Assembly (NCBI GenBank): GCA_001938485.1
Contig: MQRK01245561.1
Location: 17,610 to 74,642, forward strand
DNA length: 57,033 nt
Reading direction: 5' to 3'
Source of the DNA: Girardia tigrina
Lineage: Eukaryota
The position numbers and the translations under genes were made by a program. Shown here piece after piece: positions 1 to 57,033 of the stretch; position 1 is the first letter of the stretch, and each line of letters begins with the position of its first letter. The notes under the pieces were generated by a model, which was not told the origin of the DNA, made no database searches, and saw nothing but the letters and a program-made list of their open reading frames with translations.

Positions 1-229
1 AAAAAAATTGTAACGATTATTTTTGTTAGTGAATGTTTGCTATAATTTATAATTGTACAATTGTTATTTAAAAAAAAAGTTAAGATTGTTTAAAAGAAAG
101 AAATTAAATACAGTAATTAATTACCGCATTCGACTGTTTAATTCATTTACTTAAATTTTATTATTAAACCAATTTATAAAACCAATTATTAAACCAATTT
201 AATTGATCAATTAAAGAATATAATAGTAA

Positions 230-1060
230 TTAATGGTTTTCGAAATTTAAATAATTTAAATCTAAATATTAATTTTACGTTTTAAATTGAAAATGAAAAT
301 AAAATATCATTCTTAGATGTCTTGATAAAAAAAGAAACAAAATAATTTCTAATAACAGTATGTTTAATAGTTTTTGTTACAAAAAATATAATAGAAATAT
401 GACCAAGGGTTTAGTTCATAAAGTATGGAGTTTAACGTCTTCATTTAAAATATTTGATAATGAAATTGTTATTCATCTCCATAGACTTTATAAAAATGGT
501 TGTAATACAAAGTTTTTAATTAATCTTGTTACAAATACTATTGTGTCAATTTATATAAAATCAAATAATACCAACCGGATAAAAATTGTAACAAAAGAAG
601 TCAAAGATACAGTAAAATTATTTTTAATAAATCGTAACCTACATACTACAATTGCTGAACAAACTCAATTAAGTAGAAATAGCTCAATTATGGATCATGT
701 GTTGAAGTGTCATGGAAATTGTAGGAAAGGACATGACATGAATTTTCAGGTTTTAATCAGTAATTTTGATTGAAATTATGAAAGGATAATTACTGAAGCT
801 CTGTTAATTAAGTTTTTGAAACCTAATTTAAGCGTTCAAAGTGATTCATCCAATCATATTAAAGTATTTTATGTAAGACATAAAAGACGTATTGGTCTTC
901 AAGTGACGAAATGTCCGAACACCCTTCTATATATATAAACAATAGTAGGTATTTAGAATTCAGAACTGATGATGCCATAAAGGCGAAACATGTTTTCTAA
1001 AAATAAAAATTAAAAAAAAGATTACGTTCGAAATCTATGAATATATATGTAAGTAATTTT
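230..1060 (+). mobile_element. Penelope-like retroelement (PLE) 3' remnant: RT thumb, linker, GIY-YIG C-terminus and pLTR
   Basis: Degenerate translation LNINFTF*IENENKISFLDVLIKK (~260-335) is typical of the PLE RT C-terminus. ORF 360-773 ends SSIMDHVLKCH...NFQVL and continues past the stop as ERIITEALLIKFLKPNLSVQ, the GIY-YIG EALLI..KP.LN motif. A hammerhead follows. Confidence 0.8.
962..998 (+). ncRNA. Minimal type-I hammerhead ribozyme (PLE pLTR)
   Basis: AGAA|CTGATGA(966-972)|T|GCC-ATAAA-GGC|GAAA|CATG|TT|TTCT. The core is intact, stem II is 3 bp, stem III is the palindrome ACATGT and stem I is AGAA/TTCT. Predicted cleavage after GUU (994). Confidence 0.8.
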
Positions 1061-1146
1061 TCTCTTCTTTTGTAACAAATATCCAAAACTGAAATTGTAA
1101 TAATGTAATTTATTTGGAAGACCATTTGATACTGAAGCGTTATTAA

Positions 1147-1367
1147 CCCTTTCCTGTCTGAATAAAGAATTAAATTGGCATCCTTAAATCACTTTTGCAA
1201 CTTTGAAATGATAAAAACAAAATGGCGTTTGATAAAACATGTGTAAGAATAATTTGTATATTCGTCTATTGATCAGAAATAAAAATATTATTTGTATTTT
1301 GCCATAGATTCCTATAAAATATTAAAATGAAACATGATTCCATATGACATCAATAGCCAGGAAAGGG
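1147..1367. mobile_element. piggyBac-type MITE
   Basis: TTAA(1143-1146)-CCCTTTCCTG...CAGGAAAGGG-TTAA(1368-1371): 10-bp TIR with TTAA TSD. Confidence 0.85.
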
Positions 1368-1389
1368 TTAATACTATAAATAATCAATA

Positions 1390-1828
1390 TTATATATATT
1401 ATAAAAGCCCAAGTCACTCACTGCTTCACTAACGCTGACGTAATCAAGCGCTGACGTAATCACTATTTGCTATCATTTTATATACCAATTCGAATATTTT
1501 ATTTAATTTNNNNNNNNNNNNNNNNNNNNNNNNNNNNNNNNNNNNNNNNNNNNNNNNNNNNNNNNNNNNNNNNNNNNNNNNNNNNNNNNNNNNNNNNNNN
1601 NNNNNNNNNNNNNNNNNNNNNNNNNNNNNNNNNNNNNNNNNNNNNNNNNNNNNNNNNNNNNNNNNNNNNNNNNNNNNNNNNNNNNNNNNNNNNAAAATCA
1701 TTTCAAAAATTTACCTTACAGCGTTAGTGAAGCAGTGAGGCAGGCAGTGAGTTACTTGGGCTTTTATAATATAAAAAAAATTGAACCCCCGGCAAGAGAG
1801 GGCCGCGAAGCGTGCCGAGCGCGCTAGT
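1390..1828 (+). mobile_element. Non-autonomous Helitron-like element spanning an assembly gap
   Basis: 5' TTATAAAAGCCCAAGTCACTCACTGC motif, with an inverted copy at 1719-1770 and another copy at 12863-12915. The 3' GC-rich hairpin region ends in CTAG|T (1824-1828). Confidence 0.6.
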
Positions 1829-1904
1829 TTAAAATAATATCTTCAAAATATTTTTATACTGATTAATCTGCTTAACAAAAGTATAAAAATCTTTATTCCA
1901 AAAC

Positions 1905-3356
1905 TTATACATCTGTAATATCACTGGTTTTCCTATCGGAGGACAAATCTTCTAATTCTGCAATAAAACTTCCAAATGAGGATCTGTTGGATGGATCGTT
2001 ATTATATCGCGAAATAGAAGAAGCTGGATCGGTTTGTGGAGCGATCATGCACACGAATGCTCTTCCACTGACGACATCGGTGGGATAAATGGTAGTTGGG
2101 GGAAAATCTTCGTTCTTTTCAACAAAATGAATGAGATTCCTATAAATATCTGCATACTGTCGCTTCAAATCTACTCCCCTTGACTCTAACTGTCTTAAAA
2201 TATTCACAAATATAATCTGTCGATCTTTATAATCAAGTGGCCCATCGGATTGTTGGTTTGGTAACATGGTTAGCAAAAGAGAGGTTGGTCGAAAGTCATC
2301 AGACATCTGTTTATGGCGAAGATGATTTAAAAACATATCTGACAGTGAGATTGTTACACATTTCTTTATTGCACGAATTGTAGAATGCCGTATTTTCGCG
2401 GGACACTTTCCCAACATATTTTCATCTATTGCAATAGAAATGTTGATGACAATACTTTTTTCTGGATCATACATATTGCACGCTTCATGAATAGCTGACA
2501 ACGAATTTGGAATAAATCTTGAAATGAGAATATTTATATTTTTGATACATACAAAAACTGGATAATTATTAATATGACTAGTTCCATATTTGATAAACTT
2601 CTCAGCGTCAGCGCAACAAGAGAACCACATCACAACACAGCCTCTACCCATTCGTAGATAACCACCTTGTCCAAGATTGGACATCGTATTATGAACTGAT
2701 TCATCTGATAAAATTTTCTTTATAACAGACTTAATCAAACTTACTGTTTGACCTATAGGACAGATATTCGTTTTGTGATAAACCCAATCTTGCTGTCGAC
2801 ATTGAGTACTACAATAATACGTGTAACAATGATGACAAGATTTAAAAACCTTTCTAGCTTCAATCAATGGCACTCTTGCTTGACAAGAAGAATAACAACA
2901 AGTTGCCATTATCATACCAAGGTCTTTATCAACAACCAGACCTTGGTATTTATTAATATTACTTACTCCATGATTTTGAATGAATGATCTTGAGACATTT
3001 TTATTTTTTCCAACTTGAGCAATATTATGTGTATTAAATAAAGATGATAAATGATTTGATGAGGATGAGCAATTCGAATCATTCGAATTAGTTCCACTCC
3101 ATGAAGTTGCAGTGGATGGAGGAACTGTGTTCGCCAATAAAGCATTAAGTACTCCTTCAATTACTGGAGATTTTGAAGAATCACCGTTTTCATTCGACAA
3201 GTAGTTTGATACTTTGACAATAGAATTACTGTCGTCAGAAATTGCTGAAGACATACGATAACCTTTTTGAGATCTAATGTGAGTACTTCCTCCATATGAA
3301 TTCGTTGATTTGTTAGATAAATGCATAATAGAACAACGGTGAGCTGCGTAGAACAA
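1905..3356 (-). CDS. AJM1: Apical junction component 1 homolog (AJM1/C9orf172-like), MYND-type zinc finger
   Basis: 483-aa ORF. Ser/Asn-rich N-terminus, then CCYSSC...FKSCHHCYTYYCSTQCRQQDW..HK, GYLRMGRG and RQIIFVNILRQLESRGVDL...YRNLIHFVE blocks characteristic of the AJM-1 family C-terminal domain. Start uncertain; may be the last exon of a longer gene. Confidence 0.75.
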   Translation of the reverse strand: MFYAAHRCSIMHLSNKSTNSYGGSTHIRSQKGYRMSSAISDDSNSIVKVSNYLSNENGDSSKSPVIEGVLNALLANTVPPSTATSWSGTNSNDSNCSSSSNHLSSLFNTHNIAQVGKNKNVSRSFIQNHGVSNINKYQGLVVDKDLGMIMATCCYSSCQARVPLIEARKVFKSCHHCYTYYCSTQCRQQDWVYHKTNICPIGQTVSLIKSVIKKILSDESVHNTMSNLGQGGYLRMGRGCVVMWFSCCADAEKFIKYGTSHINNYPVFVCIKNINILISRFIPNSLSAIHEACNMYDPEKSIVINISIAIDENMLGKCPAKIRHSTIRAIKKCVTISLSDMFLNHLRHKQMSDDFRPTSLLLTMLPNQQSDGPLDYKDRQIIFVNILRQLESRGVDLKRQYADIYRNLIHFVEKNEDFPPTTIYPTDVVSGRAFVCMIAPQTDPASSISRYNNDPSNRSSFGSFIAELEDLSSDRKTSDITDV

Positions 3357-5149
3357 GTGTATGTTTGGTTTAATGATAAATTCTGGACATGATCAATGTG
3401 CACCGTGTTACTATGCCGATACGAGCCATGGCACCTGATGCTGAAATGTGCAGAATACTCAGCACACACGCACTTTCACAAAATGATAGCCTTAGTGCGT
3501 GAAAACATTGAAGGTTACCTTCTTAAAGTTTAGTTTGTTTCGCATATCTGACAATAAGGGTGCTTCGATCAATAATATATTTACCTGAGACTAATTGATA
3601 CTTATGAATCATTTTGATCAGATCAGCAATTTACTTAAGTTAAGTACCTGATACTTTCTATCTACATACTTTCTATTTTTAATAAGTGGTTTGCAACTAG
3701 TTTATTCTTCTATTTTATCGCAATGAAAACAAAATGTAATATATTATAACAGAGAAAAATGATTATATTATATTTCAGAAATTCGAAATTCTATTTCAAT
3801 ATAATAATAATTTTCATATTTTATTTTATAGACATATTATAATGTCTTAATAATAATGATATTAATAATTATTATAATTGTTGGGAGCGTTGTTGAGTTC
3901 ATAAAATTTTTGAATGTACAATCTTATCATATAATTAAAAAATTACATTCCGTAAAATATTGTTATAGATATGTTAAAATAAGATTTTCTGAAATTTAAT
4001 GTAAAAATTAATTTATGTAAGAAATAAAATAAATTTTACGGTAGGTTTATTAAAAGATTTATGCAAAGATTTATTATAAAGTAAAAAAGATAATTTCAAA
4101 TTTGATGAAAATATTTAATTGAAATAAAATCAAAAGTAATATAAAGTTTAATATTTTATTTGCGTAATGAAAGTAAACTAAACTATTTTTTTGTAACTTT
4201 ATTTTACACGATTAAATCGAAGTAAATTAAAAATGTAATTATAATTTTTTTCGGAAATTTTAATTGGAATCAAAATATAATTGTAAAACAATTAAATCGA
4301 CTTAAATGAAAATATGATTTTAATTCTATTTTCAAAACAGTATTTTATTAAATCGAAAAGTAATTTTTAAAACTATTATGAAAACGAAATGAAAAAACTA
4401 TTGTATAGAATTGGGAAATTTAATTGAGAAACAGGTAAATTTAAATGTACAATAAAATTGAAATTTAATAAAAGACGCAACAAAATCTTTGTGACATAAT
4501 TTTAATTCACTTTATAATTTTTTATTAAAAAAAGTAGAGAATTTTAATTCGTAATAAATACAATAACCATATTTATACTTATACCAATTCTTATTTATAA
4601 TGGTCTGTGTAAAAAAGAAAGTGCAAAAGTTCCTCGAAAATATTTGTTTAAAAAAATCTCAAATTGTGGTAGAAATAAAATTTTGTGTTGATGACAACGT
4701 CTTTTGATCAAGAACCCAATAATAATAATAATTATTATTAATTATAAAATTCAATAAACGCGAAGAATTCCTTTATATTATTATTAACACATTGACTCCC
4801 GCAAGCACAAATGTGGGCAATATGCGATATCTTTTGAACGACTTCGAATTTTTCGACCCTATTTTTTTATTGTAAAAATTTTTGAAAGATGTACCAAATT
4901 AATTATCTTCAAAACAACTATTAGTTTTTTTATGTTTTGTTTACTTTTTTATTAGAATAATATTTTTCATTTCTTTTCCATTTTAAAATTATTATTATGC
5001 TATTGAATTAAATATTTTAGTGTAATTCTTGAATTCTTCTACATCGTCTTTTTAACCCAGAAGTATCTGATTTGAGATCCGCAACATTTTTTACTTATCA
5101 AAAATCTGGTTGGATGAAATGATTTGGCGTCAAAACTTCCTCTCTTTCA

Positions 5150-5830
5150 TTACCTTCATACAAGACAGTTAAAGTCTTCTATTTAATAAATTTTCTATAG
5201 CAATAAATGCTGACAATTCTTTATCTGTTACTTCAGCTTCTCCCAGAATTCTCATCATCACTTTCTTCAAAAATCCCCCAAAATGTGGTGTTACAGGGGA
5301 TTGAAAATCCACGTTATCTTTCCAGTATTTAACCACTTCTTGATAGAATTATTATCAATTTGAATGTTCATAATTTTCTTTCACGCTCCGAAAAAATTTG
5401 AACCATTGTCTGTTATTAATAATAATTTTAATTATATATATCGGCATTCCCATTCTTGCAATAAATCTCTCTTAAGTCATGACGAATGAATCGGTATCTA
5501 AACCACATGTCATTTGTAAGGGAGCCGCTTTGGTCTGGAGATAGGTGATAAGGCACATATCGTTTCTCTTTCACTAGTCGTCGACTTTGTTTTGTCAAAA
5601 ACAATCCAGTGTAATCAATTCCCTATTTTTTGAATGCGCATAATTCATTTTCTAATCTGAACTTAAAAATCGATGCCATCATTTGAGAGGATCATTTTCT
5701 TCGATAATTTTTACAAACATAACATTTTCTTTTGATTTTTGATTTTTCTTCTTCCTAGAATACAATACTCTTTATTCAGCTCTGATAGTAAATAACTATA
5801 GCTTCCAAAATGATCGATTTGTTTATGTTT
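5150..5830 (-). pseudogene. Bel/Pao LTR-retrotransposon integrase remnant
   Basis: Minus-strand degenerate peptides AFKK..GIDYTGLFL (~5600-5640) and PVTPHFGGF (~5270-5300) match Bel/Pao integrase motifs (PF...GxDYxGP; PPxAPHFGG). Confidence 0.6.
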
Positions 5831-5899
5831 TTGTTTGATTATTAACCTAGAATTAAGGCGTTCTCTTGATGAGACTCTTTCTCACTTAGGTGTCTTCTC

Positions 5900-7450
5900 T
5901 CCTTCGAAAATTCAGGACTTTTATACCACTGATTTAAGTTTTTATAATTTTAAATTTTGATTCCTAGTGACAACAAATCAGCTACTACCTCTTTTATTGT
6001 TTTCTTCCTTCATGTCAAACTTGTCTCTTAGATATTCATTCACTTTTTCTGCTCCTGTATCACATAATATGATCAGATCGCTTCGTTTTACTTTGGGTAT
6101 CCATTCTTTCTAACTCTCTCTGGCTTGACTTTTCGTTGTCACCGTTAATAATCTTCTGTAAATGTTGTGGTTTTTGGCTTCCTCATGTTCGTTTGGCACT
6201 GAATGCAAGTTTCACAATTTCGTCTTGATAGCATATCTGCATTTCCATGTAATTCTCTGTTTCTATATTCTATTTCGATATCCAAGCTACTTAAGTAGTT
6301 CCATCCATTTTTAAAATTGAGTTTTCAACGGCTTGTTTGTGTGCAACATGAATGTAATTGTTTTATTATATGTTCTCAGTTTAAAGTTTTTCAAATGTAT
6401 TTATAGTGGCTAAAGCGTTTGCAGAAATAGAAAACAATCGAACCTCTATTTAACGAAGTCTCCATTTAACGAAGAAAATTTTTTGTCCCGAGCAAAAATT
6501 TTGTCCCGCATAGAAATAAAGAATTACTTCTATTTAACGAAACCTCCATTTAACGAAGTATTTTTTTGGTCCCTTCCACTTCGTTATATAGGGGTTCGAC
6601 TGTATAGCTAAAAGCTCCTTTCTGGTTTTACAATAACCTTTCTCGTGTACCGACATTGTGCACGATCCTTATGCTATGACATGGTTCCTACCTAACTCGC
6701 TTACCTGTTACAGTACTGCCATTATGCTCTCAAAGCTATTGTCTGTATCTAGGATGAACTGTTTCCTTAAGTCTTGAAGACTCAGTATTGGTGCCATTAT
6801 CAACGCTTTCTTCTTGTCCGGAAATGCTATCACACGCGTCTGTCCAAATCATTTTTTCTTTATTTGAGCCGCACATTTCTTCTAACAACTTGACTTTCTT
6901 CGCGTAACCGTTAATAAATCTTCTATAGTAATTACAAATTTCCAAAAAACGCCTAAAATTCTTAATACATGTATGTCTTTGAAAAGTTTCCATAGCTGTG
7001 ATTTTCTCTGGATCTGTCTGTATTCCTCTATGGTTTATCATATTTATAATAATTCTATCATTAAGTTGTAGTACTCTTTCTTCGTATTTGTTGCTATTAA
7101 TATGTCAACTAAATAAACTGATGCACCTTTCTTTGTTGGTCACAATACCTTAGTCATCAATTCCTGGACTGTCCTGAGGCTGCTGCAATACAGATTATCG
7201 GTAATAGGCATCTTTTCGAAACAAAATTGACCTGATTTAGTGGAAAATGCCCTTTTTCCTGTGATTCTTCGTCCGATTCTATTTGATAGTATGCATTTCC
7301 TAAATCTATTGTGCTGAAATATTTCATTCCATGGAGTCTATCCATCATTTCGTCTATGTTTTGCATGGGAAAGGCCTGTTTCTGTGTAATTCAATTTAGC
7401 TATCTGAAATCCAAACACAATCTGATTTCGTCCTATCTTTCTTCCAGACA
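5900..7450 (-). pseudogene. Ty3/gypsy pol remnant (RT, RNase H, start of integrase)
   Basis: ORFs 7157-7366 (MQNIDEMMDRLHGMKYFSTIDLGNAYYQI) and 6736-7041 (GIQTDPEKI..RRFLEICNYYRRFI). RNase H motifs LDTD.S and YCKTRKELLAI are present; many frameshifts. Confidence 0.85.
6435..6602. mobile_element. pogo/Tigger-type MITE inserted in the gypsy RNase H region
   Basis: TIRs CAATCGAACCTCTATTTAACGAAG / CTTCGTTATATAGGGGTTCGACTG followed by TA. Internal CTCCATTTAACGAAG repeats. It splits the ...KELLAI|FYFCKRFSHY coding remnant. Confidence 0.8.
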
Positions 7451-8316
7451 CATACTATTGGTGTATTTCATTGGGAGTTACATCATAAATGGGTCAAATT
7501 ACCGATATATTCTGATAAAACAGCCGATAAAATGGGTGATAGAACAATTGGAAAGACTTTTATGTTGATTAGTTACACCAAAAATAAATTTCCCATGAAT
7601 CACGGATTGTGGGACTTAGCTACGGCCGATATCGTATTCACAGACTGATTCATTCTTGATTTACTTCTCGTTGATCAACTCGTCGTCGTACAAAAAGGTT
7701 CGAGTCAAATGATACCCCGAGATCACACAAGACTGTCAGCTTACACCAATTATTCTCGACAGCACCAGCTCGATATGCACAAGATGATAATCTATGGCGA
7801 GGTTGAAAAGGACCGACAGAACACTCCGATTAGCTATCAATAGGGGTTTGAATTGGTCAAAGAAATATAAACTGTTAGTTACACTCTTTTCAGCGGAGCA
7901 TTCTCTGTGGCTATGCTTCTGTCCTCCAAATATGCGCCGATCGGATATTGAAGGAAGTGAAACTGTCGCAAATAAGACTAAAATTAAATTTGCCTAATCC
8001 CTATGAAGACATTCAGGTCGAACCATCTGCATCTCAGTTTGCCCAGATGTAGCGGAGCCTAAATCGTCGTTACTACCCACTCCTGAAGATCCATGTGAAT
8101 GATTACCACTTCACCATTCTTTACGTGGATACGCCAATCCACTCATTTTTGTTTTCACATAGGCAAAATGTTACGTCTGTATCTTTCTTACCAACTTTCT
8201 TATCTAACTCAAATAAATATCCATTAGGAGTAAATTTATATTTTCATCTTTTACTTCAAATATTTTCAACCGTTCAATAATAAATTGTATTATCGCGAAA
8301 AATTATTTTACAAATT

Positions 8317-8427
8317 TTGCCAGGATATCTTGGACAAGATCACCGTTTATATATCGAAAACTGGTTTTTTAGACACACTTTATTTTATATTTCGCATGAA
8401 AAGAAAATGAATGTGTATGGAACTGTA
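8317..8427 (+). pseudogene. piggyBac transposase fragment
   Basis: LPGYLGQDHRLYIENWFF...HEKKMNVYGTV resembles the piggyBac YLGKGH.LYVDNWY...GTV block. A TTAA-CACATTGA piggyBac-like end lies at 4784-4795. Confidence 0.65.
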
Positions 8428-11229
8428 ATATAAGGAGTAAATTTTTATGTTCATCTTTTACTTCAAATATTTTCAATCGTTCAATAATATATTTTATAAA
8501 TTTTTCTAAAAATACATATCTAAACAAATTAAAAATAAAAAATTTAATTTACTAAAAAACATAAAAATGTATTTTTAAAAATAAATAATATTGTCTAAAA
8601 TTTTTTTTAAATAAAATTTATAAAAAAATATAAAAAACAAGTAACATACAAATTTAGGTTAATTTTTATAAAAGTACATTTTATAACTCTTAAAATTATT
8701 TATCATAAACATTAAAGAATAATTGATCAGTATGTCTTTGTAAAATTATGTTTACCATAATCACAAAAATTTATTTTTAAAAATAAATGATATTAGTCTA
8801 AAAATTTTTTTGTTAAAGTTTATATTAAAAGAATACGTGACCGAAATTTTTGATTTCAAAAAATACGTTACCGAAAAAATGGCGCCAAGAAGCACTGTAC
8901 TCGTAATTTGTAGGATTTTTTGAGGAAATTTGCTAATTTGAAAGTCGTTTTATATTGTGGTGAGATAATAATATCATAACAGCCAGATTAGCAAAATCAA
9001 TGTCCGTAGGTATGATTTTATCAGGTGTCAGTGCAGGAGATCTGATATTCTATCAATCTATCTAATCAATTAGAACTTTTACTGATGAAATAAATATGAG
9101 CTCAAATACAATTAAACGCCGATTCTCCCCTTGAAAATGGGGGGTGGCGCTCTATAGATTAATGGTTTTATTTGAGGCCAAGATATATACGCGTCAAAAA
9201 GAACTGCAAATAATTAAAAAATAGAAGACATCATTTCAAAACATTTATTTAATAACAAATTTACTGGCGTTTACATTTCTTATGAATCTATTAATCTGCT
9301 CTTTGGGCTTTTGTTGTTTTCCTTTAGAGAAATATGCGGAGTGTCAGAAATTGGCAACGACCCGATGTGTTGCTCGATCCTCAAGACCGGCCTAAGTTTT
9401 TCTGATGGCTTTGAACTCCGTGTTGAGACAGATTTGCTCTGTGTACAGCCACTTCACCTCACTGAGCTACATCTCCACTGTGACTACTGACTGCATAGTT
9501 CAAGAGTATTTGAGATAAATAAATATCAGTCTTGCAGTGGAAGAGCAAGCTCTTGAGCGTGCAAGCCAGATCTTTGAATTCGACCATTCCCCTGTTTAAG
9601 ATCTTCATTCGTAATTTGAGTCTAACTAAGTTTTCTGACCAGTCGTTTGATTTGGGCTGTCAGCTGTTTACCTCTTTCTCGGGATTCATTTCTAAATACT
9701 CGTCAGTAAGTTTATTATTTGACCTTTATTTAGTTTTTTTAACAGTAATGATCTATTGACATCGAAATCATTCATAGACGTAGCATTGGATCCGGGAAAG
9801 TACCACTAACCTTTTAACTCTCTTGTGTCTGTTGGGTCACTTATGTAAGTATGTGGTTGTTGGGGTCTGTTCTACTTGTCAATGATAGCATGTAACTTAT
9901 GTCAAAATTTTAACATGATAGTCTTTATTTGTTTGAACATATTCTCCTAATTTATACATTCTAGAATATTCTCACAATTCATTGAGTTACTCAATTTGAG
10001 TGTCGTATTCATTCGCTCTAGAGTTTTGTGAGTTGACCTTTGTCCCTAAAAACATACCAGCTAATTAGTCCACCCTTAGACAATTTTCACACGTACCTGG
10101 ATGGAAACTGATGTACAATCACTGATTTTAAAACTGATCCTACCCAAGGGTATTCGAGTGAAAATGGTAAAATTAATATTTGAGAATTAAAATTCATTTA
10201 AAGAAAAATTGAAATGAGACTGAACATATAAAAATTATAATAAAGTAAAAATCAAATACATATTTAAAAAATTAACATAAATACGTTACCGACCATTTCG
10301 TGGGAAAAATAAATTTAAACACTCGGGACCCGAGAGAGAGAGTAACCCACTACTCTTTCTCTCGGTCGCGAGAATTCAACAATACCAACCTTTTAGTTTG
10401 TTGCAAAGGTTTTCGAAATATCCAATTTATTTCTCAGATTTATTCTATTGTCTGATTTTAAAACTGATTTTTTACTCGTTTGTGTTCCAATTTTAACTGA
10501 AATTCGTTCAGTTTATATACTAAATTTTTCTCTGACTTTCTCTGCGTGTCCAATTCTAACTGGTCCACGTACGTTTTGGAATCGTACGATCGGTACCTAT
10601 TGGAACACGTCAGTTGCTAATTTTATGCTTTCTAAAATTAAAAAATTTTGGATCGATGATTAATAATGTAAGTACTTTTATTTTGTTTTAATTTTACTAT
10701 TTTTAATATTTTTCTCATCTTTTTTCAGAGCTTTTTTTGGGCTGTCAGACACATCATTGCAGTACTGACAATATAAATCAATAATCATATTTTCTGTTTA
10801 AATTTAATTTGAACGAATTACCAGAATACTCAGATTTCAAATATTTCAGATTTCTCTTCCCAATCATCAAACAAAATTCATACGAAAATGTCCTATTGAA
10901 TTTTCAGGCAAATCACATCAATAACTTGAAATTCAATTGACAAAAAATTGATTTTAAATAATTTGATTTTCTGTAACCTGATTCCCAAAATAATTGTAAA
11001 TTGTTTTAATAATATTTTTTTTCGCTACAAAATCAAACTTCTTATATTATACACACTATTAATAGTCTAAGGTGGAAATTGAGAAATGTTTTTTCATATC
11101 AGGTATTCTAATAAGTTGTTTAATGTCATTTTATAAATTTAAATGTATTTGAGTATTTAAGAAGTGTTCTACTTTATATTCATTACGTGCAGTTTTAAGT
11201 TTGTTTATCCAAGTCATACTTTTATTTTA

Positions 11230-13700
11230 GCGAAGCAACATAGCATCTACATCCCAAAGGAAACGATCGTACAAAGAATCATTTGTGGAATATGGGTTTA
11301 CGAAAATTATGTACAAAAACATTGAAAAGCCGCAATGTGTGATTTATCAAAAAGTGTTAACCAGTGAAAGTTTAAAAAAATCAAAATTGAAAGATCATTT
11401 CGAAAGTAAGCATAAAAAACATGTAGGAAAAGATATAAAATTCTTTAAGAAAGAAGAGCGTAAAGTGATAGCAGCAAGATTGGATTCTACAGGAAAAACA
11501 CAACAAGTAACTGAAGTATATCTAGAAGCATCTTACATCATTTCATATGATATTGCTCGAACTAATAAACCACACACGATTGAAGAAAATATCATTAAAC
11601 AAAGCATTTTAAATGCAGTTAAATTAATCGATGGTGAAAAACATGCCAAAAATACGAGCAAACATCTCTTTCAGATAACACGGTGCAGCGGCAGATTGAA
11701 GATATGAGTAAAGATATTTTAGAAACAGTAATTTCTGAAATAAAGGAAAGCCCCATGTTTTCATTACAATTGGACGAATTAACCGATGTAGCCTCTTGTT
11801 CGCAATTACTCACATTTGCACGTTATATAAATGGTAATTGTGTAAAAGAAAAACTTTTATTTTGTAAACCTTTGGTAACTACTAGTCGGGGCGAAGATAT
11901 GTTTCACATATTGAAAGAATTTATTGAAAACAATAACATCGTGTTGGGGCAAACTAATTGCTATCTGTACTGATGGAGTACCGGTAATGTTAGGGATTCA
12001 CTCTGGATTCCAAGCATTTGTAAAATCAGTTGCTCCACATTGTCCATTTCATCACTACATTATACATGATTATGCTTTGGCTGTAAAATAACTTCCATCA
12101 AATATGTTAAGTTCATTTAAAGATGTAATAAGCATTGTAAATTATATACGAAGCAATGCCACGCATTCCAGAATATTTAAATGTCATTGCAACGAAATAA
12201 GAGCAAAATTTGACACTATTGTACCACACAGAAATAGGATGGCTATCACGTGGTAAAGTGTTGAATAGAATATTTGAACTTCGCAATGAAATTACTTTAT
12301 TATTAGAAATCAGATACACTAAAAAAGAAGAAGGATTGCTCACAAAAATCAAAGACCATCATTTTATAGGAATAGTGGCACACCTTGTTAATATTTCTAG
12401 CGTGATAAATAATTTGAACATCACTTTGCAAGGCTATGCTACAAATATAATAACACTAGTAAATAACCCGTCATGTATGACGGATATAATTATATAGAGT
12501 TAAAATTTCAAATAAATTTTCAAGACATTTTTTTTTAAAATTCATTTGTTTTCCACATTTAATCATTAGANNNNNNNNNNNNNNNNNNNNNNNNNNNNNN
12601 NNNNNNNNNNNNNNNNNNNNNNNNNNNNNNNNNNNNNNNNNNNNNNNNNNNNNNNNNNNNNNNNNNNNNNNNNNNNNNNNNNNNNNNNNNNNNNNNNNNN
12701 NNNNNNNNNNNNNNNNNNNNNNNNNNNNNNNNNNNNNNNNNNNNNNNNNNNNNNNNNNNNNNNNNNNNNNNNNNNNNNNNNNNNNNNNNNNNNNNNCATA
12801 TGAATTATTATTAATATAAATATCTACTTACAATTGTAAGTAGATAATATGAGCGTTCTTGACAGCGTTAGTGAGGCAGTGAGGCAGGCAGTGAGTGACT
12901 TGGGCTTTTATAATAATAACATATATGGATAAAATTGCCGGTTTCATAAAAAAACTAGAAATATATATTCGCAGAATTAAAGTTGGCGATATATCGGTTT
13001 TCTAAAATTTATGTGAATTTCAAGCCAAAAGAACGGAAACTGACAATTTCTTTCACTCTATAAAAGAGGGAATTATAATAATGGGAATTATAAATTCCTT
13101 AAAAATATATTTCCCAGATATTCAAAATCGGGAGAAAAACCTGTGGGTTATAAAGCCCTACCAATCAGATCCTAATACATTTCTTAACGAAGACATTAAA
13201 TTACAAATCGAATTTGTCCAATTGATCGAGGATACAACATTAAAAGCGGAGTTTCTAGAAAATACAGAAACAGAAATATTTTGGAACAAAATTATGGCCG
13301 AATTTCCCAATATTTCAAACAAGGCCCTACCAATTTTAATACCGTTTGCCTCAACTTACAGATGTGAGAATGGATTTTCTGCACTAGTAGCAATCAAAAC
13401 CAAATCACGAAATAAATTAGTAGTTGAACACGACTTAAGATTAGCACTGAGTGAAACAAAACCGATTATTAAAAAACTTATAAGACACATTCAATTCCAA
13501 CCTTCTATTAGATTGCTTATTTTTTAATCGTATATTATGTGTATTTTGAAACTCTGTTAAATGTTTTTATTGCAATAAAATTCATTTTAAATAAGACAAA
13601 TTGTTTTTGAATTCATTTCTCATAATAATTTTTGATGGGGTAATTTAACAAATGTCGATAGGTTGAGGGGCAACGGGGTGAAAAAGGTTGGGAACCGCTT
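11230..13700 (+). pseudogene. hAT (Buster/ZBED5-FAM200/SCAND3-type) transposase pseudogene with right end
   Basis: Frameshifted ORFs 11285-11707 (EYGF..KPQCVI..KLKDHFESKH), 11683-11973 (FSLQLDELTDV), 12210-12497 (LLYHTEIGWLSRGKVLNRIFELR) and 13081-13527 (PFASTYRCENGFS dimerisation domain). Right end AAAAAGGTTGGGAACCGCT at ~13681-13700. Confidence 0.9.
12456..12921 (-). mobile_element. Non-autonomous Helitron inserted in the hAT transposase
   Basis: Minus-strand 3' end is hairpin CCGTCA-n4-TGACGG (12468-12483) then CTAG (12456-12459). The 5' end is shared with the 1390-1828 element. Removing it restores the frame ATNIIT|YMDKIAGF at an A|T site. Confidence 0.7.
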
Positions 13701-14768
13701 CACTAGATCTTCCTCTTAGTGGTCAAGTACAAACCTTAAAGCAAATTTTATCAAAAAATACAAAGGATTCAACTGGAACGGTTTGCTCAAATTTACGAAA
13801 TTCCTCAGTGTAATATTGAATCTTCACTCTATTATTCGATCGGAATTGTGTGCAGCAAGACCATGATGAATGCTTTTTATAGTATATCAATATTTTAGAA
13901 GAAACCTGTTAATCTTTAATTTTGAAACAGTAACTCCGAATTCATCATGCACACGTGCAGCAAGTTCACTAATAGACAGTTTTCATCAAACCAACTGCAA
14001 ATTTTCTCTTTGTGTTGCGTAGATAGAATAGCAGAATGGTTTCCACCTCTAGCCTCTTGTCCAGTCGAACAGAACTTTGAAAAAATACTAAGTATTGTAT
14101 TACATGAACGCCTTAAAGGTTATCTATTATGGTGTTACCATTCTCTTCAACGCAAGAGCAATTGCACGCTTCCCAATCTCAGAAGTAACGGCTGCCGAAC
14201 CCACATTTCCAGCTTTCACACATTTAGTCAGTTTATATTGGATATTATACTCTACTACGTGGATCGTTCATTGATCTTCTGAAAAATTAATTGTCTTTGA
14301 CACATGAATTAAGAATTTAATTTTTAATTAAAAATATTTCTTTTGTCGCGTTTTTATGCTATGTGTAATGGTGATTTAAATGATTGCAACACTGACGTAA
14401 TAGCTTAAAAATCACAGTACTATTGAATTATTAATCTATTATGACTATGTATTTTCTGAGTTTCAATTTGACACCACAGATTTAGAAATGTCTCTCCTTT
14501 AGTAAATCTAAATACAATGACCGAAATATGGAATTAAGCGCACAATGATTTTAGATTATTTCTCAGTCTAATCCAAAAATATTTTTCAATGTTGATTGGT
14601 AGGAAAATATTATTAAGTTACTTAAATATTTTCCCTTTGGTGATTTCTTAAGGTTGTCCACTTCTTTCTTCATTAAATATTTTTTACAATCCATATACGC
14701 CTCGACCAAATGGAACATAAATGTTAACGGTGTCTTATTCTCCGTTTAATTATTGTTGAAAAATAAAC

Positions 14769-15109
14769 AATAATATTATTAATAAAAAAATTTTTTTATA
14801 AAAACAACCACGTTTTTCAAGCATTACCAATGCACTAAAAAGAGGAAAATAATTTATTTTCTAGACATGTGCGAAATTTTATACCTAACCAAAAACGTGG
14901 GCGGATTTCTGAATTACTGCTATTAGTAACTGCTATTTCCTCTTTACTGCTTTTTAGTAACAATCGATCATTTCTATGCCACACGTTTTTGGTTAGGTAT
15001 AAAATTTCACACATGTCTAGAAAAAAATTATTTTCCTCTTTAGTGCATTGGTAATGCTTGAAAAACGTGGTTGTTTTTATAAAAAATTTTTTTTATTAAT
15101 AATATTATT
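14769..15109. repeat. Long near-perfect inverted repeat (~130-bp arms, ~80-bp spacer)
   Basis: 14769-14899 is the reverse complement of 14982-15109 with only a few differences. Confidence 0.95.
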
Positions 15110-15259
15110 TAACTATTTTTAGTTATCATTTAGGAANNNNNNNNNNNNNNNNNNNNNNNNNNNNNNNNNNNNNNNNNNNNNNNNNNNNNNNNNNNNNNNN
15201 NNNNNNNNNNNNNNNNNNNNNNNNNNNNNNNNNNNNNNNNNNNNNNNNNNNNNNNNNNN

Positions 15260-15480
15260 TACTTCTACACTTAATTATCACTTGATTTTCACAATATTTG
15301 TTCAATTTATTAATTTTTTCCGTAAAGTAAATGTTTTAAAATATTGTATTGTCATCGGAAGCAAGCCTGTATAAAAAATTCAGCTCAATTGGATGACTGA
15401 AAGTGGTCGAAAAATCAATCGTAAGATTTGTTCCAGACAGACAGACAAGAAACCAAGCTAATAAAAACGTGGTAATAAAA
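15260..15480 (+). mobile_element. Helentron/DINE-1(HINE)-like non-autonomous element end
   Basis: (GACA)n microsatellite followed by AAGCTAATAAAAACGTGGTAA. AAAAACGTGG is the same short IR that is nested in the 14769-15109 palindrome. Confidence 0.45.
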
Positions 15481-16219
15481 ACATTAAAAATGTTAGATTT
15501 TGACATGCTTGCATTCACGCTTCTCACCGCTCAGATGTCAGCAAGTATGAAGCAAATCAGTCAAAAAATTTTCTGACTTAAAACTTCCAGCATGTTTTCT
15601 ATTTTACTGATATCTGTGTATTATTCGTCTCTCTTATTCCACATGTTCTTTAAATTCTCTAATTTCCTTTTGGTAATTTCTTACGGTTGGCCACTTCTTT
15701 CTTCATCAAACATACAATTTCTTTTTTTTATGTGAAAACTATAAAATAATTGTAGATGGTGACCTTAGATGGTACTTGAGGGGTGCATCATATATCTACT
15801 TAGAAATGCTAAATTCGATAATTTTTAACGTTTTTCTACCATATAAATTGAATAAAAAACACTAAATTACAACTTATTTACAATATTCTAATAGAGAATT
15901 TCGAAATACAAAAACAAGTTTATAAAAACATCTGTTGTAACGCACCGGCAAAACTTAACCAGTGATGAACGATAAAACTGCTTAAGAAGTTTAAAATTAA
16001 ATTTCATTCCCAAGAAATTTTCGATAAGTACTGTATTTACATTCGATTACAATATATAAATAACAATCACAATTGATAATTAGAAGTTAAGTGCAACAAT
16101 TTAATGAATTAAATTTACACGCGGATCAAATCGATTTGCACATAGCACTCAAATAAACTTAGAAATAATGCAGCTCAGAGATATTTGTAGACCAGTTGTT
16201 CAAGAATGAGAATATTGAT

Positions 16220-16812
16220 TCAAGATGAGCGACAACCATCAGGGCGGTTAGTGTCTGTAGAATCATGATGCATTCGTGATGCATTGGCGCTGGAATTACC
16301 AGTATTCCTATCAGAGCTTCCGGGTACGGAACCATCCTCATTCAGATCAGGAACACTATCATATGAGTCCGCACTATCGCTGTCACTAATAAAGATTCCT
16401 CGAAATTGATTTTCACCCCGGCGACGTCGACTCATGAAGATCTGCAGGTCAGCGAGCAACTAAGTATGTCAAACGTTGGTATGTTATATTAGATAATATA
16501 CAAGTCTATGCTGCCTTGTTAATACGATAATATTCATTCGGCCACATATTAATAATATAAATTTACAGAAGAAAATATAAAATAAATAAACTTTAAGAAA
16601 GAAATATCAAAATAATAAATCCAAATGATTCGAATCGGTAGCCCTAAAATAAAATTTATCTCTTCCATTCCTGTTCAAATGTACTGTCATTAATTTGACA
16701 AATAAAAAATAAGATTCTAGATTACGTGTCGTAACCTTATTTTCGTAAAATACTGACTTATTTTGCTGAATCCAGACGATATGTCATGTCAACATACCAG
16801 CCCGGTTAACAT
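16220..16812 (-). mobile_element. Probable piggyBac 5' end and acidic transposase N-terminus
   Basis: Minus-strand TTAA-CATGTTAACC terminus at ~16812. Downstream is MSRRRRG...SDSDSADSYDS, a basic-then-acidic N-terminus typical of piggyBac transposases. Confidence 0.35.
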
Positions 16813-16981
16813 GTTAATAGCAAATGACTGAGAAAACCCGCCACATCCGATACGACGAAGATCAAGTATTTGTAAACACTGATATGATCTAAGTGTCTCG
16901 TGGTTGTCACTCAGCATCCACTGATTATTTTTAGAAATGGAAATATTGTGACCGACCGAGGAAGAAGTGTACTACTTATAC

Positions 16982-17412
16982 CAGTGGTTCTCAACCCGTG
17001 TTCCGCGGCACATCAGTGTTCCGCGAATCCGCTTTCAGTGTTCCGCGAAAATATCTACATTTTATCTTTAAATTTGCATTTAAGATACAAATCAAACATA
17101 TCACATTAATTTTCTTGCTGTTTTATTTTTGTTTATACATTTTGTATGTTAATTGCACTGTGAATGTTTAAATGTCTTTTCGTGTAAGTATTTCTTTGTT
17201 GAATAAATTTTCTTTTTTTTTGTAATGTGCGTTTATATTTAATATCTTCAATACCATTTATTAATAAAGGATGGTTCAAAAGTCGTTTCATTATTCAAAA
17301 ACGAAATAATACGTTCGATAGAGAATTTTTCAATGAATTTTTTGTCAGTGTTCCGCGTAAAAAAATTCATGTGAATTGTGTTCCGCGTTTTTAAATTAGT
17401 TGAGAACCACTG
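16982..17412. mobile_element. hAT Buster-family MITE
   Basis: TIR CAGTGGTTCTCAAC/GTTGAGAACCACTG. Perfect 8-bp TSD ACTTATAC (16974-16981, 17413-17420) with central TA. Subterminal GTGTTCCGCG repeats. Confidence 0.95.
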
Positions 17413-17903
17413 ACTTATACCAACAAATTTAGACGAATAATAAGTACAGCAACCTGGTTGCAAAGAGTTGCAAAATTTGGAACTTTCTTTGTTAACTTTA
17501 TTAAATAAAAATGAATCATCATCACTTTCTGATAATACAAAAATAATTGAGGAGTATTTGTCTGATTCGTCGAGTCATTTGGAATTAATAAAAATTACCA
17601 AATCATCTTTTTCCTTTATGAATTTTACTTTGATATGAAAAATCTATATTTAACTGAGAAGTTTTTTTTTATGTTTATGTTAAAGAAAAAAAATAACAGA
17701 TGAAGTAACTGAACAAATTTACCATTTTCTAATAAAATGTTATACAAATCTTGATATTCTTTAAAATCAACAAAAATTTGCCACTTTAAAATTGATTTGC
17801 AACTGGCAACTTTTACAACTTTTCCGGTTGCCCTAATAATAAGTTAAACATAAATCGAATAAGTTAATATAGGTGTAAAACATATTTTATCTTATTTGAT
17901 TAA

Positions 17904-19214
17904 CCCTTATCATACCGTTGAAATTTGCATCCTCAATCCCCACGAGACTACATTTTGTAGTAAATATATTTTGGGCAAGGAAACGCAACTACGGTTACAA
18001 ATAATGATTTGTAATTATTATAATAATATTATAGTATTATTATTACCTATTTATGTCTTTCAATGTCTAATGACCGGTTTATTTTTTTAATAATTAATTG
18101 ATTTTTATTAATTAAGTATATTTACAGGTAATTATTTTCTTATCATAGAAAACGTTTTGTGTTATGTTGTTGCATGCCTTATTCCCATTTTTCCGATTGT
18201 AATGACTTTTTTCTTCAGATGTCGTGCAATATTTTCGAAACTTTGTCATCCACATTTTCATCTGTTGCTCGCTTGAATGATATTTCTCACGAAGGTCCAC
18301 TTGAGATGGAGGAAGAATATGAAACCCCCCTTCAACTTCGGCAGCGTTTGGGAAATCTAGTCATTAGTGATGAAGAAGATATGGAAGTGCCACTAGTCTG
18401 CGAAATGGAAACCGAAGTCAATGATGAGCCACAATCCATGCTGGCAAATGATGACGAAGGTGACATGAACGTTTTTGTCGAAGATAGCGATTTAGGTGAT
18501 TCTGATTCATCGTCTGAAGAGTCTTGTGATGATGACGAGATTTGTAATGGAGTGAAGTGGAGCCATGAACCTGTTCATAATGTTCGACTTCGAAGGAATA
18601 TCGTTAATGAGCGTCAGCTAACTTTGACAGATGTTATGGACGAGTTGTCAATATTTGGTAAATTGTTTACAGAAAAAATACGACGCGTCATTCTTCGTTG
18701 CACTAATAGGAAAGCAACGGCACTCAGAGTGGCAACTCCGCAGCAGTACAGAGTCCGGACATATGGCAATTTTTCATTTTCTGAGCTGAATGCTTTTCTG
18801 GGATTCATAATTCGTGCAGGAGCCGATAGAGACAACCTGACAGCTCTGCCTGACCTTTACAAGGAAGATGACAGCATACCATTTTATAGAGCCTGCATGT
18901 CTCGTCATAAGGTTGAATTCCTCCTCAAATGTCTTCGATTCGACAATTTCCTTGATAGAGAAGGGCGGAAGAAAACAGACAAGCTTGCTGCAATCCTAGA
19001 TGTTTGGGACATTTTTGTACCCCAGCTTCGAAAGTTTTATATTCCTGGAACAGATCTGACTGTGGACAAACAGCTTGTTGGTCATCGCGGCAAAATTCCA
19101 GGGAAAAATTACATGCCATCAAAGCCCCAGAAATATGGCTTGAAAAAATTTTGGATTTGCGAAGCACGAACAGGATATGCGTTGAATGACAAAAATACAT
19201 TTGCTGTGATATAG
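17904..19214 (+). mobile_element. 3'-truncated piggyBac element (PGBD4-like transposase)
   Basis: TTAA|CCCTT left end at 17900-17908. ORF 18159-19214 (likely ATG 18219 after a 5'UTR intron) has an acidic N-terminus, FRACMSR-like, LRFD, LTVDKQLV and YMPSKPQKYGLK motifs, and ends abruptly. Confidence 0.9.
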
Positions 19215-19559
19215 CACTAAAAGTGATTAGAAAGAATTTTTTAACACTTAGCGAATATGTAAGATGAGGGAGAACTTTAATTTTTAAGTCGGCGGTTTAT
19301 TAAAGTGTTTGATTGGGAAAGAACCGGATAAAATTATCGTGTAAAAGCAACATGCCAAATTGGGCTGTGATGTACAATTTTTGGTATATATGTTTGCATA
19401 ATGATAGGCAAATAAAATTTTATTGGTATTTGAAGATTATTTCCTCCTCGGACCGTTCTTCAAGATCATGTATGATCTTCTTCTTAAGATTAAATTTACC
19501 ACAGAATTAGAAATAAATAATAAACTTCTTTTTCTATACATTATTGTTCCTAGAATAAA

Positions 19560-20060
19560 TGTAGGATATAAAAATTAATTACGAAGAAAAGCAATAGATA
19601 CATATACAACACTAGAGTTTATATAAAGAGAAATACAGATAAGTATGATGAAAGACTTAGTTTTCAGAGTATTGAATTTTTCATTTGATTTTGATGGCTT
19701 GAGTATTCTTACGGAATACTTCATGGATAATATGTACGCAAACAGACATAAAAGTAGACATATTTATGTACACAGACACAGATTACGAAAGGATTGAACG
19801 AAGAAAAAAATGTTGAAGAGCTAAAAATTATTAAAATACCATATTTTGAATGATTTCAAGCATCTGACGAGTATGTATAAAAATATTTATAATTACAAAA
19901 CAATTTCTTCGCACTCAAAGTTCAAAGTTTCGTCTCAAATACATCGAAAACAGTTTATTGATAACAAACTAATCTGATATAAAGAATTTTATAGAACTGA
20001 GATCAAGGGGCCCCTTATAGACCCTTCCGTGAACAATCCTACCAAAAAATGTTCATCAAA
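19560..20060 (+). mobile_element. Degenerate retroelement (probably PLE) segment, homologous to 24520-24590 plus 25974-26170
   Basis: Shared strings TTATGTACA(C/G)AGACAC, ATTAAAATAC(C/G)ATATT and GTTTCGTCTCAA. KIIKIPYF resembles the PLE linker. AAAAAATGTTCATCAAAA at ~20044 matches the pLTR end at ~23483. Confidence 0.4.
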
Positions 20061-21889
20061 ACATTTTCGAACAGATACTTTAATAAGCAGGGGTATCATT
20101 CTGAAGAAAGTACAAATCAATATAATCTGCACATCAAGATACTATAGGCCAAAACTTTTTATTTAGCATTTTTAAATATGATTAGGCTCCCAATGTAATA
20201 TAAAAAACTGGCCACTAATCATGCATTGCAAACGATAACCCAAACAATTAAAGTCATGTTGTTTGATTCTGACTTATTTCAGACATATTACAGTTAATTA
20301 AACTGTAATTTCCGAGGATTGTTTAATTATAATGCTGCAACTAAATATTGATTAGCAATAGTCTTTAATGTTCTAGGTTAACCATGTTTATCCACATTGA
20401 AGGTTCATTCGAAATTTTGAATCAATATCTAAATTCAAATTTGACTACAGTGAGAACAGCATCATATATATTGAATGTGATTTGAACAATATCTACATTT
20501 TAAACATTTCCTGTACATATATGATATAGAATTTTGTTCATTTGTTTGTAGCTTTTAATAATAATACGGATTTGGCACATCTGAGCACAAAGTAGCGTTT
20601 ATGCCACTTTCATTATTACCAAATTCAGTACTCATAATCTTTAGCATCACAATCTTTATTCATATCAAAAATTCAAATATTTAAACAAATTTCTTGTTAA
20701 TTCAATTACTTCGCCCAAAATGAATCTATTAAATTTTTTTCTGATTAAATTTTGAAAATTTGCTTAATTTTAAACTTTAAAATAATTTTTACATTTTTAC
20801 AAAATTTTATCATGAAAATAATTATTTTACATTTACTATTTAAAATTTACTATTTACTTTTTTTTAAAAAAAAATATTTCTTAAAATATTAATCCGTTAA
20901 TTATCTATTTTAAAATTTATTTAACTTATTTCATAACTTTTATTAAAATACATCAATTATTATGACTGCTAGAATATTTTAAATAAGTATTTAATTTTTA
21001 TATTTTTATATTTCACTAAAAGTTTATTCTTTTTAGATAAAAATATTGAAAATTTATTAAAGTTTCTATACAAATATAAATTACTTCCAGACATTTTTCT
21101 TTACATTATCAAGTTCTAATTTCAGTTTTCTTTTCCATTGTCATAAGAAAAACTTTAGTCGTTACATGAATAGAAATATGTTTGATAAAAGTTATCAAAG
21201 AATCATTATCAAATTTAACTGCAGTAACTTTTACAGCATAAACTTACTAGAAACTAGTAAATCACAAAAGTCTTTTTTTAAAAAACAATGCTTTAGGCAA
21301 ATAAAAGTATTTATCAAGCTAATTCTTCATTTGAGTGATGGTCTTTTTCCTAAAATATAATAACTGTTTATAAACACACAAAATTCATTTTCTTTCAATT
21401 TTCGCAAAAACACGCGGTTGTTTGCTTTAACTTGTTGTCAAACACAAATTAAATGACGCAGCTTGCTGAAAATGGCGCAGTGATCTATTGACGAAGGTAG
21501 TTGATGTGAACGATATTAACGTTCTAGTTAGAAATCGGGAAATCAAAAAGTCACGGACTTCTTGACAGGTCCTCGTAGAAAGTGCATTATATAAGTATTG
21601 TAAAAATAAGCGATAATCGGATTAATCAAATTATGATCTTCACAAAACGATTGTTAGTATCTGAACACAGAGTTTAATTTGTCTTTCAATTTAGAAATCA
21701 CAGTATAAAGAACATAAATACGACTTTTCCAACTTATGTTTATCGCAGTTTGAATTGTCTTCAGGACAATTCTAAATACAACATATTTAATTCGATATCT
21801 AGCTAAATTGATAAGAGTCTTGATAATGAATCGTTTTAAATAATTATTCGAAAAAATTTTCATTTTATATTTTTCAGAAAAATATTTTA

Positions 21890-22950
21890 TAGGTATTTGT
21901 GCTCAATTCAAATATCTATTAATTGTATATAATGTGATCTTCAGGGATATAAAGTAGTTATGACAAATGATGTGGTTTGCAACGAATTTAAGAGTAAATT
22001 ATCATAAGATACAAGACATTTCATTGAATTTAGTAAATATACATAAATTCAAAAACAACAGCGTCTATTATTCGCGTTTATAAAGAAGAGCTGACAAAAT
22101 TTCTAAACTAAAGCGTAAGGTTAAAAAAATTAAGAATCTGAAAAAGAATGTAAAAAAACATTATTGAAGATGTTTCTATAACTTTCGATAAAATCAAAAA
22201 AATACCATTAGATGTAAACATATGGTCTTCAATATTAACGATAAATAGAGCTATTGGCAGCTTAAATTTAAGCTTTAAACTATTTTCACTTGTTCCTGTA
22301 GGTAGAAATACGGGAACAAATACCGAAAAGAAGAAAGAATACGCTGCTTTGATTATTCAATTAGAAGAAACTGACTTGATATGGTTAGATGAAATTAGAA
22401 TAAGTTGCTCAAAAAGAAAGAAATATGGTAGAAGTCTCAGGAGGCAAGCAGCCAGAAAAACGGTTTTACCTATAAGAAGCAAAAACATTTCAGTCTGTGA
22501 TGCAATGTCAAAAACAACATTGACTAATTTTATAGTTTTAGGCAAGGCTTTCACTGGCGAATCATATTTAGGCACTGTTAAGGAAGTAATTGAAAAAGAA
22601 CTTAGTAAAATTTTTTAAAATAATATTTTAATAATGGATAACGCTTCAATCAATTCACATTAGATAATTTTGTACATCAAATGGATTTTGGGTCTTTTCC
22701 TTACCTCCTTACACATTATAAGTAAATAACATTGAAAAATGGTTTTTGAAATGGAAAAACTCAATCAAATCTGCAAATTGTAGAACCGATGAAGAACTTA
22801 AAAATCAAATAAATTCAGCTTCGTTCAAAATATCACCTGAAAATTGTAGTGCATACTTTGAAAACATGAAACAATATATGATTAAATCATAATTTCTTCA
22901 ATAATTTTATCTAAAAATTATTTTATTATTGTTAAGATTTTGTGCTCGCG
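21890..22950 (+). pseudogene. Tc1/IS630-type (DD34E) transposase remnant
   Basis: LIWLDE...RKKYGRS..IRSKNISVCDAMS (22349-22618), IFIMDNAS, FLPPY and NNIEK. A ~105-bp piece (22200-22310) is duplicated at 23365-23470. Confidence 0.7.
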
Positions 22951-23500
22951 TAAAATTTTGAACGTTATGATTTAAAATTTGAAAATAGTGAGATTGTAAA
23001 ATTTAAATTAACATAATCATATTTATATGACACTATATTTGTTTAAAAAGGTTTGTGAATAATGATCCTTAGAAATTTGTAATAAAATAAAATTTTGAAA
23101 TTATGTCAATTCTTATCTTGAGTTTAATTCCAATACGAGTTCGTCAAATATGCCCGAACCTAACGATTATTAAAATGATTTCATAAAAAATATTATTTAA
23201 TCGATTAAAAAATTTATTTACTTAATTAAAATTAATAATTTATTTTCCTTATATGAAATTTTTTAATATCTTAGGTTGTAATTTAAAATGCAAATCATTT
23301 TCGATCATCACGAACATCCATAATACCAATTTTCCATCTAGATGGGATAAGCACAAAAAAAATATCATTAAATGTAAACATATGGTCTTCAATATTAACG
23401 ATAAATAGAGCTATTGACAGCTTCAATTTTAGTTTAAAACGATTTGCACTTGTTCATGGAGGTAGAAACTAAATTCAAAATCAAAAAATGTTCATCAAAA

Positions 23501-23548
23501 TTTATTGTGATCGATTTCGACGAATTAACCGTCATCATCAGACTAAAA
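23501..23548 (-). ncRNA. Minimal type-I hammerhead ribozyme
   Basis: Minus strand reads TTTTAGT|CTGATGA|T|GACGG-TTAAT-TCGTC|GAAA|TCGA|TC|ACAATAAA. Stem III is the palindrome ATCGAT, the cleavage triplet is AUC and stem I is weak. Confidence 0.75.
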
Positions 23549-24316
23549 TTAACAATGATATACTCGCGTTAATTTATCAAAGCAATGTTTATGTAATCAT
23601 TATGTCATTTAAATCATGAAAATATTTTCAATAAAGTTGAACAGGATGGTGTTTCCTCATTGATTTTAGGATCAAAGGATTTGATAGTCAAATGCTTCAC
23701 ACATCACCCTCTCCCAGTAATTATCAAATTGTGAACACAAAATCTTAAAATTACTTACATCAACTTTACTATTCAAATAGTTCTTCCTATGTTGAGTAAT
23801 ATTGCTATCACTTTCCCTGCGATTATGTTCCTGAATCCGTTTACATAGATGATGACAAGTCTCTCCGATATGGAGTCACACCCATTACATTTATATTGAT
23901 AAGCTAAATTGGAACATTCACTACTGAACAAACTTCCAAATATTCCAAACAAATAAATTTTTAATTTTAAATTATTTTCATCATGTTTCATAATAGTTTT
24001 TGAATTTTCTGAAACCCTGAGAGTAGGGAACAGTCAAAACAAAACCAATATTGTCATAATTATTATTTATTTGATTTTTATTTTTGTCGCTATAAATTGC
24101 ATTTAATTTTTCATTTTCATTTTCCGATTTAATTAATTTATCGACAGTTTCAGGAGTAAATTTATCAAATATCGATTTGATGTGTGAAGCATTGTTGATC
24201 AAATCCTTTGATCCTAAAATCAATGAGTAAACACCATCCTCTTCAACTTTATTGAAAGTATTTTCATGATTTATAACCATTGTTTTGATATATAAACGCG
24301 AGTATATCATTGTTAA

Positions 24317-24364
24317 TTTTAATCTGATGATGACAGTTGATCCGTCGAAATTGATCACAATAAA
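24317..24364 (+). ncRNA. Minimal type-I hammerhead ribozyme (degenerate twin of 23501-23548)
   Basis: CTGATGA(24324-24330)|T|GACAG-TTGAT-CCGTC|GAAA|TTGA|TC. One stem II mismatch; the stem III palindrome is broken. Confidence 0.65.
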
Positions 24365-24591
24365 TTTTGACGAATGTTTTTTGATTCATAAAAATAATTT
24401 ATCGTCATTTTTTAAATATTTATATAAATTCAAAATAGTCCTCATACACAGATCAAGGTTTGAATATTCTTTAAGGGCACTTGAAGGTTAGAGTTAAAAA
24501 ACAAAGAGAACAACATCTTTGAAACATTGGACAAATTATGTACAGAGACACGATTTAAGAAACTTTTCAAAGAAGAGAACATTGTTATCAC

Positions 24592-25973
24592 CAGAGCCCC
24601 AGAATGTCAATAAAGTCAACTTTTGTTATGGAAACCAAAATTGTACAAGATACACGTTACTTTCATCCATTTTGTAAAATATAGCCAGGAAAAAAATTTT
24701 AAGATCAATAAAAGTCAATTTTTTTGTTTTGTGTCAATAAAGTCTACTTTTGTTATATAAATAACAATTTTGGTGAGGATTTTTAAAAATTATGAAATTA
24801 TAATAAATTAAAAAAAATTGGTTTAATAATAAGCAAATTTAATTGCAATAAATATTTCTTTCAATAATTAACAAAAATCTAATTTTAAAAGCAGCATGAT
24901 TCTCATTTATTATTAGTGTAAGCTTTTTAATTTTATATTTGATAGAGAATTAAATTTATAAATTTTAACGGATTATTATTTACCTGGCTGTTATATATCA
25001 TTACAATAATGCCCAAATTAACGGTATCAATTAGAATGAAAGCTCAGAAAATTGTATACAACTATCCCTCTGAATTTAGTTTAAATCCTTTATTTATTTT
25101 GTATACACAACTATTAAATGTGAGAAACAATTTCTAGTGGATACGCACTGTTCAACTTCTAAGCAAACTCGAAATTCTAAACGCTTTAATTCTCAATTTA
25201 CATTGACCTCTCAGATGCAATCATTTATTTATGTTGGTAAAAATGATTTCGCGCGTGATGTAACTGAAGCCTTTCTCTCTTCATTATGAAAAATAAGACA
25301 CCAATGTCTTAGGCGTTTGTTCTCAAGCATTGGTTATCATCTGCCTTCTGAAAAAACATGACGATCACTTATTTCAAATATTTACCAAGAAGAAATGACT
25401 TGTATTTGCCTAGTTATAGAAAATAAACCAATTTTCTTAGTTATTGATGAATCGGATGTAACTGGAAAAAAATTATGAACATTCTAATTGGTGCTTTGGA
25501 TGATGCAAAGAAGACTAACATGTGTGAATTTTTTGCTACAACAGTGCCAACCATCAACAACTTCTTTCGAAAGAAGTTTTTAGATGCTGAAGAAGATGCT
25601 TGCAAATGACAGGAATTTCAAAAACGGAAATATAAAGCAATTTGTCATTCTTTATTGTAATAAATCTGATGAGCAATGATAATAAATTTGATTTCAGTTG
25701 ATTTTTTGAATTTGTTTTAAGATTGGTTTCATAATTCAACAATACCGGACTTAGTTTAATTGTTTAAAAATTAATGGAAAAAAATAAGAAGTCAATTTTT
25801 TACGGTTAATATATTACTTTTTAGAAGTCAATTTTTAAATTTTATAGGTCAATTTTTATATTGTATAGGTCAATTTTTTAGGTTAATAAAACCTGATGTA
25901 ATTGTTTTATTAAATACCTAAATGTCAATAAAATCAATAAAAGTCAATTTTTTATTTTTTTTAAAATGATCTG
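24592..25973 (+). mobile_element. Degenerate hAT element with CGGBP1-like transposase remnant
   Basis: Ends CAGAG.../...ATCTG with imperfect 8-bp flanks (GTTATCAC/GTTATAAA). Subterminal AAAGTCAA(T/C)TTT repeats at both ends. Peptides MPKLTVSIRMKAQKIV..YPSEF (~25009) and FLVIDES. Confidence 0.55.
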
Positions 25974-26699
25974 GTTATAAAACATAGATCATTAAAATAC
26001 GATATTCTGAAGGATTTAGATCATTTAAGGAGTGCTTGTAATCTAAATATTGTTTTCATCAAACTTAAAGTACATGGTTTCGTCTCAAGTAAAGCGAAAA
26101 TGAATTGTGGATTAGTGGTTAATCTGGTTTAAGCTTTAATTAAGTTATTAACATACAGGATGACCCCTTGAACAGGAGATTTTTGGGATGTGCATTTTAC
26201 AGATTTTTATTAATTATATTTATCACCAAACCTTGTGTTGGAGATGTAAAAATAAAAGCTTTCTATCATCAGCATTCAGATATACGTGAAATTTAATCAA
26301 TTTTAGAGTGAAAATGGACAAACAGTAACCATTGCAAGTAATGTGAGGATAACATGGAAAAACTAGTGCACCCTAAGAACAAAGTATTAAGCAAATCATA
26401 TCAAAGTTTTTGGAATGTACAAATACAAGTACAGGTGTAAGCAAAGGATAGGAAAGAGGTAAAAACAGGACAAGTCAAGAAATTAGTGAAAATAGTGAAC
26501 ACTTCCTGCAGGACCCATCAAAATTAAACAGGAGAACAACTCAAGAGCTTACGCACCATTTTACAAAGAATATTAAAAGAATATTTAAGGATGAATCCGT
26601 ATAAAATTTTCGTATGTTAAACCACCAAAGAATGAGATTGTATTCGGCGTTTAGAGATCGCCATTAGTCTTCTATAAACGCCAGAGATATGTTTTTTGG

Positions 26700-27300
26700 T
26701 TTTCTTAATCTTTCCAATGCCATATGACATACGGCGTACATCACTCTAGAAATGTGTAATCGAAATGTGCCTTATGATGAACGTTGTACACCATGTTGAA
26801 AAAGTGCAATTAAGTTGAATTCATATTGCTCAGTCATGAATTAAGCTCAGAAAATGTTGTATTCCAATAACACATAATGCTTATGAAATTAGTTAAGTAA
26901 AATAATATTTGGGCACCAGAAGAACAGAGATCAACAGCCACGCGACAACAGTTTCTATTTTGCCAAATTTCATTTGGGACATAGCGTTAATAACTAAAAG
27001 GAGTTCCGGCACTGGAAGGATTAAAAGATAACGAGTTCAGAAATCCTACAAGACTTGATGGGAGAAATGAAGACGACGATCTACGATATTCTAATTTCTA
27101 CTCGTGAGGTAGTTTGAGAAGGTTTTGTAAAATCGACCACGAGACGTGGTTACATCCAGTGGAGGGTACTTCAACAATCACATATCTAAATCCGCAATAT
27201 GTGTTCTTTTAGTGAAAAATAGATCAATTTTCTTCAACAAACAGTTTTCGAATGGTAAATTTTTCAAAAAGCTCTCGCCTATCCACACCGCTCTATAAAC
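26700..27300 (+). pseudogene. Possible MULE transposase remnant
   Basis: Degenerate FHLGHS (~26968) and HNAYE resemble the MULE CxFHLxQ region; highly eroded. Confidence 0.3.
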
Positions 27301-27644
27301 AATCGCTTTAGTATTTGTGTAACGCTCAAAAAAAGAAATGTTTTAAGACCGCCGGATCAGAAATTCATGTTTAAAAGATTCGAATTTATTCATTGAAAAA
27401 GAGCATGTTAATAAAAATATCAAGTAATTAATTAGTGAAAACATCATTTGATATTTAGCACCTTGAAATATGAATGGAATCAATTCGCGTGTTTCTGAAT
27501 ACACACACTGACACGTACATACATCCACATAGACACACAATGCATTCAGACACACACACGACCCATTCATCGGTGGCCAGTTAGACAGATACATATATCG
27601 ATTATCAATCAAATTAAATTAATATCAACAAAAAAATTTAGCAT

Positions 27645-27690
27645 TAATAATAATAATAATATAATAATAATATAATTAATAATAATAATG
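27645..27690. repeat. (AAT)n microsatellite in the DCAF8 3' region
   Basis: Imperfect TAA run. Confidence 0.8.
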
Positions 27691-27713
27691 AAAAATAATT
27701 ATACGAATAATAA

Positions 27714-30051
27714 TCAATAAATGCCTCTAACCAGGTTATCGAGATTATTATCCATTGAATAAGGGAAAGATTCGTCCCGACGTTTCCAATTGAGTGCGGT
27801 TATCTAAACATCGGGAATACGGGTCACTGCCATTTGAATAAGATAATTAAACAGACCACTCTCAAATTACGCAAATTGAATGGAATCTTGTCACAACTAT
27901 CCGTGTAGTCGGAACTGTCGCAACTGTCGGCGCAGTCTTTACCGTTCAGTGGAGAATTGGCAGCTCGCTCATCAAGTTTCTTCCAGGCACTATCTATTCT
28001 TGCGGTCTCTTCGTCGCGCTCGAGTAGCGGCAAATCAAGTGGCAGACAACGGTCATGCGTACCATCAGCGGCAATCATACTCCAAAGTTTGATATCGTGA
28101 TCGAGTCCAGCTGTTGCAAGAATCGGCATGGAAGGATGAGGCTCGAGCACATTAACAACACCGTTCTCATCTGCTCGGAACCAGTTGACAAGAGCCTCAG
28201 ATTCTCTCTCCCATAATAAAACGTGACCATCATTGCTGCCACTCACTACGAATTCATGTTTCGGTCCGTAAAACGCGACACCGGTCACAGTTTGGACATT
28301 TCTGTGACCCTGGTAGCGATGTATTGTGTGCGGTTCATCTGAAGTTTTGGAAGCCGTGCTGAGTAAATAGATATCGTCATCATTATATGAGGCAAGCAAT
28401 GAATTGCCATCATGACTATAGGCAACCGAAGTTATATGATAACTCGAGTGAGGCTTTCTTCTTAAGTTCTCAGGGCAAAGTTCTTGTAAACACGACTTAG
28501 TGTTTCGTCGGTCAAAAACAAACACACGGCTATCTTTACCAGCCAATGCAAATTCTTGACTGCGTACCGGACTACAAGATATTGAGTAGAGTGGCACCTT
28601 TTCCACAGAACAGATCTCAATTGGTCGTTCACGAGTTCTTACATCGGAGCCAAGTACTCGAGTATCTTCACCAGCGCTGATTACCAGACTTGACTGGTCA
28701 ATGGGTACGTCCATCTTATGACAACAGTCCTTGTGGCGGGCTAATAATCGACTATACTGCAATTGACCTGTAGATGATAGTGCTGCATATCGTACAGTTG
28801 CGTCCCGACTGCAGGAGACTAGTTCTAAATCATTACTACCCGGTAGAAAGCGAACTTGAAATACGTTACTCGTGTGACCCACAATAAATCTTGCTAATTG
28901 ACGCTTCTGTTGCCAGTCAGTAATTACTAGATGCTTGTCATCACTGCCGCTGGCAATCCATGAACCATTGCTACTAAAATCTAGAGCGTTTACACAACCT
29001 TCATGAGCATTAAATCGTGTTTCCAATCCAAGTCTTCTTACAGACCATCGACTACCATAAATTGCGTTTTTAATATCCCATACACCATTTCGTTGTACTC
29101 TTTCATTGCTCTTTACTTCTACTTTTTTTATCACAGGAAATTCTTTCTTTATCTCATCTTCATCTTCCTCTTTTCTTCGTTTTTCATCACTTAAATATTT
29201 GATCTTTTGTGTATTTTTGAATACAAGTTTTTCTCTTCGTTTTCTTCCAACGTTTTCAGTGTTATATTCCATATCATCATCCACATCCATTTTACATTGA
29301 TCAACCTCATTTTCATCCATTCTTTCATTTTCTTTTAAATCAATCTTTTGAATATTATCTTCAACTAATTCGTCTTTCAGTGTAACACTCTCATTTTCAC
29401 ATTCTACATATTCTTTTTTCTCAAAAGACCACATCGGAATAATCCGAGAAAATCTCCGACAACTTGCCCAATCTCCTCGCTCTCTTGCTGCTAATAAATA
29501 ATAAAGATTTCTTGCAATATTTTGGTCACTACTCGCTAAATTCTTACTGTTTCCTACTCCTAATACCTTTAAATCTTCATTAACTTTGTTTCTTAGTAAA
29601 CTATATTCATTCAACTGTTCCTCTGTTACATTAGTGGACTGGCGATTCTCTCTTAGTCTGAATCGTGGTTCGACATTGAAGAATGATCCTAAATAATCTA
29701 ATAATTCTCTTTGAAAGGAAATTTCAATTTCTCCGGGGTTTGTAGAAACATTATTTTCACGAGCTGGATTACTGATATCACTATCGTTTTCATTGTTCTC
29801 AATTTCGCTATAATAGATATCGTCCGAACCATTTTCACTAAAACTGTCATTAGAATCATCACTAATATCTGGTGGATAAGGTCTTGTCAACTGTTCCCCA
29901 TCCTGATTTTCTTGAGAATTTATTTTGTCTCCATCTTCTTTTGATAATGCACAATTTGTTACGGATATTGGATCATTACAACTTTTAAAAGATTCATCTT
30001 CATCAGAACTATCATCTTGGTTAGATTTTTTTATTGTATTAGCAGATGGGT
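27714..30051 (-). CDS. DCAF8: DDB1- and CUL4-associated factor 8 (WDR42A) homolog; proposed exons 30051-27857 and 27803-27714 plus unseen upstream exon(s)
   Basis: WD40 repeats HEGCVNAL..SGSDD, GHTSNVFQ, YQGHRNVQTVTGVAFYGPKHEFVVSGS and VNVLEPHP..LATAGLDHDIKLW are diagnostic of DCAF8. The frame is open upstream to acceptor TTTCAG (30052). A 53-nt GT..AG intron 27856-27804 gives C-terminal VITALNWKRRDE...GIY*. Confidence 0.85.
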
Positions 30052-30731
30052 CTGAAAGAGAAAAAAATAAATATATAGAAATTTAAATGAAATGAGTAAT
30101 TTTTTATTATTAATGAAAATAAATAAATTATATTCTACAAACCAAATAAAATTAAATTTAAAAAAAATCAGTAATATTGATAACGTAATAATATTGTCAG
30201 TAATATTGTCTTTACGCAATTTTCACGCAACCTTTATTTACTTATTTATGGATAAATAAATAAATCAATCAATCAAAAAGAAAAATTAAAAAGAAAATTA
30301 GAAATTTGTTTTTTCGACTAAATTGGTCCAGTCGATTTTATTTTGGAAATTATTAAAATACATTCTTTAAAAAATTAAAAATTCTTATGTTTAACATTTA
30401 ATTCGACTGACTGATGAAATTTAATCATATTAGAAACGAAAAAAAAAATGGAAAAAACGTACCATTAGAAAATATAACAAAATAATGATTTTCAATTAAC
30501 AATTGTTGTTCATTTCTAAATAAATTAAGTAATAATTATAATTAATAATTATTGGAATATTTAAACAAATGAAATATTTATTATAATTATAATAATAAAG
30601 TTTTGCACCGCACAAGCAAGGTCAGTGATTTTTGTCAAAAGGCAGATGAAGACAATGAAAATTATATAAATTATTAAAACAAAAAATAATCAAATAATAA
30701 TAAAAACAAAATAAATTACAACACAAATTAA

Positions 30732-30774
30732 GTTGCTGAAGATGATCAAAGATTGTGATCGAAACATGCTCGAC
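30732..30774 (+). ncRNA. Degenerate minimal hammerhead ribozyme (solo PLE pLTR)
   Basis: GTTG|CTGAAGA|T|GATCA-AAGATTG-TGATC|GAAA|CATG|CT|CGAC. Stem II is 5 bp and stem I is 4 bp, but U16.1 is C, so the NUH site is lost. Confidence 0.6.
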
Positions 30775-32079
30775 GCCGTGAGACCCGTTAATTTTTATTG
30801 AAATAGTTTTTATTAAAATCTAGCGATCTCAGGAATTTTCTTCGTGTCCAAAATGGAGTAGCGGTTTAAGAAAGCCTGCTCTTAAGGCATGTAGGTAAAT
30901 CGCTGGAACATTACAAAATATTTCCTGTTATTATTTTACCATAATATTCTAAATATTTTTCATTAAGAAGTATATTTCATGGAAATGAAATCTTGGAACG
31001 ACATTAGAGAAAAACAAAATAAATCATTGAGAATGATTCCCTAAAAATGATACATAATCTCTGAATATGATAAAGCGATGCATCGATAATTAAATTGCAT
31101 TTATCCGATTAAAGAGTACAAAAATTGACTAGACACTTAAAATAATTCAGTCCTTATCGATACATATCATTATTAGGATCATTGCCACTACAACAGTCAG
31201 TTTCTCTTTGGATATTTAACATCACTATAAATTTAATATCTGGAATCAGTAATTATTATTAAAAATTTAATTACTTATTACAATTGTATACTGAATTACA
31301 TTATAATTTATTCAAAATTATATCATGTAATATTCTAAACAGCAATCAACCATCTGGCTGAGAGAGTTTCCAAGAACCATCATACAACATCTATAACATA
31401 TTATTCAATAATATTCCCCACAGACATCAATAAAATGTTAGGAGCCTTATACATTTAATTATATCAAAATAATTATGATGAATAATTAATATTAATAATT
31501 AATTTTCTCTGAATATTGAAAACCCTTTAATGTTAAAAATAATTTCATGCTTATCGAAATACCAATCTTATTCTTTTAAAAACCTGAATAGAATAGCAAA
31601 TAAACACAAGAGTGAATAATAAATATTTAGACTTGTATTTAATCTTACGTGTCCTAAATAAAGTTTGATAAGAAAAAGCATGTCCTTTGCCCCAGTCACG
31701 ACATTGCTGGTCACATGACGCTAGCGGCCAAATACTAGTGCTAATATGTCCATGACTTACTATGAATTTACTTATAATACTATTCAACACAAAAAAAGAT
31801 TTACAAAGTATATTTAAAAAAACATTTATTGAAACTCGAAGATAATAGTTTCAAATTTTATATTTTCTTTAAAAATAGATATTATTTTTTTTACTAATTT
31901 ATAAACATTTTAAAATATTTATTAAAAATATTAATTGTCACAGTAGAAATTGTACTTCAATCATTGATCGTTGAAATTCAATTTTATTTTATTACTTTTT
32001 ATCATATTTTATTATTCTTTCTTAATATTGTCGTAATTGTTCTTCATTTTTACAATAAAAATGATTATAAAATGATCGT

Positions 32080-33426
32080 ATAAATAAAAGTATAAATTTT
32101 AAAGCTTTCCTAGAAGAAACTGAATCACAAAATGGGGATTTATTATTGCAAACTGAAGTTCGTTGATTAAACAGGCGCCAGGTGCTTAATAGATTTGTAG
32201 CATACTTTGACGAAATAAAAATATTTCTCTATGAAATTGGGGAAGTTTATCTCGAGCTTGATGATAAGAAATGGTTCTTAGAAAGTTGTCTTCTTAACTG
32301 ACATAATGATCCATTATAATTAATTTAAACAACGACTAAAGGGTTAATAACCATACAGTTCTAAAAATGTTCGAGGAATGGAAGAGTTTTTGTTCCAAAT
32401 TAGTTTAATTTGAAGTGGATATAAAAACCCGTACATTTCAGTTCTTTTCAAAGCTAAAATTAAAAAATGAAAAAGAAAATATTAAAGAAGACGATTTAAA
32501 AACTTTTGACACCTTCATATCAAATATTAACTGCTAGGGCTGGCGAACTTATAGATTTTTAAATTTTTAAAATAGCTTAAATATAAACTTTAGATATAAA
32601 CTATAAATGTAAACTTTAGATACAAACTTAAAATAAATTTAATAAACATAAAATAACTTTTTAATAACAAAAAAAGAATTTAAAATTAATAAGTTGCCAA
32701 AAGGTTTTAATAAAAATATAAAGGATTTGAATTTAATTATTTACGATAAGATTTTAATAAAAAAATAAGAATTTATTAATACTAAAATTAATAAGTTGAG
32801 ATAAAGTTTTGAATAAAAAAATATTTACATAAATTTATGACGATTATAAAATCCTATTTATATTTATACTTATTTATTTCTGATTCGTTGATAAGAAAAT
32901 AGTTCCTCGAAATAATTGTTTTAAAAATCGTTATGGTTATAGAAATATATTTTTACGTGTTAGGACTTCAAATTATGATTTCGAACCGAATGTTAACAAT
33001 GAATTCGCAAAGAGATTTCAAACTCTAAAAAAGCATTGACCATCAAAGTTTTTAAATCTACAAAAAATTGTATTTGCTCTTTTATTCGTTTTTAGTTCTA
33101 GTTAAAAATGAGAAAACATTTTCATAAATGAAATATATTTTAAATAAAAACAGGATGAGGTGCAGCGTCAAGGATGTCATTAATCACAAAGACTAATGAT
33201 AGAAAATTTGTGAATTAATTAGAAATTAATTTTTTGGTTTTAGTTTTATTAATACTAAATTTTAGTGTCTTAAATTAAAAATATTAATGTTCTAAGTAAG
33301 CTATTGTACATAATTTCAGTTTCATATTTTACAATTTTTTAAATGCTCTCTGACCCGCCATAGGTTGTAAAAAGTTATATTTAACCCAAATATTACCCGC
33401 GACTCAAAAAGGCTACCGACTGCTGG
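32080..33426 (+). pseudogene. hAT (GTF2IRD2/SPIN-like) transposase remnant with right end
   Basis: FKAFLEETESQNGDLLLQTEVR*LNRRQVLNRF..FDEIKIFL. Right end AAAAAGGCTACCGACTGCTG with GACCCGC-type subterminal motifs. Confidence 0.65.
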
Positions 33427-33983
33427 TTTAAAGCTTACTAAAACACATTTTAAAAGTTTTTATTAGTTGATATTTAATTAAAAATTTATAAATTTGAATA
33501 AAAAGTTATAAAAATTTAATTTGTCTAATTACTTATTAAAAAAATCGATATATTTTGAAAGTATTATTAGAAGCCTAAACATGTATTGTAAAAATAGAGA
33601 AACACAGAATTTATCTTTGATAGATAATACGATTTTGACTGCGATTGCGAAAGAAACTTATCTGGACACTAACATGTCATTGTCGAATTAGACTGATTTA
33701 TGTAAATACAATTATGTATAATGATCTAAATGATGAGTATTCTTCAAATGTACTAGATGTTACGCTACAATTTCACAACTAAATATAATTATTGAATTGT
33801 TTCAGTTATATTTGTTCTCGATCATTTTATAAAAGTTTTAATTTTAAATATTTCATATGAAAATAACAATATTAAAATAAAATAAAAAATATATAAATAC
33901 GCTGTTTCAATGTAGTATTTATAGTAATAAAAAGTGATTTATTCGTCAACCAAATAAAATGAAAATAAAAGAATTGTTAAAAT

Positions 33984-35358
33984 TAGAGATGTCGTATTTG
34001 ATTTTTTGAAATCCGGTCGGAGCCGGATTTGGCAGGTTTTAAGAAAATAAAATCCAGCTCCGGCCGGAGCTGGAGCCCGATTTGTGACGAGTTTAAGTAA
34101 GTAGCTACTTATGCTAAATTAAAGTAATTTTTTAAGAATAGCTGGAAATTGTACCTATTAGAAAAATGAATTGCAAATAATAAATAACTACTAATAATTA
34201 TTTTAAATATTTTATTAAAATTTGAACATAGAAACATATAAATACAAAACTATATGAAAAAAATAGTTTTTTAATTTCTTATTAAATCAATATTGTACTT
34301 CAAAAAATTAGTCTTGAAGCAGTTTCTGCAAGGGGTCTTTGAAAGTATTATTAGAAACCTAAAAATATATTGTAAAAATAGAGAAACACAAATAGAGAAA
34401 CATGTGATCTCTGATTACTTCACCTGCCACACTAAATAATCGTTCAGGTGGTATACTAGTCGGATGTGATCCCAGGTACACTCGAGCTACTTTAGCTAAA
34501 CTATGAAATCTCTCTTTATTATATTTCCACCATTTCAGTGGATCTTCTGACCGTGAGACCACGGGTTCAGACAGTTACTGGCATAATTCTGACTCGATAA
34601 ATGCAGATATGTGATGTTGCTCAGTGGGTGTTGACTGGACGATCTCATGAACACAGTCTCAAAGTATAGAGCTATCCATGATTTCTTAGCTGCTGGTTTA
34701 AGAGACTGCTGTTAGAGGAGGAAATCAACGTAGAACTTGTTGAATGAACATTCTAATAGTATTAAAAGATAGCAGTACACTGGCATTTACAACCGTCATA
34801 TTGGACAAAATGCAATTTACGATTTTGAAATTCAATTGTTATTCTTTGAAATATAATATGGTTTATTGAAAAAAAATTAATGGATGTACTTGAATTGTTT
34901 ATTTACGTTTATTAACGTTGACTAAATTTAGGAAATATATAGTCGGTTAACTCGAATCGTGTGGAGCGGAAAAAAACATTAGAGATATCCGAGTTTGCAG
35001 ATAATGTGATATATTTTCTTTTACTTTTTTGGTGACAAAATTACCTTCGGGATAGCCGAATATTCGAGATAACCGAGTTTGACTGTATGTAGATATACCT
35101 TATGACTCAAAAGATTGAAATAAAATTTAGAGAAAATTAAAAATCCCAATGAATTTGAGAAAAAAATTGAAAAATTTCTAAAATTGATTTTATTTTTTTC
35201 ATTTTTTTCTAAGTTTTGTTTTTTTTCGCTTTTTTGTACATTTGTATACCCTTACAAAATCCGGTACAAAACCGGCCAAATTATGGCTAGAGTCGGATTT
35301 GTAAAAAGGGTTAAAACCGGCTTCGGTCGGATTTGAACCGGATTCCGGCACATCCCTA
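33984..35358 (-). mobile_element. Internally deleted hAT (ZBED4/Ac-like) element
   Basis: TIR TAGAGATG/CATCCCTA. Perfect 8-bp TSD GTTAAAAT (33976-33983, 35359-35366). CCGG(A) subterminal repeats. ORF 34359-34562 is the hATC dimerisation domain (DPLKWWK..LAKVARVYL..PTSIPPERLFS). Confidence 0.92.
34940..35085. mobile_element. pogo/Tigger-type MITE nested in the hAT element
   Basis: Right end TTCGAGATAACCGAGTTTGACTG-TA; eroded left end TAGTCGGTTAACTCGAA. Confidence 0.6.
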
Positions 35359-35502
35359 GTTAAAATAATATTGATAATTTTATTATATTTTATATAAATT
35401 ATTATTTACTTTTTTATCAATTCATAAATATTTAATTTAAAATTTTATTAAAAGAATTCAAAATAATAAAAGTGAAACATAAATGTTTATTGTATAATGT
35501 TA

Positions 35503-36778
35503 TATTTGGTTGGCCAAAAAGTCATTGTGTTTTTGAGTACGTCCTAATAAAAAACTTGAAAATATAAAACGATGTGATAAAATTTAAATTCAATTATATA
35601 TTCTGAAACATCAATTTTCAGACTATGTTTATACAAAATATTAATTGATTTTGTTTTAATTTATTACTTTACGTCAATTCGAAATGGAAAATCAAAATGA
35701 GCATATTCGCCATGCTTTGTTACATTATTTTCGCAAAGGGAAAACCGCTGTACAAGCTCATAAGAAGATATGTTTTGTATATGGTAGTGACTCCTTAAAA
35801 CTTTGACAGTGTCGATATTGGTTTTCTAAATTTCGTTCTGAAAAATTTCATCTGAAAGATGCACCACGCTCCGGCCGACCAGATGAAGTTGATGGCGACA
35901 AAATAACAGCACTGATCAAATCTAATCCACATATGACGACAAGAGAAGTGGCAGAGACTCTGGAAATAACAAAATCAAGTGTTGGAAGTCATTTAAGGAT
36001 ACTTGGATTCGTCAGTAAACTCGATATGTGGTTACCACATGAACTGAAAGAAATTCATTTGGTGAAACGTATAGACATTTGCGATTCCCTTTTGAAGCGA
36101 GAACAAAGTGATCCATTTTTGAAGCGCTTGATTACGGGTGATGAAAAATGGATTGTTTACAACAATGTGGAACGCCGACGATCATGGACAAAACGTGGTG
36201 AGCCTGCCAAAACGATCCCAAAAGCATAAATTTACCAAAAGAAGGTTATGCTTTCCGTCTGGTGGGATTTTAAAAGGAATTGTGTTTTTTGAATTCCTTC
36301 CGAGGAATGAAACGATCAATTCAGACAGATATTGTGATCAGCTAGAGAAATTGGCTCATTCAATTCAACAGGAACGTCCTAAATTGGCAAATCGAAAAGG
36401 AGTTGTGATTCAGCATGATAACGCAAGACCGCGTACAAGTTTGACCACTCGCCAGAAACTCTTATCACTGGGTTGGGAGGTTTTGCCGCACCCACCGTAT
36501 TCTCCAGACTTGGCGCCATCGAATTTTCAAATATTTAGATCACTGCAGAATTCCTTAAACAGAAAAACATTCGCCAGTGATGATGACATCAAATCGCTTT
36601 TTTGCTGACAAAGGCAATGGTTTTTATGAATCAGGAATAATGAAGCTACCGGAAAGGTAGAAGAAAGTGATTGAAAATAATGGAGAATATATTGTGTAAA
36701 AATATTTGTGCATCCATGTCATTTTTTGATAATAAATATTTTAGTAAAAAACGCAATGACTTTTTGGTCAACACAATA
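35503..36778 (+). mobile_element. Full-length mariner (DD34D, mellifera-subfamily-like), transposase pseudogenised
   Basis: ~30-bp TIRs TATTTGGTTGGCCAAAAAGTCATTG.. / ..CAATGACTTTTTGGTCAACACAATA. ORF from ATG 35684 (MENQNEHIRHALLHYFRKGK) with WLPHEL, ITGDEKW, HDNARP and YSPDLAPS motifs; stops and frameshifts present. Confidence 0.95.
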
Positions 36779-37431
36779 TTTTATTATATATTGTAGTAAG
36801 GTAGATAGGTGTTTAATTCTGTTTTCAAGACTTTTGGAGAAACAGACAACTTTATCTGAGAACGATACAATCTCATCAAGTTTAAATGTTCATAAACATG
36901 TGATTTTTTAAAAGTTCCTTTATTACCATTGTTTTTAAATCTTTTTTACTAATAAGTTCTGCTACTACTTCTCCCTTTTTTCTACTTATTTACAGATATC
37001 TCCATTCAGAAATCTAACAAAATGTCTCTGCGGCATTTTTAATAGGGAACAAGTGTATTAATCTTAAAATCAAAATTTAGTTTAAAATATTTTAAAAATT
37101 TTATAATTATTATCTATTATTTAAATTATCATTATTATTCCACCAATAAATTCTCTCGGTCTCCAACTCGATCATCTCTATTTCCAGCAATTTATCAAAA
37201 ATATTTCTAAACTTTAATTAAAATTCGAAAAAAAATTATATCGATTATTTCGACTGGAAATAGAAACAAATCGCAGAATAAAATCTCTCAAATTGCTGAC
37301 TAAAACTGGTCAGAAATCAAGAATAGTACTTTTTAGCTGCGTCCATATCATTCTCGATATATAAAGTAAAAATTCATATTTATTAGCACAAATTAATATT
37401 TTGTAATGTATATAAATTCAAACAAATATTA

Positions 37432-38449
37432 CACCAGTTCCCAATTAGAAATGCTTTGTAAGCATTTACAAATGTCATTATCTGTATGATTTAATGAATT
37501 TCATGTCGTTTGGGTTATCAATGTTAATTTTTGGTTAATTAATTAATAACTATTTTTATTAATTTGTGATTATTTATGAATTAATTTGAGATTATTTATT
37601 AATTAATTTGTGATTATTTATGAATTAATTTGTGATTATTTATGAATTAATTTGTGATTATTTATTAATTAATTTATGATTATTTATGAATAAATTTGTG
37701 AATATTTATGAATTAATTTGTGATTAATTATGAATTAATTTGTGATTATTTATGAATTAATTTGTGATTATTTATGAATTAATTTGTGATTATTTATTAA
37801 TTAATTTGTGATTATTTATGAATTAATTTGTGATTATTTATTAATTAATTTGTGATTATTTATGAATTAATTTGTGATTATTTATGAATTAATTTGTGAT
37901 TATTTTTTAATTAATTTGTGAATATTTATTAATTAATTTGTGATTAATTATGGATTAATTTGAGATTATTTATGAAATAATTTGTGATTATTTTTTAATT
38001 AATTTGCGAATATTTATGAATTAATTTGTGATTATTTATTAATTAATTTGTGATTATTTATGAATTAATTTGTGATTATTTATGAATTAATTTGTGATTA
38101 TTTATGAATTAATTTGTGATTATTTTTTAATTAATTTGTGAATATTTATTAATTAATTTGTGATTATTTATGAATTAATTTGTGATTATTTATGAATTAA
38201 TTTGTGATTATTTAATTAATTAATTTGTGATTATTAATATATAAGATTAATTATTAATTTATTTATTTTGTCTCAAGTATGAACTGAACTTGTATCTTGT
38301 AAGTATGTGATGAGGTGTGTTTGAATTTATTCGCCCCTTCCATAAAGTCTGTCATATTTCATTGCGTGTGATCCTTCAGAATGACTCTGAGATCCACCGT
38401 CATTAATCTAATCAAATGCATATGTGGCATTTCTAATTGGGAAAGAGTG
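37432..38449. mobile_element. Tc1/mariner-type non-autonomous element carrying a minisatellite
   Basis: TA|CACCAGTTCCCAATTAGAAATGC ... GCATTTCTAATTGGGAAAGAGTG|TA. Confidence 0.8.
37557..38235. repeat. 22-bp minisatellite, ~30 copies
   Basis: Unit GAATTAATTTGTGATTATTTAT with variants (TAAT.., ..GAATATT..). Confidence 0.95.
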
Positions 38450-40327
38450 TATTAATCTTGAAATCAAAATATAATTTAAAATATTTTATAATTATGTTTA
38501 AAACCATACAATTGTTATCTATTAATTACATTATAAAATTAATAATTTAATTAAATTATTAATTAATAAATTGTCATTATTAATCTCCACTCTCAAACCA
38601 TTCAATCAATCGATTCCCTCGGTCTCCAACTCGACCGTCTCTATTTCCATCAATTTATCATAAATATTTCTAATAATTTCATTAAAATTCGAAATAAATT
38701 TATATCGATTATTTAGATAGGAAATAAACAAATCACTGAATAAAATCTCTTAAAACGCTCAATAAAACCGGTCAGAAAATCTATAAAATACAAATTCAAT
38801 CACCTAATGAACTATCGATATTGTTGTTATCGGACAATTCTTTATCCATCTGTAATGAGACACAATTCAGACAAATGTTAATAATCGTATATTATCGATC
38901 AATACTCTAGTTTTATTAGCTTTACATCAATCAATTATCAACAAATAATTAGCATTACTACAAAGATTTCAATTGAACTATTTTGTAGAAATAATCTTGA
39001 TATAAATTTGGTAATTATTAAAACAACGCATTTTTGTTGGTTGAAAATTTGAAAATGCGATAAACTTTCGATTAATTGTTGTTTTTTTTAATTAAATGGT
39101 ATTTTTTATGTTGTTTATGACTGTTGTTTGTTATTGTTTTTTTGTGAATTGTAAAATAACTTTATTAAATTAGTAATATGTTATATGTTTGTATACTAAT
39201 TTTTTGTCGTTTGAAAAATATGTATTTTCAAGTCTTTAAATATCAACCATCTATGATATCAATTAATTATAAATAAAAACATTTTAATGAATTATACCAT
39301 CATCAATTTCAATGTAGAGTAATAATTTTATGATACTTGTGTCAATTTTATTTAAAATTATTCATTTAATCAATCTAATTTTTAACAGTGAGAAAAAAAT
39401 TCTAAAATGGTGTTACTATCCAGCAAAAGTCCGTAAAATTTCAACATAAAAACGACCATTAAATTAATTTTTATACCAATATCATATTTTGCTTTTTAAA
39501 GGTTTAAAATGTCATTTTTGCAGTTTCAATTAGATAGATTTCAATTTGAAGTAAAATATAATCCATCGCCTTGTAGTGGTTAATTATAAAAACTCAGTGT
39601 TTTAATAAAAATATTAGCAAAGATGATTTTTTTTCTTAAATTTTCTTTATTTATTTAGAAAGAGTTGCATAATTATGTAATTTTTAATAACAGAGGGTAT
39701 AATACATCTCATTTTTTGGAAGATTATATTTAAAAAGCATTATATATTTGCACTGGAGTCGATTAAATCGTCTAGGTAGACCTTTGTTTCTTATTTATAG
39801 AATAACAATTATAACGAGGAAATCAGAAAGTATTTGATTTCGTTCACTCAAAATATCAAAAGGCCAGATGAACATAACTTAAAACGGTATGAAACATTCA
39901 CCAACACCAGGAAAAGATTTCAGAAATGGTTCATATTAAAATAGTATACTGGAGATTAACAAACGGAAAGTGATTGTATCAATAAATAAGTATTAAAAAG
40001 ATAAATAATATAAAATAAAATTACATAAAAACCCAAATTTCCTATGTTGAGTTCGTGTTTCATTTTTTAGAACTAGTAACTCTAGCCACTTTTACTACTT
40101 TGGTTTATTTATCAACATTCTGAACTTAAAACTAACCCCACTGTCATCAGCTAGCCGCGAATGATGATGAAAGCGCTCCGGTTTCCGGACTTACACAAGC
40201 TTAAAGTCAGGTAAGCTAACTCATGGGTATTAGTTTTATTAATTTTTCTTACCATATCTATTTAATAAACAGGTTCTTTTTTAATGATTGTACTGATTTA
40301 TTTTAAAAGACAATTTTATATGAGAAC

Positions 40328-42456
40328 TAAGGATTGCAAAAATCTGGGGATTTCGGGAGTGAAAATTGTTGTCCCCGGGGAATCCCGGGAATTCCTGGGC
40401 TTCATGTGAAAACTTAAATACCATTATAGTAGGTGTCAAAATTCAGAAACTCGTGAAACTCATGAAACACTAAAAATAAATACTTAACCACAAATATAAT
40501 TAAAATAATTCATTGATTAAATAACATAACATTCATAATTTTGAAAAATAATCTGAATAATTCAATTAACTTGTATTTTTTAAAATGTCACCTTAAAAAC
40601 ATAAAGCATCAATAGTTTTATCGTTTAGTCGAGTTCGATTTTTGAGCAAAGAAGACCAGCCGCTGAGAATGCTCGTTCACACTCTACACTTTTTGGTTTA
40701 AAAGATAGTAAATAATCATATACTTTTTAAGGTGGTCACCTCTTGTGCCTTCACTTTCAAATAAAAAAATTTCTTTCTGAATTTTAGAAATTGTACTTTC
40801 CACTGTTGTAGGTAGTTTTTGTATTAACTTTAATTCTTTTTCCATAGCTTCATTTAATTGTTAATTAATTATTTTAAAGCTATTACAACATTCATCAGCT
40901 GATAAAATTTAGTTCTGAACATTACTATACATGTCTTATGCAGTTATTATATCTGGCGCAGTTAAACGCTTTAACAGGTTTAAGAGGCTTTTTATTTTGA
41001 ATAGGTGTATTTGGTACAAAAACATCGTATATTTTTGATGAAATATTTTTACCATGATGAAGGTAGTAAACTAAGCTACTTAGTGATGTTCTTCTATCTT
41101 TTATTCAATGACTCAAAGCATTATAAAATTGTTGCTCAACTTCGACCTGCTACTGTTTTATTTTTGTTAACAAGAACTCTAATGCAATGTCAACTATAAT
41201 TAAAGTTGCGTCTCCACTGTTAGGAAGAATATTAGTATTATTAAATTATTATTCAAAATTATAATCATTCAAATAAATATTAATTTATATAAAATTATTT
41301 AAATGTGGTTCCAATTATTTCATCATTAATTCTCGCATTTTTATGTATTTGTTTTAATTAGTAAATATATTTTTGGGAAACGAAGTTATTGTGCAATTCT
41401 TATTAAAAACTAACATCCACAACAAAGAACTTCCCCAGTAGCTTTAACTGGAATCAAAAGTTTTACTAAATCAGATACTATTTCATATTCATTGTCGTTC
41501 ACCTGAAGTGAATCATTTATATTGACATCTTAAAATGCTTTTTTAACACAATTTTTTAACTTGTTAAATCTTTGAAGCATTATCAATAAGCTGCTCCATC
41601 CGGTTTTGTAATCCATAATTAAATGAATGACCTTTCCAAGCTCAATTTTTACGTACTTATGTAAATAATCGTCATTTCTTGTTAGATAAATTTTGAAAAA
41701 AGTACAATTTTTCTGACCTTTGTGATAAAAGGTCCAATCATTTAATCAGTAATCGTAACTTCTCTTAAAAATGAACCATTAAAATTCTGAAAGCAATTTT
41801 CGCCTTCAGAATCATAGTCACTTGTATCGATTTCATCATCATTATCTGTCAAATTTCAAAAGGCAATGTTATCATCATCTGAATTGTTATAATCTTCTGC
41901 GTATCTTTCTTCTTTTTTATAAAGAATCGATATAACAGCCAATTGTAAAGCGTAAGAAAAGCATAATTATTGATCAATTTCTAGAATTTTTGCAATTCAC
42001 TAGCACCATCTGTTGTAATACAAATGAAATCGTCTTCACTTTTTATTTTTTAGTACACAGTCTTTCATTTAGAAGAGAAACACACCTTTTTACTGACATC
42101 CACCCGAAAATTTGGATCAAACCCAAAGTCTAATAGTTTTCTAAATAATGTACGTTAAGATTCAAAATTTAATTTAAAAAATGTTATTTTCGTTATATAA
42201 CTTTTAAGTTATTTTTAAATTTGGATATTTACTATATTTTCATTTATAGGCAAATTGATTTTTGCTTTCTTTCTGTGATTTCATAGAGACTATCTTTTAA
42301 ATAAATATATTTTTTTTATATTTTAATGATTCCCAACAATAAATACAACTTACAAAAATAAATTAAGTAAGTATATTACAATCCTGAAATCCCGGGAAAT
42401 GTTTGAGACAAATCATGAGGTACATTGTGTTCCTAATCCCGGGATTGCCATCCCTA
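40328..42456 (-). mobile_element. hAT element with degenerate transposase
   Basis: TIR TAAGGATTGCAA / TTGCCATCCCTA. Perfect 8-bp TSD ATGAGAAC (40320-40327, 42457-42464). CCCGGG subterminal repeats. Minus-strand KSVECERAFSAAG..TRLNDKTIDALCFL dimerisation domain. Confidence 0.9.
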
Positions 42457-42558
42457 ATGAGAACGGAAATACCCTGCGCGCATATTATGTCGAAAACGTT
42501 TATTGAACACTTGAGAATGACAATATGTGATATTTTATTCGTTTTTTTGTTTAGTTTT

Positions 42559-42561
<3 letters not shown>

Positions 42562-42602
<41 letters not shown>
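42562..42602. repeat. (TA)n microsatellite
   Basis: ~20 TA units. Confidence 0.95.
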
Positions 42603-42607
<5 letters not shown>

Positions 42608-43861
42608 TATGTTATAAATAATACTATTAAATAGGAAATAAATTAAATAAAAAATAATTTACAAAAAATATAAAAAAGAGAAGTTGGATAACTTGAAAAT
42701 AGCTGAATAGAAGTCATACAAAATTGTTCACCTTTCATATTGATAACTCATAGAGTCTTTAATTGTGTGCGTTTTTTCGATTGGTCAAAATGAAAGAGCG
42801 AATTGAAATCGAAAATTGACGAAGGAGCAAATGTTAATTTTTTGATTTATTTAGTGGTTGCTATTTTCGAAATTTTTTGCCTCGATTGATTCTTTTTTTT
42901 TGACACGGTTTTGAGACGATTTGTTTTTAGAGTGTATATTTGAATGTATTTTGAATATATTTGTTGTTGAGGCGAGTGATTTTTATTGTTGAAAATTTTC
43001 GAAACAGTGTTGTGTTCCACAACAATTATGTTTATTTTGTAAAGAGTAAAGTTTTATTTTTTTCATTAAAAAAAAGAATTATTTGTTGGGGGGAAAATTA
43101 ATTAATTTAAAAAAAATGTTCAGATGCGGATTTAACAATGATTTTTTTTCTGGATTAATAATGGATTAATGTCTGGATTTATGGTTTTTGGTTTTTGATA
43201 AAGCATTTTGTTTAAATAAGTAGTTTATCTATATATTTCAAAAAATATAAATTTTGGCGAAAGTTGGTTTGTTTTTTCATGAAATCGGTTATAAATAAAT
43301 TGAATATGCAAATAATCATATTTTTATTTCTTTTGCGGCCGTGTTGTCAGCCGTTGCTTCCATGGAGACTTTTACCTCTTTTGTGGTGGCGCATCGTTGT
43401 CATTCCGGTGTCGTTCTCCGTCAATTGATGCTCGCCGAAACAGCAGGTTTGTCGGCCTCGCAACAATGTGCATTTTTCGACACCGGGCTGATTTTTGATC
43501 GGTTTTCTGGAGCTCGGAGACAAAGTCTGGCGTTTCAGTCGAGCCCCGAACCATCACACATAGATTATTGAACGGAAATAAAAAGAATAATAATCAAAAT
43601 TTTCTGAGCTGATATCAAAATAAAATTCTGAGCAAACCAATTGGTGATTGAAATCGAAAGTTTTTCTTGTATTACATGATTAAATCTGAGTTAAAGTCTA
43701 TGGGTCTAATTGTAAGTTGTTCAAATTGCGAAAGCAATTTAAATCGAAATCTATAATTTATGATTACGTTATCGTACGAAACATTTAATCATAAAATTGC
43801 CAGAATGATTGAGGCAGTCTTAAAAAAATGAAAAAGATCATCCCCGGAAAAATAAATAAAT

Positions 43862-43942
43862 GGGCCCAGCACTCTATCAGGAAAGATCCACTGCGTATCC
43901 CTGTTGCCTACGTCCGATTTTCGGGCAACGTGAGGGTCGGGC
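43862..43942 (+). ncRNA. Twister-ribozyme-like element (variant or degenerate)
   Basis: GCCC...ACT-GC-GTA-TCCC-TGTT-GC-C-TAC...GAGGG-TC-GGGC. P1, P4 and both pseudoknot pairings (TCCC/GGG, GC/GC) plus P3- and P5-like hairpins occur in twister order. The canonical UAA cleavage loop is absent. Confidence 0.45.
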
Positions 43943-46655
43943 GGAACAATACCAAACTCATTATTTGTTATTGAATTTTGAATCGTTCAATTCAGCTTTT
44001 CAATTTTTGTATATTTTTTTGGAAACCTAGGTCTTGCCGTGCTAGTCTGAAGAGACCCATTTTGTGGCTTTACTCTACGATTCAATGCATTCTTACCTTT
44101 TCCGCAATTTTCAATGGTCGTTCTCTGTATAATCATCCACCTTTTCGGGGTGGATTACAATTTATTTATTAATAAATTAAATTATTTTAAATAAATAATT
44201 GAGAAATCGGTGTTAAAAAATTTATTATTTTAAATAACATCAATTAGTCTTCGTCACTATCTTCATTCATTACATTAACTTTTTCGTTTATAAACAGCCT
44301 ACGCAATATTTTATGTAAAACCTGTGAATATCTTCAATTGTTCCTCTGATAATGAGTGGTCATTTATTTTATTAATTAAAGATGAATCACTACCAACAGC
44401 CGAGTAATTTATCTTAATTTTCTAACTATTTTATGAATATGTATATTTGCAATTGAAAAATTATTTTTTATATATTTCAGTTAGATAATATTCAAAATAC
44501 TTGTTTAAATATTTAGATTTAATTAGAGTTTTTGAACACGATATTTTAAAAAATAATTAGTTTTTATTTTTTTAAATATTTTCCACTACTTCAAAAAGAT
44601 TGAAAAATTCCTGAGTGTAAAGGAGTAAAAAAGACATTTTCTAAAAAAATTGGCGGTGGACACTTTTCAAAAACTTGGTCAAAAAATGATTTTAATTTTA
44701 TTTTATTTTTTAAAAATCGACTTTCCACCTGAGATTTATAGTAATATTTTTTAAAAATGTCTTTTACTCCTAAGAATTAGGAAAAAATCGTTATTGATTT
44801 ATTTTGAATTTTACTATTAAAAAAATCGAAAAACGGTTTTCTTTAAAATACTCGAAAACCTTTTGAGATAATTAGCTGAAAATTTGGCTGAATTATCTTT
44901 ATTAAATATGAAAGCCATTCCCCAAGTACAAGTCAAAAACCCATGGGGCAGATTTCACGTTTAAACCCGACTATACCATTTGAAAATATTAAATCATCAT
45001 TGTCTTCGGATAATCAACGACCCCGATACACGGCACGGCATTATGCGGACAGATTGACCAGGCGGTCCGAAAAAACATCTCTCTCCATTTGGAGATGAAG
45101 CCTTCAGCGAACAGGTCGACTTGAATTTTATTTCTGTAAATCCTTTATATTATTCAAGAAACTACATAAGCAACAGCCAGAATAACTGAATCACCCACTA
45201 AAATGTGAGTATGTGAGCCATTTACATGTATTTAATAAATTCCTTCTTCAAAGCAAGGAGACGATTGAGACTTATTGTATTTTAACGTTCTTTTGGAGTT
45301 TCTGTAATAATCATATATTATCCTAGTAAATTCTGAATTTCGTGAGAAAACATAATCATGCTACTGTCGGTCCAGTACTTATCTATTATCTCAATGGACA
45401 CACTAATTACCATTTTGCTGACAATGCGTCATATATGTAAATATATTTCAGGGATGTTTTGCTTTGCCTCTTTCCTAGTGCCATTCACATAATCTGATAA
45501 ACACACATTGTGTCTGTGACAGTTGATGAGTTTCGTTTGACTATGCTTAAATGTGATGCCTTGGTAATGCTACGAAAGTTGTTCTTTTCAAAGCTTCTGT
45601 TCATCGAACTAGCTATTCAAAAGCCTATAGAAAATGAATGCTAAGCAAGTTTCCAGTGTCCAATGCAATTATTACTGTTATAGAACTCATGGCCTTCAGC
45701 CACTGAGTACTGTGGCCTCACATTTGTTTCTGAATTCAAACTTTGTGAAGCAGAAAATACAACAGCAAGAGAGCACTAATAAGCTTTGACATCTCCCAGA
45801 AACAGTACAAAGAGAAACTTTGGCAGATCTGAGCTATAAGTGATTTTTCTCATAGATCGATACCAGCTTATTATGTACACTTGACATAATTTGAGGTGAA
45901 GTCCTTTCATGGTAAGAACTTTTTTAAAATTACCTGTCTTTATGTAGGAAGCTCACGAGAAGTCTCTCATAGATACCTGTCGCACAGCAATCAGTATTGT
46001 AGCGATCCAATTGTCTGAATATATTGAAGGTCATAAGTGGCCAAAAAAATTCATATCGCTTATTTTCTTTATTCATCCATAGTTATTGTTAGTCTTAGAT
46101 TCTTTAAACCTTGATCTTTTGTATATAGTTGGAAATTTAAATGAGGAGACATAGTCAATTTAAAAGACACCATTCATATGTCTTTATATGAAAAGAATAC
46201 TAAATATTTCGAAGGAGAAGCACAACTCCAGACATAAATTAGAAATTTTTGCTTCAGGAAAAAATATTATTATCATATTTGCAAAAATATTATTATCATA
46301 TTGGCAAAATTATTATTTGAATAATGTTTAAATTATAAAAATAATTAATTGAATATTTTTATCAATCACAATATTAACTTTTCATCGTTTGTATCATATT
46401 CTAGTTGTTAATTAATATTTAATGAAAAATTAAAAGATAAATATTCTCTCAAGTATTAAAAAAATAAATTCATCGAAAAACAATTTGATCAAAATTTCAA
46501 ATCAACATCCAAAACATTTTGTTTTAATAATTCAACAGTAATTTTTTTTTCCAATCTCAATTCAAATTTTATTGTCCTCACATACCGACACACAAAAAAC
46601 AGAAAACCGATATTTATATTATTCTTTACAATCTCTCTCTCTCAATATATCATCA

Positions 46656-47393
46656 ATGCGTCGAAATGTCGGAATCGCAGCTATCAAAAACAAAGAAGCC
46701 GCAGTGGCCAAATACAAATCCAAAGGCACAGAAATCGCCGAAACGAATTTCCAACAACTCGTCAAACAATTCGACTCGTTCAAATCACATCTCGAAGAAT
46801 TCGCCGTGAAACACAAAGACCGAATCAGAAAACAACCGGAATTCCGGTCGCAATTCCAATCGATGTGCGCGACAATCGGAGTCGACCCGATCGCCTCGAG
46901 CAAGGGATTCTGGGCCGAGATGCTCGGGGTCGGTGACTTCTACTACCACCTGGCCATCCGGGTGATCGAGGCGACCATGGCGCGCGCCGACCGCAACGGG
47001 GGCCTCGTGGACCTTGAGGAGCTGGTGGCCGTGCTCAACGACACCAGGAGCAGCAGGGACACCGAGCGCGTCTCCAAAGACGACGTGGCGCGCGCCGTGC
47101 GGGCCGTGAGGGCGCTGGGCAGCGGGTTCGCGATCGTGGCGCTGTCCCAGGGCCGCCAGATGGTGCGCTCGGTGCCCGGGGAGCTCAATATCGACCAGAC
47201 CAGCGTGTTGAAGCTCGCACAAGACAGAAACGGACAGGTGGCAGTGGGCGCGTGCGCCACGGAGCTCGCATGGAGCGAGGAGCGGTGTCGAGACGCGGTG
47301 GAGTGTCTGGTGAAGGAGGGCATCGCGTGGGTCGACGGGAGCGGCAGCGACTGCACTTTCTGGATCCCGGGACTGTTCTCTGTTAGTAAATGA
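46656..47393 (+). CDS. SNF8: ESCRT-II subunit SNF8/Vps22/EAP30, intronless
   Basis: MRRNVGIAAI...LEEFAVKHK..IRKQPEFRSQFQSMCATIGVDPIASSKGFWAEMLGVGDFYY...SVPGELN.D...GIAWVD..FWIPGL. ATG 46656 matches the conserved MRR N-terminus. Confidence 0.97.
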   Translation: MRRNVGIAAIKNKEAAVAKYKSKGTEIAETNFQQLVKQFDSFKSHLEEFAVKHKDRIRKQPEFRSQFQSMCATIGVDPIASSKGFWAEMLGVGDFYYHLAIRVIEATMARADRNGGLVDLEELVAVLNDTRSSRDTERVSKDDVARAVRAVRALGSGFAIVALSQGRQMVRSVPGELNIDQTSVLKLAQDRNGQVAVGACATELAWSEERCRDAVECLVKEGIAWVDGSGSDCTFWIPGLFSVSK

Positions 47394-48139
47394 TTGGTTA
47401 TCGAGTTGCCGGTTCTGTTGGGTTCGTGTTGTAAATAGAAATTATTAATTATTCCTGAATCAATACCAAAGATTTATCATGGGAGATTGTTCCTTTTATG
47501 AGACAACGAATAGAAACATTAATTAAGAGAGAATAAAAGTCATATTATCGAACTTAAGAAAGAAAGGGAACGGGTTTTGGGGAACGTTACCGCTCTTCGA
47601 ATGAAAACGGAATAATTTCTGTTATCTTTGGATCGATAATTGAGCTTTAATGTGATATTTATTCACGAAATTCGTTTTCTTCTTACTGGAAAAAATTAAT
47701 AAAATAAACAAAATTGCGTTAAAAATATAAAAATTTAAATTGTAACTAGTAAATCAAAAAATTAAATTTCTTATCTCCATTCTTCATGCAGACGGAACTC
47801 TACTTTGCCAACAAAGTTTTAATTAAAAAACAATAAAAATCAATATAAACTACTGATAATTTATAAGTAGATATCTTGCAATTAATATTGTTCGGGAACT
47901 CCGAATTTTCCATTTTTCCCATTTTGGGATCTTAAAAAGATTGTTTCGATCAAATTGTCACATGATCATTTATTGTCATCGAGAATGAGTGAGTGTGCAA
48001 AGATGGGAGAAAATTGATTGAGGAAAAGGGATCGACAAAACATCGAATTTAATAATTAAATTAATATTATTAATTAAAAATTTTTCAAAAAAGGGCTTAA
48101 ATCAACCTATAAATAATCCGAAAATGTCTGAATGTCGAT

Positions 48140-48680
48140 TGATTACAGAACTCGTTCTGATCCATTATCACCAATAATTAGGGCGGTAATTTGTTGACCC
48201 CAAAAGTCAGTTAATGGATCAAGGATATGGAAATTGTGTTGATAACATATAGGGTGAAATTATTGGAACATGGACGCACACTTGCTGACTGCGCTGCTCG
48301 CCATCTTCGTTATGTCCCCAATGTCACTACTGTCATTATTGTAAAATGTTGACCAAGTCTTTGCACCTGACTGAGTTTGTTGCCTTGTAAATGTGTCTCG
48401 CCGTTCACGCTTCTTTACTGTGACCATTCTTTGCGTTCACTCTCATTGTGCAGTGAGTGAGTTACAGAGGTTACACGAACCAGTTGCCGATTCATTGTCA
48501 CCAGAACAAAGAAGACACGCCATAAAATTGACTCGATCAATTGTACAATTACAAACACTTAATTCGATCTTTTTGGACATTAAATTCTTTTAATATTTTT
48601 ACCTTATTTTTCTATTTTTTATTAGCTTGCTTCGTACATGTATCCATGGGATTTAGAAACCTGTTTTCTGATGCTTTTTA
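48140..48680 (-). pseudogene. Possible Merlin/ISXO2-type transposase remnant
   Basis: Minus-strand KSIRK and VQLIES-like fragments (cf. KSIRxNSFF, VQIDES); heavily eroded. Lies between copies of the long-TIR end. Confidence 0.3.
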
Positions 48681-48835
48681 CTCAATCAATTTCCTCCCAT
48701 CTTTGTACACTCACTCATTCTCGGTGATGATAAAGGGGATCTACGACAAAACGTCGAGTCTAATAATTAAGTCAATATTATTAAATGTAGTAAAATATTT
48801 ATATTATTAATCGAAACATTTTCAAAAAGAACTTA

Positions 48836-49952
48836 AATCAGCCTATAAACAATCTGAAAATGTCTGAAAGTCGCAAAAAATTTCAATACATATTTGTGGT
48901 GCAAATCTAAATTGCAGAAAATTCAAATGGGGACCCAATCCGCTTTGTAGGTGGAATGTCAATGTTTTGTTTCTGAGAAAATATTTTTAAATAATACAAA
49001 ATTATATAAAAATATTATTTTATTCTAAATTTTGGAATTATTTTTATAATAATTATGAGGGGTTAATTTAAATTTGCATCTCGCCAAAATAATTTATTAT
49101 TTTTTTAATTCAAAATTAAAAATGATATCATAAAGTAACTATTAAAAAATAAAAATAAAATATTACTTATTTAAAAATAAAATGTGTTTTTCAAATATTT
49201 TAAAAATTAAAAATGATATTATAATAAAAGAAAGTTATAAAAAAAATAAATACGTTTTTAAAAACAAAAAAATATATTTTTTAATGTATCCTTTAAATAT
49301 CTTAAAATTAAAAATGATAAGAAATCCATTAAATATTAAATATTATAAATAAAAATATTTTTTCAGTCATAACAATTTATATATTTTAATAGAAGTTATA
49401 AAACAATTTTAAATAAATTTAAAAATAAATTTTTAGTTTTAATGTGAAAATTATTTAATAAATTTGCAAGAATTTAAAAATTGAATCGAAAGAATTTAAT
49501 TGATTAATTTGTGGCGAGATAATTAAATTAACTGAAAAATTTGTTTAAATATGTGAATTGTTGTTATATTAATAAATTTTGGTGTTAAATTATGAGTGTG
49601 AAAGTGGCATAAATGCTACTTACAATAATATTGGAAAACATTTTCTTATTTTTTTTATTTTCTTAATGTTCAATAAATTAAAAAATAAAACTTATAAAAG
49701 AATAGCAAAAAAAATTGAATAAACATTAAAAATATTTTCCAATATTATTATAAAAATAATTCCAAAAATTAGAATATTTTATATGATTTTTTAATATTTA
49801 AAAAAATATTTTCTTAGAAGCAAAACATTGACGTTCCCTCTACAAAATGGATTGGGTCCATTTGAATTATCTGTAATTTAGATATTCACCCCAAATATGC
49901 ATTGAAATTTTTGCGACCCCCAGAATTTTTCACCTGATTTATAGGTTGTTCA
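48836..49952. mobile_element. Long-TIR (foldback-like) non-autonomous DNA element
   Basis: ~210-bp inverted arms 48836-49053 and 49742-49952. A further direct copy of the left-end region lies at 48023-48137 (vs 48731-48873). Confidence 0.75.
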
Positions 49953-50399
49953 TATTTTTAATTTTAACAATTAATATTTTTTAGTAAAATTTAAATCAAG
50001 TGCATTTTTAATAATTTGATGTCATTTTTATTATTTTGGGATTTATTGAAAAATGGTAAAAATTATTATTTTTTAATTTATATTTTTTAAAAAGTTAAAT
50101 ATTTTAAAAAATAACTTAGAAAAATTGTTCGAATAATCATGATTAAAAACAGAATTAAGAAAACCAATTAGAGCGATGGCAAACGATGAAAGACTTTCTG
50201 AGAGTCATAATGACTCTAAATGTAATTGCAATAAAAATTCAAATGTGACTTGTCTAAATGTTCTTAATAACATATAAACAAACGCAACAAATCATGAATT
50301 CCTTTTTTATCAAAACCAATTTTTTTTCCAATGAAAACACAATAAAAAAATATTCCGAATTTCCTTTTGAAAAATAAACAAAATAATTCTTTAATTAGA

Positions 50400-52228
50400 T
50401 ACAGATAATGATAAATTTAAAAAAATATATAATAATTTTGATACGTGAATCCTGAACATTACCCTTGATTTGGGTGCTGCAGGTCAAAATCAAGTCGGCA
50501 TGAGTATGGCCTGTATTAGACTACAGCTTAATAAACGAACATATTCATTGGTATCTGAGTGGAAGTTATGTTAGTAGTCAGTCACAACTGAGAGATTAGA
50601 AAAAATTAGGTTACAACTGCGTTGTGATGAATTTAAAGAAAGCATATTTGCAAGTTAAAGTAAGTTACAGATCTGTTTGAGACAGTCATGTAAAATGACC
50701 AAGGTTATGTGATGACAAAGTTGGGTTTCGGGCTGTCCATTGCACTGAAATTCATGTCTAAGATAGTCGAAACATAATCAATAATAACGATTTTTGCATA
50801 GGAATATATTGATTTCGTGTTTGTTGTAGAAAGGTATTGTAATCGATAAAATGTAGCAAAAATCTTTCAGCGGTTTTATTTTGAGTACAAAACGAAAGAA
50901 AGAATTGGCTTAGATAAAGATGTAAGAATGATTTTACTAAATATGGAAAGGGATTTGCAGTGGAAAAAAGATGAAGAGCTTGTCACTAGAGATCTGGATA
51001 AAGTAACTAGATAAGAAGTACAAGGAATCTTGGGGAAGTAGATAAGTCATGTACCAATTGCGGTATGGTTCGAGTTGCTGGGATAAAGCAGGGCCTAAAG
51101 AGACATTACAGATCGATAAAATTAGTCAGAGGTTGAGGATTGATGGGGATTCTACAACAGGCAATTTGTAATGAATTGTAATCATAATGTGATTATTTGG
51201 ATAAATGTAAGTTGTATAGCAATAGGTATGCTTCTCTGTGTTAAGAGTGACATTATTGAAGGCACTGCATGGAAAAAAGAGGGTGATTTAAACAACATGA
51301 ATATAAGGGAACTGGATGCAACCATTAGGAACCTAAATTTGGCAATCATGAGGCTTTCATAATTTCAAGCTGATGATGGACTCTGCAACAGCATATGGAT
51401 GGTTCATGTTAGTATTCAAGAACACACATAACTAAAAATCCGCTCCTTATCTGAACATCTAGTACGACGAAGACTTGATATCATCAGAGAATTAAAGGAC
51501 CAGGAAATAATGGAAGTGCTACAGGAATTAGTGAAATCTCAGTCTAATTTATTAGATATTAGGACCAGGGTTAAGAAACATAGGCTGAAGAAAAAAGTGT
51601 TAGTTAATGCCATGGAAGAAAATCTCAATCCAAGCCTTGAAGAAATCAAGGAAATACATATTATCTGTCACTTTGGTGTAAACAGAATCTATGAACTACT
51701 AAAATAGAAATATGGGTGTAAGTGTTATTGTTAATTTTTTAATTTTCGAAAATAAGAATTTTGGTTCTTTTTAAATTTCTAATCATAATCAGAATTAAAA
51801 AAAATATATTGAAAAATAAAATTAAAAAAAGACAAATAAAAAATGAAAATTTGTTTAAATACTAAATTGAACATCTTGAATTTTGAATAAATTTTGAAAG
51901 TATTGATTTCTTTTTTTTAATTAAAAATGGAAGTAAATTTATAACCTAACAATCGGGTTAGAACATTCAATTTGGATCAAGTTAAGAAAACCATAAATCA
52001 ATGTGATGCGTGTTCATAGATCTGAGCAGCTCCAAGAAAAAAATTATTAGCTAACAAAGTGTGGTACCAGCTCTATAGCGACTTGACTTATTTCCACGAT
52101 GTTGCATATTTGAAGATAGTTGACTCGCCAAAATTGTTTTGCATTTGGAAAAAGTTGCCTAAGGAATCAACTAAGGAAATTATTTGGCATAAAGATAATG
52201 TATTTTCAGAATTTGGGCTTTATAAACG
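50400..52228 (+). pseudogene. Old Ty3/gypsy-like pol remnant (RT, RNase H, integrase), truncated by the LTR at 52229
   Basis: WINVSCIAIG..IIEGTAW..NIRELDATIRNLNLA (RNase H), EIHIICHFGVNR (integrase HHCC) and WYQLYSDLTYF...VFSEFG (rve start). Confidence 0.7.
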
Positions 52229-53036
52229 TGTTGGGATATCGGTGTTTTATTACAAAATAGAAAATAGAAGAATAAGGTTATTTAATATTTCAAAGTTTAT
52301 TTCAATAATCACACTTTACAAGCTTTACAATTATTTTAGAAATGGTAACTTAAACCTTATGTTGGGAATTTATAATTTGCGATAATGCTGAGAAGAGAAT
52401 TCTCTTTCCCAGATTATTTTAAAGAAATATATAAAGGATATATTATTTAAGTATATAATTATATATTGACCGTACTTCAAATTTGGCGATTCTGATTCTC
52501 GATAATGAACTTTGACTTGACGTAATTTACACTTCACAGTTTTTCTCTCTCTAATTCACTTTTCGTTTCGCTCGCTTTTATATAACTGACTTAAAATAAA
52601 TTAACTCTGCGGGCGGTTAATTTATTCGGCTCTCAAATTCTTTACTTTCGAAATGACCTTTTCTTTTTAAGGTCAATTAATTAATTTTCGATAGTGATCC
52701 TTTTCTTTTCTTTTAAATATAAATAAGTTTCTCTGTTTTTTCTCATCCTCCAATTCAAATTTTCTTTGACTTTTTATACCCTTTTCTTTAATATATAATT
52801 GTCTTTATTTATTTTTTTTAAATATAGTGTTTTCTTTTTATGATAAACATTGTACTATTTAATCTATTTTGTTTCTTCTTTTATTAAATTTTAATTCCAT
52901 TATTTATATATAATTTATATTTTTTTAATATAATAAAAGTAAATATTTCTATTTAACTTTGGGTTAATTTAAACAAAGGTTTTATAAAATGTTTTTATTG
53001 AATAATAAAATTAAATACCATATACCATACTCAACA
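52229..53036 (-). mobile_element. LTR-like sequence (probable 3' LTR of a minus-strand element); right boundary uncertain
   Basis: TGTTGGGATA ... ATACTCAACA inverted termini. On the minus strand there is a TATATAAAA box (52576-52584), AATAAA signals (52296-52301, 52246-52251) and a ...CCCAACA end. It interrupts the integrase remnant exactly at 52229. No clean PPT identified. Confidence 0.55.
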
Positions 53037-53715
53037 TTCATGGGGGGTAATAAAATTTATGCCCCCATAAATGATAAAATAAATCAAAATATACATGTGA
53101 AAGAAATGAGCATATTACAAGATATAGACAGAATGGAATAAATAACATACAAAGATAATATAAGCAAGCACATAATAAATCAATTAATGTCTAATCGTCC
53201 TCTGTCAAATCAATTGATAGTTCGTCGAAAGGATCGATATAGCAAATCGGTTCTTGTTTGATGATAATCTGGGAATCGTTGATCATTCTTTCCGCAGGAG
53301 GCGTGAACCACGGTAGATCCGTGTTCCGCGGGGTTCGACAATATGGCTCATCAATATCCACCTTTTGGAGAGGAGGTGGGGTGGCATGAGGACCACCTTT
53401 CTGTTGACGATGCCAACGATTGTATCGCACGACGTCCTCATCACATCTGAAGTTATCGTTTCCCTTGATAATAGGTATCGATTGATCATTGATGTGCGGT
53501 GGAGTAGCGAGACGCTGTTGGGAGCAAATAACACTTTCAGAAGGCGGAATTAGGGTGAAAGAAGAAGACTGAATATGACATGGTGAAACAATTTTTGCGA
53601 TCTTCTCTGGGTGATGCCCTAGAACACCGTGAGACCAACGTTTTGTTTTAATTGTAGTAGTCTCTTCATATGGGGTCTCAATAACTTTCGGAGTTAGCCT
53701 CTCAAAAACGGCTAC

Positions 53716-54990
53716 TCATGATCCTGATAAAACTTTAAGCTGGTCAGGGGGAGGCGGCGGAGGCATTTCCTCCTCTAATGTAGGTACATACAGTGGATGT
53801 ATGCTCGAATCAAAGGGCGGTAACTCGTATTCGAAATCGCCCAAGGGTGTGAAAAGATCTAAATTGTCCTCCTGCGTTTCAAGGTCTTCCCTAGCCGAAT
53901 GAAAGGAAGTTATATAGGATGCGTCAGAGAGGGCTTTTGCCATCCTCCAATAATTGGTATCCAACCACTCTTCCGCTGTAGATGAGGGTGGACCATTTGT
54001 TTGCGGGGGGGGGGAGTTCTCAAACATCTGTGCAGCAGAAGTAGGAGACAACGTGTCTATCCACCTACTCTCAACCTTCCTGTAAATTCTTAGTAAGGCC
54101 TGCGTATCTTCCCATGATGTATGTAAGCGTGCCTGGATTCGTTCATTTAGGACATCCCACGCTAAGTACTTGAGTCGGTAAAAATTACCGTTGTTACACT
54201 TCTTTAAACCCATGTGCTCAAAAACCTTCGCGGTTGCGGTGTCGCGAATACCTAGTAGCGTGTGCGTTGGGATAGCTAACCCCCTGATTTCCATTTGGAG
54301 GTCATGGCCGACAAGAATATTCCCATATAAGTTCTTATGCAGTTCTGCAATGACTTCATATTCATCTGCACGGCCTATGAGGTCCTTATCCTTTAATCCA
54401 TGACACCCCGTGCACCAGTCTGAAATCCTGGTGCGCGCCCTTACACGGGTGTTCATTAACACTCTACCATTATAATTTAAAAGCGTGATTGCCGCCACGT
54501 GAAATTTATTATTCTCATCCTTGACGAATTCGGCGTCCAAAAATCTTAACCGGGATTGAATTTCTTTTAAAGGCAAGTCTTTCCTTATAAAAGATGCTCT
54601 CTGAGCTACCATTTTTTCGCTAACCTTGAAATCAGAATTAATCTGAAGGTGTGAAAGTCGGCAAAACGGGTTGGGAACGTCGTCCTGCAACAAAAATTCG
54701 ATGGCGAAAACAGCGATTGTGCTGGGCGATGATACGTAAATATCGTTTATCTGTTCTGCTACCTCATCATCCCAATTGTCCGCAATATCGATCGCAATGG
54801 AATGCTTTTTTGGGACATTGATGGAAACTTTTGTATCGCTTATGATAAGAGGTGCCGATACCGCGTGGATGCATAAAGTTACAAGCTTGTAATGGGGGCT
54901 ATTAAAACTAGTGGGAATACTATGACGGTACACACCCATTACGTCCGAAACCCTCCAACGTCGAATAACAGTGGTTTTTACTACTACCAT
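53716..54990 (-). CDS. REXO4/ISG20-like DEDDh 3'-5' exonuclease-domain protein, probably retroelement-borne and decaying
   Basis: 424-aa intronless ORF. Exo I FLDAEF, ITLLNYNGRVL, ISDWCTGCHGL, Exo II ILVGHDLQME, IRDTA, LKYLAWDVLNERIQ and Exo III HTSWEDTQA, followed by a Pro/acidic tail. Confidence 0.8.
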   Translation of the reverse strand: MVVVKTTVIRRWRVSDVMGVYRHSIPTSFNSPHYKLVTLCIHAVSAPLIISDTKVSINVPKKHSIAIDIADNWDDEVAEQINDIYVSSPSTIAVFAIEFLLQDDVPNPFCRLSHLQINSDFKVSEKMVAQRASFIRKDLPLKEIQSRLRFLDAEFVKDENNKFHVAAITLLNYNGRVLMNTRVRARTRISDWCTGCHGLKDKDLIGRADEYEVIAELHKNLYGNILVGHDLQMEIRGLAIPTHTLLGIRDTATAKVFEHMGLKKCNNGNFYRLKYLAWDVLNERIQARLHTSWEDTQALLRIYRKVESRWIDTLSPTSAAQMFENSPPPQTNGPPSSTAEEWLDTNYWRMAKALSDASYITSFHSAREDLETQEDNLDLFTPLGDFEYELPPFDSSIHPLYVPTLEEEMPPPPPPDQLKVLSGS

Positions 54991-56017
54991 CTTTTTATTC
55001 AGATCGTTGTATATATGAGGCGGTTTTGATAATAGTTCGCGGCTGGATATTCTATCACATATAATTCCTCTAAAATTTTGACCAAGCCGGACTGAACGTC
55101 GCGGTAAAATGTATTTCCGTAGTGCATGGGACGGATTGACAACCCAAACAATTTCGTAGTATTGTCCGAAATCGGTTCATTTGGTGTCCAACTGGACGGA
55201 AGGGGTATCTCTATTGGGCAAATGGACTGCTTTTGAAAGACTTGGATGAGCCTATTGTAGTGCCCTACTTATGTCGTGAGTATTTTTATGCACGAACGTA
55301 TTTTTTTATTTGTCTTTGTGGCATGCGATTTTTGTTATTTTTTATGTTTTTTTTTATTTTTGTGAGAAATTTCATTCCTCAGTGGTATGCCGGTTTGTAA
55401 ATTCGGGTTCATCCGACCACAAAATTTCTAATTCAGGTGTAGAGGTAAAAAAATCCTATTCCTGATATGAAAGAAGTTGCTAAATATTTTACCGTTCTAC
55501 TCATGTGGACAATTTTTATATTTGCTCTCTGGTTTATTTTAAGTGTTATTAACATCCGTATCAAGGTTAATGCTCGCTATAGGGTTGAAGAGAGAAAAAT
55601 GTTATTTTTAACATTTTCTCCCTCGAAAGCTAGTCCTGCAAATATTAAATGTTGCATTTTATTTATTTGATTATTGTTGTAATATAATAATATTTCATCA
55701 TTTTCCTTTAACGGATTTGGCCATATTCTTTTAATTTTATTAATTATTTTATTCACTTTAACACAAGGGTGTACCTTATGTATTTTCAAAATTTCCGTCA
55801 TTTGAGGATTTTTATCATTTGTTACTATGGATAGTTCTAGAGGTTTCTGAAAATTCTTATTTGCAATAATGTATTTCCCATATTTTTCTTATCGTTTGAG
55901 GTTTGAAATCATCTCACTGACGAAAGTTCAAAATTTTGCAATAAAAATTTGAATATGTTTAATAATATAAAACAATTACTGAAATCAAAAACTATATTAG
56001 TCTATTAAAACTATGGT

Positions 56018-56371
56018 CATCTCGCCGAAATAATTTATTATTTTTTTTAATTTAAAAGGTAAAATATTTTAATGTTAATATGCTTATTAAATAATCTAAA
56101 ATTAAAAACGATAAGAAAACCATTAAATATTTATTTATAAATAAAAATATTTTTACAGTCATAACAATTTATATATTTTAATAGAAGTTATAAAACAATT
56201 TTAAATAAATTTTTAGTTTTAATGTGAAAAGTATTTAATAAATTTGCAAGATTATAAAAATTGAATCGAAAAGAATTTAATAGATTAATTTGTGGCGGGA
56301 TAATTAAATTAACAGAAAAATTTGTTTAAATATGTGAATTGTTGTTATATTAATAAATTTTGGTGTTAAAA
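56018..56371 (+). repeat. Dispersed repeat, second copy of 49078-49590
   Basis: CATCTCGCC.AAATAATTTATTA ... TTTGTGGCG.GATAATTAAATT ... TTTTGGTGTTAAA is shared. Internal IR ATCTCGCC/GGCGAGAT. Confidence 0.85.
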
Positions 56372-56863
56372 AATGAATTATGATATTGATGTTGCAACCA
56401 CTTCACACAAGTCTATTTAATCACACAGAAAAACTAAAATTTGCTATTACATTTTTACCTTAGGTCGGGTACTTATTGAATAGTTTATGTAATAAAAAAT
56501 ATTATTATTTAAAAACTTAAGAATTTGTATAATGATTTGAAAAGGAATATTATTATATTATTACGGATATGTTTTACTCGTTACCGTTATTATTTCACAA
56601 AAATGTTTATGAATTTACATTCATACATTCTCTAATAAAAACAAAGTGCGAAAACAATTATTGTAACCGTGTAACTTTTATTTCAAGTAAAGATCAGTCA
56701 GAATCATGGTTCATACAAAAACCGATTTCAAAATGCCAGTTTAAAGTTTTTATTTAATAAATATAAAAGTAAAACTTGTAACATTAATTTTTTTATATGT
56801 AAAAGTTCCAAAATTCAACAAAATTAGATATTGATTGAAGTCTACAAAAATCGTAACAAAGTA

Positions 56864-57033
56864 CAGGGTGGCCCAATGGGTACGCAGCCTCTAATTTTTG
56901 CATATTTTAAATCTACTCGTCAAAACGAGTATTTTGATATATAACATGTGAGGTGTAAAAATTCCAGAACTTGACCTTTTTGCGCAATAAAGGTCAAATT
57001 TTGAAACTCAGAATTTTGTTATAAAAATGGATT
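56864..57033 (+). mobile_element. Left end of a Tc1/mariner-type MITE running off the window
   Basis: TA|CAGGGTGGCCCA terminus. Confidence 0.45.

What the first reader, a model, noticed from the sequence alone, without database searches (positions are those of the whole stretch)
52229..55900. Probable LTR retroelement carrying a captured REXO4/ISG20-like 3'-5' exonuclease in the env/ORF3 position
Seen: an intronless, GC-richer minus-strand ORF with all three DEDDh exonuclease motifs. Its coding-like continuation ends (~53191) about 155 bp before an LTR-like sequence of the same polarity, which cuts into an older gypsy integrase at 52229. A weak integrase-HHCC-like remnant (ILKIHKVHP) lies upstream at 55577-55801. 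The protein has a novel N-terminal ~140 aa and a Pro/acidic tail unlike cellular REXO4. Known: DEDD-family exonuclease cargo occurs in bdelloid rotifer LTR elements and Terminons (DEDDy type); ISG20 is an antiviral exoribonuclease; arenavirus NP and nidovirus ExoN use DEDDh-family domains for dsRNA removal or proofreading. Inference: a retrotransposon family with a REX4/ISG20-class nuclease that could trim element RNA/cDNA, counter piRNA/siRNA defence, limit copy number or proofread.
Basis: partly seen in the sequence, partly recalled or inferred. Interest (0 to 1): 0.85.

Follow-up and report, generated by a model that had tools for sequence, protein, structure and literature searches.

The report
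Broken two-domain RNA nuclease beside LTR
This is a broken copy of an unnamed gene family that joins an RNA-trimming enzyme to a disabled oxygenase-like domain; it probably travels as cargo of a jumping gene in an invertebrate genome, though that link is not proven here.

Summary
Intact relatives (761-772 aa, 65-73% identical) show that 53191-55256(-) is one gene, now 5'-truncated, frameshifted and stopped early; the 'continuation' is its C-terminus. It is not a REXO4 orthologue. It belongs to an unnamed family of 77 proteins (fragments included) that branches apart from 90 cellular-type REX4/ISG20-like hits. The family has an ISG20-class DEDDh domain, often DEED, fused to an N-terminal double-stranded beta-helix of 2OG-Fe(II)-oxygenase type (Z 10.8) that lacks the iron ligands. 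Ten of 49 members have lost catalytic residues. The LTR reading is plausible but unproven: an 808-bp TGTNR...YNACA segment with TATA and AATAAA boxes ends inside an older gypsy-like remnant. There is no second LTR, TSD, polypurine tract or pol, and the end match is not above chance. The 'integrase remnant' is unsupported and resembles a flavin amine-oxidase C-terminus. Best reading: the 3' remnant of an LTR retrotransposon carrying an accessory, probably anti-silencing, RNA nuclease. DEDDy cargo in rotifer LTR elements is published; nine paper searches did not find this architecture.

The parts
53191..55256 (-). Whole surviving gene: 5'-truncated pseudogene of a roughly 760-aa DSBH-DEDDh protein, in three pieces
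   Evidence: tblastn of P0165 and P0164 covers residue 84 onward, to 760 for P0165
55002..55256 (-). Upstream piece, in another frame (frameshift near 55002-55014); start of the beta-helix domain
   Evidence: 67% identity over 85 aa to P0165 residues 84-168
54680..55125 (-). Double-stranded beta-helix domain of 2OG-Fe(II)-oxygenase/cupin type without HxD...H iron ligands; conserved H, S/T and E instead (split by the frameshift in this copy)
   Evidence: AF2 models of intact relatives; VIA-align Z 10.8 to prolyl-4-hydroxylase 2jij; column counts; coordinates projected
54082..54540 (-). DEDDh 3'-5' exonuclease domain of ISG20/ISG20L2/REX4 class; D-E-E-H-D in this copy
   Evidence: Pfam RNase_T E 1.5e-8; PDB 7yw5, 1wlj; residue table
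53716..53718 (-). Premature in-frame stop
   Evidence: P0001, P0004, P0005, P0006, P0164 and P0165 continue across this point
53191..54081 (-).
   Evidence: 88% identity to P0004 after the stop; pLDDT under 50 for the tail of P0002, whose tail sequence differs
53037..53190 (-). T-rich spacer (50% T), ending in an imperfect G5/C6 hairpin (about 53031-53077) where a polypurine tract would be expected
   Evidence: z -1.7; 12 of 200 shuffles as stable; 35-40% purine
52229..53036 (-). LTR-like segment, 808 bp, TGTTG...CAACA; A-rich 5' half, TATATAA at 52584, AATAAA at 52301 and 52251; single copy in the window
   Evidence: TGTNR end pattern from PMC2836005
50850..52228 (+). Older, decayed gypsy-like pol remnant, interrupted by an AT-rich stretch at about 51705-51950; integrase-like text stops at 52228 and does not resume at 53037 or 55257
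   Evidence: Integrase_H2C2 E 0.1, below cut-off; translations; motif reading recalled
55577..55888 (-).
   Evidence: Atlas 0.94-0.96; no integrase match

Best explanation
52229-55256 is the 3' end of a decayed LTR retrotransposon (gypsy or BEL type) that inserted into an older gypsy-like copy and later lost everything upstream of 55256. The element carried a free-standing accessory gene next to its 3' LTR. SHOWN: the gene encodes an ISG20/REX4-class DEDDh domain behind an iron-less 2OG-oxygenase-type beta-helix and before a long low-complexity tail; it is a separate family; this copy is dead. INFERRED: the carrier is an LTR element. In intact copies the protein is a two-metal 3'-5' exoribonuclease, and the beta-helix, with its conserved H, S/T and E, helps choose the substrate. 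The most likely job is conflict with the host, by degrading or binding small silencing RNAs or RNAs that trigger silencing, rather than a core step of reverse transcription. I put the anti-silencing step at about 0.35 given an element; the confidence below is for the accessory gene of an LTR element.
For: Separate clade: 55 against 90 rows, FastTree support 99, stem 0.52; 27 against 34 rows, SH-aLRT 99, stem 0.68. The N-terminal domain is in 0 of 90 cellular-type hits. Eight near relatives (P0001, P0003-P0006, P0008, P0164, P0165) are 69-88% identical to the window frame and 58-89% to each other. Ten of 49 family rows have lost catalytic residues against 0 of 84 cellular rows. P0031 is joined to acetyl-CoA-carboxylase-like pieces (Biotin_carb_N), which suggests a copy embedded in nuclear DNA. 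No relative in bacterial and archaeal genomes beyond two weak 46-aa matches. The gene ends 154 nt before a TGTNR-ended 808-bp segment whose TATA and AATAAA boxes share its polarity and whose far end falls where the integrase-like text stops. The window is rich in decayed elements. Precedent: DEDDy ORF3, with DEDD changed to DEED, in bdelloid Juno/Vesta elements (PMC5408684). The nearest solved relatives act on RNA: ISG20L2, ISG20, SDN1, Pan2.
Against: No second LTR, TSD, gag or pol of this element in the window. No polypurine tract. End similarity is not above chance (748 of 5285 pairs). No fusion to pol among 1928 candidates of 1226-3500 aa (weak), nor an RT or integrase domain in 80 proteins scanned. 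Of 13 apparently full-length relatives with a contig length, 10 lie on contigs only 0.35-1.4 kb longer than the ORF, too short for a pol gene. That fits a subgenomic mRNA, but also a stand-alone gene or a virus segment. Host genes here are also intron-poor. No activity or expression data.
Confidence: 0.55

Rival explanations
1. The gene is cargo of another kind of mobile DNA (Polinton-like, Ginger or other DNA transposon, Penelope/Terminon-like), and 52229-53036 is that element's end or an unrelated insertion.
For: Three relatives lie on contigs of 16.2, 16.4 and 18.4 kb, the size of large elements. Ginger transposons share TGTNR ends (PMC2836005). Terminons share DEDDy ORFs with LTR elements. 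No PPT.
Against: The segment has TG...CA at both of its own ends plus promoter- and poly(A)-like boxes in gene polarity. No long inverted repeat partner in the window. No hammerhead or other Rfam family at a meaningful score in 52000-56200.
Confidence: 0.17
2. It is a gene of an unknown invertebrate virus, copied into the genome with the help of an LTR element (a chimeric endogenous viral element).
For: All family hits that list a source come from ENA, JGI, Logan or metaclust, none with an informative name, mostly on ORF-sized contigs. The 5' end is truncated and there is no PPT. RNA viruses carry DEDD nucleases and AlkB domains.
Against: No two-domain match among the 50 viral structure hits shown. 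P0031 looks like a nuclear gene model.
Confidence: 0.13
3. It is a fast-evolving host gene family derived from an ISG20L/REXO4 ancestor (antiviral or anti-transposon nuclease), and this pseudogene merely lies next to a solo LTR.
For: Host genes in the window are intron-poor, so lack of introns says nothing. ORF-sized contigs fit ordinary mRNAs. Fish PML-like DEDDh nucleases restrict retrotransposons (PMC10123124, abstract start only).
Against: No matching TSD on the two sides of the segment, and the interrupted integrase-like text does not resume at 53037, as it should for a solo LTR. None of the 19 family hits with a source column comes from NCBI or UniRef.
Confidence: 0.12
4. Mechanistic rival within the best reading: the nuclease proofreads reverse transcription or trims the element's own RNA or cDNA ends.
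For: The DEDD fold includes proofreading enzymes (DnaQ hits). Rodriguez et al. proposed 3'-end processing for the rotifer DEDDy ORFs. ISG20 also degrades ssDNA, less well than RNA (PMC9157404).
Against: The ORF stands alone, with no pol fusion seen. Ten of 49 members lack catalytic residues yet keep long ORFs, unexpected for an essential step. Closest solved relatives are RNases.
Confidence: 0.15

Closest known systems
DEDDy-type ORF3 of bdelloid rotifer Juno/Vesta LTR retrotransposons and Athena/Terminon elements (PMC5408684)
   Same: A DEDD-superfamily 3'-5' exonuclease as a free-standing ORF near the 3' end; DEDD changed to DEED (22 of 39 intact family rows here)
   Different: Here DEDDh of the ISG20/REX4 class, not RNase D/mut-7-like DEDDy; fused to a beta-helix domain; LTR linkage shown there, only inferred here
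ISG20, ISG20L2 and REXO4/Rex4 DEDDh exoribonucleases; plant SDN1
   Same: Best sequence and fold matches of the nuclease domain (profile E 1.6e-31, 3.3e-21 and 1.8e-17 for ISG20L2, ISG20 and SDN1; target TM-score 0.81-0.83)
   Different: Separate long-stemmed clade; an N-terminal domain found in 0 of 90 cellular-type hits; frequent ExoII D-to-E change; many dead members
AlkB/2-ODD ORF of Phalaenopsis orchid Ty3/gypsy elements (PMC9289625) and AlkB of plant RNA viruses
   Same: A 2OG-oxygenase-type fold carried by a mobile element
   Different: The orchid domain keeps its cofactor-binding residues and demethylates RNA; here the iron ligands are missing and the fold is fused to a nuclease
Vaccinia virus C16 N-terminal domains (PDB 8ag3)
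   Same: Structural match to the beta-helix domain (E 2.3e-4); recalled as an inactivated 2OG-oxygenase-like fold reused in host conflict
   Different: No nuclease partner, DNA virus; a shared fold shows no shared function
Arenavirus NP and nidovirus ExoN nucleases
   Same: DEDDh-family domain in a parasite genome, used for immune suppression or proofreading (passages)
   Different: Not among the rows shown for sequence or fold hits

Membership tests
DEDDh exonucleases | ExoI D-x-E, ExoII acid, ExoIII H-x4-D | tested here: met
   D, E, E, H, D in the window copy; 39 of 49 family rows keep all five, 17 DEDD and 22 DEED
DEDDh exonucleases | DnaQ-like fold | tested here: met
   Model of P0002, pLDDT mostly above 90 over residues 130-500; ISG20 TM 0.83, rmsd 2.9
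DEDDh exonucleases | Metal-dependent 3'-5' activity | not testable with these tools
   Needs an assay
Cellular REXO4/Rex4 orthologues | Groups inside the cellular REX4/ISG20L clade | tested here: not met
   Cellular rows are unnamed and were labelled by me from motifs; the alignment used a family-built HMM; trees are unrooted
Cellular REXO4/Rex4 orthologues | Single-copy, syntenic gene | not testable with these tools
   No source genome was available
LTR retrotransposon (gypsy or BEL) | Paired LTRs | tested here: inconclusive
   One candidate only; no second copy in 57 kb; the element is cut at 55256
LTR retrotransposon (gypsy or BEL) | TG...CA (TGTNR) ends | tested here: met
   TGTTG...CAACA, but not above chance alone
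LTR retrotransposon (gypsy or BEL) | Polypurine tract before the 3' LTR | tested here: not met
   35-40% purine in the 10-20 nt before 53036; a weak hairpin instead
LTR retrotransposon (gypsy or BEL) | gag-pol upstream of the extra ORF | tested here: inconclusive
   None in 55200-57033, but the gene itself is 5'-truncated, so its original neighbour is lost
LTR retrotransposon (gypsy or BEL) | 4-6 bp target-site duplication; many genomic copies | not testable with these tools
   Only one end present; no genome; contig collections closed
2OG-Fe(II) oxygenases (AlkB, prolyl hydroxylase) | Double-stranded beta-helix with N-terminal extension | tested here: met
   Z 10.8, rmsd 3.8, 162 aligned to 2jij; AlkB-family chains Z 8.3-9.1, cupins up to 8.8; identities 2-11%
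2OG-Fe(II) oxygenases (AlkB, prolyl hydroxylase) | HxD/E...H iron ligands and 2OG-binding Arg | tested here: not met
   No conserved HxD; the only conserved His (48 of 52) is on a later strand; His in at most 2 rows per column at the distal site; last strand has E/D (48 of 52), not R. Sites placed by strand order, not by superposition
Bdelloid DEDDy ORF3 | Tyr in ExoIII, RNase D/mut-7 affinity | tested here: not met
   His in ExoIII; RNase_T match, no DNA_pol_A_exo1 match for family rows
env (fusion glycoprotein) | Signal peptide, transmembrane helix, fusogen fold | tested here: not met
   No such Pfam or fold match; no transmembrane predictor was run

The most novel reading that the evidence does not exclude
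An old, widespread lineage of invertebrate LTR retrotransposons carries an anti-silencing enzyme in which a disabled 2OG-oxygenase fold has become a reader of RNA ends or modified bases, steering an ISG20-class exonuclease onto piRNA/siRNA guides; the dead members act as decoys that bind without cutting.
Probability: 0.2. Interest if true: 0.85.

Novelty: new variant of a known kind. Interest (0 to 1): 0.6.

Why it matters
Retroelements are known to carry extra enzymes (DEDDy nucleases and GDSL esterases in rotifers, an active AlkB in orchids), but no function has been shown for the nuclease cargo in the papers I saw. This family adds a second, independent nuclease class and a two-domain design. 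It also offers many naturally intact, compact members (P0018 349 aa, P0011 348 aa) plus natural dead ones as controls. That makes a long-open question directly testable: do animal retrotransposons encode enzymes that attack small-RNA defence? Even if the carrier is not an LTR element, an unnamed family of iron-less oxygenase-fold nucleases would remain.

Tried and rejected
Integrase identity of 55577-55888: no support in Pfam, PDB, NCBIfam, PHROGs or a plasmid tblastn. The amine-oxidase reading rests on the Atlas alone (scores 0.94-0.96, 132-153 shared features, the family on 19% of one cluster's members); Pfam did not match it either. A PARP-like lead for the N-terminal domain (Atlas 0.80) was dropped after the fold searches gave a beta-helix. 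Solo-LTR reading: flanks differ. Pol fusion: none. Genomic context of relatives: the prokaryotic collection gave two generic matches; names and accessions of cluster members could not be looked up; metagenome and viral contigs stayed unchecked. tRNA genes: none. Rfam: one chance-level hit. Sigma-70 scan: uninformative. A second copy of the LTR-like segment: only an AT-rich 52-nt match to 4436-4486, judged chance. My recollection that Ginger transposons carry 2OG oxygenases was not borne out by PMC2836005 (0 occurrences). The careful IQ-TREE run did not finish; the quick tree is reported. P0045 (Ig-repeat protein) was treated as a spurious hit. The host species was not identified.
Full report
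Setting. The window is AT-rich nuclear DNA of an animal-like host (inferred). It has intron-poor genes (SNF8/EAP30 in one frame at 46542-47393, a WD40 gene at 27824-30082, a MYND-finger gene at 1905-3392) and many decayed elements: piggyBac, mariner, hAT and a second gypsy-like RT remnant near 7160-7390. I did not identify the species.

The gene. The frame 53716-55176(-) matches Pfam RNase_T (E 1.5e-8) and, in the PDB, only ISG20L2 and ISG20. The first homologue search gave 9 hits among 3885 candidates, 8 of them family members. The profile search gave 17 hits among 4019 candidates, including the intact 761- and 772-aa relatives P0165 and P0164. These show that the window holds one gene from 55256 to 53191, broken by a frameshift near 55002-55014 and a stop at 53716-53718, and lacking about 83 N-terminal codons. 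The copy is a fairly young pseudogene: 88% identical to P0004 on both sides of the stop.

The family. phmmer over 1.84 billion representatives gave 1311 hits at E up to 0.001, of which the best 150 were listed. From I assigned 77 proteins, fragments included, to the family by motif, tree and HMM. In a FastTree of the nuclease domain (145 rows; 13 rows with under 120 of 166 columns dropped; P0158-P0168 not included), 55 rows fall on one side and 90 on the other, with support 99 and a stem of 0.52. Three of the 55 I had first labelled 'other'; one of them, P0078, carries the N-terminal domain. A quick IQ-TREE on 27 plus 34 rows gave SH-aLRT 99 and a stem of 0.68; the careful run did not finish. 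Caveats: the cellular rows are unnamed, the alignment came from a family-built HMM, and the trees are unrooted. Of 49 family rows with all five sites aligned, 39 keep them (22 DEED, 17 DEDD) and 10 have lost them; 84 of 84 cellular rows are intact DEDD. None of the 19 family hits that show a source has an informative name or comes from NCBI or UniRef.

The N-terminal domain. AlphaFold2 models of P0002 and P0008, each with 52 aligned rows, give a confident beta-rich domain. VIA-align against 48,161 chains ranks algal prolyl-4-hydroxylase first (Z 10.8, rmsd 3.8, 162 aligned). Other prolyl hydroxylases, Ofd2, ALKBH1, ALKBH6, ALKBH7 and ALKBH5 follow (Z 8.3-9.7), interleaved with cupins (up to 8.8). 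Foldseek agrees and adds vaccinia C16; the viral library gives oxygenases and plant-virus replicases, which I recall carry AlkB. The subfamily cannot be fixed at 2-11% identity. The iron-binding HxD...H set is absent. Instead Tyr (42 of 46), Pro-Asn (43 of 48, 38 of 47), His (48 of 52), Ser/Thr (50 of 52) and Glu/Asp (48 of 52) are conserved. By strand order the His, Ser/Thr and Glu lie on adjacent strands of the main sheet and could line the old cofactor pocket; this is inference, as I could not inspect coordinates. An HMM of this domain hits 0 of 90 cellular rows. Pfam has no model for it.

The LTR question. 52229-53036 begins TGTTG and ends CAACA, fitting the TGTNR pattern of most gypsy ends (PMC2836005, passages). 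It has an A-rich first half, TATATAA at 52584 and AATAAA at 52301 and 52251 in the gene's polarity. Its far end coincides with the point where a plus-strand integrase-like text stops, just before the recalled second catalytic Asp; tool support for that remnant is weak (E 0.1; none). The text does not resume at 53037 and the flanks differ, so gene and segment probably arrived together. Against this: such ends are common by chance (120 pairs; 748 of 5285), there is no polypurine tract, the hairpin in its place is weak (12 of 200 shuffles), and there is no second copy. Because the gene is cut at 55256, that frame need not be its original neighbour. So the env/ORF3 position is not demonstrated. 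No pol fusion was found. Ten of 13 apparently full-length relatives with a contig length lie on contigs just 0.35-1.4 kb longer than the ORF, and three on 16-18 kb contigs; I could not read any of them.

Mechanism. Shown: domain make-up, catalytic residues, separate clade, dead copy here. Inferred: an LTR carrier (0.55). ISG20 degrades single-stranded RNA in preference to DNA (PMC9157404, passages), and the next solved relatives are ISG20L2, SDN1 and Pan2, so an RNA substrate is likely. A free-standing ORF, extreme divergence, long variable tails and retention of catalytically dead members fit a host-conflict accessory better than proofreading. I therefore favour anti-silencing, with the beta-helix as a substrate-choosing module. 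Trimming of element ends is the main rival.

Literature. Nine searches found DEDDy ORF3 in rotifers (PMC5408684, passages; PMC6431247, passages; PMC5718144, passages; PMC6338049, part 1 of 4), an active AlkB in orchid gypsy elements (PMC9289625, passages) and DEDD domains in RNA viruses (10.1101/2024.09.25.615016 and 10.1101/2022.02.15.480533, passages). PMC13524379 has no occurrence of 'exonuclease' or 'nuclease' and PMC3118150 none of 'exonuclease'. None of the listings or passages described an ISG20/REX4-class nuclease in a retrotransposon or a beta-helix-DEDDh fusion. Repbase, Dfam, subscription journals and supplements were not seen, and could hold such an annotation.

Verdict. Observation partly confirmed, interpretation partly supported.

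Noticed in passing
window 55577-55888 (-): AT-rich frame ending like a flavin amine oxidase or protoporphyrinogen oxidase C-terminus (Atlas 0.94-0.96); possibly the last exon or a relic of a host gene
   Followed up: partly
window 5100-7450 (-): Second decayed LTR-retrotransposon pol remnant: RVT_1 E 2.6e-5 at 7160-7390, with RNase H- and integrase-like text read by eye and a small insertion near 6430-6600
   Followed up: partly
window 46542-47393 (+): SNF8/EAP30 gene in a single frame, GC rising to about 0.6 in an AT-rich genome; indicates an intron-poor host
   Followed up: no
window 27824-30082 (-) and 1905-3392 (-): Long uninterrupted frames of a DCAF8-like WD40 gene and a MYND-finger gene (family names beyond Pfam are recalled)
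   Followed up: no
window 37404-38400: Array of more than 30 copies of a 22-nt unit, between two copies of a repeat (36995-37237 and 38389-38700)
   Followed up: no
window 48876-49912 and 56018-56376: MITE-like element with inverted arms; an 88% identical piece lies upstream of the finding at 56064-56376
   Followed up: no
window 18132-19214, 35807-36608, 11231-13527, 34362-34574: piggyBac, mariner and hAT transposase remnants
   Followed up: no
P0054, P0160, P0161: Three 425-aa family members on contigs of 16.2, 16.4 and 18.4 kb; the best targets for learning which element carries the gene
   Followed up: no
P0028, P0038, P0040, P0048, P0066, P0127, P0137: Family members with long open frames but no catalytic residues, partly grouping together in the tree
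   Followed up: partly
P0012, P0014, P0022, P0028, P0053, P0064, P0066, P0158: A short beta-hairpin-like motif at the far C-terminus recurs in several distant members, seen by eye; not evident in the window's subfamily
   Followed up: no
window 53031-53077 (-): Imperfect G5/C6 hairpin abutting the start of the LTR-like segment, in place of a polypurine tract
   Followed up: partly
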